A DNA stretch of 62,458 nucleotides from IMG/VR virus record IMGVR_UViG_3300035212_001239, positions 1 to 62,458 of that record. One strand, 5' to 3'. Under the pieces are notes generated by a model. That model searched no databases. It had not been told where the DNA came from and worked only from the letters and a program-made list of their open reading frames with translations. Positions within the stretch are counted from its first letter, which is position 1, and the number at the start of each line of letters is the position of its first letter. A program made the position numbers and the translations under genes. The stretch comes from a virus. Lineage: Duplodnaviria; Caudoviricetes. Shown here one piece after another: positions 1-62,458 of this stretch.

Positions 1-122
1 CGCTGTGCAGCTCCTTCTTCAGCTTGGACTGCTGGGCCTGCGACAGCGGGCTGCCCTTCGACAGGAGGTAGCCCACCTGCTTCTTCGACTTGGTTTTGTT
101 CTTCATTGGTTGTTGGGGTTGG
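1..122. repeat. Terminal overlap block A, copy of 62077-62198
   Basis: Direct match with 3 substitutions (positions 38, 108, 109). Confidence 0.95.
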
Positions 123-2843
123 AGAAACGCCCACGGCGGGTTCGCTCGCCGCAGCGGTCGCGCCCGTGGGACTGTCGGAAACTTGAGGTGCCTGTTGAGC
201 ATTGTCGCGGGCGGCACGGATTCGCTGCAACCCAACGGCTGGGGTTTCAGCCGGGTCGTCGGGGTTCTCCATGCGCTGCCCGTTCCAATTCCACCCAGCA
301 TCGAGAAGCTGCTCAACGGCGGTTCCCACCCCGGATTGATCGAACACGCCTAACGCATCAATCCGCGAATCTCCCGTGGCGAGCTTGCCCGCTTTTTGAG
401 CAGCTTGAACCGTTTCTTCTGTGAGTGTCGGTTGAATCGGACTGCCGTCGGGGTTATGGGTGAATCCATACTGGTCGTCCCACGCCTGACGTGCGTTTCG
501 CCCTTCCCGGCCACCTTCTTGTGGTGGACGTGGCGGAGCATCCTCGGTCGCCTTTGGTGGCAGCACCTTGGAGGGGGTTTTGCTTCTAGGAGTCGGTGCC
601 GCATCCGGGGGTGCCGCCAGCTCCGGGGCGCGGTTCCTGAGATCGGCCTGCCGCTCCTCGGGGGAGAGCGCCGGGTTCGGCGGCAGGAGACCCCGGCGAT
701 TCATCTCGCGGTCTACTTCGGCATCGCTTCGCACCAGCACGGGCTGGGCGGCTCCGACAGGTTGCACTCCGGGCACCGCGGCGGGGGCTCCAGTTGGTCC
801 TTGAGCAGGAGCCACAGGCTGCGTGCCTCCCGGCGCGACAGGTGTAGGTGCTCCTGCAACAGGTGCTCCGCCGTCTTGCGGGGCGTTGGGCGGGGCTTGC
901 CCGGCAGGTGGAAGATTTGCCGCGCCTGACTGAGCTGCTTGGCGTCGTAGCCGCGATTCGGTTGCTTGGGTTCTGAGACGCTCACCGAGGGGTGTGCCGA
1001 CCCCGCCTTCGCGGCGAACGGCTTCGGCAAGGTTGAGGGTTGCTCGCAGTTTGATTTCATCGGTGGATTGTTCGTATGTCGGACTCTCATCCAAAGTTGC
1101 CCGGACGTTGCGGATGTCCTGGATCGCACCGAGTCCGACCACCGGACCTGACACGGCCAGCGTCACCTTTGCGGTGTCGATCATCTGCTTCTTGAAATCG
1201 TCCACCGTCATCGTCGGGTCGATCTTCGCCTGCACGCTCACGGCATCGAGCGCGGCAATCATGCCTTCCTCGAACTGCTCGGCGGTGACGCCTTTTGCAA
1301 GAGAGCCGCCGAATGCTTTCCACGCGCTGGCCGAGCTGTCACGGATCGCTTGCCTCGCGGCGGCCCCGGTGAACTTGCCCGCCACGTCTTCGAGACCCCC
1401 CGCGCCTGCTCCGCTGAAAACCATGGTGACCCCGGCCTCGATCAGACCGCTGCGAAGCGCGAGATCGAAAGCGCGATCCTCGGACATGCCGGAGTCGATT
1501 GCGCTCTCGTAGGTGGCCGCAGCGGTTTTGGCTCCCGCGAATCCAGCCACCGGCGACACTGCGATCGCACCGTTGGCGAACGTCGCCAGACGGGCTCCGG
1601 TCTTGCCCATCGACGCAATCTTGGCAACCGAGAACGGAGTCCCGGCACCAGCGGTCATCATCCCGATGCCGACCGCCTCCGCGACGCTGTAAGCACCGCT
1701 TCCGTAGGCCGCTGCGTCGGTGCCGAAGATCTCCGTTTTCGACTTGTTGAACTGCGAGGAGAGCTGGTTCACCAGCTCGATCTTCTTACGCATTTGGTTC
1801 ACCGCCGTCGGTTCCTTTTCGGGGTCGAAAGTTGGATCGAAACCGGCTGCAAGATTGACCATCAGGTCGCCGGTAGCCAACCCAGCAGCAGCAAAACCGC
1901 CGCCGAACTGTTCAGTGCGCGAGTCGTTCAGAGTCTTGACAACAGCTTGGAAGTTCGCGGCTTCCTCCTGCGGGGTCTTGCCGGGTTCAGCGATCCCCAG
2001 CTCCGTGGCCAACGCGGGAGACCCTTCCCGGACCCGCTTGAGCGTGGAGGCTTGGAACGCCTCGATCTTCTTCGGGAGATCCTTGACCAAGCCCTGCTTG
2101 ACCGACCAGGGGAGGTTGGAGTTGTTGATAGCGGCAGTGGCGGCTTCCGGCCCAGCGGCGATCACCTCGTCCTTGATGTGGGGAATCCCGAACGCATCGC
2201 GACTTACCGGCTCAGGTTGCAGGTTGAGCTGGTGCTTGACGACATCATCCACTTCCCAAGGCTCCAGATTGAAATCCGTGGCCAACTGGTTTCTCAGGGA
2301 CTCGTAAGCCTTCTTGCTGGTGAACTGGACCCCCGGTTCGCTCGGAAGTCCGATACCGAAATCCTCCACCACCGCATCCAGCCGAGGGCTTCCGAAGACG
2401 CCGCCGCGGGCTGCCGTCTCTTTCAGCGCATCCCATGCGGGTGCCATCTGCTCGGAGACCTTGGGGTCAAACAAGCTGCGGGTTTTGTCCAGCCGGGCGA
2501 GTCGGTCTTTCCGCTCTGCCTGCTGGGTAGCATACGCGCTTGCCGCAGTGGCTTGGTCGATTTTTCCGAGACGCTGTCCCTCGCGAAGCGTGAGCATGAA
2601 CTTGGCGTCTTCCGCACGGCTGTCGAGGAGCCGACGTTCCACCGGAGCAGCACTGTCCAACTTGGATTTCGTGTCGAGGTAATCCAACGCGATCTCGCGC
2701 TGCTTGACCGCATACTCCTCGTCGTCCGGGTTTTCCGTCTGGTAGTCGGACCAGTAGCGATCAGTGATCTCCCGCTGTTTGGCGGGTTCGAGGGCCTTGA
2801 ACTCGTCGCGCCGAGCGACATCGGTGAAAGCTGGCAGCGGCAT
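1..2843 (-). CDS. N-terminal part of giant polyvalent/internal virion protein; continues across the contig junction into 62458-54447 (~3,535 aa total)
   Basis: ATG at 2843 (MPLPAFTDVARRDEFK...) just after the stop of 2854..4170. The frame appears open to the window edge, so it is missing from the ORF track. It is in the same frame as ORF 54447..62441 through both terminal repeat blocks. Confidence 0.88.
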   Translation of the reverse strand, partial: MPLPAFTDVARRDEFKALEPAKQREITDRYWSDYQTENPDDEEYAVKQREIALDYLDTKSKLDSAAPVERRLLDSRAEDAKFMLTLREGQRLGKIDQATAASAYATQQAERKDRLARLDKTRSLFDPKVSEQMAPAWDALKETAARGGVFGSPRLDAVVEDFGIGLPSEPGVQFTSKKAYESLRNQLATDFNLEPWEVDDVVKHQLNLQPEPVSRDAFGIPHIKDEVIAAGPEAATAAINNSNLPWSVKQGLVKDLPKKIEAFQASTLKRVREGSPALATELGIAEPGKTPQEEAANFQAVVKTLNDSRTEQFGGGFAAAGLATGDLMVNLAAGFDPTFDPEKEPTAVNQMRKKIELVNQLSSQFNKSKTEIFGTDAAAYGSGAYSVAEAVGIGMMTAGAGTPFSVAKIASMGKTGARLATFANGAIAVSPVAGFAGAKTAAATYESAIDSGMSEDRAFDLALRSGLIEAGVTMVFSGAGAGGLEDVAGKFTGAAARQAIRDSSASAWKAFGGSLAKGVTAEQFEEGMIAALDAVSVQAKIDPTMTVDDFKKQMIDTAKVTLAVSGPVVGLGAIQDIRNVRATLDESPTYEQSTDEIKLRATLNLAEAVRREGGVGTPLGERLRTQATESRLRRQAAQSGAANLPPAGQAPPNAPQDGGAPVAGAPTPVAPGGTQPVAPAQGPTGAPAAVPGVQPVGAAQPVLVRSDAEVDREMNRRGLLPPNPALSPEERQADLRNRAPELAAPPDAAPTPRSKTPSKVLPPKATEDAPPRPPQEGGREGRNARQAWDDQYGFTHNPDGSPIQPTLTEETVQAAQKAGKLATGDSRIDALGVFDQSGVGTAVEQLLDAGWNWNGQRMENPDDPAETPAVGLQRIRAARDNAQQAPQVSDSPTGATAAASEPAVGVSPTPTTNEEQNQVEEAGGLPPVEGQPAVAGPAVQAEEGAAQ
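186..247. repeat. Terminal overlap block B, copy of 62397-62458
   Basis: Exact 62-bp direct match to the window end, indicating a circular assembly. Confidence 0.95.
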
Positions 2844-2853
2844 GAGTCGCAAC

Positions 2854-4170
2854 CTACAGACCCTTTAGTTGCTTGTCCAGCCAGTCCTGATTGCCCGGTG
2901 CCGGTGCCGGTGCCGGTGCCGGTGCCTTCGTCGGTGCCGGTGCCGGTGCCGTGGGTGCCGCACCTTCCGCACCTTTGCGACCAGTATTGCGAGCGTCGTT
3001 CCAGAGCTTCTTGCGTTTGGTCACCACTGCGGTGGGTAGCTTTGCGATTTCGGCTTTGATCTCCTCGGCCGTCTTGGCGACCCACTTGTCTTTCTCCCAC
3101 TTTTCCGGAGCAATCATTTTTGCGACGTAGTCGTCTGCGGTTTCAGAATCCAACGCAGCCTGAAGCTCAACCGCCGGACGGTTGGCGTCCATTGCCTGCG
3201 CTTGCGCCAACGCCGTATCCCGCGCTTCTTTGGGCATCGACGAAGGGACGTAAGAGCTTGCGGGTGGAAACGCCGCAGCATCAGACAGGACCAGTAATTC
3301 CACGGCCTCAGTTGCCTCCTTGCGAGATTGCTCCGCCGCCTCGGCAGCCTTCTTCTCCGCAGCCTCCTGCTGTTGGCGCGTCTGGCCCTCCTTGTAGATG
3401 TCCAGCCGCTCGCGGGACATGAGCTGGGCGGGCGTCATGCCCTCGGTGCCGATACCCAACCGGCGAAGCTCGCCTCGGAGTCGAGCAGCTTCCCCTGTTG
3501 CGGCGGTGAACTCTGGAGCGTTGCCGACCCGCTGGGCCGCTACAGCTCGGATCTCGGCTTGCGCCAGACGCTCTTCGATCGATCCAGCCGCAGCCGGTGC
3601 GGCAGGTGCGGGAGTGGTGCCGGTCATCGGAGCGGGCAAAGGGCTACCGGGAGCCGATGGGGCTACGGGGGAGAACAAGGACTCGGGCGACATGCGGGAC
3701 GGCGCGGCCGCAGCCCCGGTGGCCGACGGCTGGGCGAGGATGTCGCGGCTGAACTGCTCGTCCTGACGACGCTTCTCCATCGCCAGATCGGTTTCTTCCC
3801 GTTTGAGATTATAGTCTCGGTTGGACTCGTTCACGTTGAACAGGTCCATCGCCATCTGGCGCTGCTCCTGCCGCGCCTGATCGGCGTTCACGTCGGCGAA
3901 CTGCCGGTCGGATGTAAAGACATCGCGGGCGAAGTTGCGGTCGGTGTTGGCCTGCTGCATGGCCACCTCGCCCCGGCGCTGCATCAAGTCCTCCATCCGC
4001 TTGCGCTCGCCGAGGAAGTCGCGCTCCTGGGCGAACTGATTATTGGCAGTGTCGCGCCCCACCTGGATCACGTTGTTGAGCGCGGACGCGAGCGCGTTTT
4101 GCCCGCCCTGGAGGAACTGGGCGATGCCGCTGCCTTGAGCTTGGAACAGTGAGATCGGGGTGAGGGCCAT
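2854..4170 (-). CDS. Putative internal virion (ejection) protein
   Basis: 438 aa, Ala/Gln-rich and helical with AP repeats; lies directly upstream of the giant protein. Confidence 0.65.
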   Translation of the reverse strand: MALTPISLFQAQGSGIAQFLQGGQNALASALNNVIQVGRDTANNQFAQERDFLGERKRMEDLMQRRGEVAMQQANTDRNFARDVFTSDRQFADVNADQARQEQRQMAMDLFNVNESNRDYNLKREETDLAMEKRRQDEQFSRDILAQPSATGAAAAPSRMSPESLFSPVAPSAPGSPLPAPMTGTTPAPAAPAAAGSIEERLAQAEIRAVAAQRVGNAPEFTAATGEAARLRGELRRLGIGTEGMTPAQLMSRERLDIYKEGQTRQQQEAAEKKAAEAAEQSRKEATEAVELLVLSDAAAFPPASSYVPSSMPKEARDTALAQAQAMDANRPAVELQAALDSETADDYVAKMIAPEKWEKDKWVAKTAEEIKAEIAKLPTAVVTKRKKLWNDARNTGRKGAEGAAPTAPAPAPTKAPAPAPAPAPGNQDWLDKQLKGL

Positions 4171-4172
4171 GA

Positions 4173-5021
4173 TTATTCTCCGGTGATGAGTCTGCGAGCT
4201 GCTGCGTCGGCCTTATTAAACCGATTCTGAAGCCCTTGGCGAAACTTTTTCCTCGACGACCGGCCCTTGTCCACTTCCTCCCACTCGTAGGATTGCCGAG
4301 CCGCGCTGAACTTATCCAGTGCCGCCGGGTCTTTTGACAGGGTGCCGATCAACTCGCCGTAGTCCTTCGCTTCAGAACCCGTGGCTCGCTGAAGAACTCG
4401 GCGGAGACCTCCTTCGCCCCGGTGGTGGACCGTGTCGGCAAGCTGGAGTTGAAGCCCTGCGTTGTCGGTGAAGCGGGTGAACGGAGCTGACCGGCGGCGG
4501 TAGAAGTCCTTGGCCTCGGCCTCGGCTTGGTCAGTCTGGCCAGACTCCACCAGCGCTTTGAGACGGGCGGCTTCCTTCGGTTGGAACCGGGCGGTGATCC
4601 CGGCCACCTCGAACGATCCGCCGCCGTCACCTGATGGAGGAGTGTAGACCTGCAAGCGACCCTTGGCATCCCGCCGGGCTTCGGACTGAAAGATGAAGTC
4701 CTCCGGGCTGCTCGGCGCAGATCCCAGCGGGGCGTCGTAGATTCCCATGTCCGGGTATTCACCGGGGACGCTGGAGCGAGCCGCACCGGGTGCCGGGGAG
4801 TTGGACTGCTTCGGCATCGAGAACAGGTCAGCCCCACGCTCGGGATCGAACAGGCTCTTCGGAGTGAAGCCCCCCGGCTCAGAGGATTCTTCCGGGGCTT
4901 CGCGTTCCATCGCCTGCGAGCGGGCGACCACCGATCCGTTGAAAATCTCCGCGACCGGAACCCCGGAGAAATCCATGATTCGTCCGGGGTCCGGGGAAAA
5001 GATTTCGATGGGTCGGATCAC
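4173..5021 (-). CDS. Virion-associated lysozyme-like peptidoglycan hydrolase (GH108-like)
   Basis: C-terminal domain EARRD..GRLQVY..PSGDGGGSFEVAGIT...LADTVHHRGEGG..RVLQRA..GLQNR resembles GH108-type muramidases; located among ejection genes. Confidence 0.6.
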   Translation of the reverse strand: MIRPIEIFSPDPGRIMDFSGVPVAEIFNGSVVARSQAMEREAPEESSEPGGFTPKSLFDPERGADLFSMPKQSNSPAPGAARSSVPGEYPDMGIYDAPLGSAPSSPEDFIFQSEARRDAKGRLQVYTPPSGDGGGSFEVAGITARFQPKEAARLKALVESGQTDQAEAEAKDFYRRRSAPFTRFTDNAGLQLQLADTVHHRGEGGLRRVLQRATGSEAKDYGELIGTLSKDPAALDKFSAARQSYEWEEVDKGRSSRKKFRQGLQNRFNKADAAARRLITGE

Positions 5022-6079
5022 TTCGCGTAGTTGATGTCAGGACGTTCGGACGCCGACCGACCGCCGATGACGCCGGGTTGATTGTAGCCGCCCTGTTGGC
5101 TAGGCGGACCATAGTAATTGACATTCGCCGCTGCACCAATCGGGTCACCGATCGCCTGCGCGACGGACTTGACCATCGGCTCCAAGATCGCCGCGTAGTT
5201 GGGGACGAAGGTGTTGACCAAGGTCGCCTTGTTCGCTTGGAACTGGAGGCGGGTGATGACCTTCTGGATCTTCGTCTGAAGCTCGGCCATCAGGTGCGGT
5301 GCCTTCTGCGCCTGCTGGTTGTAGAGGTTCTGGAGGCTGTTCTGGATGAGCTGCGCCTGGGTGAGCGCGAGCGCAATGCGCTGGGCGGGCGTCTGCACCA
5401 TGTCGCGGATGTCGCCGAGGCGGGACAGCGGCGAGACCGACTGCGAGATGAACGAGTGGTGCCCGCGAAGCTCCTCGCGGCCAGCCGCCTGCGACCGCAA
5501 CTTGGAAAGCCCGAGGTCACGCGCCGTTGTGCGGCGGGTCGCCCCGATGCGTCCGGTGAGTGCTGCCAGCTCCGCGTTGTCGGTGAGGATCTCGACCACG
5601 TCGCCGACCGGCAGCTTGCCGCGCAGCAGGTCGCTGATCTGCACCGACGCGAGATCCATGCTGACGAGGAACCGGGGGTCGAACGTGATCGCCCGCACGA
5701 TCGAACTCTGCTCGTGATAGCGGCTCAGGGACGAAGCGTAGACATCCGCCCGAGGCATGGTCGCGATGTTGCACTCGATGGTCGCACGCTGGATGCAGCA
5801 GGCATCGATCGGGACATACTCGGCGGCCTGCGGCACGTCCGGGTAGGCGTCGTCGAAGAGAGGGATCAAGGCGTCGATGCCGTTGATGTATTGGCTGACC
5901 GCTGCGTCGAGGAAAGACCGCTGCTGGCCGACGATGCTGTCGTAGTCGGACTTCTGCTTCTCCATGAGCAGGATGTTCGCGGCGGCTTGAATCCCCGGCA
6001 CGAGGAGAGCCTGCGCCCAGGAGAACACGTTGGACCCGGCGTAAATTGTGGCGGCGGCGGCAGCATCGTAACTTCCCAT
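5018..6079 (-). CDS. Putative internal virion protein
   Basis: Start re-called at ATG 6079 (MGSYDAAAA), just after the upstream stop; Gln/Ala-rich helical protein; position in the late operon. Confidence 0.6.
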   Translation of the reverse strand: MGSYDAAAAATIYAGSNVFSWAQALLVPGIQAAANILLMEKQKSDYDSIVGQQRSFLDAAVSQYINGIDALIPLFDDAYPDVPQAAEYVPIDACCIQRATIECNIATMPRADVYASSLSRYHEQSSIVRAITFDPRFLVSMDLASVQISDLLRGKLPVGDVVEILTDNAELAALTGRIGATRRTTARDLGLSKLRSQAAGREELRGHHSFISQSVSPLSRLGDIRDMVQTPAQRIALALTQAQLIQNSLQNLYNQQAQKAPHLMAELQTKIQKVITRLQFQANKATLVNTFVPNYAAILEPMVKSVAQAIGDPIGAAANVNYYGPPSQQGGYNQPGVIGGRSASERPDINYAK

Positions 6080-6083
6080 GACT

Positions 6084-6530
6084 TTAGTTCTTGAGGTGTT
6101 TAACGTAAACGACTTCCTGCCGCTCGAAACCGAGGCTGCGCCAGAACGGGCCAATCCCACGGCTGCCGCGGTATTCCCACGACGAGGCGATGATGGCGTC
6201 CCGGCGATGAACCTCGCAGTATTTCTCGATGACGTTCTTGAACGCGGCGGCGGTTTCCGGCTTCAACCGGTCCTCCTCTAGCGAGTAGACGAAGTTGACG
6301 TAGATCAACTCCTCCTTCGTGGCGAGGCCCGGATAGCGTCCGAAGATGATGACCTGCCGTGGCGACTCGACGTTGTCCACGTAGGCATCCATCGTCTGCG
6401 TGATGTAGCCCTGCGCCAGCCGCTCAAGGCAGTGCTCGACGGTCGTCCGCTCGGCGCACGAGGACTCGCCGATGAACGCCCGGATGAGGGGCGCGATCGC
6501 GGTCAACTTGGACTGGGGGAGCGGGATCAT
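6084..6530 (-). CDS. GNAT-fold acetyltransferase-like protein
   Basis: C-terminal GIGPFWRSLGFERQEVVYVKHL; usual position between tail and ejection genes in podoviruses. Confidence 0.55.
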   Translation of the reverse strand: MIPLPQSKLTAIAPLIRAFIGESSCAERTTVEHCLERLAQGYITQTMDAYVDNVESPRQVIIFGRYPGLATKEELIYVNFVYSLEEDRLKPETAAAFKNVIEKYCEVHRRDAIIASSWEYRGSRGIGPFWRSLGFERQEVVYVKHLKN

Positions 6531-7525
6531 CGGTAGCCGGGAAGGTGCTTGGTGCGGCGGGGCAGCGGACGGCCCTTGTAGGGCGTGTTGTCCTGAATGG
6601 CGTGCCCGCGGTGCCGGGAGACCAGACCGTTGAGGTAGTTGGCCATCTCGGTCTTGTGATACGCCGCGGTGCGGATTTCAGCCGCCTCCGTGGTGTTCTC
6701 GCCATATTTGAAGAAGCGGGCGGCGGACTCGATCACGAGCTGGTCGCCGACCTCGACGATGTCGGAGTCGAAGTAGACCGGCTTGAAGCGGCGGGTGCCC
6801 TGGATCTTGACCGCGCCGGACGGGCAGGTGCTTGCGATCTTGAACCGGCGGTAGCTCGGCACCGTCTCGTCGGGGGAGTAAATCGACAGCTCGTAGCCGT
6901 CCTGCTGGGCCAGCGTGACCGAGCCGATGCGGCCGATCGGCAGCGCGACGCTGCGGATCTCGCGGACCCGCTCCTCGACGGTCACCCAGCCACCGGCTGC
7001 CAGCTCGAAGTCGAGCTTGCGGAGCTTCCAGTCACCGTCGATGACCTCGATGACGACGTGCTTGCCAGCGTCTTCGTCCCGCTCGCACCACACCTTGAGG
7101 GCGCAGATGCTGTTCGGGTCGCGCTCGGTGGAGAACTGCTCGGCCATCTCGATCACCTCGACCCTGGGGCCGACGGTTCCGAGACCCATCATCGCCTCGC
7201 GCCAGCGGGAGCGGATCTTGAGCGCGTCGCCCGACGACCACACGGCTTCGACCGCTGCGACATCTGCCGGGAGCGTGAAGCCTTGGTAGGTGTCCGGGTC
7301 CGAGCAGGTGCCGGTGGCGCACCGCTCGCGGAACTCCGAGATGCAGATGCAGTGGAAGACATTGCCGAAGAGCTTGAAGTCCTCGTAGCTGTTGAACAGC
7401 AGGTTCCGATACTTGTTGAGGTAGCTGACCACCTCCGGGCGGTCTTCCGGCCAGCGCAAGCCTTTCGCCGCGGCGAGAATCGGCCCTGCGCGGTCAACGG
7501 TGGTTGGGTCCAGTCCGATGCTCAT
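6527..7525 (-). CDS. Putative tail adaptor / tail tubular protein A-like
   Basis: Start re-called at 7525 (MSIGLDP, ATGA overlap with upstream stop); synteny; 7 Cys. Confidence 0.5.
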   Translation of the reverse strand: MSIGLDPTTVDRAGPILAAAKGLRWPEDRPEVVSYLNKYRNLLFNSYEDFKLFGNVFHCICISEFRERCATGTCSDPDTYQGFTLPADVAAVEAVWSSGDALKIRSRWREAMMGLGTVGPRVEVIEMAEQFSTERDPNSICALKVWCERDEDAGKHVVIEVIDGDWKLRKLDFELAAGGWVTVEERVREIRSVALPIGRIGSVTLAQQDGYELSIYSPDETVPSYRRFKIASTCPSGAVKIQGTRRFKPVYFDSDIVEVGDQLVIESAARFFKYGENTTEAAEIRTAAYHKTEMANYLNGLVSRHRGHAIQDNTPYKGRPLPRRTKHLPGYR

Positions 7526-7752
7526 GTCCAGGAAGTGCCGTTGAAGGTTTTCATCGCACCGACCGGAGACCCGTAGGCGTCGGTCGGCTGCCACCGTTTC
7601 GAGGTATCGAAAGGAGCGGTGGCACCAAAGTAGACCAGCTCGACGCCGGGGTCGAGCTTGACCGTGAAGCTGCGGGCCAGGTCAATGAGCTGCTCCGCCG
7701 TGAAGTGGTTCAGGGCGGGCGCGTTCTGCTTCAAGCGGAGCTGGAGTTCCAT
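7522..7752 (-). CDS. Small virion-module protein
   Basis: MELQLRLKQ..., 76 aa, overlapping both neighbouring genes. Confidence 0.6.
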   Translation of the reverse strand: MELQLRLKQNAPALNHFTAEQLIDLARSFTVKLDPGVELVYFGATAPFDTSKRWQPTDAYGSPVGAMKTFNGTSWT

Positions 7753-9161
7753 CGGTCGGCGGCGGGTGAGGAGTTGATCTCGAAAAAGTCTCGTTCCGGC
7801 GCTCCGATCACCGAGCACTGGTGCCTTCCAGACTTGACGGTTCCGGGGCTGAAATCAAGGTCAATCACCCGGATCTCAGCGGCCCCGAGGCCCTCGACGC
7901 GGATTTGGAACCATGTCGCCTCGCGGCAGGCGGCAGGCGGCTGGCCAAGCGGTTCCGAGAGGAGGTAGCTCTGGTTCGCCATCTTGACCTTGTCGCAGGG
8001 AGCGAACTCCTTCCAGACCTTCCACGCGGTGTTGAGGTCGGTGCGGATCAGCACCCGCACCCGCTGCGACGACTCGCCGAACACGCCCTCAAGGCGACCC
8101 TCACGAACCGTCTTGAGCGTGGCCAGCCCGTCGAAGGCAAACCGGCCCGTCTCGAAGGACCACTCGATCGGCAGATGGACGCCGTCCCGGAAGTCTTTCA
8201 ACGCATCGCGATTGATCGATGCGAAGTAGAGTTTCCCGGCCCGGTCGGACACCACCGCGCCGAAGCTGCCCGGCATCGGAACCACCGTTGCGTCGCCGAG
8301 CCAGTGGGCTCCTGCGATGCCATTGTCGAAAGTCCAGAGACCCTCCCACACCGGCGACGGCGTCCGGTCTTCGGTGAACGTGGTCGCCTGGTTCCAGACC
8401 ACCATGCCGCGACCGGCGGCGGTGGCCGTGACCTCGCTGGCAACGAGCCCGGTGGTCGCCATCATGCGGCTCCCTTCGAGCCAGTGACCGGCGGCGGCTC
8501 CGCGCAGCAGGACCGGCAGATCCTTCTCCAGAATCGGGTCCACATCCTGTGAGATCCGGTTGGTCTGCTCGGTGTTGAAGCTGCCCTCGCCGATCGTGGT
8601 TTTGAGGAAGTGCAGACCGAAGGCAGACCGGAAGAAGTGATCGCGGGTCAGCACGGCGACCGCGTAGCGGCCGGTGGCACTCACCCGGTTGAGGAGGTGG
8701 TTGACGAGACGTTTGGTGTCCCAGCCCTTCTGGATGATGGCACCCTTGCCGTCGATCCGCGTCTCCCTCGGCGACTCGAAGGTGTTGAAAGACACCACGC
8801 CATTCTCGTAGTAGGCGATCAGATCGCCCTCGCCATTGGCCGTGCTCATGGTCGGCAGGACCGCCATCGCGGTGATCCGCCCGAGACGGCTGGGGGCCGA
8901 GAGCGGGTCGCTGTGCGCCAGGGTGCATTGCTCCTCCATGAGAAGCACGTCCTCGGTGCTGGCGTGCCCGCGCTTGTGGATCATGTCCCCGACGTAGATC
9001 AGGCGACCGACCTGCTGGTGGACCCGCCCGTGGGCGTAGATGCCCAGCCCCGCGCCGTTGGCGAGCCAGTTGGAGAACTTCGCGGAGTCGAAGGTGTCGT
9101 GAGTGGACTCCACCACGACCTGTGCTTCGTCTCCGCCTCCGATTGCAAAGGTGTCACTCAT
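7731..9161 (-). CDS. Tail nozzle / stabilisation protein (tubular B-like), C-terminal half
   Basis: Beta-rich; motifs GIYAHGRV..IYVGD, GRITAMAVLP..GEGDL, WEGLWT, IEWSFET, WFQIRV resemble podoviral nozzle proteins; start MSDTF at 9161. Confidence 0.6.
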   Translation of the reverse strand: MSDTFAIGGGDEAQVVVESTHDTFDSAKFSNWLANGAGLGIYAHGRVHQQVGRLIYVGDMIHKRGHASTEDVLLMEEQCTLAHSDPLSAPSRLGRITAMAVLPTMSTANGEGDLIAYYENGVVSFNTFESPRETRIDGKGAIIQKGWDTKRLVNHLLNRVSATGRYAVAVLTRDHFFRSAFGLHFLKTTIGEGSFNTEQTNRISQDVDPILEKDLPVLLRGAAAGHWLEGSRMMATTGLVASEVTATAAGRGMVVWNQATTFTEDRTPSPVWEGLWTFDNGIAGAHWLGDATVVPMPGSFGAVVSDRAGKLYFASINRDALKDFRDGVHLPIEWSFETGRFAFDGLATLKTVREGRLEGVFGESSQRVRVLIRTDLNTAWKVWKEFAPCDKVKMANQSYLLSEPLGQPPAACREATWFQIRVEGLGAAEIRVIDLDFSPGTVKSGRHQCSVIGAPERDFFEINSSPAADRWNSSSA

Positions 9162-10398
9162 CCCGCCCGAACTGTGCCACATCGAAGGCGATGTCCACAA
9201 TCCATTTCGCAGGGGCGTAGAAGTGAGGCTCGTCGTGTTGAAGCCCCCTGAACGCTTGGTCGATCGTCATCCGATTCCAGTAGGTGAAGTGGTCGAAGGC
9301 CCGCCGCATACCCGCTCTGTTCCAAAGGACGCCGTGCATCCCGAGGCAACCGCGCACGCGAGCGAGTGAATTTGCCGTTTCGGGAGAGACGTATTCGCGG
9401 GCGTCATCAGTCCACGGCTGGCCGCCCAGCATCAGGGCCATCCAGTCGTCCGGCTTGGAGATCCATGCCCGCAGCAGGTATTCCTCGAAGTCTGGCGCAA
9501 ACCGGGCGTCGTCCTCGAAAACGATCAGGTTTTCGGTGCCGTCGAGGATCGCGCTCTCGATAATGTCGATATGGTCCCGGCTTGCGAGGTAGTAGTGAGG
9601 GAACTCGGTGGCGTGATCGACGTGGGACGGGACCACGCGCTCGGCTGCGGTTTTCCCCACCCACCACTCGGTTTTCCCCTGGAGGAACCCGCCGTGCTGT
9701 TCGACGGACTCGAAGAATGCCGCCCGCCGTTTGGTATACCGCTCCGGGCTCAGAACCACGGCACGGAACGGAAGGTTGAATACCGGGGCGATCTGCTCGC
9801 AGACAAAGCCGTCGTAAGGTTCGTGCGGCGGGAACGGAGTGTCGTCCGGCGAGTTCGGCCGGTGGCAGTGGCGCAGGAAATCCTCAGTGTTGTAGAAGAC
9901 CGGCCACACGATCCGACCGAGAAAATCCTCGTCGTCACCATACTGGTAGTTGTGGTTCCACGCCTCGACGGCCGCCGCGATGTCACCAAAGCTGCCGTTC
10001 TGCATCCCCCACGCGCCCCCGAGAATCGGGATTCTCTCGTGCCACGGGTTGTCGCGGATGACGTGCAGCGCCTTGCCGCTGGCGAGCCACTCGTCGGTTG
10101 CCGCCCGGTCGCGGACGTTCAGGCGCGAGTCAGCGTCGCGGATGATAGTGTGAGTGAACCGAGGGTCGCTGGTGGACAAGAATCGCCAGAACATGCCGCC
10201 CGACCCCGGCAAATGGTCGTGCTCAACCACCTCCGCTCCCTCGCGCTGGAGCGCCGGAATCGCGTAGTGCCCGCGCTGGGCATGGACGACGACGGTCCAC
10301 CCAGGGTAGAACTGCTTGGCGAGCCGAGCGTTCTCCAGCATCCCCCAAGAATACTTCGCGCCGTCGCCGTAGAGTGAGAAACTGATGCAACCTTTCAT
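9154..10398 (-). CDS. Two-domain glycosyltransferase (GT-A-like N-domain + GT25-like C-domain)
   Basis: N-domain ISFSLYG..GMFWRF..IIRDADSR..HVIRD..ILGGAWG (DxD motif); C-domain IVFEDDA..LMLGG..IDQ; ATGA-coupled to the upstream gene. Confidence 0.75.
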   Translation of the reverse strand: MKGCISFSLYGDGAKYSWGMLENARLAKQFYPGWTVVVHAQRGHYAIPALQREGAEVVEHDHLPGSGGMFWRFLSTSDPRFTHTIIRDADSRLNVRDRAATDEWLASGKALHVIRDNPWHERIPILGGAWGMQNGSFGDIAAAVEAWNHNYQYGDDEDFLGRIVWPVFYNTEDFLRHCHRPNSPDDTPFPPHEPYDGFVCEQIAPVFNLPFRAVVLSPERYTKRRAAFFESVEQHGGFLQGKTEWWVGKTAAERVVPSHVDHATEFPHYYLASRDHIDIIESAILDGTENLIVFEDDARFAPDFEEYLLRAWISKPDDWMALMLGGQPWTDDAREYVSPETANSLARVRGCLGMHGVLWNRAGMRRAFDHFTYWNRMTIDQAFRGLQHDEPHFYAPAKWIVDIAFDVAQFGRDE

Positions 10399-11075
10399 TT
10401 TCCCCATCCTTTGTCCGGCCACCACTGTGGTTCGTTGTCCGCCCCGCTGATGTCGCTCTTACCCGCCGCCTGCCCGCAGACCCAAGGATCAATCGCGAGA
10501 ATCCGGTGCTGCCGCCACTCGTGCAGCCGCCCGAGCTGGTGGTCGATGTGCAGCGGCTCTTTCGACTCGATGTAGTCCGGGGCGTGCATGATGTGCTGCT
10601 GGAACTGCACCATGAACCGGTCGCTCACCGCAAAGGCGTGGGTTCGGTTCACGTTCCGGCAGCGCACGACGCCTCTACAGAAAGGCCACGGCGGGCCGGA
10701 CTCCCGGAACAAAAATTGACCGCCGAGGTAGAGCATGTCCCACTCCACGCCGTCGAGCCGCCGCATGGTCGAGGGCAGTCGATCGGCGAAGTCCTCCGAG
10801 AACACGGCATCGTCCTCGAAGACGACGTAGCTCGGGAGATCGTCGAGCAGCGCGTCCTGAGCGATCCGAAGATGCGACATCAGGCAGCCCCAAGCCCCAT
10901 TGCCAGCCCGCCACCACGCCGGGTGCGGACACTTGTCGCCCTCGATGGCGCGGACGCGCTCGAACCCGGTGATGCCCGCGGCGGCAGCGCGTTCCTGAAA
11001 CGCGACCCAGCGATCCGGTCGGTTGTCGAGATTGATGACGTAGGCGCGTCCGAAGTGGTGTCGAAGGTCGATCAT
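10395..11075 (-). CDS. Glycosyltransferase family 25
   Basis: YVINLDNRPDRW, GAWGCLMSH, VVFEDDA, WDMLYLGG, THAFAV motifs typical of Glyco_transf_25. Confidence 0.88.
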   Translation of the reverse strand: MIDLRHHFGRAYVINLDNRPDRWVAFQERAAAAGITGFERVRAIEGDKCPHPAWWRAGNGAWGCLMSHLRIAQDALLDDLPSYVVFEDDAVFSEDFADRLPSTMRRLDGVEWDMLYLGGQFLFRESGPPWPFCRGVVRCRNVNRTHAFAVSDRFMVQFQQHIMHAPDYIESKEPLHIDHQLGRLHEWRQHRILAIDPWVCGQAAGKSDISGADNEPQWWPDKGWGK

Positions 11076-11116
11076 CAGCGGCAGAAATCTGGTCGATTAA
11101 CCAATAATCGTCCAGT

Positions 11117-11134
11117 TAATTGACCGATCAATTA
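11117..11134. promoter_or_regulatory. AT-rich imperfect palindrome upstream of the glycosyltransferase genes
   Basis: TAATTGACCGATCAATTA; its first 12 bp recur exactly at 28695-28706. Confidence 0.45.
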
Positions 11135-12334
11135 TGCCAGAGGGAATGTCCCGCTCTTGCTCCCGCACGAAGTGACCACGGTGAATGTCGTGCCACGAAG
11201 GTCGGTCCCGGTAGCTTCGAGTTCAATCGCGATGCTGTTGCCCGACAGCAGGAAGATCGGGTATGGCGTGTCGGGAGCCAGAGTCGCGATGCCGGTGATG
11301 TTCGTGATCTCCAGCGAGGTAGCACCCGTGTTCGAGACCGTGACGATCATCACGTCGTCGGTGCCGCCGTAGATCACGTCGAGGATCTCGAACGCGCACG
11401 CAGAGCTGCTGCTCGACGAGGACGATGAGCTGCTGCCGCCGGTGCTGGTTGACGAGCCGCTGCTCGACGAGGACGCGGACGAAGAACTGCTGGAGCTGCT
11501 GCTGGAGCTGCTGCTGGAGCTGGAGCTGCTCGAAGACGAAGAGCTGCTGGATCTGCTGGAGCTGCTGGAGCTGGAGCTGGAGCTGGAGCTGCTGGAGCTG
11601 CTCGACGAGGACGAAGAGCGGCTGCTCGAAGACGAAGAGCTGCTTCCGCCCCCACCTCCGCCTCCCGACGAGGTGCTGCCTGATGCAGACCCGCCGCCGT
11701 CAGTCCCCATCGGGGGCCGGGCAGTGTCGGGGAAGCTGCCGCTGCAACTCGGGGCGCTGTTGCCGCCGGGATCGTAGCAGGTGAAGGTGTCGCAACAGGC
11801 GTTCTGCGCCTCGGGCGGAGTGAAGACGTATTCGACCTTCGGCGGCTCCGGGTCATCCCAATACTGGTCGTCTGCCAGTCCCGGACTTGCGACCATGCAG
11901 GCGTCGCCGGTCCACCAGTAGGTGCCTGCGGCCGTATTCTGCGCGATGAGGTAGTTCTCCGCCTGGTAGAGATTCACTTCGCCCCGGCAACGCAGTTCCG
12001 CGCCTTCGCAGGTGATCTCCTGCGGGGTGCAGCCGAACTCGGCCCCCGTGGTATCGATGGCAAAGATGCGTCCGGCGGCGGCGACCGCCAGCGCGGAAAG
12101 CGAAGGGCCGAACGACTCCGCCGAAATCCCGTAGGACGGCGCGTATGCACACGCACCTTGGAACTGACCGGAGACCCCGAGATCGTGATAGAAAAGCCCC
12201 GGACGGGTCTTCACCACGCCCTCGTCGAACACCATGTTGACTGCCGAATGCAGTCTCTGGTTGGTCAGCCCCAGCGGGTTGGACCTCATGTCCACCCCGC
12301 GGGTTCCGACGGTCAGGATGTTGACGGTGGGCAT
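11132..12334 (-). CDS. Tail nozzle-like N-terminal half fused to a Cys-rich linker, poly-Ser tract and small Ig-like domain
   Basis: Start MPTVNIL at 12334; GVDMRSNP..SAVNMVFDEGVVKTRPG..FQGA..QAENYLIAQ; ~70 Ser; C-terminal VTVSNTGATSLEITNI; 11 Cys. Confidence 0.65.
   Translation of the reverse strand: MPTVNILTVGTRGVDMRSNPLGLTNQRLHSAVNMVFDEGVVKTRPGLFYHDLGVSGQFQGACAYAPSYGISAESFGPSLSALAVAAAGRIFAIDTTGAEFGCTPQEITCEGAELRCRGEVNLYQAENYLIAQNTAAGTYWWTGDACMVASPGLADDQYWDDPEPPKVEYVFTPPEAQNACCDTFTCYDPGGNSAPSCSGSFPDTARPPMGTDGGGSASGSTSSGGGGGGGSSSSSSSSRSSSSSSSSSSSSSSSSSSSSSRSSSSSSSSSSSSSSSSSSSSSSSSSASSSSSGSSTSTGGSSSSSSSSSSSACAFEILDVIYGGTDDVMIVTVSNTGATSLEITNITGIATLAPDTPYPIFLLSGNSIAIELEATGTDLRGTTFTVVTSCGSKSGTFPLA
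11403..11645 (-). repeat. Poly-serine-encoding tract
   Basis: Mixed AGC/TCC/TCG/TCT codons encoding ~70 Ser, preceded by a Gly run. Confidence 0.95.
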
Positions 12335-12339
12335 GAGGA

Positions 12340-13203
12340 TCAGGCGTCTTCGACCCAGTGCGGCCCGTCGGCGGCGGTCCACTTCAGCGTCCAAGTGTCG
12401 TTGCCGGTCGGGAACGGTAGGAAGCTGGCGACCGAGGAGACCGCGGCAACCGGGTCGCACCCTGGGCAATCGCAGCTCGAAGGCACGGTCGGCACCTGTT
12501 CGACAACGATCATCCCGGAACCGGTCAGCGTCTTGAAGTTGCGGATCTCGGCACCGGTGCCGGAAACGGCGATCGACTCGATGCCGATCAGCTCCAGAGA
12601 AGCCGCTCGTTCAAGGTGGCCACGTTTGGCGAAAGAGCGATCCGCTTCAGCGCGAACCTCCCATTGCTCCAGCTCGGCGTTCCACACTTGGCTGGAGTCT
12701 TCCGAACCGCCCTTGATGCCGTGCAGGTTGCCCTGATCATCGGCGATGACGGCGTGATGGAACGGCAGTGGTTCACCGAGAACCGGACGAGCGTTGATTC
12801 CGGCGGGCTTCCACCACTGGTGCCAGAGTGTCGCGATCTTGATCGGGACCGAGGCCACGATGAACGCCTTGCCGTCCACGATCTTGATGAACCCGGAGCC
12901 CGCCAGCTTGGCGAGCTTCGCGCCGATGCGGCCGAGGAGCGTGACACCCTCGCCGTTCCGATCGTTGATCGGGTCGGTGAAGCCGTTGGGCAGCGTGTAA
13001 CCACAGCTCGCGGTGGACCGCAGCGCGTTGCTGTCGGCGCAGCGGGACACCGGGCTGCCGGTGACGTTCGCCGGGGTCGTGCCGAGGCACTCGTCCGTCG
13101 CGCAAAGCGTGGTGTCCGCGCAGGCTTGCGACAGCGCGGAGAGGGTCGGCAGCTCCGGGTTTACCGGAGCCACCGCTGCGGGCGTGGTGCAGTTGCAGCT
13201 CAT
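12340..13203 (-). CDS. Cys-rich virion (tail-associated) protein
   Basis: 287 aa, 10 Cys (MSCNC..., SCDCPGC); lies in the structural operon. Confidence 0.65.
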   Translation of the reverse strand: MSCNCTTPAAVAPVNPELPTLSALSQACADTTLCATDECLGTTPANVTGSPVSRCADSNALRSTASCGYTLPNGFTDPINDRNGEGVTLLGRIGAKLAKLAGSGFIKIVDGKAFIVASVPIKIATLWHQWWKPAGINARPVLGEPLPFHHAVIADDQGNLHGIKGGSEDSSQVWNAELEQWEVRAEADRSFAKRGHLERAASLELIGIESIAVSGTGAEIRNFKTLTGSGMIVVEQVPTVPSSCDCPGCDPVAAVSSVASFLPFPTGNDTWTLKWTAADGPHWVEDA

Positions 13204-13212
13204 GAGGTGGGA

Positions 13213-14919
13213 TTATTGAAGGCGAATCCAAGTGCCGGTGCCTGCGGTGCTGACGCACTGCCAAGCGTATGTGGTGTCAGCGGCCACGAGGGTCAGCGCG
13301 GCTCCGTTGATCGCGCCACCACCGGAGACGGTGACCGTGAAAGATGTGGAGCCGATAGCTTCGGTGGAATGGAGCCGGACGATCTGACCGGCGCGGCTGT
13401 TGGCCGCAGTCGGGAGGACGAACGAGCCATTGGCCAAAGCGCCTGCGGGAGTCAGGTAGTGGGTCTGGTCGGTGTAGCGATCCGCCGGGATGGTGAACCC
13501 TGTGGTGGGTGTGAATGGGACGATCGCCGTTTCGAGTCCGATGGTCCCGGAGGCGTTAGGGAACTCCAGGTCGCGGCTCGCGGTGATGTTGGCCACCAGG
13601 AAGTTCCCGGAGTACACCTGCCCCGACTTGGAGATCGACAAGCCCAAAGAGACCGACAGCCCCCCGAGCGCGTTGTAGAGCGGGACCTTGTTCTCGTCCG
13701 CAGTATCGAAACCTCCCGCGGAAGCATCCAGAATTGCCGCCGACAGCGTCGCCGCAGGGCGGAACTTCCACGTCAGGTTGTTGGTGCTGCCGTCCGGGTT
13801 GGTCGCTCCGTAATTGTCCGGGCGGATCGTGGTTGGGGAACTCTCGACATCAGTGCCTGCGATCAGCTCCATGCCGTAGGCAATGCCAGAGACATCCACG
13901 ATCTCGAAACGTCCGATGTCGTGGGTCGTGGTGACCGCGAGGCCGTCGAGCTTGGTCGTCCCGCCGCCGGTGAGTCCCGTGATAGCCGGGTCGTGACGGG
14001 CCGAGTTCAGGACGGTCGTGATCTCGCGCCAAGTGTTCGGCGAGGTATCGATCGCTTCCCAAACGCGGGGACCGAACTGGGCGTGTTGGCCGATCCGTTG
14101 AGCGACCGTGCCGATCGAAGTTGCAAGACCGGTTTGCGTGGCGGTGCTGGAACCGTCAGGGGTGACCCCGGTTGCGGTGCCGTTGGCGATCGCCAGGTTC
14201 AGTGTGCCGTCGTTGGCCGCTTCGACGAGCCGGGTCAGCGCGAAGTCCGCGCCGATGTTGTCCGCCTCAAACCGGGCCGCGACGGCTGCGTTGCCCGAGA
14301 GCGCGGCAACCGCCTTGGCAGCAACTGCCGAAGGGATGTCCCCGGCGTCCACATTGAAGGAGATGGCCAGAGGTGAGCCAGTCAGGCCCGCATTGGTGAC
14401 CGTGAGGGTCATCGAGCCGCCGGTGGCAACCGTGCCAATGACCGTCTGGGTCGTGATTTGCTTGCGCCCAGCGGTGCCATTGGATGGCGCTGCGGCGAGT
14501 TCGATCACATCCCAGGTGTTCAAGTCGTCCTGAACCTCGTCGATGTTGGTTTGCAGCGCGGTGTCGGCTGCGGTGCGGGCCGCGATCTCGTCGTCGAGCG
14601 CGTCGCGAAGCACCTCGCAGCAGGCGATGGCCGAAACATCGGTCACGTCGCACACGTTGAGCACGGTAGCCGCACCATCGAGGTCGTCGGCTTCATACTC
14701 GAAGGTGTAGGAGGTGCCTTCCACCACGCATCCGCCGGACACGAGGTTGACCCGAGTGATCGGGTTCTGCGCAATCCCATCCACGAACTCGGGGAACGCG
14801 GGGTTTGCGACTTGATTGAGGAAAAGCCGGACCTCGTCACCGGCCGCGATTTCCGCGCCTCCCGGTGAAACGAAAAGGGCTCCGGCGACTTGGAAATTGC
14901 GAAGTGTTTTCTTGGCCAC
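13213..14919 (-). CDS. Fibre/decoration-type virion protein
   Basis: 568 aa, Thr/Gly/Ala-rich beta segments, short coiled coil (DEIAARTAADTALQ); directly downstream of the capsid gene. Confidence 0.6.
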   Translation of the reverse strand: MAKKTLRNFQVAGALFVSPGGAEIAAGDEVRLFLNQVANPAFPEFVDGIAQNPITRVNLVSGGCVVEGTSYTFEYEADDLDGAATVLNVCDVTDVSAIACCEVLRDALDDEIAARTAADTALQTNIDEVQDDLNTWDVIELAAAPSNGTAGRKQITTQTVIGTVATGGSMTLTVTNAGLTGSPLAISFNVDAGDIPSAVAAKAVAALSGNAAVAARFEADNIGADFALTRLVEAANDGTLNLAIANGTATGVTPDGSSTATQTGLATSIGTVAQRIGQHAQFGPRVWEAIDTSPNTWREITTVLNSARHDPAITGLTGGGTTKLDGLAVTTTHDIGRFEIVDVSGIAYGMELIAGTDVESSPTTIRPDNYGATNPDGSTNNLTWKFRPAATLSAAILDASAGGFDTADENKVPLYNALGGLSVSLGLSISKSGQVYSGNFLVANITASRDLEFPNASGTIGLETAIVPFTPTTGFTIPADRYTDQTHYLTPAGALANGSFVLPTAANSRAGQIVRLHSTEAIGSTSFTVTVSGGGAINGAALTLVAADTTYAWQCVSTAGTGTWIRLQ

Positions 14920-14936
14920 GGCTTTGAAAGGGGAAG

Positions 14937-14963
14937 GGGGCGGGGTCGCTTGGACCCCGCCCC
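14937..14963 (-). terminator. Hairpin after the capsid gene (probably leaky terminator)
   Basis: 11-bp stem GGGGCGGGGTC/GACCCCGCCCC followed by a pyrimidine run on the minus strand. Confidence 0.55.
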
Positions 14964-14986
14964 GGTTGATGGTTCAGACCATCCGA

Positions 14987-16816
14987 TTAGGACAGGTCGC
15001 GGATGTCTACGGTCGCCACGGTGCAGGTGCCGAGCGTGTCGCCGACCGCAGCACTGATGGTGACGGTGAACCGATCCGCAGTCCCGGAGACGGCTTCGGT
15101 GAAGCCAGCGAGGATCGGAACGGTGATGTTCTTCGGAGCGTCGTCGCCAGCGTCCCACGCCAGGACACCGGTGGTGTCGAGGAAGTCGGAGTCGTTGGTG
15201 GTGACGTGAGCCGAGGTCCAGGTGACCTGAGCCGCCGCGCTGGTGTCGCCGGTGCGGGTGACCCGCAGGACGATGTTGTAGGCGTCGCCGAGGAACACCG
15301 AGTCGATGCTGCCGCAGGGCTCCAAGTTGAGGACTGCGGAGGTCGAGCTAGGCTCGACGCACTCGCCCTCATCGCCGGGAACCTTGCCGCACTGGGCGCA
15401 CTCGGCGGTCTGGCAACCGGTGTCGTCGTGGCAAGCGTCGAAACGCTCTGGGTTGGCCGGAGTGTTCGGACCCGCAGCGTAGTTGCGAGGAGCGACTTCA
15501 ATGGCGTAGCCAGCGCGGCGACCGTGACGGTAGGCGATGAAGCCGGAGAACTCCGGGTAGATCGACTTGAACCGGAACTCGTGGCGAGCGACGAGCTTGA
15601 ACTTGTCGTTGAAGTCGTTGCAACCGAGGTGAGCGCCGTCAATGACCTTGACCTGATAGTTCACGCCTTCGTTGGCACCGCCCATCGGCTTAAGCGGCTT
15701 CATCAAGCCATATCGCTTGAAGGAGCGCGGGTCGATGTGCGGCATGAGGGTGCACATGTCGTAGCTCACGCCATCGACGGTGATCTCGTCCTGACGATAC
15801 TGGTGGTTCACACCGGTCACGATGCCACCTTCTTCGTCCTGCTTGTTGATCCATGGGTAGACCCGGACGAAGTTGTAGACTGGGTTGCCGGACGCAATGG
15901 CGGTCTGCACGAAGTAGCCTCGGATCGGCTCATCGGTGAAGTAGCAGCGGATGCCACCGTAATCGGCGAACTGGCGTCCGCGCATGACACTCTCTTCGTC
16001 CTTGAAGACCTCGGTGTTGTAGGTGGTGCCGGTGGGGTTGCGGGCGATCTGGTCGGCTTTGACCGCGTCCAACCAGTCATCCGTCGGCATTTCGACTTCG
16101 AGCTTCCAAGCCTCGCCGACTTCCATGCCGCGGCCCTTCATTTCGGCCTTGATGTGGTCCTTGTAGTCCTGGAGGAAGTGGATCGAGATGCGTTTGGTAG
16201 GAGGAGCCTGCCAGCCACCGGTGGTGACGTTGAACTGGTTGGCACCGAGCACCGAGGCGTTCGACTCCGACTTCTGGATGACGAGGTTCAGCAGGTTGTC
16301 GCTGAAGTTGTCCAAGCCCCACATGGAGAACTGGTTCTTAAACCCAGTGAAGAAACCAGCGATGTGCTCCTTACCGAGGCCGTCGAGTTCGCGGGCGCAC
16401 TTGATCGGGGTGGTGAGATCGAGGCCGTAGTCAACCGTGCCGCGGCGGCGGAAGCCCTGGGCGAAGTCGATCTCGCACTGCCCGTGGCAGGCGTTGTCGG
16501 CGATGTCGTTGATCTGGGCGCTGAAGAGACCGGACGCGCCGTTCTCCTTGCGACCACGCATCTCACCGGCGACCAAGGACCCACGAGGGCTCCCCTGCGC
16601 CGTGTAAGTAAGTTCGTTGTATGCACGGGAAGCCTGGCGGGCCTCACCGTAGATGATGGTGTCGTTGTTGTCGTGGCGATCGACGACCCCACCGTCGGGG
16701 ATCATGCGGAGGGCCATGCGATCGGATTTCACGATCTTTTCACGGACGATGTCCGTCACGATGTCGGCCTCTTCGTGGAGGGCGGCTTTGATTTTGTCAG
16801 GATTGCAGGTGCTCAT
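14987..16816 (-). CDS. Major capsid protein with C-terminal Calx-beta domain
   Basis: Follows portal and scaffold, has a long leader and downstream terminator; C-terminus VTRTGDTSAAAQVTW..DF..TTGVLAWDAGD..KNITVPIL..FTVTIS matches the Calx-beta pattern; 14 Cys. Confidence 0.72.
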   Translation of the reverse strand: MSTCNPDKIKAALHEEADIVTDIVREKIVKSDRMALRMIPDGGVVDRHDNNDTIIYGEARQASRAYNELTYTAQGSPRGSLVAGEMRGRKENGASGLFSAQINDIADNACHGQCEIDFAQGFRRRGTVDYGLDLTTPIKCARELDGLGKEHIAGFFTGFKNQFSMWGLDNFSDNLLNLVIQKSESNASVLGANQFNVTTGGWQAPPTKRISIHFLQDYKDHIKAEMKGRGMEVGEAWKLEVEMPTDDWLDAVKADQIARNPTGTTYNTEVFKDEESVMRGRQFADYGGIRCYFTDEPIRGYFVQTAIASGNPVYNFVRVYPWINKQDEEGGIVTGVNHQYRQDEITVDGVSYDMCTLMPHIDPRSFKRYGLMKPLKPMGGANEGVNYQVKVIDGAHLGCNDFNDKFKLVARHEFRFKSIYPEFSGFIAYRHGRRAGYAIEVAPRNYAAGPNTPANPERFDACHDDTGCQTAECAQCGKVPGDEGECVEPSSTSAVLNLEPCGSIDSVFLGDAYNIVLRVTRTGDTSAAAQVTWTSAHVTTNDSDFLDTTGVLAWDAGDDAPKNITVPILAGFTEAVSGTADRFTVTISAAVGDTLGTCTVATVDIRDLS

Positions 16817-17026
16817 AGAGGTGTGTTGCTGATGCTGGAACGAAGGACACGAATGTCCGGCTTCCCCAAACGATCAGCGAGCCACCAAAGATCCACTCTG
16901 CTTGGTCCTGCAATGGCGGGGCACCACGTCCGCCGGTAGGTTGCTGCAAGAATTGAGAGCTGCGGGTTGGGAAACCCGCTAGGCTGCGAAGATGCAGCCA
17001 CAAAGCGGGTTTCCCGTCAAGCCCGT

Positions 17027-18340
17027 TTACGTATCGTCGTATCTGTCGCCGAACAGCTCGGTGAGAACCGAGTTCCTGCGAGCGCCCGCCACGACAGGCT
17101 TTTTGTCGGGAGCCGGAGCCGGTTTGGGAGACCGAACCCGGCGCATGGCGTCGAACTCGTCTTCGTCGGCCTTGTTCTCCTGTTCGTATTTCGCCAGTTT
17201 CTTGACGACATCGGCAAAGACAGCCCGAGTTGCCAGTCCTTGAACCAGCAGGGGGAGTAGCTTTCTGCGCTTCTCTGCCACGAGCTTCTGGCGATCGGCG
17301 TAGAATGTCTTCAGATCGGTACCATTGGCTTTGAGCTTGTCGGCTTCTTCCGGCGTCAGCGCCCTGGGGCCGAGGATGACTTCCAGCACGTCGGCCTTGG
17401 CTTTTTCCACCCGGCGGCGGGCTTCCGGCGTTTCCTTGACCATGCGGGCCACGACCGACGAAACGCTGTGCGGGTCAGCGGCGATCACGTCATCCGGGAG
17501 ATCCCCGATGGCATCGAGAACCGGCTGGAACTCGGCCACGGCGGTTTGATATTCGCGGGTGCCGACGGCGAGCTGTCCGGTTTTCGATCGGGACTTGAGC
17601 CCTTCAGCCAGTTCGATCGCCTTGCGGGTTTCCGGGACGGCCCGCTCGATGACCGCCAGAGCCTTGTCGGCGATGATGTCGGCTTTGGCTTGCTCGGTGT
17701 AATCGAGATCCTCGTAATCGTCCTCGAAACCGCCGACTTCCTTGATGATCTGCTTGCGGAGTCCTGCGATGGCGGCGTCAAACTCCTCCCCTTCGAGCGG
17801 GTCGGCGTCCATGAAGCTGTTGATGTAGACCCCGAAATTGTCGCGGAAAACCTTCGGATCGCGGACGCCGAGCATCGCGGCTCCGCGCTTCACGTCGTTG
17901 AGGACCTTGTCGCGCAGCGTCTTGACCTCCGGGAAGTCCCTGGGATCGACCTGCACCGACTCGATCTCCTCGCGGCGGGCCTTCTCGGTCTCCAGATCAG
18001 CCTTGAGCCGGTCAAGCTCCAGCTCGTATTCGGTGACCTTGGCTTCGGCGAGCTTGGCGCGGCGGCCATTCTCCTTGGCCATCTTGCGAGCGACGGTCTC
18101 GTTCTCCGGTTCCGGCTCGGCATCGGCTTCCGCGGGCTTCTTGACCACCGGGGCCTCGTAGTCCTCCTCGGAGTCGTCATCTTGGACCGGGGGGTCCTGC
18201 ACCGGCGGCGGGGCGTCGTCACCCGGCTCGTCCTGCACCGGCGGCGGGGCGTCGTCACCCGGCTCGTCGCCGAACAAGGCGCTTATGTTCTTCTCGTGAC
18301 GGGCTTCGTGCCCAGGTTCGATATTTTCGATGGGTGGCAT
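17027..18340 (-). CDS. Putative capsid scaffolding protein
   Basis: Acidic N-terminus with duplicated DEPGDDAPPPVQ, coiled coils; located between portal and capsid genes. Confidence 0.65.
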   Translation of the reverse strand: MPPIENIEPGHEARHEKNISALFGDEPGDDAPPPVQDEPGDDAPPPVQDPPVQDDDSEEDYEAPVVKKPAEADAEPEPENETVARKMAKENGRRAKLAEAKVTEYELELDRLKADLETEKARREEIESVQVDPRDFPEVKTLRDKVLNDVKRGAAMLGVRDPKVFRDNFGVYINSFMDADPLEGEEFDAAIAGLRKQIIKEVGGFEDDYEDLDYTEQAKADIIADKALAVIERAVPETRKAIELAEGLKSRSKTGQLAVGTREYQTAVAEFQPVLDAIGDLPDDVIAADPHSVSSVVARMVKETPEARRRVEKAKADVLEVILGPRALTPEEADKLKANGTDLKTFYADRQKLVAEKRRKLLPLLVQGLATRAVFADVVKKLAKYEQENKADEDEFDAMRRVRSPKPAPAPDKKPVVAGARRNSVLTELFGDRYDDT

Positions 18341-18341
18341 T

Positions 18342-18623
18342 TCAGGTGGTGGTTGGAGACTTGGCAGACTGCTCGGACTTCATCACGGCGCGACCCTTCG
18401 TGGTGAAAAGGAAGAACGCATCCCGGACAAGCTGGAGAGCCAGCAAGGTCGGGCCGCAGTTGTCGCGGTTCTCCGGCGTGACGTGATCCAACTGGATCTG
18501 CGCCAAAACCAGGTCGATCTCCGGGGCGACGGCGTCGAGCTTCTTGCAGAGGCTCGTATCACCAACGAGTTGTGAAACCCCAGCGGTGATGGGGAGTGCC
18601 GGTCGGCGTGTTAATTGCATCAT
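18342..18623 (-). CDS. Hypothetical protein
   Basis: 93 aa; tiles the gap between portal and scaffold. Confidence 0.6.
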   Translation of the reverse strand: MMQLTRRPALPITAGVSQLVGDTSLCKKLDAVAPEIDLVLAQIQLDHVTPENRDNCGPTLLALQLVRDAFFLFTTKGRAVMKSEQSAKSPTTT

Positions 18624-20911
18624 TGTTGCGCTGATTGTCCAGAGACAGCCTGCGTTTCGATCCGCTTGTTGTCAAGCTGGAGCCTCTGGGACTCCCCGAC
18701 CTCGCGGGCGTATTGACTGCGCTGCGAGAGCTTATTGCGCGCCTCACGGCTCGCCCAGAGACGCTGGGTGTCCTCGATCTTGAGCCCCAGGGCCTGCGCC
18801 TTGAGCTGGAGATCCGCGGTCTTGAGTTCGATCTCGGCCTGCTCCCGAGCCGTGAGCTGGCCTTGCTCGGAACCCAACCGCTCCTCGACCTCCTGCACGA
18901 CCGACTGCGCGGACGCCACGATGTTCTGGTAATCCTTGAGGAACGACTTGGCCTCCGGGTTGGTCAGCGGGTTGCTCATCAGAACCTGAAGATGCTCGCC
19001 GGTGTGCTCGGCCAGACCGGCAAACTGGAGCACGTCGAGCTTGTCCCACGGCCGCATCTGGGCCATCGCGACCATCGCCTGCATGTCCACCAAATGGACC
19101 GGGATGTGATCCTGGTGGATGTCGTCGGGCGCGATCGGGATCGTCTGACCGAGGGCGGCACGGCGCTCGATCGTGGAATACTCGTTTTCGGCGGTGATCT
19201 TCTGGGCGTTTAGGATCGCCTGCGGCACCTTGACTAGATACTCGGCAAGGTCCGGGTCTTGAGTCCGCAGCGCGGTGGCCTGCTGAACCACCAATGGCCG
19301 GGTGGCCGGGGCGTAGTTCATGATGTTGTTCATGAGCCAATCCGCCGTCTCGACCCGCTGCTGGGAATCGCCGTTCCCGATCACCCGTTTGGCCCGGACC
19401 CGGATGTATTGGAACCGGTTGTGCTCGCGTTTCGCGAGTTCCTTGTAGGGGATGTCGTAGCGATCGAGGTAAGCACGGACCCACATCGTCTCGTGATAGC
19501 CTTCGGTGCCGGGCTTCACATCGCCCGCCAGCAGCCGCCAAACCAGCGTCTCCAAGATGGACTCCATGTGGTTGTAGCTCTCTGCCAGCCGGTTCCCGAT
19601 AAGCTGCGAGGAGTTTTCCTGCCGCTCAAGAGCCTGCTGCCTCAGCTCGCCACCGCGGCCGGAGTTCGCCACCGAAGACGATGCGAGGCCAGCAGCGTTC
19701 TGCCGAAGCAGCGAAAACGGGGTCATCAAACCTTGGGAGTTGCCCTTGAACTCCATCTCGGACACGCCTGCGGGGGCATACATGTCCTCGACGATGTTCC
19801 ACCGGGCCACGTCGTCCGGGTTCGCATCCCCGAGCTGGATCTTTGGCTTGGCCCGGATCTTGTCGCCTTCGAGGGTGAGATTGATGAGGTCCTCCAGCTC
19901 CAGTGCCGACGGGTAGATCAGCTCCGCGATGCCCCGGCAGGTGTCGAGGGTCTTCACGCCGCCGATCTCGGAGTCCACGAAGACCATGTGGAGCCAGTCG
20001 GTTGCGCTCGGGTAGGCTTTCTCGACGTAGTCGATGATTCTGGCCGACGCCCTGCGCTGGTTGTCCTCGCGGTCACCTCGCTCGGTGGTTGCGGTGCCGT
20101 CGATGCCATCGGTGAAAAGGGTGCGGCTGACATACTGGTTGCCGGACGGATCGTATTTGACCTCGAAGTAGTCCCATGCGGAGACCGTGGTGGACCGCTC
20201 GGACTTGCCGTCGCGGACAGCCTCGGTCACCTCGAAACCGTGGGAGCTACCCTGATCCTTGCGATTGTCGCGGACCTGCTCCTCCAGAATCTCGATGAGG
20301 TGCTCGACGTTTTCCCGGACGATGTAGCGGCTCTGGCCCTCGCCGATCGCCGCCAGCATGTGCTTCAGATCGTGGATTGAAAGCTCCTTCGGGTCGAAGG
20401 CGTAGGAAACCTGCTCGGCGTCGAGCGGGGTTGCCTTCGGGAAAAACATGTCGGCACGGATTTCGGGAAGCCAGCCGTAACGAGGATTGTTGGTCACCGG
20501 CGTCCCCCCGGCGATCGTGATCTCGCCACCGACTTTCCGCCAGAGATTCGCGAACTTGCCCTTGAAGTGGATGGCACCGCGGTTGATCGCCTCCGAGATG
20601 CGGATGCTGGTCTGGTAGTCCTTCTCGGCGTTGTCGGTGTCCACGATGACCTCGACGAGAGCATTGGTCGTGGTCACCATCGATGTGATCTGCGACTCAA
20701 TCTGGAGCATGTCGCGGTGGGACAAACCGAAGTTGGTGATCTCCGTGCGGCCAAGCTTTTCGGCCTCCTCGTCGGTCATCAACCGCTGCATGTTCGTGAA
20801 CTTGCGGATGATGTCGAGCCGCTCGCGCCGGGTCTTCACGCCATCCCACGCATCGTCCTTGGCGCGGACTAGATCGTCCGCCGTCTCGAAGTATTCAGAT
20901 TTGAATTTCAT
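18620..20911 (-). CDS. Portal protein
   Basis: 763 aa, downstream of TerL, helical with a Gln-rich C-terminal barrel-like extension (DDIHQDHIPVH). Confidence 0.75.
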   Translation of the reverse strand: MKFKSEYFETADDLVRAKDDAWDGVKTRRERLDIIRKFTNMQRLMTDEEAEKLGRTEITNFGLSHRDMLQIESQITSMVTTTNALVEVIVDTDNAEKDYQTSIRISEAINRGAIHFKGKFANLWRKVGGEITIAGGTPVTNNPRYGWLPEIRADMFFPKATPLDAEQVSYAFDPKELSIHDLKHMLAAIGEGQSRYIVRENVEHLIEILEEQVRDNRKDQGSSHGFEVTEAVRDGKSERSTTVSAWDYFEVKYDPSGNQYVSRTLFTDGIDGTATTERGDREDNQRRASARIIDYVEKAYPSATDWLHMVFVDSEIGGVKTLDTCRGIAELIYPSALELEDLINLTLEGDKIRAKPKIQLGDANPDDVARWNIVEDMYAPAGVSEMEFKGNSQGLMTPFSLLRQNAAGLASSSVANSGRGGELRQQALERQENSSQLIGNRLAESYNHMESILETLVWRLLAGDVKPGTEGYHETMWVRAYLDRYDIPYKELAKREHNRFQYIRVRAKRVIGNGDSQQRVETADWLMNNIMNYAPATRPLVVQQATALRTQDPDLAEYLVKVPQAILNAQKITAENEYSTIERRAALGQTIPIAPDDIHQDHIPVHLVDMQAMVAMAQMRPWDKLDVLQFAGLAEHTGEHLQVLMSNPLTNPEAKSFLKDYQNIVASAQSVVQEVEERLGSEQGQLTAREQAEIELKTADLQLKAQALGLKIEDTQRLWASREARNKLSQRSQYAREVGESQRLQLDNKRIETQAVSGQSAQQ

Positions 20912-21642
20912 GTCCAGTGGTTCGCGGTGGCAGCTTGTTCAAAGGTCAGTTCCGGCACGCCCTTTCGGGTGTTCGCCCCATTCATCACCCGCCACAGCCA
21001 ATCACGGGCTTCAGCCTGGGTGTAGCGGGGGCGGTTGCGTAGATCCGCAAGAGCGGCTCCGAAGTGGATGAAGCACTCCGCGCAGCCGGTCGAGGGGTTG
21101 AGATTCGGGTCGAGCCACTTCCGCAGCTCGGTGGCGAGCATGAGCAGGGTGCCGAACTCGTAGGTGTCCAGCGCCAGATACATCTGGAGCATCCCCCAGC
21201 CCTTGCGTCCCCAGACGGCAGGGCCGATCTGCTGGCGGGCGCGGGTGGGCGCGTGCTCGGGAGGAACGGCAGAGCCGGATGCGGCGGTCATCAGGTCGCT
21301 CAGGCGAACCACCTGATACTTCTCGGTGGCCCTGTTGAGCCACTGGATGTTCAGATTGAGCCACAGGTCCAGATCCGAGAACACCAGTCCGTTGAGCTGA
21401 AGCAGCCGAGCCGCTTCGTCGTGGACCGCTTGCCCGCTCGGGCCGTCGGCTTCGATGTGCTGGCCATTGACCAGCAGCGAGACCCGCCAGCCGCCGGTTG
21501 GCTTCCGCCCCGATGGGACGAGAGTTTTGCTGATCTGGTAGCGCACGCCATCGCGCCCGACGACGCTCGCCGCGGTCGCGCTGTAGACCATCGCGGCTGC
21601 TGGAGCCGCTGTCGCAGATTTGTTGCAGGTGTCGCAAGCCAT
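20908..21642 (-). CDS. ERV/ALR-like sulfhydryl oxidase domain protein
   Basis: C-terminal PAVWGRKGWGMLQ...GCAECFIHF...DWLWRVMNGANTRKGVPELTFEQA follows the Erv1/Alr pattern (WG..W..LH, CxxC..HF, W...HN.VN..LGK); extra N-terminal CDTC. Confidence 0.6.
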   Translation of the reverse strand: MACDTCNKSATAAPAAAMVYSATAASVVGRDGVRYQISKTLVPSGRKPTGGWRVSLLVNGQHIEADGPSGQAVHDEAARLLQLNGLVFSDLDLWLNLNIQWLNRATEKYQVVRLSDLMTAASGSAVPPEHAPTRARQQIGPAVWGRKGWGMLQMYLALDTYEFGTLLMLATELRKWLDPNLNPSTGCAECFIHFGAALADLRNRPRYTQAEARDWLWRVMNGANTRKGVPELTFEQAATANHWT

Positions 21643-21643
21643 G

Positions 21644-23698
21644 TCAGACGCGCTTCACTATCCTTTTTTTGCCCAGACCGCGAGACGTAATTTCGTCCCA
21701 CACGCTCCGGCCTCCGTTGGCCGACTTCTGGCCAACGACGCTCTGCCGGAACCCGCGCTTCAGGGCGACGCCGGTCAACCCCATGAGAACGTCCCGGTGG
21801 TCCGGCGAGACCTGCTGCCAGCGGGCCTTGTATTCGCGCTTGCCCTCCGCGACATACTTGCGGTTGACCGTCTGGTAGAGGGTCCGGGAGAGCTGCGTGG
21901 TGGCTGTTTCGATGAAGCTGCCGCCGCGGACCTGCCGGGTGAGGAACAGGTCGGCGGAAAGGAACGCCAGCTCGGTGCAGCGGTTCTTGCAGCACTCGTC
22001 GGAGGTCTTCTTGATGTTCTGGATCATGTGCCCCTCCGGCCCTTGGTTGTAGTCGAAGGCGAGGCAGTTGAACCCCATGATCTTGTTGATCGAGCTGACG
22101 ATGTCCGGCCGCATCGAGAAGTCGTAGCCGAAGTTGGCGAACGGGACATTGTTGGCAAGGCACAGCTCCCGGCACTGGATGGCGATCTGGTCCTCGTAAC
22201 TGATCTCCGCGCCCGCGGTGTAGTCCGAGATGTCCATGCCGCAGGCTTTCATGCGATCCGGCCAATAGTTGTCGTCCCCAGGGAACCATGCCCCTTTGAC
22301 CAGCTTCAGGGACCGGAAGTGCTCCTTGAACACGAAAAGCTCCTGAAGCTCCTGCTTGCCCTCGCCGTCGGTGACGTAGGCTTGCCCGATCTCGGCCCAG
22401 CCGAAGACCGCCTTGTCCCGGCCGCCGAACGCCGGGTCGCAGAATGCCACGCGACCGGTGACCCGGACCATGCTGAAAAACGTGTCCTTGTGCCGGGAGG
22501 CACTCAGCTTGGCGCGGGACAGCACGGAGTTCGTCTCGTCGCCGCGGACGGGGAAGGATCGGACCTGCGAGTAGTAGTCCGGCGATTGCACGCCGTAGTC
22601 GTCGCGCATCCGCTGAAGGTTCTCCATTTTGAAGAGCTTCGGGTAGATGGTCCGATTAGCCAGCACGTTCGGGCTCCGATGGCCGTCGAAACGCAGCGTG
22701 ATTGAGGACTTGGAGCTGTGCCACCACACGTCGAACTCGATGTCGAGGTCGTCGAACGATGACGGGCCGCCGAACAGCCCGACCGGCTGGGTGAGTCGCC
22801 CGCCCATGTCCTCCTCGTCCTTGAAGTTCTGTGAGGTGATGGCGAAGAACTGGTCCTGCGAGACCAGGTTGTTGAGCATGGTCTCGAACGAAGGGTTCTC
22901 GATTTCGTTGACCTCGTCCACGAGCAGGAGCATGACCCCGCGGGTCACGTCCTTGCCGCGGCCTTTGGACCCCTTGAACTTGCCGACGTGCTTGACGTTT
23001 CGCAGGACGATCGTCCCGGCTTTCGGGAGACCCGGCACGAGGTCGAGCTGCCGGTTGGCATATTTCTTTCCCCAGGGGAACAGCCACGTCGCGTCCTCGT
23101 AGCCCTTGCCGGTGTCGTTCGAGTGGTGCTCGCAGAGCTGATCCCACAGCTCCTCCACGTCGCCCCAGACCGTCGAATCGGCGGCGTTGTCGAACGGGTT
23201 GGCAACGAAGACCGCCGAGTATTCGGGGTCGATGATCATGATCGCGAACGCGATGCGGATCGCGCCTGCCGACTTGCCCGAGTTCTGGCTGCCGATCAGG
23301 TGCTCCAGCTTCTTGTTCCCGCCGCCGATGCCCATGCAAAACAGCATCACGGCGTCGGCCAAGGACGGCGTGATGTCGGTGTCCGGGAAAGACAGTTTGA
23401 TAAGCGAGAGCATGTGCCGGAAGTAGGGCTTGCCCCACTTGCTCGACCCACCCCAGTTCGGCCGCTTGGCGTCGAACAGGATCTTCTTCTCGATGCCGAT
23501 TCGGTGCTTCGCCAGCTCCTGCGGCGTCGCATCGATGGGCTCCGGCCCGCCGTATTCCGGCTCGTCGTAGTAGTCGTGGAAATCCAGCAGACGCATCGTG
23601 ATGGCGTCCGCGTCCAACAAAGGGTCGGACCAGTTCAAAAGGTCGTGATTGAGCACGACCCCGGCGAACGGGTCCGACCTTGGAGCTGCTTCGATCAC
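21644..23698 (-). CDS. terL: Terminase large subunit
   Basis: Walker A GSQNSGKS, Walker B LLLVDE, RNase H-like nuclease motifs FCDPAFGGRD and SPDHRD. Confidence 0.88.
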   Translation of the reverse strand: MIEAAPRSDPFAGVVLNHDLLNWSDPLLDADAITMRLLDFHDYYDEPEYGGPEPIDATPQELAKHRIGIEKKILFDAKRPNWGGSSKWGKPYFRHMLSLIKLSFPDTDITPSLADAVMLFCMGIGGGNKKLEHLIGSQNSGKSAGAIRIAFAIMIIDPEYSAVFVANPFDNAADSTVWGDVEELWDQLCEHHSNDTGKGYEDATWLFPWGKKYANRQLDLVPGLPKAGTIVLRNVKHVGKFKGSKGRGKDVTRGVMLLLVDEVNEIENPSFETMLNNLVSQDQFFAITSQNFKDEEDMGGRLTQPVGLFGGPSSFDDLDIEFDVWWHSSKSSITLRFDGHRSPNVLANRTIYPKLFKMENLQRMRDDYGVQSPDYYSQVRSFPVRGDETNSVLSRAKLSASRHKDTFFSMVRVTGRVAFCDPAFGGRDKAVFGWAEIGQAYVTDGEGKQELQELFVFKEHFRSLKLVKGAWFPGDDNYWPDRMKACGMDISDYTAGAEISYEDQIAIQCRELCLANNVPFANFGYDFSMRPDIVSSINKIMGFNCLAFDYNQGPEGHMIQNIKKTSDECCKNRCTELAFLSADLFLTRQVRGGSFIETATTQLSRTLYQTVNRKYVAEGKREYKARWQQVSPDHRDVLMGLTGVALKRGFRQSVVGQKSANGGRSVWDEITSRGLGKKRIVKRV

Positions 23699-24186
23699 GC
23701 CTTGGCGAGTTCAGCCATCTCGATGAGCTTGGAGTTTTGGACGCCGTGCGGCGAGTCCGTCGGATGCTTGGCCAGATCAATTAGGTCCACCGTGACGGTT
23801 TTTCCTTTGACGATGAGGGTAACCAGATCCTTCGGACGGGGTTCTTCGAGAACCACGGTGCCGTTCTTGGAAGCGATCACTTCCAGCGCGGCGACAGTGC
23901 CGTCCGGGCGGCGGAGGCGGTAGGTGGCCGCAGACGGCGCAGCAGCGGCAGGCGGAGCGGCTTTTGCGGCCTTTTTGGCGGCCTTCTTAGCCGGTGCGAC
24001 GGACTCAGGCTCCGAGTCGCCGTAGATGTCCGGCCAGCGGGCCTTCAGCGCCTCGACGTAGGCGTCCACTTCCTCGACATCGTCGGGGTCCGCGCCGATC
24101 TGCTTGGCAACGTCGATCTGTTCGGGCGATCCGCCTTTGACGAGGTAATCGTGCAAGGCGACCAATTTGTCTTCTTCGATTTTCAT
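23695..24186 (-). CDS. Hypothetical protein
   Basis: 163 aa with an AKKAAKK linker; coupled to TerL. Confidence 0.7.
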   Translation of the reverse strand: MKIEEDKLVALHDYLVKGGSPEQIDVAKQIGADPDDVEEVDAYVEALKARWPDIYGDSEPESVAPAKKAAKKAAKAAPPAAAAPSAATYRLRRPDGTVAALEVIASKNGTVVLEEPRPKDLVTLIVKGKTVTVDLIDLAKHPTDSPHGVQNSKLIEMAELAKA

Positions 24187-24307
24187 GGTGTGGTTTGAGG
24201 TTTGCTGGCTCCGGGTTGCAATTCAACCATGGGACGGCGCACCCGACCCTGTCAGGCTTTACTACCTGCCCTGTAACTCCCCCGGAGCCAACGCAGGCAC
24301 TCTGCCC

Positions 24308-24859
24308 TCAGGCGATCGGTCCTTCAAGGAGGATATACGGGAATGTCTTTTGCCCCGCCGCCTTCAGCTCCTTGGTCAGCAGCGCGTGGAAGGCGTCCCA
24401 CTGCGCAGGAGGCACCGTCTGGCAGCCTTTGCTCGACGTGGTAGTCCTGCCGCCGCGGTGGATGTTGATCGCCACTCCCGGCCACGGCACGGCGACGCCG
24501 TCACGAGTGACCGGCAGCTCCTCGTTCTTGGTGGCGGGCCGGAACGCCGGGTAGCCTCCGTCGGGACGGGAGATGCCGTGGTTGCCGGGGCGGTAGAGGT
24601 GGACGCCTGGGACGAGAGTCGCGACGCCCTCGCGGAAGACGGAAGGATCGGTGTTGCCGTTGAACGCGGCGAAGGTCTCGGGGCCGACGATGAAAAGGGC
24701 GTCGTCGTAAAGTCCCCTCCCTTTACCGCCCGGGTCGAACGAGTCCGTGTAGTAGTTGCGGACGCCGACGAGATAGACGGCCGGAAGCTCTTTCGCGGTT
24801 TTCTTCGCGAGGCGTTCGATCAAAGCGCGGGTGGCGCGTGGGCGGGATGCAGGGATCAT
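24308..24859 (-). CDS. Putative endolysin (YkuD / L,D-transpeptidase-like Cys peptidase)
   Basis: LVGVRNYY..YDDALF..NTDPS..INIHRGG..TSSKGCQT (His/Cys dyad motif); next to membrane-protein genes. Confidence 0.6.
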   Translation of the reverse strand: MIPASRPRATRALIERLAKKTAKELPAVYLVGVRNYYTDSFDPGGKGRGLYDDALFIVGPETFAAFNGNTDPSVFREGVATLVPGVHLYRPGNHGISRPDGGYPAFRPATKNEELPVTRDGVAVPWPGVAINIHRGGRTTTSSKGCQTVPPAQWDAFHALLTKELKAAGQKTFPYILLEGPIA

Positions 24860-24912
24860 GGGGTGATGGAAAAGGAGCGTGGCCGCTTTCGCAGCCACGC
24901 TCCCCGGTTGGC

Positions 24913-25017
24913 TCACTTTTTCTTGGCCATCTTCATAGCCATCTTCGTGGCCATCTTCTTGGCGACCTTTTTGGTGGCCATCTTTTTGCCGTATCCGGCC
25001 ATCTTGCTATTTTTCAT
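24913..25017 (-). CDS. Tiny Lys/Met-rich basic peptide
   Basis: MKNSKMAGYGKKMATKKVAKKMATKMAMKMAKKK (34 aa) fills the intergenic gap. Confidence 0.55.
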   Translation of the reverse strand: MKNSKMAGYGKKMATKKVAKKMATKMAMKMAKKK

Positions 25018-25031
25018 GAGGAAAGGAGTTC

Positions 25032-25292
25032 TCACCATTTCACCGTCGAGGACCACCATGCCGCGGACATCTTTCCCTTGGCGATGTTCCCGGCGTGGCG
25101 GGCCTTGAACGCCTTGTTCCGCTTGCTCCCGTCGGGTGAGCCGCTGACGCCCTGCTGGCCGAAGCGGATCGTTTTCACCTGGTCGCCGGACTTGGCCACG
25201 ACGACGTGGCTTTTGGTCGGGTGGCTCGGGGTCTTCTTCGGCTTGTTGTAGCCGGAAACACCTGCGCGGGTGAGTCGGGAATCCTTTTTCAC
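25032..25292 (-). CDS. Conserved small basic phage protein (DUF5754-like)
   Basis: PTKSHVVVAK..KTIRFGQQG..FKARH..KMSAAWWS..KW pattern. Confidence 0.7.
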   Translation of the reverse strand: MKKDSRLTRAGVSGYNKPKKTPSHPTKSHVVVAKSGDQVKTIRFGQQGVSGSPDGSKRNKAFKARHAGNIAKGKMSAAWWSSTVKW

Positions 25293-25295
25293 GGA

Positions 25296-25454
25296 CTACT
25301 TCTGATTGAGGAGTTCGATTGCCTTGGTGGCTTGTGCAGCATCGATGTTGAACGACTTCGCGCCGTCCGGGGAGATGGACAGCGAGCAGCTCGAAAACGC
25401 GAGGACAAGCCAGCCGACAAAGCCGATCCATGTCAGGGTGAGGGTCAGTTTCAT
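25296..25454 (-). CDS. Small lipoprotein (possible o-spanin)
   Basis: Not in the ORF track; MKLTLTLTWIGFVGWLVLAFSS-C lipobox, 52 aa. Confidence 0.6.
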   Translation of the reverse strand: MKLTLTLTWIGFVGWLVLAFSSCSLSISPDGAKSFNIDAAQATKAIELLNQK

Positions 25455-25474
25455 GATGTTGGTGTGTTTGGGGA

Positions 25475-25780
25475 TTACTTCGGGGATTCAATGAAAGCCC
25501 TTCGATGGGCTTCGTCGATGGTGTCTTGCATACTCCTGAGCTGCGACGTGAAGGCGTCCATTGCTTGGATGTTGGCTTGGTAGGCAGCTAGGAGAAGCTG
25601 CTGGTCTTCACGCTGGTGGGTGTAGACGACCGATGTGGCCCATCCGCAGACCACAGCAATGACGGCCCAAGGGCCGAGCTTGATCGTGATCCATGCGAAG
25701 ATTCCGGGCCATGATTTCGGGAGATCTACATAGTTGGGGCTGTCACGCTGGGCGGCGTCGTAGAGGTCGTCTTTGCTCAC
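25475..25780 (-). CDS. Membrane protein with coiled coil (holin or i-spanin-like)
   Basis: GTG start overlapping the upstream stop; one TM segment followed by a coiled coil. Confidence 0.55.
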   Translation of the reverse strand: MSKDDLYDAAQRDSPNYVDLPKSWPGIFAWITIKLGPWAVIAVVCGWATSVVYTHQREDQQLLLAAYQANIQAMDAFTSQLRSMQDTIDEAHRRAFIESPK

Positions 25781-25995
25781 GGTTTCGGTTGATTGCGGGT
25801 GAAGTAGATCACGATCCCGCCAGCAATGGCGGCGATGGCCGATCCCCATGCGGAAATCAAAAGCTCGGGCTGGAACATCGTGGTGGCGCTGGTATCGGTG
25901 GCGTCGGCAAGTTCGGCAATGGTCAGGTTCCATGCAGGACCAATGGACGCGCTGATGACCAGCAGGATGGCGAGGATGACGGCGTTGTCTTTCAT
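25777..25995 (-). CDS. Putative holin
   Basis: 72 aa with two hydrophobic segments, within the lysis cluster. Confidence 0.5.
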   Translation of the reverse strand: MKDNAVILAILLVISASIGPAWNLTIAELADATDTSATTMFQPELLISAWGSAIAAIAGGIVIYFTRNQPKP

Positions 25996-26006
25996 GGCAG
26001 GGTGGG

Positions 26007-26069
26007 TCAGAATACTATCGTCCAGAGGACGTAGGCGGCGAGGAAGGCGTAGGTGAGGAGTGATTTCAT
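26007..26069 (-). CDS. Possible 20-aa hydrophobic peptide
   Basis: MKSLLTYAFLAAYVLWTIVF exactly fills the gap. Confidence 0.3.
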   Translation of the reverse strand: MKSLLTYAFLAAYVLWTIVF

Positions 26070-26071
26070 AA

Positions 26072-28180
26072 TCAGCGGATGTTGTTCCGATGCACCGTTC
26101 GGCGGATGGTTTCCAGCGTCACTGCACCGGCGTCGGCACACGTCGTCAAAACCTCGTAGTATCGGTAGTCCATCGACAGGTTCCCGGCGAAACGCTGCGG
26201 CCCGATCACTGTCCCATTGACCAACATCTCAGCATAGATGATGTGCGTTTGACTGGCACTAGCCTTGCGAGTGAACCGGATAGTGAACGGTGTCGCCAGC
26301 AAGTTCAAAACGCCCAAACCAGAATCGAAGATCGAACCGAGTCCGCTGTTTTGAAACATCTGAATCTTGATCCGTTTGGCATTTGCCCCGGTCAGAAAAC
26401 CATTGATCGTCACCTCCTCAATATCGCCAGCCTCCAGCGGCATCGCGCTGTCGAATGTCTTCAGCGTGGCGTCGGTCGTGTTGATCGCGTTTGCAACCGT
26501 CGCATCAAGGGTGCAATCAAATGTGGCAGGGCAAATCCCGAGTAGCGCGGTCCCAGCATCTGGGAACGACCAGTTTACCGCATAGACGCCTTCGGCGTAG
26601 TGATTGCCGCCGACAAACTTGAATTTGCTGTTGGTGGCATCCGCTAGACTTGCGGCACCCGAAAATGTCGCCCAGCCATAGTTCGCCTTGAGCGTCGAGA
26701 CCATCGAAGCACCAAATTCTCGGGTGTTTTCCGGGGTAAGCTCCAATCTCCCCGGTAAGAAATGACGAGAGCCGGTTGCCAGCGCAGCGACATATCCGGC
26801 GTGCTGCTTGCGGTAGTCGGACTCGATGCCGGGGGCGTCGATCCATGCTGCCTTGATCGGGTAGGTCTGCGTGAAATTTTGTCCGCTACTCTGTTCCGGG
26901 GGCGTCTGATAGTAGAACCCAACCTCGCCGCTCGATCCCATGAACGAATCCGATCCACGGAAATAAAACGTGATCTCGCCGACTCCCGCGAGTTCCCAAG
27001 TTAGGTAGTCCCCTTTCCGCCGGAAAATGATCAGGTTGTTCCTGCCTGCTGGCATACAACCAACCGCCGAGTCACTCATCGCGAGTCCCCGGATGTATTG
27101 ATTTGCCGTGCCGTTCGTGGTCAAATCGATCGCTGATCCTCCGGGCGTAAGCGACAGCTTGATCGTGTTAGCAGTAACATCCCGGACGTAATAGACGGTT
27201 CCACCGGCAAGTCCTCCGGGAAGTCCGTCACCCTCGACAATGACGGGTTGATTGGCCGCGAAATAGTGCGTTGTGATCGTTAACGTGTCGGCCCCTGCGG
27301 AACCGGTAAATTTCCGCGTTTCGCTGCGTGGGGGAAGCCACGCGACCACGCTGGATAGATACTGCCGGTTGATCGCCTCGGGGTTTCGGGCGAGCGTGAC
27401 GGAAGTCCCGTTGCTGGTAAGTGGTAACGCTGTTCCGGCCAGCGCATTTGCACGACTGGTGGCCAACTTCACCACGCTGCCGGTCCCACCGTTTCCTGAG
27501 ACGAGGATCGCCCAATAGTCGGTGGCGGCGGCGGTGCCGGAAGGGACCACGGAGCCGCCGATGTTGACGTAGTCGCCGGTGGCGATGGGGGCGGGACTGT
27601 TCGACCCGGCTCCCAGCGTGATCTCGTCCGTCACGTTATCGACGGTCACTGCATACGATGTTTCGTAGATCCCTTGGGAAGCGATTCCGGTCTCGTTAAA
27701 ATTGACGTGCCAGTTTCCGGGTGCGCTGTGAGTCGAAGCGCCGACCAGCGGAGCCGATCCGACCGTAATGGTCAGGCTCGCGTCGATGGTATTTGTCGCG
27801 TGACGGGTCAGCTCGCGGGTGAAGAACCACCCGGCGCTCCAGTCCTGATGATCCTCCGGCGTGGCGTGGGCTGCGAGGTATCCGCCGCCGAGTCGCTGTG
27901 CTCGAAGAGCGCCGTTTGCGACAAGCATCTTCATGTCGGCGGGAGCGGCCCCGTCGTTCTTTTTCCACTTCCACACCGAGCCGTAGAGCGGCATCGTGAC
28001 ACCATCCGTGAGGAAAGTGCCCTCCGGGTAGCGGGTGCGGTCGTCGAAGCGGTCGAAGAATGCGACCCGCTCGGCGCTGGTAACCTCCAATCCGCCCCGA
28101 AACGCCACCGCATCCGTGATGCCCGTGCCGTCGCCGGAGACGCCACCGTGGACAAACCCTTTACCTTGGAGGAAACTCAT
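26072..28180 (-). CDS. Tail fibre / receptor-binding protein
   Basis: 702 aa, beta-rich with two repeats of Y(W/Y)..KL(A/S)....G.A..LT.NGT; distal part lower in GC. Confidence 0.6.
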   Translation of the reverse strand: MSFLQGKGFVHGGVSGDGTGITDAVAFRGGLEVTSAERVAFFDRFDDRTRYPEGTFLTDGVTMPLYGSVWKWKKNDGAAPADMKMLVANGALRAQRLGGGYLAAHATPEDHQDWSAGWFFTRELTRHATNTIDASLTITVGSAPLVGASTHSAPGNWHVNFNETGIASQGIYETSYAVTVDNVTDEITLGAGSNSPAPIATGDYVNIGGSVVPSGTAAATDYWAILVSGNGGTGSVVKLATSRANALAGTALPLTSNGTSVTLARNPEAINRQYLSSVVAWLPPRSETRKFTGSAGADTLTITTHYFAANQPVIVEGDGLPGGLAGGTVYYVRDVTANTIKLSLTPGGSAIDLTTNGTANQYIRGLAMSDSAVGCMPAGRNNLIIFRRKGDYLTWELAGVGEITFYFRGSDSFMGSSGEVGFYYQTPPEQSSGQNFTQTYPIKAAWIDAPGIESDYRKQHAGYVAALATGSRHFLPGRLELTPENTREFGASMVSTLKANYGWATFSGAASLADATNSKFKFVGGNHYAEGVYAVNWSFPDAGTALLGICPATFDCTLDATVANAINTTDATLKTFDSAMPLEAGDIEEVTINGFLTGANAKRIKIQMFQNSGLGSIFDSGLGVLNLLATPFTIRFTRKASASQTHIIYAEMLVNGTVIGPQRFAGNLSMDYRYYEVLTTCADAGAVTLETIRRTVHRNNIR

Positions 28181-28186
28181 GGCGGA

Positions 28187-28432
28187 TCAGTGTTGGAGTG
28201 CGATGCGGATGTTGGCCGTGGTCGCGGTCGTGATGCGGGCCTTGTAACTCGGCACGCTGACCTCCTCACCCGGCGTGGAGATGACCTGGGTGGCCCCAAA
28301 CGTCTTGGTGTTCGGGTCGAACCAAGCCAAAGCCAGCTCCGCGCTGGTCTGAATGAACACCGTTCTGCCCACGGGCATGTTCGGCACGTCCTTGGATGCG
28401 GTGACAAGTCCTTCGTCGATGAGCAGGCTCAT
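28187..28432 (-). CDS. Small virion-module protein
   Basis: 81 aa, beta-rich, directly upstream of the fibre gene. Confidence 0.6.
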   Translation of the reverse strand: MSLLIDEGLVTASKDVPNMPVGRTVFIQTSAELALAWFDPNTKTFGATQVISTPGEEVSVPSYKARITTATTANIRIALQH

Positions 28433-28479
28433 GCCTGCTGTCTAGCCGATCGGGAGACCCGTGGCAACAGGAAAAGGCC

Positions 28480-28501
28480 GCGCCGAGGGGAAGCTCGGCG
28501 C
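28480..28501 (-). terminator. Intrinsic terminator-like hairpin
   Basis: GCGCCGAG/CTCGGCGC stem followed by GGCCTTTT on the minus strand. Confidence 0.45.
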
Positions 28502-28506
28502 GACCC

Positions 28507-28683
28507 CTAACCCAGTGAACGGGCAAGCAACTTACCAAGATGCTTGCGACCAACCATGACCGTCGCCTCGTCACCGACCTTCTCCCGAAGCTCCGCAACG
28601 GTCATCGACACCAGAACGGTGTCGCGTTTTCCGCCGCGCTTTTTAGGCTCCGGTTTCGGGATGTTGACTTTGAGGACGGCCAT
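28507..28683 (-). CDS. Small basic protein with its own promoter and terminator (moron-like)
   Basis: MAVLKVNIPKPEPKKRGGKR..., 58 aa; TTGACC at 28721-28716 upstream. Confidence 0.55.
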   Translation of the reverse strand: MAVLKVNIPKPEPKKRGGKRDTVLVSMTVAELREKVGDEATVMVGRKHLGKLLARSLG

Positions 28684-28717
28684 TGACGGCGTGATAATTG
28701 ACCGATTATCTGGCAGG

Positions 28718-29841
28718 TCAAGGAGAATCGCCCAGCCGGACAACGATCAGACCGGCGAACAGCGGGGTCAGATCCACCGACCCACCGTGACCGTGCCAGA
28801 TGCCCATCTTGACGTGTCCGTCGGTCCCTGCCACGCTCGCCACGTCGATGATCGCCGTGCCGCCCATGAAGTGCCGGTCAGACGAAGTTCCGAGCTTGGT
28901 AGCCGCCTGCCCGGACACCATCAGTGCCCCTCCGAGGATGACCCCGCCATACACCTGGACGTTGTTGGTGCCCGCCGCGACGGTCATGGACCAGTCCACC
29001 TTGTAGCGGCCGGTGCGGGTGATCTCGACACGGCTGTTGACCTTGTTCGGGGTGCAGTCGTTGGACGCGTCATTGAACCCCTGGGCCGTGTTGAACGCGG
29101 TGACGACCTGTGCGGTCGTGCCGTTCGGAACCGTCTGAGCCGTGACGCCGTCTTCCACTCCGATCCCGGCGTAGCTGGACGGGTGCGGGTCGAACGGTGA
29201 GGCGATGTGGGCCGCGATGTCATCCAGCACGGGGGTCAACGCCGCGATCTCCGCATCCAGGGTGGTCGTCTGCACCGCCGTTGAGAGCATCGCGAGATAG
29301 GCATCGCTGAAGTCGTTCTTGGACAGTCCCTTGCCCGCGACCTTGTCCACCTTGCCGCTCAGGTCCACACCCGGCTGCCAGACGCCGTTGGTCGAGTCCC
29401 AGTGGTAGACCTTCAGGTCGGTGCCGAGGACCTGGACATGGGCATAGTCGCCCGCGTTGCCCGCCGGAACCGCAGCCTGGAGGTTCGCCAGCGTTGTGTA
29501 GGACCCTCGGTAGGTCGCAGTGCCCAGGGCGTCGAGCTTGGCCTTCAGCACCGTCGTAAAGTCCTGCTCGGACAAGCCCTTGCCTGCCACGGTGTTCTGT
29601 TTCCCGGCGAGCCCTGACGCCAGCGCGGACGCGGTGGCCAGCGCCGAGAGCAGCACGTTCGAGTTCTTGAGCACGTTGCCCGTGGTGCCATTGAACAGAG
29701 CGATGGCATCCGCCGTGGCGCTGCCAGGACCTGTCATGGTGCCCGGTGTGCCTGCTGGCCCTGCTGGCCCTGCGGGTCCGTTGTTGCGGACCACCGTTCG
29801 GGTGGCTCCACTGTTCTCGATGCGGATGGTGCGGGTGCTGC

Positions 29842-29845
<4 letters not shown>
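28718..29845 (-). CDS. Tail fibre protein
   Basis: Short collagen-like GPAGPAG segment and two K..VAGKGLS..DF repeats typical of phage fibres. Confidence 0.7.
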
Positions 29846-30297
<452 letters not shown>

Positions 30298-30302
30298 GGT
30301 GA

Positions 30303-31784
30303 TCAGTTGATTTTGCGGGCGCGAAGGAATGCTCCAGCTCGGCGGGTAATGGTCGCCCCGCCGACGCTGGAGTTGCGGAAATATTGCAAAGCCAAAGTAG
30401 TGTTTCCGGTGATTTTAATAATCACGTTTCCGGTCAAGGCCCAGTTGCCGAGCGCTCCCGGCGTGTTTCCTAAGCTTAACTCGCCCGTTGCGGAAGCATA
30501 GGCAACATTAGTCTGCACGGTGCCTCTAAAGCCGACACCAAACAAACCCGTGTTCAAAATGTCAACATTCGCTGAAGTTCCAAGTAGTAATCGTCCATTT
30601 ACCCCGCAACCGGTATCAAAAGCCGCATACCATGAAATCTCCCACATTCCCACGGTCAAGTTGATCCCTACAAGCGTGTCGTCGTCCGCGTATGCAGCAG
30701 GGTTCGTTCTCGTCGCTGCGGCGTTGGGATCGTATTTGAGGATTTCACCCATCAACGTCGTCCTCGCCGCTGCCGCATCCGCCGCCCCAAACAGCGCCGC
30801 GCCGGTCGTGCCTGCGCCGAGGGCGATGCGGTGCGCGGAGGCTGCTCCGGTGCCGTAGGTGTAGGTGGTCGAGTCGAAAGTAATCGATGACGTGGCTTGA
30901 AATGTAACAGCAGCTTCTGCGATGACTGGGCCATCGGCTTGGATGCCGCCTGACACATTCAAGTCTCCGATGAACGCATCGCTAGAGTATAGTTCAAAGA
31001 ACACGGCGCTTCCGCTTCCATCGCGGATCACTAGCTTGTTGGCCGTGGCTGCGCTGGTTGCGTCGGACACGTCGGCACTGACGTGGGTGTGGCTCGTCGC
31101 GGCCTTCCCGGACAGCGCGGAGGCTAGCGGGGTGTTGACGGTGGGCAGGTCCACGGTGGCTGCGTCCGTCAGTCCAGCGTAGGTGGTAGATCCACCTCCG
31201 CCTTCCGACAGGTCGTTGAGGATCGTCTGCAAGCCCAGCACGTCGGCAATGACGTGGGTGTGGGCCAGCGGGGCCTTGCCATCGAGCACGGCCTGCAACC
31301 CGGTCACGTTCGCGATCGAGTGGGTGTGAACCAGCGGGGCCTTGCCGTTGAGCGCAGCCTGCAAGCCGGTCACGTCGGCAATGACGTGGGTGTGCATGAC
31401 CGCACCGCCGCCGCCGGGGACGAAGTCGTAGGTCGAGTTGGCCGGGTCGGTCGGGTTGTCCCGCACCGCGATGGGCTCGGGCTCCACGTAGACGTGGTCG
31501 TCCCCGGCCGGGTCGGTGGCGACGATGTCCCACCAGTAGTCCCCGGTGGCGAGGCTGCGCGTGAAATCGCGCTCGTGGCGGATGGCCACGGTGCCAGACG
31601 CTGGCACCGGGAAGGTGACGTTGAGGTTCGCCACCAGCTTGTTGCCGACCCGCGTGCGGATCTGGCTGCGGATCGTCCACCCGGTGTGGTTCGTCGGCAC
31701 GTTGCCCGGATCGCCGTCTTTGACGTAGGTGTCAAAGATCGTGAGATCAAAGGCCCAGGTGCGGTTGCGGACGATCTGGAGCAT
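30303..31784 (-). CDS. Tail fibre protein with His-containing tail repeats
   Basis: Three HTH(V/S)IA(D/N)V.GLQ..L repeats plus a partial fourth; N-terminal adaptor-like domain. Confidence 0.75.
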   Translation of the reverse strand: MLQIVRNRTWAFDLTIFDTYVKDGDPGNVPTNHTGWTIRSQIRTRVGNKLVANLNVTFPVPASGTVAIRHERDFTRSLATGDYWWDIVATDPAGDDHVYVEPEPIAVRDNPTDPANSTYDFVPGGGGAVMHTHVIADVTGLQAALNGKAPLVHTHSIANVTGLQAVLDGKAPLAHTHVIADVLGLQTILNDLSEGGGGSTTYAGLTDAATVDLPTVNTPLASALSGKAATSHTHVSADVSDATSAATANKLVIRDGSGSAVFFELYSSDAFIGDLNVSGGIQADGPVIAEAAVTFQATSSITFDSTTYTYGTGAASAHRIALGAGTTGAALFGAADAAAARTTLMGEILKYDPNAAATRTNPAAYADDDTLVGINLTVGMWEISWYAAFDTGCGVNGRLLLGTSANVDILNTGLFGVGFRGTVQTNVAYASATGELSLGNTPGALGNWALTGNVIIKITGNTTLALQYFRNSSVGGATITRRAGAFLRARKIN

Positions 31785-31800
31785 GGAAAGAAAAAGGGTT

Positions 31801-31830
31801 GCGGCGGCACGGGGAGGGCCGTGCCGCCGC
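31801..31830 (-). terminator. Intrinsic terminator
   Basis: 12-bp stem GCGGCGGCACGG/CCGTGCCGCCGC followed by a T-rich run on the minus strand. Confidence 0.6.
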
Positions 31831-31839
31831 AGGATGGGA

Positions 31840-32226
31840 TTACGCCTCGGCGGTCCAGGTGCCTTGGAAGTTCACCACGTCCCAGGAGCCTTTGACGAGG
31901 CACACCAGTTCGACCGTGGCAGCCAGTGCCGTGGCAGAGATGTACTTGCCAGCGGCAGCCTGAACGCCGGTGGACGGCAGGGCGACCGTCTCGGTCCCGT
32001 TCGGGTCGAGCCGTAGTGGCTGCGCGGCCTCGACGACTGCGCTCACCCGGAGACCGGGCTCGGCTTTCGGCAGGGCGAACACGGTAGCGGCAGCGGCACC
32101 GGTGTTGGCCACGTAGACGTGACGGAGGGCTTGCTCGCGGGTGATGGTGCCGCCGGTGGCGGACACGATGACCGGAGCGATCTGATTGGCTTGGAGCCTG
32201 GTGAGCCAGGCGAGGATCGTTTTCAT
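31840..32226 (-). CDS. Putative capsid decoration/cement protein
   Basis: 128 aa, beta-rich (VFALPKAEPGLRV..W..GTWTAE); long leader and its own terminator. Confidence 0.5.
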   Translation of the reverse strand: MKTILAWLTRLQANQIAPVIVSATGGTITREQALRHVYVANTGAAAATVFALPKAEPGLRVSAVVEAAQPLRLDPNGTETVALPSTGVQAAAGKYISATALAATVELVCLVKGSWDVVNFQGTWTAEA

Positions 32227-32409
32227 GTTTTCAATGTGGTTGCGGTTTAACGGACGCCCCCGCAGGAGTGCGGAGGGATGCGAAGGCAGTAGAGCCGAAG
32301 GGGTGCAGTTTGCCAAGCAGAAAGCCACCCGCCCTTTCGGGTGGATGGCTCTGCGTGGACCGAGAGATGGCTGCCCCGTTATCCGGGCACCCGTCGTTCC
32401 GGCTGGAAA

Positions 32410-32733
32410 TCAGGCATCGGCGTCTTTCGCCACCTTCTTCTTGGCCGCCTTCTTCTTGGGCTTGGGCTTCGGCTCGTCGAGGTCGGACGGCGCGGTCGAG
32501 AAGTGCGGCTCGGATTTCATCTTGTCGAGCAGCTCCTGATACTCGTCTACCACGAGCAGCAGCGGCTTCTCCGGCGCGGGCGGCTCCTCGAACACGAGGT
32601 CTTCCGTCGCAACGGTTACCGAGATCTCCTTGGCGGCTCCTTGAACCACGCAGGCCCGGACGCCACGGTTGACCACCTCGACCACCACGCCCGCTGCCAT
32701 GCCCATCTGTGCTGTCTTCAATGTCGCTTTCAT
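32410..32733 (-). CDS. Hypothetical protein
   Basis: 107 aa with a Lys-rich tail. Confidence 0.65.
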   Translation of the reverse strand: MKATLKTAQMGMAAGVVVEVVNRGVRACVVQGAAKEISVTVATEDLVFEEPPAPEKPLLLVVDEYQELLDKMKSEPHFSTAPSDLDEPKPKPKKKAAKKKVAKDADA

Positions 32734-33491
32734 TGTGTTGAAACTTCCGGGAGATCCCTAACCGGAACCGGGATGTCGGTCAACTTCCCCGTCTCCCGGT
32801 CCATCCATGACTCACAAAGGACGACCCACCCTTCAGGGTAGTTCAAGACGACCCCGTAGTCGGGAGCGGTTCGGCCGCTGCGGCACCACCTCTGGCCCAC
32901 GTAGACAAGATCCGGCTTGGCCGCCACCTCCGCCGGGGGCTCCGGTGGCATGTTGCGGGCCAGGGTCTCGTTCTCTCGCACCAGATCGCCGTTCTTGCAG
33001 ACCTCCTTGTCATACCGCTCGCGCCAGGTCGTCACGTCCGCCAGTAGCTGCTCGATCCGCTTGGGCAACCGGGCCAGCTCCGGCGGGACGCCGGTCAGCA
33101 CGTTCACTCCGGTGGTACCGCCGTCCGATCCGAGGATGCGGTGGATCTCCCCTAACACGTTCAGACGGCAGGCGGCGTGGTTGCCCACGGTGACCACTTC
33201 ACCTTTGAGGTAATCGCACCGATCGTCCCAAGACCGGTTGGCGTCGTTGGCCATCCGCAGCCGTTCCAGCAGCCGCTCGAACTGGGGGCGGGAGTCGCCA
33301 TCCGCCGGAGGTGGCAGCAACTCGGAGATCCTTTTCTCCATCATCAAGCGGCGATCGACTTCTCCATTGAGGCTCTCGGATGCTCTCTTGAGGCGGGACT
33401 CCAGCTCCTTCTCGCGCTCGATGGCGCGGGCGGCGGTTTCCATCAGGTCGGCAGTTTGGCGCAGGTGCGCGGCGTGGTCAGCGGGGTTCAT
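32730..33491 (-). CDS. Hypothetical coiled-coil protein
   Basis: Start re-called at MNPADH (ATGA overlap), 253 aa. Confidence 0.65.
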   Translation of the reverse strand: MNPADHAAHLRQTADLMETAARAIEREKELESRLKRASESLNGEVDRRLMMEKRISELLPPPADGDSRPQFERLLERLRMANDANRSWDDRCDYLKGEVVTVGNHAACRLNVLGEIHRILGSDGGTTGVNVLTGVPPELARLPKRIEQLLADVTTWRERYDKEVCKNGDLVRENETLARNMPPEPPAEVAAKPDLVYVGQRWCRSGRTAPDYGVVLNYPEGWVVLCESWMDRETGKLTDIPVPVRDLPEVSTQ

Positions 33492-33757
33492 GGTCGGTTG
33501 TTTTGTCGGTGGACGACCGCGTCGTAGCGGCCTTGTTCTGCGTGATATGCGTGGTCGTAGGCTTTTGCGGAGGCCAGCCACTCCTCGGCGGCGGCGATGG
33601 CGGCATGGCGATTCCCTCGGCAGACCCCGTGCATGGAGGTTTCTCCATTGCCGCTCGCGCTCCCGACAATCAGCAGCCCCTGGATGTTCGGGGCGATGTC
33701 GAGGACCTCGTCGGCCTTGGCCGCGATTACGAGCTGGGTTTCTTCCGGGGTGAGCAT
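33488..33757 (-). CDS. Hypothetical protein
   Basis: 89 aa; first gene after the promoter at 33800. Confidence 0.65.
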   Translation of the reverse strand: MLTPEETQLVIAAKADEVLDIAPNIQGLLIVGSASGNGETSMHGVCRGNRHAAIAAAEEWLASAKAYDHAYHAEQGRYDAVVHRQNNRP

Positions 33758-33772
33758 GAGCTAGTTGGCACG

Positions 33773-33800
33773 ATAATAGGGACGTTAATTGCTTCGTCAA
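33773..33800 (-). promoter_or_regulatory. Sigma70-like promoter
   Basis: TTGACG-16 nt-TATTAT. Confidence 0.6.
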
Positions 33801-33813
33801 TAGCGAAGATAAT

Positions 33814-33965
33814 TGGGGGTTCCTTGATGCCCCCTATGGGGGTTCCTTGATGCCCCCTATGGGGGGTCGGGATCTTCGCTGAGATCAGATGTCGCCAGCT
33901 TCCCCGCCTATCTGTAGCGCGGATTCGATGGTCGCCAGCTTCCCCGCTTATCTGTAGCGCGGATT
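33814..33965. repeat. Two adjacent direct-repeat pairs
   Basis: 23-bp unit x2 (33814-33859) and 35-bp unit x2 (33891-33925, 33931-33965; 1 mismatch). Confidence 0.9.
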
Positions 33966-34326
33966 TGGGGGTTCAACGGCTAGGGGCGAAAATGGTCTCA
34001 GTCTATCCCCACCGCTATCGGTCTCGGTCTCGCTGGCCAATCGCACCGCCAAGCCCCCGCACCCCCACGCCCCACACACCCCGGGGACCCTTGCGCCCCC
34101 CATGCCCCCCGCCCCCACCCTCCCAGCCCTGGAAAGCCCCGGCCGCTACCCTCCCGAACCTTAGAAACCGTGCCCACGCGCCCGGCCGGAGCCGATGGAC
34201 ACACCGAAACGCGGAATTTCCAAGCCGGTGAGCTGCCGGAGCCCGCGCCCCCACCCTCCCGACCCGGCCGGAGCCCTGGAAACCGGAGCCGATGAGCCGG
34301 TGAGCCGGTGAGCCCGGCCGCTACCC

Positions 34327-35031
34327 TCACACTTCGTCATCCCCGACCAGCTCGACAAGCGGAGCCGGTGACCGCTTGGCAAACACGCCGCCAGCCGACC
34401 CGCCGGAGCCGATGACCCGCGCCCCATCCGGGCCCGCCATCCCTTGCGCCTCTTCCACTCGAAGCCGTAGCTTCGCCCGCCCGCTTGCTAACGTCTTTTC
34501 TCGAGTCTCTGCTACCGATTGCAAGGACTCGATGCCCGCCATTTTGGACCAGTGAGATTGGAGCTTGAGGAGGTGAATCTCCCCCGCTTTCCGGCTTCCG
34601 TGCAGCCCGATAAATGACTGGACCAAGGACAGCACCGCCTCCGCCGCTCCGGCATCACTTTGCGATTTTGCGCACGCGTCCGCGATGCTCAAAAGCCGTT
34701 TTTCGAGGATAGGAAGTCGTTCCAATTCAACGAGTTGCGCGTCAATACATGACCTGATTTTCATGCAATCGGATTCATGTTTGGCCAGCGTTTCAGCGTT
34801 TAAGCGCATAACTAGGCCATTTTCAGGGGTATTAGCAAGCACCGCCTCCGCCTCCGCCTCCCACGCTGGTAACCATCGCCGCACCGTTTCCACGTGACAG
34901 CCCGCCATCTCCGCCAACGTCGCGACATTGAGCACCCGCCGACCATCGCCCGCGCCATATAGATACAGCCGCCGCGCCTCCCGGACTTCCGGCGTTTTCC
35001 CGTGTTTTTTCAGCTCACCAACTCCAGCCAT
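34327..35031 (-). CDS. Putative terminase small subunit (N-terminal HTH)
   Basis: Start MAGVGE; ARRLYL...VATLAEMAGCHVETVRRW HTH followed by a helical region; head of the late strand. Confidence 0.5.
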   Translation of the reverse strand: MAGVGELKKHGKTPEVREARRLYLYGAGDGRRVLNVATLAEMAGCHVETVRRWLPAWEAEAEAVLANTPENGLVMRLNAETLAKHESDCMKIRSCIDAQLVELERLPILEKRLLSIADACAKSQSDAGAAEAVLSLVQSFIGLHGSRKAGEIHLLKLQSHWSKMAGIESLQSVAETREKTLASGRAKLRLRVEEAQGMAGPDGARVIGSGGSAGGVFAKRSPAPLVELVGDDEV

Positions 35032-35313
35032 AGGCCCGCACCATGCCACCGGCCGGAGCCGATGACAAGCGCCCAGGACGAGCACCACGCCACCGGCACC
35101 GGCACCAGCACCGGCACCGGCACCACGCGACCACGCGACCACGCCACCACACCCGCCCGCCGATCCCGCCCCGGCCGATCTTCGCCCAAATCGAAAATCC
35201 CAAATCCCCGTTTTTATCCACTGGCAAACGATGAGAGATAGAGCCAGAAGATTAGGCCAGTCAGAACACGCTGAAAATGAACCACTTGCACCATTTCCTG
35301 AAGTTGAGTCATT

Positions 35314-35674
35314 CTTAGTGCCACCACTTAGTGCCAGCTTTTCCCCTATCTCAAAACATTGAAATTTCAACGACTTACGACTTCCCAACTTCCGATTGTA
35401 TATCTTCTGGCACAATCTCCCCCTCGAGTGACTAATACGCAGGGGGGTAAAAATTCACAGACACACGTTTTTTTTTTACCCCCCGCCGGGGTTTTCGGAA
35501 AACCAGGCACGACGTGCCAGATATACAAACCGAATCCCCAACCCGCTCATTTCCAACGCTTTACGTGCCATTCACATATCTGGCACACATCTGGCACGCA
35601 ACTCCCCGCCCTCCGCCGCCCCGTCACAAGCGACTCATTTCCAGGCACTTGCAAATGGTGCAATCTGCTGGCAC
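35314..35674. repeat. Cluster of TGGCAC motifs plus a 12-bp inverted repeat in the divergent intergenic region (candidate origin/packaging locus)
   Basis: 8 exact TGGCAC/GTGCCA copies; GGGGGGTAAAAA (35442-35453) / TTTTTACCCCCC (35473-35484); AT-rich. Confidence 0.6.
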
Positions 35675-35780
35675 TAACTCTTATTCGATTCCAGCGAATA
35701 AAAACTTTCCTTTGCTCAAAAAATATAACGTCGCAACCCGTTGAAAACCAAAGCAAGTGAAAATAATTGGATAAATTCGC

Positions 35781-35808
35781 TTGCGTTTATCCGCTGAAAT
35801 CCTACTTT
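35781..35808 (+). promoter_or_regulatory. Putative early promoter
   Basis: TTGCGT-16 nt-TACTTT; ATG begins 7 nt after the -10 element. Confidence 0.45.
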
Positions 35809-35814
35809 CCTGCC

Positions 35815-36246
35815 ATGCCCAACGCATACCCCACCATGAACCGCAAACGCTACACCACCGCCCGCGCCTCCGCCGCCCGCATTGCCTCCGCCGCCCTTTG
35901 GGCCGGAGCCGCCACGCTCGCCGCCGTCGCAGTCTCCACCATGTCCGCCGCCTCCGCCCGATGGACCGACGACGCCACCGCCAAAGCCGCCGCCTACATC
36001 CTCCACGGCACCGCGTGCACCATTGGCGAGATCGACGCCGCCCCCCGCGCCGTCCGAGATGCAGTCTGGCACAAGTGGACCGACCGCGCCGTCACCGCCC
36101 CACGCCCCGACCCGAAGACCGCCGCCGCCTCCGCCCGCGTCATGGACTTCGCCCGAGGCTACGCCGACACCGTCGACGAGCGGGACCTAATGGACGCCAG
36201 CCCCTCCGCCGTCCGGGCCGCCGTTGACTCCGGCCGCCTCGACTAA
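35815..36246 (+). CDS. Early hypothetical protein
   Basis: Ala-rich, 143 aa; first gene of the plus-strand array. Confidence 0.6.
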   Translation: MPNAYPTMNRKRYTTARASAARIASAALWAGAATLAAVAVSTMSAASARWTDDATAKAAAYILHGTACTIGEIDAAPRAVRDAVWHKWTDRAVTAPRPDPKTAAASARVMDFARGYADTVDERDLMDASPSAVRAAVDSGRLD

Positions 36247-36314
36247 TCCCACCCACCGCGGCCGGAGGTCCCACCCCTCCGGCCGCCCACCACTTCCCAA
36301 CCCACACCGACCCC

Positions 36315-36566
36315 ATGACCAAAAAAGCCGCCATCCGCCACGCCCGCCGCACCGTCTCCGCCCTCTACCCATGCGGCGGAGGCTGGACATTTTACCAGCT
36401 CGACCAGTCCCGCCGAGCATGGAGGGAGATCAACCCGCGCCCATGGCACGACGCCCAGACAGCCCGCCGCGCCGCCCTCATCACGGCCGCCCGTGCCGCC
36501 CTTGACCTCCCCGAGATCGACCCCGCCGCGATGGACCGCGGCCGATGGACCGACGCACTCAGCTAA
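36315..36566 (+). CDS. Early hypothetical protein
   Basis: 83 aa, follows hairpin 1. Confidence 0.6.
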   Translation: MTKKAAIRHARRTVSALYPCGGGWTFYQLDQSRRAWREINPRPWHDAQTARRAALITAARAALDLPEIDPAAMDRGRWTDALS

Positions 36567-36586
36567 CCCCAACCGACCCGCACACC

Positions 36587-36781
36587 ATGACCACCACCAC
36601 CGCACTTGCCACCCTTGCCGACTTGATCGACCCCGCCGAGCCCGTCGACTTCCCCGCCCTCCGCCAGGATATCGACCGCGCCCGCCGGGAATTCACCGAG
36701 GAGGAACTACCCGCCGACCTTCACGCCGCACGACTCGCCGCCGCCGCCGCCCTTGAAGCCGCCCACCACGCCAACCCATGA
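36587..36781 (+). CDS. Early hypothetical protein
   Basis: MTTTTALATL..., 64 aa. Confidence 0.55.
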   Translation: MTTTTALATLADLIDPAEPVDFPALRQDIDRARREFTEEELPADLHAARLAAAAALEAAHHANP

Positions 36782-36921
36782 AACCGACCCGCTACCTACT
36801 CCCGGCCGAGATTGCCGACGCAGCCCGCGCCCGTCGCAACCTTGCCGCCCTCCAAACCCTCGCAGCCCTTGCCGCCATCGCCGCCGGAGCCCTCGCAATC
36901 ATCAAATACGCCCACCCATGA
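36778..36921 (+). CDS. Small membrane protein
   Basis: MKPTRYLLP..., 47 aa; ATGA overlaps at both ends. Confidence 0.55.
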   Translation: MKPTRYLLPAEIADAARARRNLAALQTLAALAAIAAGALAIIKYAHP

Positions 36922-37178
36922 AAACCCGCGCCCCTTGGAACGTGAAGCCCGGAGACACAATCCTTGTTTACACCTTCCCCGACCAGCCGGAGCCCCGCCC
37001 CGCGACCGTCACCCGAGTCAGCAAAGGCCGCGGCATGTTTACCGGTGCGACCCTGTGGCGGCATCATTACCGCGACCCGATGACCGGAACCGAAACGTGG
37101 ATCATGTCCCACGGACTCCGCCGCTCTCATCATCCCCGGATTGCCAACTGGCCCGCCGAAACTATCCCCGTCCCATGA
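36918..37178 (+). CDS. Early hypothetical protein (SH3/KOW-like)
   Basis: VKPGDTILV..ATVTRVS, 86 aa. Confidence 0.55.
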   Translation: MKTRAPWNVKPGDTILVYTFPDQPEPRPATVTRVSKGRGMFTGATLWRHHYRDPMTGTETWIMSHGLRRSHHPRIANWPAETIPVP

Positions 37179-37387
37179 AACGCCAGCCCCTAGCATACCG
37201 CCCCGCGTGGACGCACCACCCACGCGGCGGAAAAATTACCGGTTTCGCCGGACCCCTCCGCCCCGGACTTTACAGCCCCGAGCGCGGACTTGCCGCCACC
37301 GAAGCCGCCGCCCGCGCCGGTGACTTTTTCACCCAAGCCCCCGCCTCCCAAGTATACCCAGAAACCACCGACACCCCGACCCCATGA
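37175..37387 (+). CDS. Early hypothetical protein
   Basis: 70 aa; ATGA overlaps. Confidence 0.5.
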   Translation: MKRQPLAYRPAWTHHPRGGKITGFAGPLRPGLYSPERGLAATEAAARAGDFFTQAPASQVYPETTDTPTP

Positions 37388-37743
37388 CCAAGAACCAAGA
37401 ACTTGCAGCTTGGCAGGCTTTCGCCGCCGCCATGCCGCCCGCCTCCACCTACTCCGGCCGATGGATTGCCGAGCAAATCCATTACATCGAAACCGACATC
37501 AAAAGCGACATGCCCCCAGGACATGCCGCCGCCAGCATGGCCGACGCCCGCGATGCACTCGCAGCCGCTCGAGAGGAAGCCGCCGCAATCCACACCCGCG
37601 CCCGCGCCGAAGCAGAGCACACGCTAACCCGCGCCAGGAACGAAGCCGAGGAGATCAAAAGCAAAGCCCGCGCCCAAGCCGAGCGCACCCTTGCCGGACC
37701 CCTTTACGCCCTCCGCCAAGCCGTCCGAGTTCTTGAAGCATAA
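37384..37743 (+). CDS. Early protein with DivIVA-like coiled-coil repeats
   Basis: AREEAAAI..RARAEAEHTL..ARNEAEEI 11-residue periodicity. Confidence 0.6.
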   Translation: MTKNQELAAWQAFAAAMPPASTYSGRWIAEQIHYIETDIKSDMPPGHAAASMADARDALAAAREEAAAIHTRARAEAEHTLTRARNEAEEIKSKARAQAERTLAGPLYALRQAVRVLEA

Positions 37744-37785
37744 TCACCAACCAACCAACCAACCAACCCCAGAAACACCGACACT

Positions 37786-38376
37786 ATGAACAACACCGAC
37801 CACAGCACCGAAGCCCGCGCCCTCATCGACTCCGCCGCCGCCGCCCTTGGATGGACGACCAGCGCCCGAGACGACAACCCGCCCCGCACCCTCCCCGCGA
37901 CCGTCACCGACCCGACCACCGGCCGCGCCCTGTATGTCCGCCGCGCCACCTACCCCGCCAGCGCGGCCGGGCGAATCGTCATCTCCCCGGAGTGGCCGCG
38001 GGACTCCGCCAACCGTAACCACATCCCGCGGACCGTGCCGAGCCCCGCGACCGTCGCACCTACCGCCACGGCCGCCGCCCTTGCCCGCCGCCTCCGCCGT
38101 TACATGGACGAAACCCACGCCGCTTACGCCGAGGCTGCCGCCCACGCCGCACAGCATAGCGACCACGCCGCCAGGACCGCCACCACCGCCGCCGCCCTCA
38201 TCGCCGCCGGATGGTACCCAGGCAACCGCTACAACGACAACCCGCAACCGCCCAACCCGACCCCGACCACCTACGCGACCGCCGACAGCGTGAGCGGGGA
38301 GAGCATCCGATTGACCATTGCCGGACTATCCGCCGCGCAGGCAGTTGCCGCCCTTGCCGCCATCGCCAACGCATAG
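37786..38376 (+). CDS. Early hypothetical protein
   Basis: 196 aa. Confidence 0.6.
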   Translation: MNNTDHSTEARALIDSAAAALGWTTSARDDNPPRTLPATVTDPTTGRALYVRRATYPASAAGRIVISPEWPRDSANRNHIPRTVPSPATVAPTATAAALARRLRRYMDETHAAYAEAAAHAAQHSDHAARTATTAAALIAAGWYPGNRYNDNPQPPNPTPTTYATADSVSGESIRLTIAGLSAAQAVAALAAIANA

Positions 38377-38431
38377 ACCCACAACCCGCGGCCGGAGTTC
38401 GATCCTCCGGCCGCCCACCATACCCCGACCC

Positions 38432-39133
38432 ATGACCTACCACTTGACCCCACGCAGCGCCAACGCCAAGACCGGACCAATCCCGGTCAGCACCACCACC
38501 GCCCGCACTTGTCCGCCCGCGTGCCCGTTCAACAAACCGGGGGGCGGATGCTATGCCGCCTCCGGTCCGCTTGCGCTCCACTGGCAAAAAGTGACCGCCG
38601 GAACCCGCGGCCGGGACCTCCCCGGATTCCTTGCCGAGCTTGACCGCACGCTGGCAGCCGCACCGCCCCGCCAACTCTGGCGACACAATCAAGCCGGAGA
38701 CCTTCCCGGCCAGGGAAACCGCATTGCCCCCGCCGCCCTCCGCCAGATCACCGAGACCAACGCCCGCCACAACGCCCGAGGCTGGACCTACACCCACAAA
38801 CCCATGACGACCGCGACCAACCGCCGCGCCGTCGCAGACGCCAACGCGGCCGGTTTCACTGTCAACCTGTCAGGCAACAGCCTAGCCCACGCCGACCAGC
38901 TCGCCGCCCTTGAAATTGGCCCCGTTGTCGCCGTCATCCCGGCCGGATTCAAAGGCCGCCGCACCAAGACCCCCAGCGGCCGCCCCGTGCTGATATGCCC
39001 AGCACAGACTGGAAACGCGACATGCGCGACCTGCGGACTATGCGCAAGCCGTGACCCCCGCCGCCCCATTATTGGTTTCCTTGCCCACGGCACCGGAGCG
39101 AAAACCGTTTCCGCCATCGCCGCCGCACCATGA
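38432..39133 (+). CDS. Cys-rich Gp88/DUF7227-like protein (radical-SAM-like)
   Basis: SANAKTG..TCPPACP..GCYA..RHNQAGD..WTYTH..VNLS..CPAQ..CATCGLC..GFLAHG. Confidence 0.65.
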   Translation: MTYHLTPRSANAKTGPIPVSTTTARTCPPACPFNKPGGGCYAASGPLALHWQKVTAGTRGRDLPGFLAELDRTLAAAPPRQLWRHNQAGDLPGQGNRIAPAALRQITETNARHNARGWTYTHKPMTTATNRRAVADANAAGFTVNLSGNSLAHADQLAALEIGPVVAVIPAGFKGRRTKTPSGRPVLICPAQTGNATCATCGLCASRDPRRPIIGFLAHGTGAKTVSAIAAAP

Positions 39134-39300
39134 CCACGCCCGACCCCACCGCCGCCGCCAATGCCGACGCCGCCGCCATCCGGGCCGCCGCCATCGCCGA
39201 CGCCGACGCCATCCGACGAGCAGCACGCGACCAAGCCGCGGCCATTCTCAAGGCCCCGGCCGATGCCCTCCGGAAAGCCCTTGCGACGCTCGACAAGTAG
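39130..39300 (+). CDS. Small Ala-rich coiled-coil protein
   Basis: 56 aa; resembles the C-terminus of 37384..37743. Confidence 0.55.
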   Translation: MTTPDPTAAANADAAAIRAAAIADADAIRRAARDQAAAILKAPADALRKALATLDK

Positions 39301-39350
39301 ACCGCCAACCCGCCCGGCCGGAGCCCTCCGGCCGGGCACCCTTTGACCCC

Positions 39351-39572
39351 ATGACCTACCCCGACCCCATCCCCGCCACGCCCGCCCCGTTTCTATCCGA
39401 CATCCTCCGCCGCGGCCTCGCGATGGACCCGCACCGCACCGCCCAGGACGCCGCCGCCCATCTTGCCCAGACCCGCCGCACGCTCTCCCCATCCTCCGCC
39501 CTTGCTAGAGCATGGCGGACCCGGGAGGAGCCGAGCGGATGGACCGCCGCAACCCGCGCCCCCCGCCCGTAA
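39351..39572 (+). CDS. Early hypothetical protein
   Basis: 73 aa between hairpins 3 and 4. Confidence 0.55.
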   Translation: MTYPDPIPATPAPFLSDILRRGLAMDPHRTAQDAAAHLAQTRRTLSPSSALARAWRTREEPSGWTAATRAPRP

Positions 39573-39619
39573 CCACCAACCCGCCCGGCCGGACCATCCG
39601 GCCGGGCACCCTTTGACCC

Positions 39620-39814
39620 ATGAGACCCACCGATTGCCACCCGTTCCGCCTCCACGAAGCCGCCGCCATGCACGCCGCCGCCGTCCGCGCCCAGGATCAA
39701 ACCAGCGCCGACTTTTTCGCCGCTGTCATCCGATCTATCCGAGCCGGAGCCCCCTACAAACCCGGCGACCGACTAAGCGCGGCCGGAGGGAAGACCCGCA
39801 CCGCCCGCCCGTAA
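39620..39814 (+). CDS. Early hypothetical protein
   Basis: 64 aa between hairpins 4 and 5. Confidence 0.55.
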   Translation: MRPTDCHPFRLHEAAAMHAAAVRAQDQTSADFFAAVIRSIRAGAPYKPGDRLSAAGGKTRTARP

Positions 39815-39963
39815 CCACCAACCCGCCCGGCCGGACCTCCACCGGCCGGGCACCCGCCGACCAAGACGACCGCCCGCCGACCAGGACGACCGCCCGCCGA
39901 CCACGCCCCGCCGCCCTGACCCTGTTCCTGTAGCCGACCCCGCAACCCCAAACACTGAAGACC

Positions 39964-40203
39964 ATGAACCTTGACCCCGTAAGCACCTCAGTCCCCGCGC
40001 CGGTCTCGCCGCGCCCGCCGAAACCCTACGGATACGCCGTGAAAACCCCGATCGGATACGTCGCCAACCAAGGCCGCGAGTGGTGGCACGAATCCGAACC
40101 CGTCGGATGGGCGCTTTTCGGCACCCGCGAAAATGCCGAAAGCATCGCACGCCACCACAACGGCGGGGAGGTTGTCGAAATCTTCAAACCCGCCAAACCA
40201 TGA
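39964..40203 (+). CDS. Early hypothetical protein
   Basis: 79 aa. Confidence 0.6.
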   Translation: MNLDPVSTSVPAPVSPRPPKPYGYAVKTPIGYVANQGREWWHESEPVGWALFGTRENAESIARHHNGGEVVEIFKPAKP

Positions 40204-40267
40204 CCCCGCCCGCAATTTCCTGATCCCGATACTGTAGCCAACCCCGTAATCCCAAACACGCAACACC

Positions 40268-40447
40268 ATGAACCCCGACCATAAAACCACCCCGGACCCC
40301 GCGCCGGTCTCGCCGCCGTGCCACCACGCCACCGGCTACTGGATCAAACGCGGCGAGAGCTTCCGATGCTACGCTTGCGGCCACCAGCTCCGCATCTCTG
40401 AAATCGCACCCCGCCGCAATCGAAAAATCGAACTCTGGAAAGCATGA
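40268..40447 (+). CDS. Small zinc-ribbon-like protein
   Basis: CHH...CYACG, 59 aa; ATGA overlap downstream. Confidence 0.5.
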   Translation: MNPDHKTTPDPAPVSPPCHHATGYWIKRGESFRCYACGHQLRISEIAPRRNRKIELWKA

Positions 40448-40758
40448 AAACACGTGACAAACTACTAGCAGAGATTGACGCCGCCATTCTCGCCGCACCA
40501 CCGGAGAACCGGGACGCTTTGGAGGAGCGCAACCGCAAGATCCGAAAATCCAAAAACCCGAACGGCATCGCCCGCGAAGCAGAGGATTACCGGTCTAAAG
40601 ACAATCGGGCGAAGCTTGTCGCGATCCACTTGAAAGGGCATCACGACAAAATCACCATCACCGCGGGGCCGGTCTCTTACACCGTCTGGAACACCCGGGA
40701 GAACCTTGAACTCTTCCGCGCCCGTGTCGCCCGGAGCTTCCCTAAAACTACCCGATGA
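40444..40758 (+). CDS. Hypothetical protein
   Basis: 104 aa, translationally coupled. Confidence 0.6.
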   Translation: MKTRDKLLAEIDAAILAAPPENRDALEERNRKIRKSKNPNGIAREAEDYRSKDNRAKLVAIHLKGHHDKITITAGPVSYTVWNTRENLELFRARVARSFPKTTR

Positions 40759-40946
40759 ACCCGCTCGAAATTTACACCGACGCAGGACGCAAGGCCGGTC
40801 TCGCCGCCCGCCGGAAAGACATGGGCCTGCTCCGCCACTGGAACGACTGGCTTTCCCGTGCCTTGGCACTGGAGAACCCCGACCGGCGCAAGACCTGCCG
40901 CGAGACCTACAACGACGGATACCGCGAGGAGGCGGCACCACGATGA
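40755..40946 (+). CDS. Hypothetical protein
   Basis: 63 aa, translationally coupled. Confidence 0.55.
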   Translation: MNPLEIYTDAGRKAGLAARRKDMGLLRHWNDWLSRALALENPDRRKTCRETYNDGYREEAAPR

Positions 40947-41050
40947 AAACATCCGTCTGCATCGTCCTCGCGTGGGTCGCCGCCCAGGTGATCGTCCTGA
41001 TCGCTTTCCGCGTCCTCCAGCGTTCCAACTCCGACCGATTCGACCCGTGA
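40943..41050 (+). CDS. Small membrane peptide
   Basis: 35 aa, one TM segment. Confidence 0.45.
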   Translation: MKTSVCIVLAWVAAQVIVLIAFRVLQRSNSDRFDP

Positions 41051-41250
41051 AAGAACCCCGCCCCCGACGCCGAGTCGTCGCCATCGAATACGAGATGCCC
41101 GACGGCAGCACGTTCATCCTCGCCGCCCCGTCGCCTGCCGCCCTCCGCCGGGCGGCCAAGGCGGCGAGGCTGCCGGAACCGGACGAGAACAACATCGTGG
41201 AAGCGACAATCACCCAGCGGATTTCCCGATTGACAGAACCACAGAATTAA
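41047..41250 (+). CDS. Hypothetical protein
   Basis: GTG start overlapping the upstream stop, 67 aa. Confidence 0.5.
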   Translation: MKEPRPRRRVVAIEYEMPDGSTFILAAPSPAALRRAAKAARLPEPDENNIVEATITQRISRLTEPQN

Positions 41251-41262
41251 AGAAATCTGAAT
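41230..41262 (+). promoter_or_regulatory. Promoter/operator, twin of 53117-53150
   Basis: TTGAC-N9-GAATTAAAGAA is shared exactly by both sites. Confidence 0.6.
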
Positions 41263-41264
41263 TT

Positions 41265-41420
41265 ATGCACCGCACTGTAGCCACCCTCGCAATCGCAGCC
41301 GGGCTCGCCCTCGCACTGGCAGGGGGAATCCTCATCACATCCGGTCACGGTCTCGCCGCGGCCTGCTGCATCTCCGCATCCATCGCCCTGGGTCTCAGGG
41401 CATACCGCGAACCCGCATGA
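41265..41420 (+). CDS. Small membrane protein
   Basis: 51 aa, two hydrophobic segments. Confidence 0.5.
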   Translation: MHRTVATLAIAAGLALALAGGILITSGHGLAAACCISASIALGLRAYREPA

Positions 41421-41653
41421 GAATCATCAAAGCAAAACTGACCGCCATCGCCACCTGCCGCACCTGTTCCGGCGAGATCGTCCTTGAAGGCACCGGCGAC
41501 ACCATCGAGGAGGCCGAGAAGGCCCTCCACGAGGACATGGAAGACAAGGACTGGACCGACGACACCTGCTGGCAGTGTAACGAAAAGCGGTTCCTCGACA
41601 CCGCCGACAAAGCCGACCACGACAACAAGATCCAACGCGAACTCGACCCATGA
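41417..41653 (+). CDS. Small acidic Zn-binding-like protein
   Basis: CRTC...CWQC. Confidence 0.55.
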   Translation: MRIIKAKLTAIATCRTCSGEIVLEGTGDTIEEAEKALHEDMEDKDWTDDTCWQCNEKRFLDTADKADHDNKIQRELDP

Positions 41654-41988
41654 TCCAGATCCCCAAAATCACCAAACCGGACAGCGGCATGTTTTTTCGA
41701 TACCCGTCGTGGCACGTCTTCCACTACGAAGACGGCAAGACCCGGATGCGGTCTCTCGGCACACCCGAGATCGAGAAAGCCCGCCCGCTCCGCGATGAGC
41801 ACTTTGCCACGCTCCGCGCCCAAGGTGCCACCGAGCGCAACGAGAAGCGCGGTCGCCCGGTCACCAAAGGCGGCATCTACACGCAATACACAGTCCGTGC
41901 CGCCGGACATAAGACCCGCTACGTCAAGAACCTCGAAGAAGCCGAAGCCATCCGCGACTGGATGCTCGCCAACCCCGCAACACCATGA
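41650..41988 (+). CDS. Hypothetical DNA-binding-like protein
   Basis: RSLGTPEIEKAR..RD and LEEAEAIRD resemble AP2/arm-type beta-sheet DNA-binding motifs. Confidence 0.55.
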   Translation: MIQIPKITKPDSGMFFRYPSWHVFHYEDGKTRMRSLGTPEIEKARPLRDEHFATLRAQGATERNEKRGRPVTKGGIYTQYTVRAAGHKTRYVKNLEEAEAIRDWMLANPATP

Positions 41989-42284
41989 ACACCATCCCAA
42001 CCATCCAACTGTCCCCCGACACCGGGACGATCATCAACGCCCTCGACCTCGCCGCGTGGCTCCGCCGCAACTCGCGAAGCTGGACGCAGATCGAGAGCAT
42101 CGCGCAGCACCGCAAAATGACCCGCATGGAGACCCTGGAGCTGCTGGCTCTCACCCTCGGTCTCCAGCTCGAACAGGACCGCATGGACGCGGTCGAACGG
42201 GTGCGGCGGACTATCCAGCACACCATCGCCATCGACCCGACCGCACCGCTCGGCCCGGAGAACCCCAACATCCGCACACCATGA
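41985..42284 (+). CDS. Hypothetical protein
   Basis: 99 aa, translationally coupled. Confidence 0.55.
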   Translation: MNTIPTIQLSPDTGTIINALDLAAWLRRNSRSWTQIESIAQHRKMTRMETLELLALTLGLQLEQDRMDAVERVRRTIQHTIAIDPTAPLGPENPNIRTP

Positions 42285-42484
42285 CAGCCCAGCAACAGAC
42301 TATCGCCACCTGCCTCCGCATGAACGCGGCGACCGGCCGCACCGAGGGCATCCGCGAGAACGCCACCGAGCAGCTCGAAAGTTTCCTCGCCGGTCTCGCC
42401 CGCAAGGACCTGCCGAGCCCGTTCTCGCGATTCGTGGGCAGGTTGGAGAGCAGCGGCTCAAGTAATTCAAGATTTCTTGATTGA
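42281..42484 (+). CDS. Hypothetical protein
   Basis: MTAQQQ..., 67 aa. Confidence 0.45.
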   Translation: MTAQQQTIATCLRMNAATGRTEGIRENATEQLESFLAGLARKDLPSPFSRFVGRLESSGSSNSRFLD

Positions 42485-42509
42485 CCTCCAACCCAGCGAA
42501 CCCCAGATT
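42467..42509 (+). promoter_or_regulatory. Palindromic operator abutting a promoter
   Basis: TCAAGAttTCTTGA immediately followed by TTGACC-17 nt-CAGATT. Confidence 0.5.
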
Positions 42510-42521
42510 CCCCGAACCAAA

Positions 42522-42722
42522 ATGCCCCAGACCAAGACCATCGACCAACGGCTCCGCGAAGCCATTCAGAAGGACGGCAGGAAACTCGCCGTCATCGCCA
42601 AGGCCGCGGACACCGCATACATGGCATTGTGGAGCTGGTATACCGGACGGCAGGCGAAATACGACTTCGTCCAGGCCGAGAAAGTCCACCGCGCACTCAC
42701 CGGAAAAGGCTTCGGGGAATGA
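42522..42722 (+). CDS. Cro/XRE-like HTH regulator
   Basis: LREAIQKDGRKLAVIAKAADTAYMALWSWYTG, 66 aa. Confidence 0.6.
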   Translation: MPQTKTIDQRLREAIQKDGRKLAVIAKAADTAYMALWSWYTGRQAKYDFVQAEKVHRALTGKGFGE

Positions 42723-43327
42723 AACGAATCCTTGTTGCCTGCGAATACTCGGGCCGGGTCCGGGACGCGTTCCGAAAGCTCGGACACGATGCGTGGAGCT
42801 GTGACCTGCTCCCCGCCGAGACCCCGTCGCCCTACCACCACCAGTGCGACCTGCGGGAAGTCATCGACCAAGGGTGGGACATGCTGATTGCCTTCCCGGA
42901 CTGCACCTTCGTCTGCGGCTCCGGCATCCACTGGAACGACCGCGGCCGGGGATGGGAACGCACGGAAGTCGCCGTCGAGTTTTTCAGAATGCTCTGGGAG
43001 CAGCCGATCCCCTACATCGCACTGGAGAATCCGATTGGCATCCTGTCGAAACGGATCTGCAAGCCCACTCAGATCATCCAGCCCCACCAGTTCGGTGACG
43101 ACGCCAGCAAGGCGACTTGCCTCTGGCTGAAAAACCTACCCTCTCTCTCTCCCACCAAGCACATCGCCCCTCGCATTGTCGGGGACAAGAAGCGGTGGTC
43201 TAACCAGACCGACAGCGGGCAGAACCGTCTCGGACCTTCCGACGACCGCTGGAAAGAGCGGTCACGAACCTACCAAGGAATCGCCGACGCGATGGCCGAT
43301 CAATGGGACCTCCACATCTCCGTCTAA
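42719..43327 (+). CDS. Phage DNA cytosine methyltransferase-like protein
   Basis: ILVACEYSG..WSCD..WDMLIAFPDCT..IALENP..IIQPHQFG..KATCLWL..RSRTYQGIADAMADQW. Confidence 0.8.
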   Translation: MKRILVACEYSGRVRDAFRKLGHDAWSCDLLPAETPSPYHHQCDLREVIDQGWDMLIAFPDCTFVCGSGIHWNDRGRGWERTEVAVEFFRMLWEQPIPYIALENPIGILSKRICKPTQIIQPHQFGDDASKATCLWLKNLPSLSPTKHIAPRIVGDKKRWSNQTDSGQNRLGPSDDRWKERSRTYQGIADAMADQWDLHISV

Positions 43328-43525
43328 ATGAACCCGCCCCCAGGATGGAAGAAAGTCAGCTTTGCTGGCGACTGCTTCGGCGGTGACGAGAACGAGCTTG
43401 GCGACATCTGCTCGATCTGCGGCCTTGACTACTGCGAGGAGTGCGAGTGCCCCGGCCCGACGCAGATGGACGAATACGAGTATCAGGAATTTGACGGCGA
43501 ACTCTACGCCAAACCCATCGAATGA
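43328..43525 (+). CDS. Small Cys-rich acidic protein
   Basis: CSICGLDYCEECECPGP. Confidence 0.6.
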   Translation: MNPPPGWKKVSFAGDCFGGDENELGDICSICGLDYCEECECPGPTQMDEYEYQEFDGELYAKPIE

Positions 43526-46077
43526 CCTCCTTCACCTACTACGGCGGAACCAGCGTCCGCGACGGTGCCGTGCGCCCACTCAAGGCGAGCACCTTCGAGG
43601 AACTGGTGCGCAAATACTTCGACGTGCCGGTGCCGATCGGCCTCGACCGCGCCGAGTTCCTGGCTCTCCCGAAGGTCGAGCGCGACCGGATCAAGGACGT
43701 GCCCTACGTCACGCCCTGCACCTTCAAGCCGGGGGAGACCAAGCGGTGCGACGCCAACGCCGACAAGCTGGTGCTGGCCTGCCTCGACCTCGACCCGCCG
43801 GACCTCGACTTCGACGAGACCGACTACGTCTCCGACTTCTACGGGTCGCCGGAGTCCATCGGCGAGGCCCTCGCCCCGCTCAACTTCCTCGCCTACGCCA
43901 CCGCGAACCACACCCCGGATCGCCCCCGGATGCGGATCGTCGTCCCGGTGCTGCCCTGCGACCCGATCCACCGGCGCAAGATCGTCCGCCACCTGGCCGA
44001 CCGGCTCGGCCTGCCGCACGACTTCTCGGGCTCCCGCGAGTCCCAGGTGACAAGCCAGCCCGCCTACCGCCCGGTCATCTTCAAGGACGAGGACAACTCC
44101 TCTCCGCGCCTGCTCGCCTGCCGCACCAACGGCATCGACCTCGACCCGGCGACCCTGCCCGAGATCGAGGACAAGCCCGGCAGCCGGACCTACTCGGCGG
44201 GCGGCGGCGAGGACCTCGGCCTCGACAACCTTCCCGCCTACGGCCTGACCGTGGACGAGATCCGCGAGGCCCTCTACTCCATCGACCCGGACTGCGGCTA
44301 CAAGCAGTGGACCGAGATCGCATCCGCCCTGCGCCACCAGTTCCGCAAGGAGGACGAGGCCCGCCAAGCCTACAACCTCTTCGACGAGTGGAGCGCCACC
44401 GGTAGCAAATACAAGAGCGACAAGGACACCTTCGCCAAGTGGCGCAGCTTCAAGCCCGACCCGACCGGCAAGCGGCCGATCACCATCTCGACGGTCTACC
44501 ACCACGCCAAGCAGGCCGGGTGGAAGCCCGAGAAGGCGACCGAGGAGCTGGGCGAGAAGCTGGAGGAGTGGATCGCCGCGCAGGACGATGCGAAGAAGCT
44601 GGGACGCGAGGGACCGGCCCGCATCGCCGCGTTCCCGATCCGCGACGCCATCACCGAGGCCCGCCTGCTCGACGCCTTCCGTGCCCGTCTCAAGGAGCTG
44701 GGGGCCCCCGTCACCGCGGCGACCGCGAGCAAGGCACTCAAGCAGGCCCGCACCGTCGCACGGGTCGAGAGCAACAAGAAGGATCTCCCCGGCTGGCTGC
44801 GCCCATGGGTGTTCGTCTCGACCGAGGGCAAGTTCATCAACAAGGCCAGCAACATCCGCCTGAACCCGACCAATTTCAACCTGACCTACTCGGTCAAGCT
44901 GATGAGCACCGAGGCCGACAACGAGCTGGCCAAGCTCGGCATGCCGCTGCTCAACCCCGACAAGTTCGCCCTCAACGTGCAGGTCATCGACCGGGTGGAC
45001 TCGACGATGTATGACCCTCGCCCGGAGACCGCTCCGATCTTCGACTACAAGGGCATTCGCTACCTCAACGAGTATCGTGCCGACACGCTGCCGACCGAGG
45101 ACCCCAAGCACTCCGCGAAGGCCCTCGACGTGTTCACCCGCATGGTTCGCAACGTCTGGGGCGACTCGTGGGAGCTGGCCATGCAGTTCTTCGCCCACCT
45201 CGTCCAGCGGCCCGGTCACAAGACCCGCTGGTGCTTCTGCGTCCAGTCCGCCCAGGGCGCAGGCAAGACCCAGATCGCCGCCATGATCGGTGCCGCCATC
45301 GGCGAGACCAACGTGATCGCCATCGAGCCGAACCTGATCCGAGCCGAATACAACGAGTGGATGTATGGCAAGCAGCTCATCGTCTTCGAGGAGATTTACG
45401 TCGCCGGGGAGAAGCGGGCTGCGATCATGGACAAGCTCAAGACGGTCAACTCCAACGACGAGCTGACGCTCAACCAGAAGCACTGCGACGCCCGGAAGAT
45501 CCTCAACTTCGCATCCTGCCTCGCCTTCACCAACCACCACGACGCGCTCTACTTGGAGGAGAGCGACCGGCGTTACGCCCCGGTGCGGTCCCCGATCCAG
45601 ACCAAGGCCGACGTGGAGCGCCTGCAAGCCAGCGGCATCTTCGAGGAGGCCGCCGAGATCATCCGCGAGCACGGTGGAGCCCTGCGTCATGCCCTGCTCA
45701 ACTACGTGGTCCCCGACAGCTTCCCGGTCCACACCGCACCCAAGACCCGCTTCCGCGACGAGATGATCGAGGCCAGCAAGAACCGCCTCCAGATCGCCAT
45801 CGAGGAGCTGATCGACAGCGGCAACCCGCTGATCGGACCCGACATCGTGCTGGCCTCCGAGGTCGCCCGCCTGACCATCGAGGAGTCCCGCAACAACCAC
45901 AAGCCTGCCCACTTCCTCGCCATGATGGGATACGAGCGTTACCAGGGCGGAAGCCGCTTCTCCATCAACGGCACCCGCTCCGCGATCTGGATTCACCGCG
46001 ACCGCTTCGACGAAGGGCTGGAGCGGCCTGAAGAGATTCTTGAAGAAAGAATGCAGAACTCTGGAGATTTTCTTTGA
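43522..46077 (+). CDS. Primase-helicase (AEP-type primase, PriCT-2, DUF5906/SF3 NTPase)
   Basis: LDLD, PRMRIVVP, PDCGYKQWTEI..FDEWSATGSKY (PriCT-2), Walker A AQGAGKT, VFEE, FTNH..DRRY. Confidence 0.88.
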   Translation: MTSFTYYGGTSVRDGAVRPLKASTFEELVRKYFDVPVPIGLDRAEFLALPKVERDRIKDVPYVTPCTFKPGETKRCDANADKLVLACLDLDPPDLDFDETDYVSDFYGSPESIGEALAPLNFLAYATANHTPDRPRMRIVVPVLPCDPIHRRKIVRHLADRLGLPHDFSGSRESQVTSQPAYRPVIFKDEDNSSPRLLACRTNGIDLDPATLPEIEDKPGSRTYSAGGGEDLGLDNLPAYGLTVDEIREALYSIDPDCGYKQWTEIASALRHQFRKEDEARQAYNLFDEWSATGSKYKSDKDTFAKWRSFKPDPTGKRPITISTVYHHAKQAGWKPEKATEELGEKLEEWIAAQDDAKKLGREGPARIAAFPIRDAITEARLLDAFRARLKELGAPVTAATASKALKQARTVARVESNKKDLPGWLRPWVFVSTEGKFINKASNIRLNPTNFNLTYSVKLMSTEADNELAKLGMPLLNPDKFALNVQVIDRVDSTMYDPRPETAPIFDYKGIRYLNEYRADTLPTEDPKHSAKALDVFTRMVRNVWGDSWELAMQFFAHLVQRPGHKTRWCFCVQSAQGAGKTQIAAMIGAAIGETNVIAIEPNLIRAEYNEWMYGKQLIVFEEIYVAGEKRAAIMDKLKTVNSNDELTLNQKHCDARKILNFASCLAFTNHHDALYLEESDRRYAPVRSPIQTKADVERLQASGIFEEAAEIIREHGGALRHALLNYVVPDSFPVHTAPKTRFRDEMIEASKNRLQIAIEELIDSGNPLIGPDIVLASEVARLTIEESRNNHKPAHFLAMMGYERYQGGSRFSINGTRSAIWIHRDRFDEGLERPEEILEERMQNSGDFL

Positions 46078-46132
46078 CACTTTCCGCGATTCGCCTAATC
46101 AAGGAATCGCGAACCCGCAAACACCTAGAACC

Positions 46133-46552
46133 ATGATTGAAGAAGCCATTGCAAAACTGACCGCAGCCGTTTCGGAGAATGCCGCGATGCTTGCCGAAAA
46201 CAACACGTTGCTCCGCCAGATCCTCGAATCGTCCGGCAGCGCACCTGCCGCCGAGCCGCAGCCCGAAGCGGTCAAGCCCGCCAAGGCGAAGAAGGAGAAG
46301 GCATCGGACCTGAAGGTCGTCGAGCCGGAGCCCGAGGCCCACGCCGATGAGCCGGAAGAAGACTCCGCCGTCGAAGCTCCGAAGCACACCGTCAAGGATG
46401 CCATCGAAGCCTCGAAGGAGTTCCTCGGCAAGGACCGCGACACCAACAAGCCGAAGCTGGCCGCCCTGCGCGAGAAGTTCGGCGTTGAGACCGTCAAGGA
46501 TCTCGCCGAGGACCAGGTCGATGCCTACCTCGCCGAGCTGGCCAAGCTGTAA
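46133..46552 (+). CDS. Replication-module protein (APSE-like)
   Basis: MIEEAIAKL.., Ala/Pro/Glu linker, C-terminal LREKFGVETVKDL; TTGACA at 46074 upstream. Confidence 0.65.
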   Translation: MIEEAIAKLTAAVSENAAMLAENNTLLRQILESSGSAPAAEPQPEAVKPAKAKKEKASDLKVVEPEPEAHADEPEEDSAVEAPKHTVKDAIEASKEFLGKDRDTNKPKLAALREKFGVETVKDLAEDQVDAYLAELAKL

Positions 46553-46696
46553 CCTCACCGAGCCCGCCGTTCCATGAAACGCGAAGTCTGGCACGGCGGG
46601 CTCGTTCTCCTCCAAGATCACGACGACGGCAGGTGGAGATCCCACGGATGCCGCAAGCCCGCCCCCGGTGAAACTCCTGACCAATTCCCTAGAACC

Positions 46697-48091
46697 ATGA
46701 ATTCTCAAACTCCCGCCGCCCAGTCCGGCTCCCACAACACCCACGCCCGCCTCGCCCCGTCGGCGTCGCACCAGTGGACCCAATGCACGGGCTCGATCGC
46801 GATGATCGAGGCCAACAAGCACCGCGTGCCAAAGGACGATAGCTCCGCGTATTCGCAGCTCGGCACCGAAGCACACGACCACGCCGCCAACATCCTGCTC
46901 GGCAAAGTCACCATCGACCAGATCCCCGAGAATTTCCGCCAGCACGTCGGAGCCTACGTCGCGCACTGCCAGTCCACCCAGGGCGACGGCATGGCCGAGA
47001 TCGAGGTCCAAGTCCCCCTATTCTATCAACCCAATGCCACCGGCACCTGCGACTTCATCTCGGTCAGCGACTCCCGGGTCGTCGTCCGCGATCTCAAGTA
47101 TGGTGCGGGTGTCCTCGTCTCGTCCCACGAGAACGAGCAGCTCGCGATCTACGCGCTCTCCTACCTCCGCGAGATGATGGATGCCGGACTCTGGAACTTC
47201 GAGCCGGACACCGTGATCGACATCGCCGTGTTCCAGCCCCGGCACCGCGAGGGCGCGGAGCAGAAGCCATGGGTGCTGACCCTCGCCGAGCTGGAGGTCT
47301 TCTGCAAGGACATCGACTACGCCGCGATCCAAGCCAGCGAGGGCCTTCGCCGCGTCCAAGCGAAGCTGCCCTGCGGCTCCCGCGACATCGCCATCGAGGA
47401 GATCCTCGAAGCCGCTCCCGCGCTCAAGTTCGCCCCTGGCGACGGCGACTCGGGTGCCTGCCGCTGGTGCAAGGCCAAGGGCTTCTGCGAGGCCCGCCTG
47501 AAGGCCGCAACCGCCGACGTGGAGATGCCCCAGTTCGAGTTCGACGCGCTGATCGCCGGGATGCCGGAGCCGACCAAGGAGGAGAAGAAGCTGGAGCCGA
47601 TCGACCGCGCCGAGTCGATGATCTCCCGTGCTGCGACCGAGTCCGGCCAGCTCGACTTCACCGGCGGCGTTCTCACCGACGACTACCTGGTGCGCCTGTT
47701 CAAGGCAGCGAAGGGCATCAAGACCTTCCTCGACGACGTGGCCGAGCACCTCGAAGCCCGGATGCTCGCCGGTGCCTCGGTCTCCGGTCTCAAGCTGGTC
47801 CTCGGCCGCGAGGGCAACCGGGCATGGACCGACGAGGAAGCCGCCGACAAGCTGCTCGCCCAGTCCGGCAAGCTCAAGATGGAGCAGCGTTACAAGATGA
47901 GCCTCATCTCCCCGACGCAGGCCGAGACCATCCTCAAGGAGAAGATCGAGTCCTCGACCCGCTTCGCCAACTGCTTCAAGAACCTCGTGGACCGCAGCCC
48001 CGCTCGCCCGGTGCTTGCGCACGAGTCCGACAAGCGGCCCGCCATCTCCTCGCCGGTCGATGACATGCCCGTCACCGACGACGAGGTCTGA
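46697..48091 (+). CDS. DUF2800 Cas4-like PD-(D/E)XK exonuclease
   Basis: HARLAPSAS.QW..C, GTCD, DLKYGAGV, QLAIYAL, FQPR, CRWCKAK..C, GLKLVLGR. Confidence 0.88.
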   Translation: MNSQTPAAQSGSHNTHARLAPSASHQWTQCTGSIAMIEANKHRVPKDDSSAYSQLGTEAHDHAANILLGKVTIDQIPENFRQHVGAYVAHCQSTQGDGMAEIEVQVPLFYQPNATGTCDFISVSDSRVVVRDLKYGAGVLVSSHENEQLAIYALSYLREMMDAGLWNFEPDTVIDIAVFQPRHREGAEQKPWVLTLAELEVFCKDIDYAAIQASEGLRRVQAKLPCGSRDIAIEEILEAAPALKFAPGDGDSGACRWCKAKGFCEARLKAATADVEMPQFEFDALIAGMPEPTKEEKKLEPIDRAESMISRAATESGQLDFTGGVLTDDYLVRLFKAAKGIKTFLDDVAEHLEARMLAGASVSGLKLVLGREGNRAWTDEEAADKLLAQSGKLKMEQRYKMSLISPTQAETILKEKIESSTRFANCFKNLVDRSPARPVLAHESDKRPAISSPVDDMPVTDDEV

Positions 48092-48164
48092 ACCCTTTCA
48101 CCACCCCGACGGCCCCGGCGAGCCAGAATCGCCAATTCAATTAGACCAATAGAACTGTAACATC

Positions 48165-48722
48165 GTGAACAAAGAATACATCATCAAAGGTGCCCGTCTC
48201 AGCTTCCCTGACCTGCACGAGCCGAAGTCCGTCAACGGTGGCAAGCCCCGCTACGGCGCGAGCTTCCTGCTCGACAAGGACAAGGACAAAAAGCAGATCA
48301 AGGAGATCGAGGCGATCATGCAGGAGATCGCTGCCGACGAGTTCGGCGGCAAGCTCCCGAGCGGTGACCGGCTGGCTCTCCGCGACGGCTCCGAGAAGGA
48401 ATACGACGGCTACGAGAACGCCATGGTGATTTCCGCCGCCCGCGCCGAGAAGCGCAAGCGTCCGACCGTCATCAACTCGAAGCGCGAGCATGTTGCCCCG
48501 GATGAGGACGGCTACCCCTACGCGGGCTGCTACGTCAACGCCAAGATCAACTTCTACTCGCTCAACGGGAAGAACGACAAGGGCCACGAAGCGTCTCACG
48601 GCAAGCGGATCTGCGCGGAGATCCAGGTCGTCGGCTTCGCCAAGCACGGCGAGCCGTTCGGCTCCTCCGCTCCGAGCATCGCCGACATGCCCGAGGTCGA
48701 GGACGACGATGACGACGTGTGA
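48165..48722 (+). CDS. ssDNA-binding protein (DUF2815 / gp2.5-like)
   Basis: RLSFPDLHEP, LRDG, YAGCYVN, GEPFG, acidic tail. Confidence 0.88.
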   Translation: MNKEYIIKGARLSFPDLHEPKSVNGGKPRYGASFLLDKDKDKKQIKEIEAIMQEIAADEFGGKLPSGDRLALRDGSEKEYDGYENAMVISAARAEKRKRPTVINSKREHVAPDEDGYPYAGCYVNAKINFYSLNGKNDKGHEASHGKRICAEIQVVGFAKHGEPFGSSAPSIADMPEVEDDDDDV

Positions 48723-48788
48723 TCGCCTGACAGCGTGATTCGACCCGCCTCGTCCTGGTTCGCCGGGACGGGGCATTTCAGGCACCAG

Positions 48789-50894
48789 ATGCCCACTTTC
48801 TCGTTAGATTTTGAGACCACCTCCGCCTGCGACATCGGCTTCGGAGCCTATCGCTATGCGGCCGACCCGAGCACGCGCATCCTGCTGTTCGCCATTGCGG
48901 TTGACGATGAGGCCCCGGTCATCTGGCGCATCGACGAACCCGACAGCGCCGAGTCCTGCAAGGCGCTCTACCTGTTCCGCATGGCGATCAAGGAGGGCTC
49001 CCCGATCCGGGCGTTCAACGTCGGCTTCGAGGCCGCGATCTGCAAATACGTGCTGGAGCGCCAGCTCGGCATCAAGCCCCCGGCGCTGGAGCAGTGGCGC
49101 TGCACCCAGGCGATGTGCCGCCGTGCAGCCATCCCGGCGTCGCTCGCCAAGGCCGCCGAGTTCCTGAAGCTGGGCGACCAGAAGAACCCGATCGGCAAGG
49201 CCCTGATCGGCGTCTTCTCCGACCAGAACAAGATCGTCGATCTGCTCCCGCCGAAGGGCGATTGGAAGGAAGCAAACTGGAAGAAACTCAAGCGATCCAG
49301 CGCCAGCCCGATCCTCGAAGACGAGATCCCATGGGACTGGAGCTTCTCGATCAGCGGCGGCCGCATGACAGTCCGCGAGGGCTGGGACGCCTTCATCGCC
49401 TACTGCCGTCAGGACGTAGTCGTCGAGCGGAAGGTCTGCGCCAAGCTCGCGAAATACGAGCTGGAGGGCACCGAGCTGGATGGGTTCCAGTTCGACCTGC
49501 GGATGAACAGCCTCGGCACCCCGGTCAATGTCCCGGCGCTGCGCAACGCCCAGAAGATCGTGGACATCCAGTGCGGCTTCCTCACCCGCGAGTTCGAGCA
49601 TCTCACCGGGCTGCAACCTGGCCAGACCGCCGCCGTGCTGAAGTGGCTCAAGGGCCACGGCTACCCAGGCGACAACCTCCAGGCGGCGACGATGGAGGAG
49701 CACCTCGGCCATGCCTCGATGAGTCTTGAAGGGCACCGGGCGCTGGAGATCCGCTCGCAGCTCTCCTTCGCCGCAGTGAAGAAGGTTCCCGCCATGCTCA
49801 ACACCGTTTGCCCGGACGGGCGGATGCGCGGCCTCTTCACATGGTATGGAGCGTCGGCGACCGGTCGCTGGACCAGCACCGGCCCGCAGCTTCAGAACGC
49901 CAAGAAGCCATCGATCAAAGACCCGGACGCCGCCTACTACGACATCTGCAACGAGCCGGACATCGACTTCATCGAAGCCGCCTACGGCAACCCCTACGAG
50001 GTCGTGGCGTCCTGCGTCCGCAACTTCGTGCAGCCCGAGGAGGGACAGATCATCGACGTGGACTTCTCCAACATCGAGAGCCGGGTCGCCGCGTGGCTCG
50101 CGGGGCAGGAGGATCTCCTCGACACCTACCGGCAGGGGCGCGACGCCTACAAGGAGCTGGCCGCCCAGGTCTTCAACGTCAGCGTCGAGAGCGTCACCAA
50201 GGAGCAACGGTTCGTCGGCAAGGTGGGGAATTTGAGCCTAGTTTTCCAGACGGGGGCGAAGACATTCCACGAGACCTGCGCCGCTTGGGGAATGCCCATC
50301 GAGAAGAAGGTTGCCTGCCGCACGGTGAAGACTTTCCGCGAGACCTACGACCAGTTCCCCAAGACGTGGAGACGCTACGAGGCAGCAGCCCTCAAGGCGA
50401 TGGAGGAACCAGGCAAGTGGCATGATGCCACCGAGTTCGTCTCCTTCGCCATGAGCCGCTCGGCACCGTTCCCCCGCCTGCTGATGCGTCTGCCGAGCGG
50501 TCGGTTCCTCACCTACCCGCTGCCGGAAGTGAAGCGGACCATGAAATCCCACAAGGACTATGAGACCGGCGAACGCCGCGAGTGGGAATCGGATGACCTG
50601 AATTTCTACGGCCACCTCCGCAACAGCTCGCTTTGGGGTCGCGTCTCGACATACGCAGGATCGCTGTTCCAATCATCGGTTCAGGCCACCGCCCGCGACA
50701 TCCTCCAACACGGATGCCTGCTGGTCGAGAAGGCCGGATTCAAAGTCTTCTCGGTCATCCACGACCAGACGCTCGCCCACGAAGGCGACGTGGATCAATT
50801 CGTCAAACTGATCTGCACCCACCCCGAGTGGCTGCCGAAGACGTTCCCTGTCGCCGCCACCGGCGAACTCGCTCCATATTATCGCAAGGATTAA
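48789..50894 (+). CDS. polA: Family A DNA polymerase
   Basis: Exonuclease motifs DFET, FNVGFE, YCRQDV; polymerase motifs TGRW, DFSNIESR, RFVGKVGNL, QATARD, IHD. Confidence 0.92.
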   Translation: MPTFSLDFETTSACDIGFGAYRYAADPSTRILLFAIAVDDEAPVIWRIDEPDSAESCKALYLFRMAIKEGSPIRAFNVGFEAAICKYVLERQLGIKPPALEQWRCTQAMCRRAAIPASLAKAAEFLKLGDQKNPIGKALIGVFSDQNKIVDLLPPKGDWKEANWKKLKRSSASPILEDEIPWDWSFSISGGRMTVREGWDAFIAYCRQDVVVERKVCAKLAKYELEGTELDGFQFDLRMNSLGTPVNVPALRNAQKIVDIQCGFLTREFEHLTGLQPGQTAAVLKWLKGHGYPGDNLQAATMEEHLGHASMSLEGHRALEIRSQLSFAAVKKVPAMLNTVCPDGRMRGLFTWYGASATGRWTSTGPQLQNAKKPSIKDPDAAYYDICNEPDIDFIEAAYGNPYEVVASCVRNFVQPEEGQIIDVDFSNIESRVAAWLAGQEDLLDTYRQGRDAYKELAAQVFNVSVESVTKEQRFVGKVGNLSLVFQTGAKTFHETCAAWGMPIEKKVACRTVKTFRETYDQFPKTWRRYEAAALKAMEEPGKWHDATEFVSFAMSRSAPFPRLLMRLPSGRFLTYPLPEVKRTMKSHKDYETGERREWESDDLNFYGHLRNSSLWGRVSTYAGSLFQSSVQATARDILQHGCLLVEKAGFKVFSVIHDQTLAHEGDVDQFVKLICTHPEWLPKTFPVAATGELAPYYRKD

Positions 50895-50897
50895 GCC

Positions 50898-51164
50898 ATG
50901 AACCTGTTCGATCCACAACCAGTCGTCACCGACAAGGACCGCAAGCGCCTCGCGCCACGCATCAGCAACGTCAAGTTCGCCCAAGAGTGGCTCCGCTGGG
51001 AGCCGACGATCACCGATGTCCGCAAAGCCATCCTGATCGAGCTGGACGACCCGCGTGGCCCGTTGCGTCGCCCCGTCCTCGGCGTCCTCCTCCGCCGCAT
51101 CCGGCAGCTCGAAAGCTCCGAGCTGGAAGCCCGCATCGTGAAATACTTGGAGAAGCGGAAATGA
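50898..51164 (+). CDS. Hypothetical protein
   Basis: 88 aa, tiles the operon. Confidence 0.6.
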   Translation: MNLFDPQPVVTDKDRKRLAPRISNVKFAQEWLRWEPTITDVRKAILIELDDPRGPLRRPVLGVLLRRIRQLESSELEARIVKYLEKRK

Positions 51165-51439
51165 AAGAGCGCGACGTTGAAACCGCCGTATGCCTGTTCG
51201 CCGCCGGAGTCGGCGTCGGCACCCTGAAGCAGAACGGAAGTGGGGCCAGAGGGAAAAGCGATAGGCTTTTCTTCAAGGACGGCAAGGCGATCTTTATTGA
51301 GCTGAAGGCCACCAACGCGAAACCGACCGAACTCCAGCTCCGCAATATCAAGAAGCTCCGCGAGAAGGGCATGTTCGCCGACTGGACCGACTCACCGAAG
51401 CAGGCGTCCCAGTGGATTCTCGACCACCTCATTCCCTAA
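51161..51439 (+). CDS. VRR-NUC domain nuclease
   Basis: MKERDVE..GKSDRLF..FIELKA..KPTELQ. Confidence 0.85.
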   Translation: MKERDVETAVCLFAAGVGVGTLKQNGSGARGKSDRLFFKDGKAIFIELKATNAKPTELQLRNIKKLREKGMFADWTDSPKQASQWILDHLIP

Positions 51440-51441
51440 AT

Positions 51442-51672
51442 ATGGACCACGGAACACCTGACGGTCAGCACCCTGACCCATGTTACGGGCACGGCGGACC
51501 ACTGTGCTCGCCACCATACCCGTTCGCCTGCCCCGACTGCGGGCGGAGAGCGTCGCCGCCAGCGCCCCGCAGGAGCCTCGCCCCGCTGCTTCGGCCGCTG
51601 ACTTTGAGCGAGGTTCTCGACGGTGAGGCGGCCCGGATCATGCATGAGATCAAGCGCCACTTCTCTCTGTGA
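51442..51672 (+). CDS. Hypothetical protein
   Basis: 76 aa with CPDCG. Confidence 0.45.
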   Translation: MDHGTPDGQHPDPCYGHGGPLCSPPYPFACPDCGRRASPPAPRRSLAPLLRPLTLSEVLDGEAARIMHEIKRHFSL

Positions 51673-53120
51673 ACTTCACCCCGCTGCCCCACCAACCGCC
51701 GATGCTCGACTGGCTGAAAAGCCGGGACCGCTCGGCTCTTTTCTGCTCACCGGGGCTTGGGAAAACCGTGGTCACCCTTGACGCCGTGGCCGAGCGCATC
51801 GCGTCCGGGGAGTCCCGTGCCGCGCTGATCGTCTCGCCCTTGCGGGTCACTACGATCACCTGGCCGAACCAGATTGCCCGGTGGAACCTGTCGAAGTGGA
51901 TGAAGATCGCCCACCTGCGGACCCCGGAGGGCTGGGACCGGTGGAAGCGCGGCGACTTCGACGTGGCTCTCATCAACCCCGAGCAGCTCCCGACCATCGA
52001 GCGCCGGATCAGGTGCCGCGTCTGCAAGAACGACCCGATCGACTCGCTGGACTGCGAGCACTGCGACGGCGGCTACCGGATGAGCGTCACCCCCGGAGCC
52101 GTGGACCGGATGTTCAAGGGCACCCAGAAGTCCCACGTCGATACGATCGTGGTGGACGAACTCAGTCTCGCGAAGTCCAACACCTCGTCCCGGTTCCGCT
52201 CGCTCTGGCCGTGGCTCGAACGCTTCCAGTATCGCATCGGCCTCACCGGGACGCCGGTGCCCAACAACTACCTCGACCTGTGGGGCCAGATCCGCCTGCT
52301 CGACGACGGCGAGCGCCTCGGCCGCAGCTTCCACCACTACAAGCGCACCTACTTCCAGCAGACCGACTACATGGGCTACCAGTTCGGCCTGCGCCCAGGG
52401 GCGAAGGAGAAGATCGACGCGAAGCTCGCCGACCTTGCGCTCACCATGCTCGGCGACGACTGGCTCGACGTGCCGACCTGCGAGAGCATCGACGTGGAGG
52501 TGAAGCTCCCGCCGTCCGCCGTCGCGGAATACAAGAAGATGGAGAAGGAGCTGCTCATCGAGCTGGAGAAGTCCGACGTGGTGGCACTCAACGCGGCGAC
52601 CCTCGCGGGCAAGCTGCTCCAGATCACCGGCGGTGCCGTCTACGACGAGTTCCGGGGCGTCCACCACGTCCACGATGCGAAGATCGAGGCGCTCAAGAAG
52701 CTCCGCAAGCAGCACGGCAAGGAGCCGATGCTGGTGCTCTGCGCGTTCAAGCACGAGTCGGCCCGCGTGCTGGAGGCGATCCCCGGCTCCCGCATGTTCG
52801 ACGAGAAGGATCTCGCAGCATGGCAGCGGGGCGAGATCCACACTTGGGTCGCGGATGCCCGGTCGCTCTCGCATGGGCTCGACGGGCTTCAGCAGTCCTG
52901 CCGCATCGCGGTGTGGATGACCCTCACCTACTCCAACGAGACCTACCTCCAGACCAACGCTCGGTTGGTGAGGACGGGACAGTCTCAGGAGACGAAAATA
53001 TATCGACTTTTGGTTCCCGGTTCTCTGGACGATTGCGTGGCGGAGTGTCTTAGGGTCAAGAGCGACACCCAGACCGGCCTTCTGCACGCACTCCGCGCAC
53101 TTCAACAAATCGCCGCTTGA
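51669..53120 (+). CDS. SNF2-family helicase
   Basis: PGLGKT, VVDELS, GLTGTP, HGLDGLQ, QTNARLVRTGQ; CxxC..CxxC insertion. Confidence 0.9.
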   Translation: MNFTPLPHQPPMLDWLKSRDRSALFCSPGLGKTVVTLDAVAERIASGESRAALIVSPLRVTTITWPNQIARWNLSKWMKIAHLRTPEGWDRWKRGDFDVALINPEQLPTIERRIRCRVCKNDPIDSLDCEHCDGGYRMSVTPGAVDRMFKGTQKSHVDTIVVDELSLAKSNTSSRFRSLWPWLERFQYRIGLTGTPVPNNYLDLWGQIRLLDDGERLGRSFHHYKRTYFQQTDYMGYQFGLRPGAKEKIDAKLADLALTMLGDDWLDVPTCESIDVEVKLPPSAVAEYKKMEKELLIELEKSDVVALNAATLAGKLLQITGGAVYDEFRGVHHVHDAKIEALKKLRKQHGKEPMLVLCAFKHESARVLEAIPGSRMFDEKDLAAWQRGEIHTWVADARSLSHGLDGLQQSCRIAVWMTLTYSNETYLQTNARLVRTGQSQETKIYRLLVPGSLDDCVAECLRVKSDTQTGLLHALRALQQIAA

Positions 53121-53150
53121 CGGAATCGCGGAATTAAAGAATCCTTGAAT
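53117..53150 (+). promoter_or_regulatory. Promoter/operator, twin of 41230-41262
   Basis: TTGACG..GAATTAAAGAATCCTTGAA. Confidence 0.6.
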
Positions 53151-53155
53151 CACCA

Positions 53156-53413
53156 GTGAAACGCATCCCAGTAGACATCGTCCAGTGCATCGTGATCGGC
53201 CTCACGCTGCGAGACTACGCCGTGATCCAATCCCTTGTCCGCAACCGGGAAATCCCGATGAGCCGTCAGGACATCGAGGAGGCCACCGGCCTCGACAAGT
53301 CGGTGATCGAACGATCCACGAAACGGCTCGTCGAGATGAAGATCCTCTCCCGCGACAAGGCCCACCCAATCGGCGGAAGCATCCACCGCGCTGCCAAATA
53401 TCTCCTTACATGA
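53156..53413 (+). CDS. Winged-helix regulator (MarR/TrmB-like)
   Basis: MSRQDIEEATGLDKSVIERSTKRLVEMKIL. Confidence 0.7.
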   Translation: MKRIPVDIVQCIVIGLTLRDYAVIQSLVRNREIPMSRQDIEEATGLDKSVIERSTKRLVEMKILSRDKAHPIGGSIHRAAKYLLT

Positions 53414-53745
53414 AACCTGAAGCACAAAGAATCGCCATCGCCAAGGCTTGCGGGTGGAGGTGGGTAACCATACACCAGCAAGAAGGTCTTTGCGACGATG
53501 TCAGGGGATACCCACCGGGTGTAAACTACGTAGGCCTGAATGTGCGCTATGTTCCCGACTACCTCAACGACCTCAACGCGATGCACGAAGCGGTCGAAAC
53601 CCTGCGCGGGCTGGATGGTCCTCAGTGGTTCGACTTCCAGCGGACGCTCATGATCGAGTGCGGTTCGTGGATGAACTGCATACAGGCTACCGCAGCCCAA
53701 CGCGCCGAAGCCTTCCTCCGAACGCTCAACCTCTGGAAGCCATGA
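53410..53745 (+). CDS. Phage ABA-sandwich-like protein
   Basis: IAIAKACGW..PDYLNDLNAMHEA..ATAAQRAEAFLRT. Confidence 0.6.
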   Translation: MKPEAQRIAIAKACGWRWVTIHQQEGLCDDVRGYPPGVNYVGLNVRYVPDYLNDLNAMHEAVETLRGLDGPQWFDFQRTLMIECGSWMNCIQATAAQRAEAFLRTLNLWKP

Positions 53746-54053
53746 AACGCTGCCCCAAATGTCAGATCAATAGAAACTGGTCATCTGCGGATTGCCCGAT
53801 ATGCGCCACTTGGCTTGAAGACCTCGACATCCCGTCATTGACCGACAACGCGCCCGAGGCCGTCAACCACCCGGACCACTACAACGCGTCGCCCATCGAG
53901 TGCATTGACGCGATCGAAGCCGCGCTGACTCCCGAGGAGTTCCGCGGGTTCATCAAGGGCAACGTCCTGAAATACGTCTGGCGCGAGAAGCACAAGGCAG
54001 GCGACCAGGATCTCGCCAAAGCCGCATGGTATGTGAACCGCTTGAAGAAATGA
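53742..54053 (+). CDS. DUF3310 protein (T7 gp1.7-like)
   Basis: VNHPDHY..IECIDAI..GFIKGNVLKYVWR..K..QDLAKAAWY. Confidence 0.85.
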   Translation: MKRCPKCQINRNWSSADCPICATWLEDLDIPSLTDNAPEAVNHPDHYNASPIECIDAIEAALTPEEFRGFIKGNVLKYVWREKHKAGDQDLAKAAWYVNRLKK

Positions 54054-54244
54054 CCGACCGACCTACGCCGGAGACGGATGAGTTTGCATCCATGTGGAGG
54101 ACGCATCAGGAGTGGAAAATCCACGCCCGACACATCGAACGCCAACGCGACGACGCCCTTGAGCAGCTCGCCGCGATGACCGACCAGCGCGACGCCGCGC
54201 TGATGGTGATCCGGCTGGCACAACGAACCGCAGGGGAGGACTGA
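54050..54244 (+). CDS. Hypothetical protein
   Basis: MTDRPTPETD..ARHIERQRD, 64 aa. Confidence 0.6.
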   Translation: MTDRPTPETDEFASMWRTHQEWKIHARHIERQRDDALEQLAAMTDQRDAALMVIRLAQRTAGED

Positions 54245-54450
54245 TGGGCTACTTCATGATGCCCCAGGCGATCGGACATGAGCTGACTCTGGTCGCCCGC
54301 GAGGCGGCTCGGGTTTTCGTCAAGGCCCACGGCGTGCCCACCGGCCAGCTCGGCATGGAGATCGACGAGACCCGCCGGGTGATCCGGGTCACCGACAAGA
54401 CCCGCGAGATCACCGAGATGTTCACCTTCGCCGAGCTGGGCTTCCTTTAG
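54244..54450 (+). CDS. Hypothetical protein
   Basis: 68 aa; last plus-strand gene, stop overlaps that of the giant ORF. Confidence 0.6.
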   Translation: MGYFMMPQAIGHELTLVAREAARVFVKAHGVPTGQLGMEIDETRRVIRVTDKTREITEMFTFAELGFL

Positions 54451-57400
54451 AACGACGACAGCGGCTTCGGCTTCGGCAGCTTGTATACCGGTTCCCGCTT
54501 CTCCTCCTCGTAGCGGGACTGGTCGATGAAGAACTCTCCGGGCGTGATGCCGAAGGGTTCGAGGATCTTGCCCGTGAAAATGTCCTGCTCGATGACCGTC
54601 CCCTTCTCCTCGCCTCCATAGGTGTTGGCGCTGTAGCCGACGAACCCGAGCAGGCCCGCCGCCACGCCAGGGGCCAGCCCAAGCTCCCGCATCGAGGCGT
54701 AGGTTTCCGCCATCGACATCGGGATGTAGGAGCCAAGGATCTCGGTTTCAAGAGCGAACTTGTTGCCGACCACGTCCTGCTCATCCATGAAGTTGACGAT
54801 CGACCCGGCGACCGGTGACAGCTTGGTGCGCAGCAGGCGGACGGTTTCGGTGAGCCGATTCTGACCGAACTTGCGTTCGATGGCTCCTGATATTGCCACC
54901 TTCTCGCCTTCCGCGTTGACCTTCTCGCCCGATACGAAGCGCGAGATGAAGACCACGTTCTGAAGCAGGCCCGCCATCGGGTCGATGCGGGTGTTGGCAA
55001 TCTTGATCTTCCCGAAGTCGCTGGAGCGCGGGTCGATGACCACCTCGAACTCCTCGTCGTCCCAGCCGAAGCCGAACTTCGCCAGCGCAATCAGGCTGTA
55101 GAAAACTCCGACGCCTGCGATCAACCGCCCATACTCGCCCGCGACGATCTTCCGCGCTGCGCGGGTTTCATCTTTCCCGAGACGGAACCCGGTCATCGCG
55201 TCGAGCGGATGGTAGACCAACCCGCCGAGGACTTGGAGTCGGCTCCACCAATACTTCGGCGAGAAGAACACTGCGGCGAACGCGGCGGCGGAAGCCTCCA
55301 TCTTGCCGAGGTTGCCGCGACCGGTCATCGTGTTGACGTGCGAGGCGATGCGCTGGAGGTTGGCTTCGGTCTGCTCGGTGGCGGACAAGGTTTCGACCAG
55401 CTTGTTGAAGTAGCTGAAGCGAACCGTGTTGAGGTAGGTCACGTAGGCACGCTCGGATGCTCCGACGCCGGGGATCTTCTTGGCCAGACGGCTGCGGTAG
55501 ACCTCCTCACGGTCGGACAAGCTGCTGCCGGGACGCCACGAGGTGAGAGCGAGCTTGGAAGCCAGCGCACGGGCGTAGTTGGGATCGCTCTCCAGCGCGG
55601 CCTCGTAGCGCGACGCGGACTTCTCGCTGAAGGCGAAGTTTGCAGCCATATTTCCGAACGTGATACCGGGGCGCATGAAGTTGACGAGACCCCCCTGACG
55701 ACCGAAAGCACCGGCATCGAACGATGTCAGCATCGCCCGCGACACGCCGAACACGACATCCGTGGTGTTATCGAAGATCTTCTTCCCGAGGCTGCGCTGC
55801 GCCAACTCGGCTTGCAGCAGGTCGTCGTTGAACTTCGACTCCAGCTCCTTCTTGCGCTTGAGCAGCGCGTCCCGCGTCGCGTAGTTGGGCGGCGAGGACT
55901 TCACCGGCTTGCCGTAGTCCTTCGTGCGGATGCGCTTCTCCAGATTCAGGATCTTGCGCTGGAGCATCGCTTGGTCGCGGTTGATGGCGATCTCCTCGGG
56001 CGTGCGCTTCGGCATCTTCATCTGCCGCAGGTCGGCCATCACCTTGTTGAGCAGGTCACGACTGGCGCGGAGCTTGACGATGTCGGGGTCGCTGGCGAAC
56101 GGATCGCTCTTCGACCGGGTCGAGAGGTCGCCATCCACGATCTTGCGGGTGATCTCGATGACGGACTTCTCCAGCGCCTTGACGGCAGCCTGCTTGCGCT
56201 TGTCGATCCGCGCCGGGTCGCTCTCCCGCAGCACCGCCACGGCGTCGCGCAGGGCGTCCCGCTGGTCGATGAGCGCGAGCATCTCGGCATCCGGCGTGTA
56301 TTTCTTCCCAGGGGCGGGCTTCGCGATGCCTGCGATGATCTCCTTGTAACGCTCGATGCTCGCCTCGATCGCTCGGGTCGCCTTCTCGTAGGCAGCGACG
56401 GCCTCGTCCTTCGTCGGACGCAGGCTCTCAGCCAGTGCCCGCCGCTGGTCGCGCAGGGCATCGAGACGTGCTTGCAGTTCGGCCATCTGCGGGGTCCAGC
56501 GACCCATGCGGATGTCGCGCTGGCGGGCGGTGAGACCGGCGGCAAGCAGCGCCTCTTCCTCCTTGATGCGCTTCTCCAGCGAGGCGAGGTCGCGCTCGTA
56601 TTTCTTCAAGTCCTCGGACTTCTTCGGCTTGGCGGCTTTCTGCCGTTCGCGCCGGTCGGCCTTGAGCTGATCGAGCTGCGCCTTGAGGCGGACCAGCTCC
56701 GGGGTCATCGGACCCATCTTCACGTCGCGGGCACGCTGGAGCAGGCCCTCGGCGAGCAGCTTGCGCTCCTCGGCGATGCGGCGGTCCAGCAGCTTCTCGG
56801 CGCGTTCGAGCTGCTGCTCCTGGGTGAGACCCGGAGCCTTGAAGATCGCGTCGTAGTCGGCCTTGCGGTCGTCCCGGCGCTGCTTCAGCCGCTTGGCCTC
56901 CTCGTCATACTCGGTCTGCGACTGGTAGGCGGGGCGCGGGATGCGGCTCGTCACCGCCTTGTCGAGATCCTCGAACTCGTTGCGCAGCCGGGTCTTGATC
57001 GCATCGAGCGTGTTCTTGCGCTGACCATCGGCATTGGTCGGCTGGATCTTCAGCCGCTTCATCGTGTCGCGCACCTCTTTCTCCAGATCGCGGACAGCTT
57101 GGATCGCCGGGTCGCGCTGCATCCCCGTCTTGAGCGGAGGGAGCCCGCGCTGGGCATCTTCAAGCTGCGACTGGAGACGAGCCAGCGCCCGGTAGTCGCG
57201 GGCCTTTTTGGCGTCCTCGGCAGGGTCCGGCTTGGTCGGGTTGCCGTAGTTCGAGTAGGCGACGTGGAGCTGACGGCGATCGAGGTCCGGGTAGATCACC
57301 TTGAGGTCGGCAAGCACGGCATCCATGACGCCGTCGAAGGTCGCACCCTCCACGTCCTCGTTGATGTAGTGGCGGACGAGCTGGTAGATCGCCTTGCCGT

Positions 57401-60400
57401 CGAGCGGAGCGTCCTTGTCGATGGCGCTCAGGATGTCCTCCTTCGGCTTCACCCGGCTCGATGGTGCCGCCGTCTCGTAGAGTTCCTGCGATTTTGCGAA
57501 GATGTCAGCGGCGAAGGGGGCATACTTTCGCCCGAGGTCTTTCACGAGTTTGGCAGTGAAAGATCCAACGGTGTTGAACCCCTTTGCGATGTAGGAGACC
57601 CCGATGATCACCATGTCCCCAAAATCGGTCACTGGAAGAGCGTTCAACCGGCCCTCCTGCTTGCGTGCAGCCATCCGGGCGCGAGCCGCTTCAGCAGCCC
57701 TCTCGATGACGCTCATCGGCTTCTCGCCGCGCTTCTTGGCGTCCTTCAGCTCCTTCTTGAACTCGACTTGGATATTCAGCGTGAGCTGCTCGGCTGCCTG
57801 CCTGTCGATCTCAGCGTTTGCGATTTCGAGTTCTAGGCGAATGGCATCCAACTGCTTGTGCAGCTCGACGAGTTCCTTGGTCTGATCGGCGGACAGCGCC
57901 TTGCCGCCCTGGGCCTTGACCTTCATCGCCGCCAAGCGACCGAAGGAGAAGTCCTGGTGGACGAGGATCTTGCGGGCCTGCAATGCGCGGCCTTCGATGG
58001 TGCCGATCCGCTCCGCCGCCACAATCGCATCTCGCCTCGCCGATTCGGCAAGCTGCACGGCTTTGAGGTTATTCGCGGTAGGCGTCCGGTTGTAGATGTC
58101 CAACGCCTTGTCGAGTGCGTTCTCACGAACCAGCAGCTCGTGGGTGAACAGCGACGTTTCCACCGGGTCGATGGACCTCGGGCTTTTCGTGAGCTGATCG
58201 ACCAGCACGGCACCGGCGTTCGGGTCGCCGTCGAGGATCTCCATCGCGGCGTCCCACGCCTGCTCGTTGCCGAGGCGAGCCTGATCGGCCCGTGGCGGCA
58301 TCCCCCGGCGAGCACGCATCTGATCGGTCATCACGTTGGCCGTGCCGACCGCACCTTCCGGGATCTCCGCAGCGGGTGCAGGTGCCGCAGGCTCGGCAGG
58401 CGGCGGGGTCGCGGTTGCTGCCGGTGCGGGTGCGGGTGCGGGTGCGGGTGCGGGTGCGGGTGCCGGTGCGGGCGGCGGGGTCGCGGTTGCTGCCGGTGCG
58501 GGTGCGGGTGCAGGTGCAGGTGCCGTAGCAGCACGCTGCATGTTCCGAGTCACCAGCTTGTCCATCACCGCCCGGACTTCGGGACTGATGTCGATGTCGA
58601 TCGGCGAGCCCGCGATGCGGCCGTAGATGTCGCCGAGCCACTTGGCGAACTTATCGAAAGCCGCTTGAAGCGCAGCCACGGGGGCCTTGCCGTCAGCGAG
58701 GTAGCGTTCCCAACCCCGCGCCCACTTCTCTTCAGCTTCGACGGACCACTTTCCATCCTTGGCACCGGCCCACTGCTCCACTGTCTGGATGTCCTCCTCC
58801 GTGATGCCCTCGACCGGCGCGTCGCGGTTGAGGAGTTGGCGACGGATCAAGTGGGCAAACTCGTGTGCTGCGGTGGACACGTCCGGGCTTTGCAGACCCC
58901 GGATGAGCGTGCGGCCATCCTGAAGGAACTCGATGGAACCCTTGTTTCCTTGTCGGTCTTGGAACAGAACCCCCGGCCCATTCTGAAGTCCGCGAGGACG
59001 CGGCTGCATCGCCGGGTTTCGGACGAAAACTCGGGAGCCGACCATGATGGCTTCCTCCCCTCCGGTAACCGCTTGCTTGGATCGGACATCCACGAAGAAA
59101 CTGGACCGAATCGGATTGTAAGCCACTTCGGTCCACACCAACGGATCACCGATGTTTGCGGGAAGCTCGGTGATCGGAGAATTGTTTCCTTTGACGGTGG
59201 CCAGAGGGAATTTCCCTGCGCCTTGGGCGATCTCGATAGCCTCTCCTTTACCTGAGATGGCGCGGGTCATCATTCTCGGGTTCGTCACCCGGGCCACTCC
59301 CACATACGAGATCGGTTCACCGACCCGCTTTGCCGAGTCAGGAACCGGCTCGTGGGCGGTGACCGCGTAGACCGTGTCCCCTGCCGCTGTGGACTTGTTG
59401 TAGGTGGGGATGTCGATTCGGAACTCTACCTCTTTCCCACTAGGAATCGGCGCGTTGACCTTGTTCCGTTTGTCAGAGGCGATGTAGGTTTTAATCTTTT
59501 CTTCCGATGGGATGGTCTCCCCGCCTTTGACTTGGAACGGGTCCAACTGATCTACCAGATCCGCGTATTCCCCAGCGGTGATTTGCCCGTTTGCCAGTCG
59601 GACAGCGGCTACCGCCAATACTGGACTTCTGGCGGTAACCTTGTTGGACGACGCTTTCTCGAAGGCTTTGGTTTCCTCAGGCGTTGCCGGAGTGTAGTTG
59701 GCTTCACCCTGGAACAAGATGCTCGGACTCTCCGGGTTGAACCGCTCGCTCAAGGGAATCACCGAACCGTCGGGACGGCGGGTGACGGGGTCGGCGGACT
59801 TGATCTGTTCAGGATAGAGAGCGATGTAAGCGGTTCGACCATCTCGACCCCATCCGGCTTCGGATTCAAAAGCGATTGAGTAAACCACGCTGTCGTATCC
59901 AGCAGCCTCCAAGGCGTCGCGAACACGTCGTCCAACTTTCAGAGCTGTCGCACGCGGCTTCTGCTCCCATTGTTGGAAGACTTTGTCGTAGTCGAATCCT
60001 GCGAACTCCAAAAGCTCCCGCTCAGTGACGGGGCGGTTTGCTTCTTTTGCATCCCTGAAAGCCTCATACGCGGCTTTGGCCTCGGCTTTTGCTGCTTTCA
60101 GTTCTGCTGGGATTTCCGGTTGAGGCCCCAGCAGATCTTTGATGTCTCCCGATTTCTTGTAGGCAGCCAAGTTCGCCTCCAACTCCTCCTTGGTTGGGTA
60201 GGGCTTCGACTGAGAGAACTTCTGGTCTTCGACCTTTTCACGGGCGTAAGCCTCTTCTGACGCTTTCTCCAACTCTGATAGAAGATCCGTCGCTTCACCC
60301 TGACCTACCCGAAGAGGGTTTTTCAGACGGAGTTTCAGGTCCATCACTCGACCGTTTTTCGCGTCGTAGAGTTCCTGAGCAAACTTCTCAGCGACTCCGC

Positions 60401-62458
60401 GCTGCTTCGAGAAATGGGAGCCAATGAATGCGTTCGGGTCGGCGGTCTTCCCGCCCCGCAGACTTCTCTCAGTCTCGAACTCGGTGAACTCCGGGGCATC
60501 GGTGCCGTGGAAAGCCTCCACGTCATACCCCGCAGCCCGCGCAGCTTCGTCCACCATCTGCTGCGCCTTGGTCATGTCGCCAGCCTCGACAGCGGCAAGA
60601 TACTCTGCGTCCCGTGCTGCTGCCTCCTGCGACAAAGCCCCGACCCCAGGGCTTCCGCCTCGGGTCATCACGACATTGGACACGTCCAGCCCAGACGCTT
60701 GGATCAGCACATCAACCGCTTCGGCCTGCTCTGGAGTGACTCCCAAAGTCTCGACCATTGCGTCCTTCGAGTAGGGTGCGGGTGCCGCAGCCTCCGCCTC
60801 GTTGTAGAACCCGGGGTTCTCCTGCGCGACGCGGAACGCCTCGACCTCGGCAGGGTCCACGCCAGCCAGCGAGCCAGGGGTCGCCGTGACGCTCTCGGCG
60901 AAGAAATCCTCGGTGACCTTAGTGCTGTTGAGCGGGCCGCGACCTTTCAGCACGAACTGGGATGTCTGGGTGTCGCCTTCGGCAACCTCGGCTTCAGTCG
61001 CGGTGTATTCGACGCCGCCGATCGTGAAGCGGTCACCGGGGCGGACTTCCGCCAGATCGACGACCTGGGTGTCTTCGGAAGCGGCAAGCTTCAGTTGCGC
61101 CTCGGCAAACGCGAGAGATGCGTCTTCCTCCTGCTGGAGCTGCTTCTCCATTCGGGTGTCGTAGTCCTCTTGCGAAACGACTTTTCCATCCGAGAGATCC
61201 TTGATGGCTTGAACTATGTCATCGGCGGAATACTGCCCGGTGCTATACATGGACCCCGTTTCCACCCCTTTTGCGTATTTGGTATTCAGGGATTCAACGA
61301 CATCCTCGATAGTCCGTGCGTTCGGGTTGCGGGTAAAGATGCGAGATTGAACAGTTGCCGAGAGTCGGTTTTCGACCAACCCCTCGTAATCTACCGGCAT
61401 CTCTTCCTTTGCGTCCTTAAAGGACGAGATGCTGCGAATCGGTGATTCGAGAATCTTCTCACCGATCTCGGTCTGCCGGAACTTCTCGATGACGGGGATC
61501 TCCTCGGCGGCTTTCTGGCCTTTATAGTAGAGCGCCTCCAGCACATCCTTAACATCCTGCGGCTGCGCGTCGAACAGTGCCCGCTCACGATCCGTGTCCG
61601 CTTCTTTCCGGCGTGGTGCCAGCCGCAGCATGACCCTGATGGAGTCCTTGTCCATCGGTCCAGTGTAGCCGCGCCCCTTCATCCACTTGGTCATCGCTGT
61701 GGTGACCGCCGGTGTCTCCAGTTTCGTGATCTCCTTGATGCGCCGCTCGTGCTTGTCCAACACCTTTGCGGCAGCCCGCTCCCGGTTTCGCTTGAGCCGC
61801 TCGTTGTTCCGGTCGATGCGGGCCTGATTGACCTTGGCCCTGGCGGCCTCGATGTCCGCACGCATCCCGAGCAGACGGCCCGCAGCCCGCCCGACCCGGT
61901 TGGCCTTCTCCTTCAGCTCCGTGACCTGGGCTTTGAACCGAGGCGACTCCGTGTTGACCGGCTGAGTCTCGGGATCGCGCTCGCGCAGCTCCTCGAACAC
62001 CTCGGCCATTCGAGGCTCCTGCTCGCGGAAGGTCTCCGCCGGGGGCTCCGCTACTTCTTGCGCACCTTGACCTTGCCGCTGTGCAGCTCCTTCTTCAGCT
62101 TGGACTGCTGGGCTTGCGACAGCGGGCTGCCCTTCGACAGGAGGTAGCCCACCTGCTTCTTCGACTTGGTTTTGTTCTTCATTAATTGTTGGGGTTGGTT
62201 CCAACCGGTTGCGAGGGACACGGGCCAAACCGCCGAATCCCGGAACATCTACTTGGTAGGTTCCATCGGGATTGACCCCGACAACCTTGGCTGGAAGACG
62301 GTCGCCGTTCTCCGCTTCGTAGGTTACTTCGGCAGCGGGTTCGAGGGGGGCTTGGGGGGAGACTGAAGGGGTTGCGGGTGCAGGTGCCGCCGGTGTAGGT
62401 GCCTGTTGAGCATTGTCGCGGGCGGCACGGATTCGCTGCAACCCAACGGCTGGGGTTT
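54447..62458 (-). CDS. Giant polyvalent virion protein, main part (ART-PolyVal-like, zincin HExxH, coiled coils, LPD38-like C-terminus)
   Basis: FHGT..F..F..GSHF..LRLKNP..GYDSV..PEQIKSAD (~60620-59700); STAAHEFAH..EEKWARGWERYL (~58950-58550); DPRSSDFGKIKI near the C-terminus; 5' end lies at 2843. Confidence 0.88.
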   Translation of the reverse strand, partial: TPAVGLQRIRAARDNAQQAPTPAAPAPATPSVSPQAPLEPAAEVTYEAENGDRLPAKVVGVNPDGTYQVDVPGFGGLARVPRNRLEPTPTINEEQNQVEEAGGLPPVEGQPAVASPAVQAEEGAAQRQGQGAQEVAEPPAETFREQEPRMAEVFEELRERDPETQPVNTESPRFKAQVTELKEKANRVGRAAGRLLGMRADIEAARAKVNQARIDRNNERLKRNRERAAAKVLDKHERRIKEITKLETPAVTTAMTKWMKGRGYTGPMDKDSIRVMLRLAPRRKEADTDRERALFDAQPQDVKDVLEALYYKGQKAAEEIPVIEKFRQTEIGEKILESPIRSISSFKDAKEEMPVDYEGLVENRLSATVQSRIFTRNPNARTIEDVVESLNTKYAKGVETGSMYSTGQYSADDIVQAIKDLSDGKVVSQEDYDTRMEKQLQQEEDASLAFAEAQLKLAASEDTQVVDLAEVRPGDRFTIGGVEYTATEAEVAEGDTQTSQFVLKGRGPLNSTKVTEDFFAESVTATPGSLAGVDPAEVEAFRVAQENPGFYNEAEAAAPAPYSKDAMVETLGVTPEQAEAVDVLIQASGLDVSNVVMTRGGSPGVGALSQEAAARDAEYLAAVEAGDMTKAQQMVDEAARAAGYDVEAFHGTDAPEFTEFETERSLRGGKTADPNAFIGSHFSKQRGVAEKFAQELYDAKNGRVMDLKLRLKNPLRVGQGEATDLLSELEKASEEAYAREKVEDQKFSQSKPYPTKEELEANLAAYKKSGDIKDLLGPQPEIPAELKAAKAEAKAAYEAFRDAKEANRPVTERELLEFAGFDYDKVFQQWEQKPRATALKVGRRVRDALEAAGYDSVVYSIAFESEAGWGRDGRTAYIALYPEQIKSADPVTRRPDGSVIPLSERFNPESPSILFQGEANYTPATPEETKAFEKASSNKVTARSPVLAVAAVRLANGQITAGEYADLVDQLDPFQVKGGETIPSEEKIKTYIASDKRNKVNAPIPSGKEVEFRIDIPTYNKSTAAGDTVYAVTAHEPVPDSAKRVGEPISYVGVARVTNPRMMTRAISGKGEAIEIAQGAGKFPLATVKGNNSPITELPANIGDPLVWTEVAYNPIRSSFFVDVRSKQAVTGGEEAIMVGSRVFVRNPAMQPRPRGLQNGPGVLFQDRQGNKGSIEFLQDGRTLIRGLQSPDVSTAAHEFAHLIRRQLLNRDAPVEGITEEDIQTVEQWAGAKDGKWSVEAEEKWARGWERYLADGKAPVAALQAAFDKFAKWLGDIYGRIAGSPIDIDISPEVRAVMDKLVTRNMQRAATAPAPAPAPAPAATATPPPAPAPAPAPAPAPAPAPAATATPPPAEPAAPAPAAEIPEGAVGTANVMTDQMRARRGMPPRADQARLGNEQAWDAAMEILDGDPNAGAVLVDQLTKSPRSIDPVETSLFTHELLVRENALDKALDIYNRTPTANNLKAVQLAESARRDAIVAAERIGTIEGRALQARKILVHQDFSFGRLAAMKVKAQGGKALSADQTKELVELHKQLDAIRLELEIANAEIDRQAAEQLTLNIQVEFKKELKDAKKRGEKPMSVIERAAEAARARMAARKQEGRLNALPVTDFGDMVIIGVSYIAKGFNTVGSFTAKLVKDLGRKYAPFAADIFAKSQELYETAAPSSRVKPKEDILSAIDKDAPLDGKAIYQLVRHYINEDVEGATFDGVMDAVLADLKVIYPDLDRRQLHVAYSNYGNPTKPDPAEDAKKARDYRALARLQSQLEDAQRGLPPLKTGMQRDPAIQAVRDLEKEVRDTMKRLKIQPTNADGQRKNTLDAIKTRLRNEFEDLDKAVTSRIPRPAYQSQTEYDEEAKRLKQRRDDRKADYDAIFKAPGLTQEQQLERAEKLLDRRIAEERKLLAEGLLQRARDVKMGPMTPELVRLKAQLDQLKADRRERQKAAKPKKSEDLKKYERDLASLEKRIKEEEALLAAGLTARQRDIRMGRWTPQMAELQARLDALRDQRRALAESLRPTKDEAVAAYEKATRAIEASIERYKEIIAGIAKPAPGKKYTPDAEMLALIDQRDALRDAVAVLRESDPARIDKRKQAAVKALEKSVIEITRKIVDGDLSTRSKSDPFASDPDIVKLRASRDLLNKVMADLRQMKMPKRTPEEIAINRDQAMLQRKILNLEKRIRTKDYGKPVKSSPPNYATRDALLKRKKELESKFNDDLLQAELAQRSLGKKIFDNTTDVVFGVSRAMLTSFDAGAFGRQGGLVNFMRPGITFGNMAANFAFSEKSASRYEAALESDPNYARALASKLALTSWRPGSSLSDREEVYRSRLAKKIPGVGASERAYVTYLNTVRFSYFNKLVETLSATEQTEANLQRIASHVNTMTGRGNLGKMEASAAAFAAVFFSPKYWWSRLQVLGGLVYHPLDAMTGFRLGKDETRAARKIVAGEYGRLIAGVGVFYSLIALAKFGFGWDDEEFEVVIDPRSSDFGKIKIANTRIDPMAGLLQNVVFISRFVSGEKVNAEGEKVAISGAIERKFGQNRLTETVRLLRTKLSPVAGSIVNFMDEQDVVGNKFALETEILGSYIPMSMAETYASMRELGLAPGVAAGLLGFVGYSANTYGGEEKGTVIEQDIFTGKILEPFGITPGEFFIDQSRYEEEKREPVYKLPKPKPLSSF
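62051..62182 (-). CDS. Overprinted small basic protein inside the giant ORF
   Basis: MKNKTKSKKQVGYLLSKGSPLSQAQQSKLKKELHSGKVKVRKK; the second copy starting at 106 differs only by a change that is silent in this frame. Confidence 0.55.
   Translation of the reverse strand: MKNKTKSKKQVGYLLSKGSPLSQAQQSKLKKELHSGKVKVRKK

What the first reader, a model, noticed from the sequence alone, without database searches (positions are those of the whole stretch)
20908..21642. ERV/ALR-like sulfhydryl oxidase between TerL and portal: candidate phage-encoded disulfide-formation system
Seen: the C-terminal ~105 aa read PAVWGRKGWGMLQ...CAECFIHF...WLWRVMNGANTRKG..TFEQA, the N-terminus has a second CxxC (CDTC), and the gene is tightly coupled to TerL and portal. 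Known: Erv1/ALR FAD-dependent oxidases use a core CxxC plus a shuttle Cys pair, and poxvirus E10R and other NCLDV homologues form disulfides in virion proteins in the reducing cytoplasm. Inference: this phage may oxidatively fold or cross-link its Cys-rich virion during assembly, which is not a standard feature of tailed phages. Caveat: two usually conserved His residues (W..LH, HN.VN) appear as Gln and Met, so FAD binding is uncertain.
Basis: partly seen in the sequence, partly recalled or inferred. Interest (0 to 1): 0.88.

Follow-up and report, generated by a model that had tools for sequence, protein, structure and literature searches.

The report
Phage Erv-type oxidase fused to unknown domain
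An uncultivated tailed phage encodes, between its DNA-packaging and portal genes, a protein whose rear half is a divergent relative of the flavin enzymes that make disulfide bonds in eukaryotes and giant viruses, but related phages have inactivated or deleted that half, so its role in building the virus particle is plausible and not shown.

Summary
ORF 20908..21642(-) encodes 244 aa with CDTC at residues 3-6 and CAEC at 187-190. It starts 1 nt after the upstream stop and overlaps the downstream start by ATGA.

The C-terminal ~110 aa is an Erv/ALR-fold homologue:
- Pfam Evr1_Alr is below threshold for this protein (17.5 bits against 27.6), but matches 22 of 22 relatives.
- The best five hits of a family profile against PDB sequences are Erv1, QSOX and ALR.
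- The top 6 of 48,161 chains by VIA-align are Erv enzymes, Z 9.3-8.0.
- A homodimer is predicted, score 0.91 against controls of 0.00.

Both adenine-stacking His are replaced (Q153, M220).

New here: the N-terminal ~125 aa is a separate domain with no PDB match, and it is the constant part. Of 153 family sequences, 82 keep the Erv CxxC, 40 have lost it and 27 are N-domain only. Most N-domain-only proteins still carry the N-terminal CxxC.

The virion module is not Cys-rich overall: 1.11% Cys against 1.57% in early genes, and relatives lacking a working Erv domain have similar levels. Only three Cys in the 609-aa putative capsid protein track the intact Erv state.

This scan has noted phage Erv genes before on other DNA. 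Five literature searches found none in print.

The parts
20908..21642 (-). Whole gene: 244-aa two-domain protein (P0001)
   Evidence: ORF list and translation. 28 homologues at E<=1e-3 in the 5.8-billion-protein set. 220 cluster representatives at E<=1e-3 in the 1.84-billion set.
21592..21642 (-). N-terminal tail, residues 1-17, carrying CDTC (C3, C6; 21625..21636). Candidate shuttle or other redox/metal motif.
   Evidence: pLDDT is under 50 for residues 1-15. CDTC confirmed. The aligned CxxC is present in 34 of 82 intact, 20 of 40 CxxC-lost and 24 of 27 N-only family members. The remainder mostly lack any residue aligned there.
21268..21591 (-). N-terminal domain, residues 18-125: beta strands plus three helices, invariant W52, N84, D92, W94, L97, N98, W101. 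No recognisable fold relative.
   Evidence: Modelled alone: pLDDT 83.8, pTM 0.76. VIA-align best Z 4.2, 0 of 48,161 chains at Z>=5. Foldseek PDB best E 1.0. It occurs as a stand-alone 125-128-aa protein in the same slot in L008, L009, L031 and L034.
20911..21237 (-). Erv/ALR-fold domain, residues 136-244: helices 141-156, 163-177, 188-203, 209-227 and a short fifth helix 234-241. Active-site CAEC at 21073..21084.
   Evidence: Pfam PF04777 E 0.0054 for this protein, and 22 of 22 relatives at E<=0.1, best 2.7e-8. Family profile against PDB: AtErv1 E 0.0046, then QSOX and ALR, with R596 and pB119L further down the list. All 21 rows listed at Foldseek PDB ranks 1-22 are Erv/ALR. The BFVD list is dominated from the top by NCLDV sulfhydryl oxidases. 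The VIA top 6 are Erv enzymes, Z 9.3-8.0. Predicted homodimer, ipSAE 0.91 against 0.00.
21644..23698 (-). Upstream 684-aa protein, probable large terminase
   Evidence: No Pfam, PHROG or PDB-sequence hit. ESM Atlas neighbours are terminase clusters, score 0.98. Its stop lies 1 nt before the ATG of the gene. Syntenic in 9 of 9 loci.
18620..20911 (-). Downstream 763-aa protein, probable portal
   Evidence: ESM Atlas: 14 of 30 hits fall in a set carrying SU10_portal, which is on 13% of members in the row shown. ATGA overlap with the gene. Syntenic in 9 of 9 loci. It has 1 Cys.
14987..16816 (-). 609-aa protein with 14 Cys. Putative major capsid protein by position (not shown), with a C-terminal Calx-beta domain. 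Candidate substrate.
   Evidence: Calx-beta: PDB profile hit at E 4.1e-5 and Pfam in 3 of 6 members. Six Cys columns (4, 110, 140, 291, 473, 476) are kept in every row that covers them. Cys399, 468 and 486 are kept in all the closer loci and partly lost in the most distant ones. Cys114, 462 and 501 are present in 6 of 6 Erv-intact loci and in 0 of 8 loci with a dead, absent or unrecognisable Erv domain.

Best explanation
The gene encodes a late, cytoplasmic, two-domain protein of a tailed-phage lineage that has no cultured relative. The constant part is a ~110-aa N-terminal domain of unknown fold, preceded by a flexible tail bearing CxxC. That part occupies the slot between the terminase-like and portal-like genes in every relative examined, so it probably has an assembly-linked role of its own (inferred). 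In this phage it is fused to an intact but divergent Erv-type domain. That domain most likely forms a homodimer, binds a flavin and uses Cys187/Cys190 to oxidise thiols to disulfides, passing the electrons to O2 or another acceptor (inferred from family knowledge). The N-terminal CxxC may relay electrons from the substrate, as the distal pair does in Erv1. The most likely substrates are a few Cys in particular virion proteins, first of all the 609-aa putative capsid protein, not a generally Cys-rich particle. Shown here: homology, fold, conservation pattern, synteny and the predicted dimer. Not shown: FAD binding, activity and the substrate.
For: Erv homology rests on four kinds of search. (1) Pfam PF04777 matches 22 of 22 aligned relatives, best E 2.7e-8. 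(2) The five best of 14 hits of the family profile against PDB sequences are Erv1, QSOX and ALR. (3) All 21 rows listed at Foldseek PDB ranks 1-22 are Erv/ALR, and the BFVD list is dominated from the top by giant-virus sulfhydryl oxidases. (4) The VIA-align top 6 of 48,161 chains are pB119L, Erv1 (two entries), R596 (two entries) and Erv2p, Z 9.3-8.0 over 96-104 residues.

Catalytic and flavin-contact residues are conserved in the family members that keep the CxxC. C187 and C190 are invariant in 22 of 22. Among the 82 family sequences with an intact CxxC, W149 is kept in 81, N221 in 77, N224 in 65, W243 in 79, and position 194 is aromatic in 72. Among the 40 that lost the CxxC, the same positions decay: W149 in 19, N221 in 13, N224 in 5. 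Scaffold residues stay: W215 in 33 and W243 in 35. This is the pattern expected if the intact forms are kept for cofactor chemistry.

Q153 and M220 are each conserved in at least 90% of the close relatives. Relatives with the canonical HNxVNxRLGK motif belong to the same family: 52 of 82 have His at position 220.

The Erv domain is predicted to homodimerise through helices 1 and 2: ipSAE 0.92, 0.91 and 0.91 against a best control of 0.00, partner pLDDT at least 92, and at least 92% of contacts shared between runs. In the tool's calibration the mark was reached by 20 of 30 solved pairs and 1 of 23 single chains. A FAD rode along unscored, and my own alignment was used.

The gene is translationally coupled within the packaging/head operon, and the gene order is conserved in 9 of 9 loci. 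In the 609-aa protein, Cys114, 462 and 501 are present in 6 of 6 Erv-intact loci and 0 of 8 others, and the Erv state changes at least twice on that protein's tree.
Against: The window's own protein scores below Pfam's gathering cut-off (17.5 against 27.6 bits).

Both His that stack on the FAD adenine are replaced by Gln and Met. The passages seen call these residues hallmark and invariable. Only 6 of 82 intact family members have His at both positions.

Forty of 122 two-domain relatives have lost the CxxC and 27 sequences lack the domain. Phages L006, L008 and L009, with the same gene order, do without it. No other PF04777 match was found in their contigs, which are 57%, 84% and 28% complete.

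The late module is not Cys-enriched: 1.11% against 1.57% in the early genes. Erv-less relatives have 1.13-1.24%, including an equally Cys-rich 250-287-aa protein.

The N-terminal CxxC persists without any Erv domain (24 of 27), so it has some other role at least in part.

The Cys co-variation rests on at most two independent events.

No thioredoxin-fold partner was found by Pfam among the window proteins scanned.

The dimer prediction may reflect likeness to solved Erv dimers and is not independent evidence.
Confidence: 0.5

Rival explanations
1. Pseudo-enzyme or structural module. The Erv-fold domain in this phage no longer binds FAD or oxidises thiols. It serves as a dimerisation or scaffold module for the N-terminal domain, as the psi-Erv domains of QSOX and baculovirus oxidases serve a non-catalytic role. 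The CxxC may be retained as a structural disulfide or metal site, or because decay has only begun.
For: Both adenine-stacking His are replaced. Forty of 122 two-domain relatives keep the helical domain after losing the CxxC, which shows that the fold is useful without catalysis. Non-catalytic psi-Erv domains are documented in QSOX and baculovirus (passages seen). The dimer prediction needs only the fold. There is no Cys enrichment of the late module.
Against: In the 82 sequences with an intact CxxC, the flavin-contact positions W149, N221, N224, an aromatic at 194, and W243 are conserved. In the sequences that lost the CxxC these positions have decayed. C187 and C190 are invariant across relatives down to 37% identity. 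Q153 and M220 are themselves conserved and not drifting.
Confidence: 0.3
2. An active thiol oxidase whose target is not the virion. It might oxidise host thiol pools or a host redox protein, regulate the terminase or portal through a redox switch, or act on the N-terminal CxxC of its own N-domain.
For: The late module is not Cys-rich, and the portal, the scaffold-like protein and the giant protein have 1, 0 and 0 Cys. The terminase-like protein has 10 Cys, and five of those positions are conserved in all nine loci. The N-terminal CxxC belongs to the N-domain and not to the Erv domain.
Against: The gene sits inside the head-assembly operon and is translationally coupled to it. Three Cys of the 609-aa protein follow the Erv state. 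Nothing in the calls points to a host target.
Confidence: 0.12
3. Chance resemblance: a generic helical bundle with a CxxC and no relation to Erv.
For: The single-sequence Pfam hit is below threshold. Foldseek E-values are only 0.017 or weaker. The tool warns that for helical bundles a VIA Z under about 13 can reflect a common arrangement.
Against: Sequence profiles and fold searches independently rank Erv enzymes first. Family members carry the canonical WLxxxHNxVNxRLGK motif. One relative carries a precomputed PF04777 annotation.
Confidence: 0.04

Closest known systems
Yeast Erv1 / human ALR (mitochondrial FAD-linked sulfhydryl oxidases; PDB 3w4y, 4e0i, 3mbg, 3o55)
   Same: Both have a four-helix bundle plus a short fifth helix. 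Both carry a CxxC at the start of helix 3 followed by His-Phe, a helix-1 Trp, two Asn in helix 4 and a C-terminal Trp. Both have a second CxxC on a disordered N-terminal segment and a homodimer (predicted here).; family description seen in passages.
   Different: The helix-1 His is Gln and the helix-4 His is Met. There is no CX16C structural disulfide (the protein has only 4 Cys). A folded ~110-aa domain of unknown fold lies between the distal CxxC and the Erv domain. The gene is encoded by a tailed phage. The distal CxxC also occurs in relatives that have no Erv domain.
ASFV pB119L (PDB 3gwl) and mimivirus R596 (3gwn, 3td7): Erv oxidases of nucleocytoplasmic large DNA viruses
   Same: These are the best structural matches (Z 9.3 and 8.1). 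Both are virus-encoded. R596 also fuses the Erv domain to a domain of novel fold and uses an unusual shuttle pair (passages seen).
   Different: Their hosts are eukaryotes. R596's extra domain is C-terminal and helical, whereas here it is N-terminal and mixed alpha/beta. Sequence identity in the fold alignments is only 14-17%. A virion-morphogenesis role is established for those viruses (established knowledge, recalled) and not shown here.
psi-Erv domains of QSOX and baculovirus Ac92/P33
   Same: Relatives of this protein (for example L006, P0036, P0042) keep the Erv-like helical domain after losing the CxxC and the flavin-contact residues. This parallels the degenerate Erv domains described in passages seen.
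   Different: In QSOX and Ac92 the degenerate domain sits beside an active one in the same chain. Here the active and degenerate forms are orthologues in different phages. The window's own copy keeps the CxxC.
Other phage Erv-type genes noted earlier in this scan (e1-6226946, e1-3276224, e1-5326919, e1-5354972 and others)
   Same: They show the same kind of domain in tailed-phage late operons. e1-6226946 is a look-alike of this very gene in another genome (27 of 49 short words shared).
   Different: Several of those cases pair a compact Erv protein with a very Cys-rich tail protein (notes only, not checked here). This phage has no such partner. The domain is fused to a conserved N-terminal domain, and the family shows repeated loss of the active site.

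Membership tests
Erv/ALR sulfhydryl oxidases (Pfam PF04777 Evr1_Alr) | Score at or above Pfam's gathering cut-off | tested here: not met
   The window protein scores 17.5 bits, E 0.0054, against a cut-off of 27.6. However, 22 of 22 aligned relatives match at E<=0.1, best 2.7e-8, and P0029 carries a precomputed PF04777 annotation.
Erv/ALR sulfhydryl oxidases (Pfam PF04777 Evr1_Alr) | Fold: four-helix bundle with a fifth short helix | tested here: met
   The AF2 model has helices 141-156, 163-177, 188-203, 209-227 and 234-241. All 21 rows listed at Foldseek PDB ranks 1-22 are Erv/ALR. The VIA top 6 of 48,161 chains are Erv enzymes, Z 9.3-8.0, rmsd 3.3-4.2 A, 96-104 residues aligned.
Erv/ALR sulfhydryl oxidases (Pfam PF04777 Evr1_Alr) | FAD-proximal CxxC at the start of helix 3, followed by His and an aromatic residue | tested here: met
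   The sequence reads C187-A-E-C190-F-I-H193-F194. C187 and C190 are invariant in 22 of 22 relatives and H193 is kept in at least 90%.
Erv/ALR sulfhydryl oxidases (Pfam PF04777 Evr1_Alr) | Helix-1 Trp and His of the FAD site (W..LH) | tested here: not met
   The Trp is present (W149, invariant), but the His is Gln153. In the family, this position is G in 35, Q in 16, N in 8 and H in 6 of 82 intact members. The feature is as described in the passage seen.
Erv/ALR sulfhydryl oxidases (Pfam PF04777 Evr1_Alr) | Helix-4 His plus two Asn (HNxVN), contacts of the FAD adenine | tested here: not met
   N221 and N224 are present, but the His is Met220. Of 82 intact family members, 52 have His and 24 have Met. 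The feature is as described in passages seen.
Erv/ALR sulfhydryl oxidases (Pfam PF04777 Evr1_Alr) | Homodimer | tested here: inconclusive
   The prediction passes (ipSAE 0.91 against a best control of 0.00; 20 of 30 solved pairs and 1 of 23 single chains reached the mark in calibration). It may pass by likeness to solved Erv dimers, and it is a model, not a measurement.
Erv/ALR sulfhydryl oxidases (Pfam PF04777 Evr1_Alr) | Bound FAD and thiol-oxidase activity | not testable with these tools
   This needs purified protein. The FAD was not scored.
Erv1/ALR-type shuttle architecture | A distal redox-active Cys pair on a flexible segment that serves the Erv active site | tested here: inconclusive
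   C3 and C6 lie in a tail with pLDDT under 50. However, the same CxxC is kept in 24 of 27 relatives without an Erv domain and in 20 of 40 with a dead one.
Poxvirus-type multi-protein cytoplasmic disulfide relay (E10R with thioredoxin-like partners; recalled) | Virus-encoded thioredoxin- or glutaredoxin-fold partner proteins | tested here: inconclusive
   No thioredoxin-fold Pfam family appeared among the 37 window proteins scanned. Many small ORFs were not scanned, and divergent folds would be missed.
psi-Erv (degenerate Erv) domains | Erv fold without the CxxC and without flavin-contact residues | tested here: not met
   The window protein keeps the CxxC, W149, H193, F194, N221, N224 and W243. 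Relatives such as L006, P0036 and P0042 do fit this description.

The most novel reading that the evidence does not exclude
A widespread uncultivated tailed-phage lineage carries a true, active Erv-type flavin thiol oxidase built into a head-assembly protein. The lineage comprises at least 220 protein clusters at 50% identity. If active, this would be the first such enzyme described for a virus of prokaryotes. Evolution has switched it off or deleted it many times, together with particular cysteines of the capsid protein. The lineage would then be a natural on/off series for enzyme-made virion disulfides inside a reducing bacterial cytoplasm.
Probability: 0.3. Interest if true: 0.8.

Novelty: new variant of a known kind. 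Interest (0 to 1): 0.6.

Why it matters
Disulfide cross-links are being found in more and more phage particles. [quoted passage not shown]

In the papers I could search, Erv-type oxidases are described only for eukaryotes, giant viruses and baculo-like viruses. One 2024 paper treats virus-driven disulfide formation in a reducing compartment as a trait that appears to restrict such viruses to eukaryotic hosts (passages seen).

A phage-encoded Erv enzyme would give a direct handle on the open question. This family offers ready-made controls: orthologous phages with an intact, a dead or a deleted oxidase domain.

The case also carries a caution. Here the simple story of a Cys-rich virion that needs an oxidase does not fit the numbers.

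Tried and rejected
What led nowhere or was rejected:

- tblastn of the protein, the terminase-like protein and the 609-aa protein against 50,697 GenBank phage records gave no match. No cultured relative or host could be named.
- PHROGs and Pfam gave nothing for the terminase-like, portal-like and scaffold-like proteins or for nine further structural-module proteins. The 609-aa protein has only a Calx-beta tail. Its capsid role therefore rests on position alone.
- The N-domain fold searches gave nothing usable: VIA best Z 4.2, Foldseek best E 1.0. Its function stays unknown. A positional analogy to lambda gpW, the small gene between terminase and portal, is recalled from memory and untested.
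- A single-sequence PDB search gave only a weak HIT-family hit and a phage adaptor hit (E 0.013 and 0.42). I rejected both as chance because the profile search replaced them with Erv hits.
- I considered and rejected the idea that Erv-less relatives carry a separate Erv gene. There is no PF04777 match at E<=1 in the contigs of L008, L009 and L006, but those contigs are 84%, 28% and 57% complete.
- I tested the idea that the virion is Cys-rich, and it is not supported. That call's greedy gene list took a 163-aa ORF in place of the 287-aa, 10-Cys ORF 12340..13203. Swapping them gives 82 Cys in 6,723 aa, or 1.22% (my arithmetic), still below the early genes.
- The single genome contigs match is a 16.6-kb contig of phage genes in a MAG labelled Candidatus Saccharibacteria. 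I do not take that as a host assignment.
- Trees: the N-domain tree is poorly resolved (12 of 140 branches starred). Its count of 17 changes between intact and not intact is therefore an upper-range figure, and well-supported branches force only 2. P0027, which was counted as 'CxxC lost', is a 196-aa fragment and may be a truncated record.
- I dropped L025 and L030 (partial proteins) from the tree and L007 (identical to L006) from the tables.
- Literature: searches (listings) and passages read mention no Erv-family oxidase in a tailed phage. Subscription journals and supplements were not visible, so this is absence in what I could search and not proof.
- Supplementary files were not opened.

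Full report
**1. The observation**

The minus-strand ORF 20908..21642 encodes 244 aa. All the quoted motifs are present. CDTC is residues 3-6 (21625..21636) and CAEC is residues 187-190 (21073..21084). The two positions where Erv enzymes have His are Gln153 and Met220.

The upstream 684-aa ORF ends in TGA one base before the ATG. The gene's own TGA overlaps the ATG of the downstream 763-aa ORF as ATGA.

The window is a whole IMG/VR virus record of 62,458 bases, rated 100% complete. It is clearly a phage:
- It has a PriCT_2/DUF5906 primase-helicase, a DUF2800 nuclease, a family A DNA polymerase, an SNF2 helicase, an Enc34-type ssDNA-binding protein and a phage-tail-repeat protein.
- It has a giant ORF that runs off both ends of the record and carries an ART-PolyVal domain.

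The structural module has no Pfam or PHROG matches and no tblastn match in 50,697 GenBank phages.

The names 'TerL' and 'portal' rest on language-model look-alikes: terminase clusters at 0.98, and 14 of 30 hits in a set carrying SU10_portal. They also rest on position. I treat them as probable.

**2. The C-terminal domain is an Erv-fold homologue**

On its own the protein hits Pfam Evr1_Alr only weakly (E 0.0054, 17.5 bits, cut-off 27.6). A search of 5.8 billion proteins gave 28 homologues, one of them with a precomputed PF04777 annotation. In an alignment of 22 of them (A1), every member hits PF04777 at E<=0.1, best 2.7e-8.

The profile of A1 against all PDB sequences puts Arabidopsis Erv1 first (E 0.0046), followed by QSOX1 and ALR, with mimivirus R596 and ASFV pB119L further down the list.

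An AlphaFold2 model (mean pLDDT 79.4) shows a disordered tail (1-15), a folded N-domain, a low-confidence linker (125-135) and five helices between 141 and 241.

Fold searches agree:
- All 21 rows listed at Foldseek PDB ranks 1-22 are Erv1, ALR, pB119L, R596 or Erv2p (E from 0.017).
- The BFVD list is dominated from the top by giant-virus sulfhydryl oxidases (E from 0.0021).
- VIA-align against 48,161 representative chains, which does not depend on Foldseek, ranks six Erv entries first: pB119L at Z 9.3, Erv1 at 8.7 and 8.5, R596 at 8.1 twice, and Erv2p at 8.0. Unrelated helical proteins follow from Z 7.5.

Each fold score is modest for a helical bundle. The agreement of the sequence profiles with the fold rankings is what carries the conclusion.

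**3. How Erv-like is the active site?**

Passages I read describe the hallmarks as follows:
- a helix-1 Trp and His;
- the CxxC followed by His-Phe in helix 3;
- a helix-4 His and two Asn;
- the two His stacking in a plane on the FAD adenine;
- a C-terminal Trp that bonds the adenine.

The window protein has W149, C187/C190, H193-F194, N221, N224 and W243. It has Gln for the helix-1 His and Met for the helix-4 His. Both replacements are conserved in at least 90% of the close relatives, so they are a fixed alternative and not drift.

A prediction of the domain (residues 134-244) as two copies with FAD riding along passed:
- ipSAE was 0.92, 0.91 and 0.91 against a best control of 0.00.
- Partner pLDDT was at least 92, and at least 92% of contacts were shared between runs.
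- The interface runs through helices 1 and 2.
- In the tool's calibration 20 of 30 solved pairs and 1 of 23 single chains reached the mark, and that calibration had no ligand and did not use my alignment.

Solved Erv enzymes are homodimers (passage seen). The pass may therefore come from likeness. It shows that the dimer surface looks Erv-like, not that this protein dimerises.

**4. The wider family changes the picture**

An HMM search of A1 against 1.84 billion cluster representatives found 220 proteins at E<=1e-3 and 175 at E<=1e-10. I aligned the best 149 together with P0001, P0027, P0029 and P0030, 153 sequences in all, and classified them:

| Class | Number |
|---|---|
| Erv CxxC kept | 82 |
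| Two-domain, CxxC lost | 40 |
| N-terminal domain only (122-144 aa) | 27 |
| C-terminal fragments | 4 |

Residue counts at the flavin-contact and scaffold positions:

| Position | CxxC intact (of 82) | CxxC lost (of 40) |
|---|---|---|
| W149 | 81 | 19 |
| N221 | 77 | 13 |
| N224 | 65 | 5 |
| W243 | 79 | 35 |
| W215 | 76 | 33 |

Among the intact members, position 220 is His in 52 and Met in 24. Position 153 is Gly in 35, Gln in 16, Asn in 8 and His in 6.

The flavin-contact residues are thus kept together with the CxxC and lost together with it. This is the best indirect evidence that the intact forms, including this one, are still under selection for cofactor chemistry.

The same data show that the lineage can do without the oxidase. 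Close full-length relatives read GDPEVF, GNSAFY or GTSSDF where this protein has GCAECF.

**5. Synteny and the N-terminal domain**

In 9 of 9 loci fetched with the family (8 distinct) the gene order is the same: 163-aa protein, terminase-like, this gene, portal-like, 93-aa, 437-aa acidic scaffold-like, 609-aa, 568-aa, 445-aa.

The occupant of the slot varies:
- In L008 and L009 it is a 128-aa and a 125-aa protein, which is the N-domain alone with its MxCxxC start. L031 and L034 are the same.
- In L006/L007, L022 and L024 it is full length with a dead Erv domain.

No other PF04777 match exists in the contigs of L008, L009 or L006, which are 84%, 28% and 57% complete.

The N-terminal CxxC is aligned in 24 of 27 N-only proteins. 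It therefore cannot be only a shuttle for the Erv site.

Modelled alone, the N-domain is confident (pLDDT 83.8, pTM 0.76) and has no relative among solved structures: VIA best Z 4.2 with none of 48,161 at Z>=5, and Foldseek best E 1.0.

On an N-domain tree of 143 sequences, the state 'intact or not' needs 17 changes by parsimony. The tree is poorly resolved, and well-supported branches force only 2.

**6. Is there a Cys-rich virion to oxidise?**

Overall, no.
- Sixteen late-module ORFs (2854..23698) hold 73 Cys in 6,599 aa, or 1.11%.
- Nineteen early/replication ORFs hold 80 in 5,098 aa, or 1.57%.
- With the 287-aa, 10-Cys ORF in place of the 163-aa ORF picked by the script, the late figure is 1.22% (my arithmetic).
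- The portal-like, scaffold-like and giant proteins have 1, 0 and 0 Cys.

Late modules of relatives have 1.13-1.24% Cys whether the Erv domain is intact, dead or absent.

Individual proteins are moderately rich:
- the 609-aa protein has 14 Cys (2.3%);
- the 445-aa protein has 12;
- the 355-aa protein has 8;
- the 287-aa protein has 10.

The one difference that follows the Erv state is in the 609-aa protein. Six Cys columns are universal, and three more (399, 468, 486) are kept in all the closer loci. Cys114, Cys462 and Cys501 are present in all 6 Erv-intact loci and in none of the 8 loci with a dead, missing or unrecognisable domain. Two loci of unknown state carry Cys114, and one of those (L026) also carries Cys462.

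On that protein's tree the intact loci fall in two places and the state needs 2 changes. The co-variation therefore rests on at most two independent events: suggestive, no more.

Whether the 609-aa protein is the major capsid protein is inferred from its place after a scaffold-like gene. The only domain found is a C-terminal Calx-beta.

**7. What it most likely is and does**

Shown:
- a translationally coupled late gene;
- a conserved N-domain of unknown fold;
- a divergent but intact Erv-fold domain with an invariant CxxC;
- a predicted Erv-like dimer;
- a family with repeated loss of the active site.

Inferred:
- The domain binds a flavin and oxidises thiols.
- It acts during head assembly, with the N-domain placing it there.
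- It acts on a few cysteines of particular virion proteins.

I put this at about 0.5. The main rival, at about 0.3, is that in this clade the domain is already a non-catalytic dimerisation module like psi-Erv. A non-virion target gets about 0.12 and chance similarity about 0.04.

**8. Comparison with what is known, and novelty**

The domain works like Erv1/ALR in design: a distal CxxC on a flexible arm, a FAD-proximal CxxC and a dimer. Its best structural matches are the compact viral enzymes pB119L and R596.

It fails two defining features, the His pair, and Pfam's cut-off. I therefore file it as a divergent Erv-fold homologue and not as a canonical member.

Five full-text searches and the passages I read found no description of an Erv-family oxidase in a tailed phage. 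Papers from 2023-2024 list the family only for eukaryotes, Nucleocytoviricota and baculo-like viruses.

Within this scan the theme is not new. Forty-two notes in at least 38 genomes mention phage Erv genes, and one note (e1-6226946) concerns a look-alike of this very gene.

What this case adds:
- the fusion to a conserved N-domain;
- the size of the family;
- the natural series of intact, dead and deleted forms;
- the finding that a Cys-rich virion is not the explanation here.

**9. Verdict**

The finding is a new variant of a known kind.
- Activity is unproven, with two hallmark residues missing.
- The substrate link is thin.
- The lineage plainly tolerates loss of the enzyme.

Noticed in passing
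window 54447..62441 (-) and 3..2852 (-): A giant ORF runs off both ends of the record: 2,664 aa with 0 Cys, plus a further 950 aa. It carries an ART-PolyVal ADP-ribosyltransferase domain. The record is probably circularly permuted through this gene.
   Followed up: partly
window 10395..11075 (-): A family 25 glycosyltransferase (Pfam E 2.6e-12) sits inside the structural module. An earlier first-reader note (e1-6241159) proposes a virion glycosylation cassette here.
   Followed up: no
window 14987..16816 (-): The 609-aa putative capsid protein ends in a Calx-beta domain (PDB profile E 4.1e-5; Pfam in 3 of 6 homologues). A Cys cluster (468, 473, 476, 486) precedes that domain. It is conserved in all the closer loci, with or without a working Erv domain, and only Cys468 is lost in the three most distant ones. 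It could be a metal site and not disulfides.
   Followed up: partly
window 12340..13203 (-): A 287-aa ORF with 10 Cys (it starts MSCNC and has CDCPGC near the end). ORFs of similar size (248-280 aa) with 7-12 Cys occur at like positions in the Erv-intact, Erv-dead and N-only relatives (homology not tested), so their Cys content does not depend on the oxidase.
   Followed up: partly
L010 (genome contigs record labelled Candidatus Saccharibacteria MAG), 1..16234: The only hit in 185,579 species genomes is a 16.6-kb contig made of the same phage head genes, at 60.5% GC. It is probably a phage contig binned into the MAG. It is not reliable as a host assignment.
   Followed up: no
L020, L027-L029, about 4922..5587 in L020: In a more distant clade the slot between the terminase-like and portal-like genes holds a 221-aa protein with no BLAST match to this gene. 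It has a GGW motif and a C-terminal NQW that recall the family. This may be a further stage of divergence.
   Followed up: no
window 26072..28180 (-) and 30303..31784 (-): A 702-aa protein has weak tail-fibre PHROG matches (E 8.3e-7 to 1.4e-4), and a 493-aa protein carries the phage tail repeat PTR (E 4.9e-26). These are the only recognisable tail parts.
   Followed up: no
window 21644..23698 (-): The terminase-like protein has 10 Cys. Five of those positions (121, 420, 509, 569, 570, including a CC doublet) are conserved in all nine loci compared.
   Followed up: no
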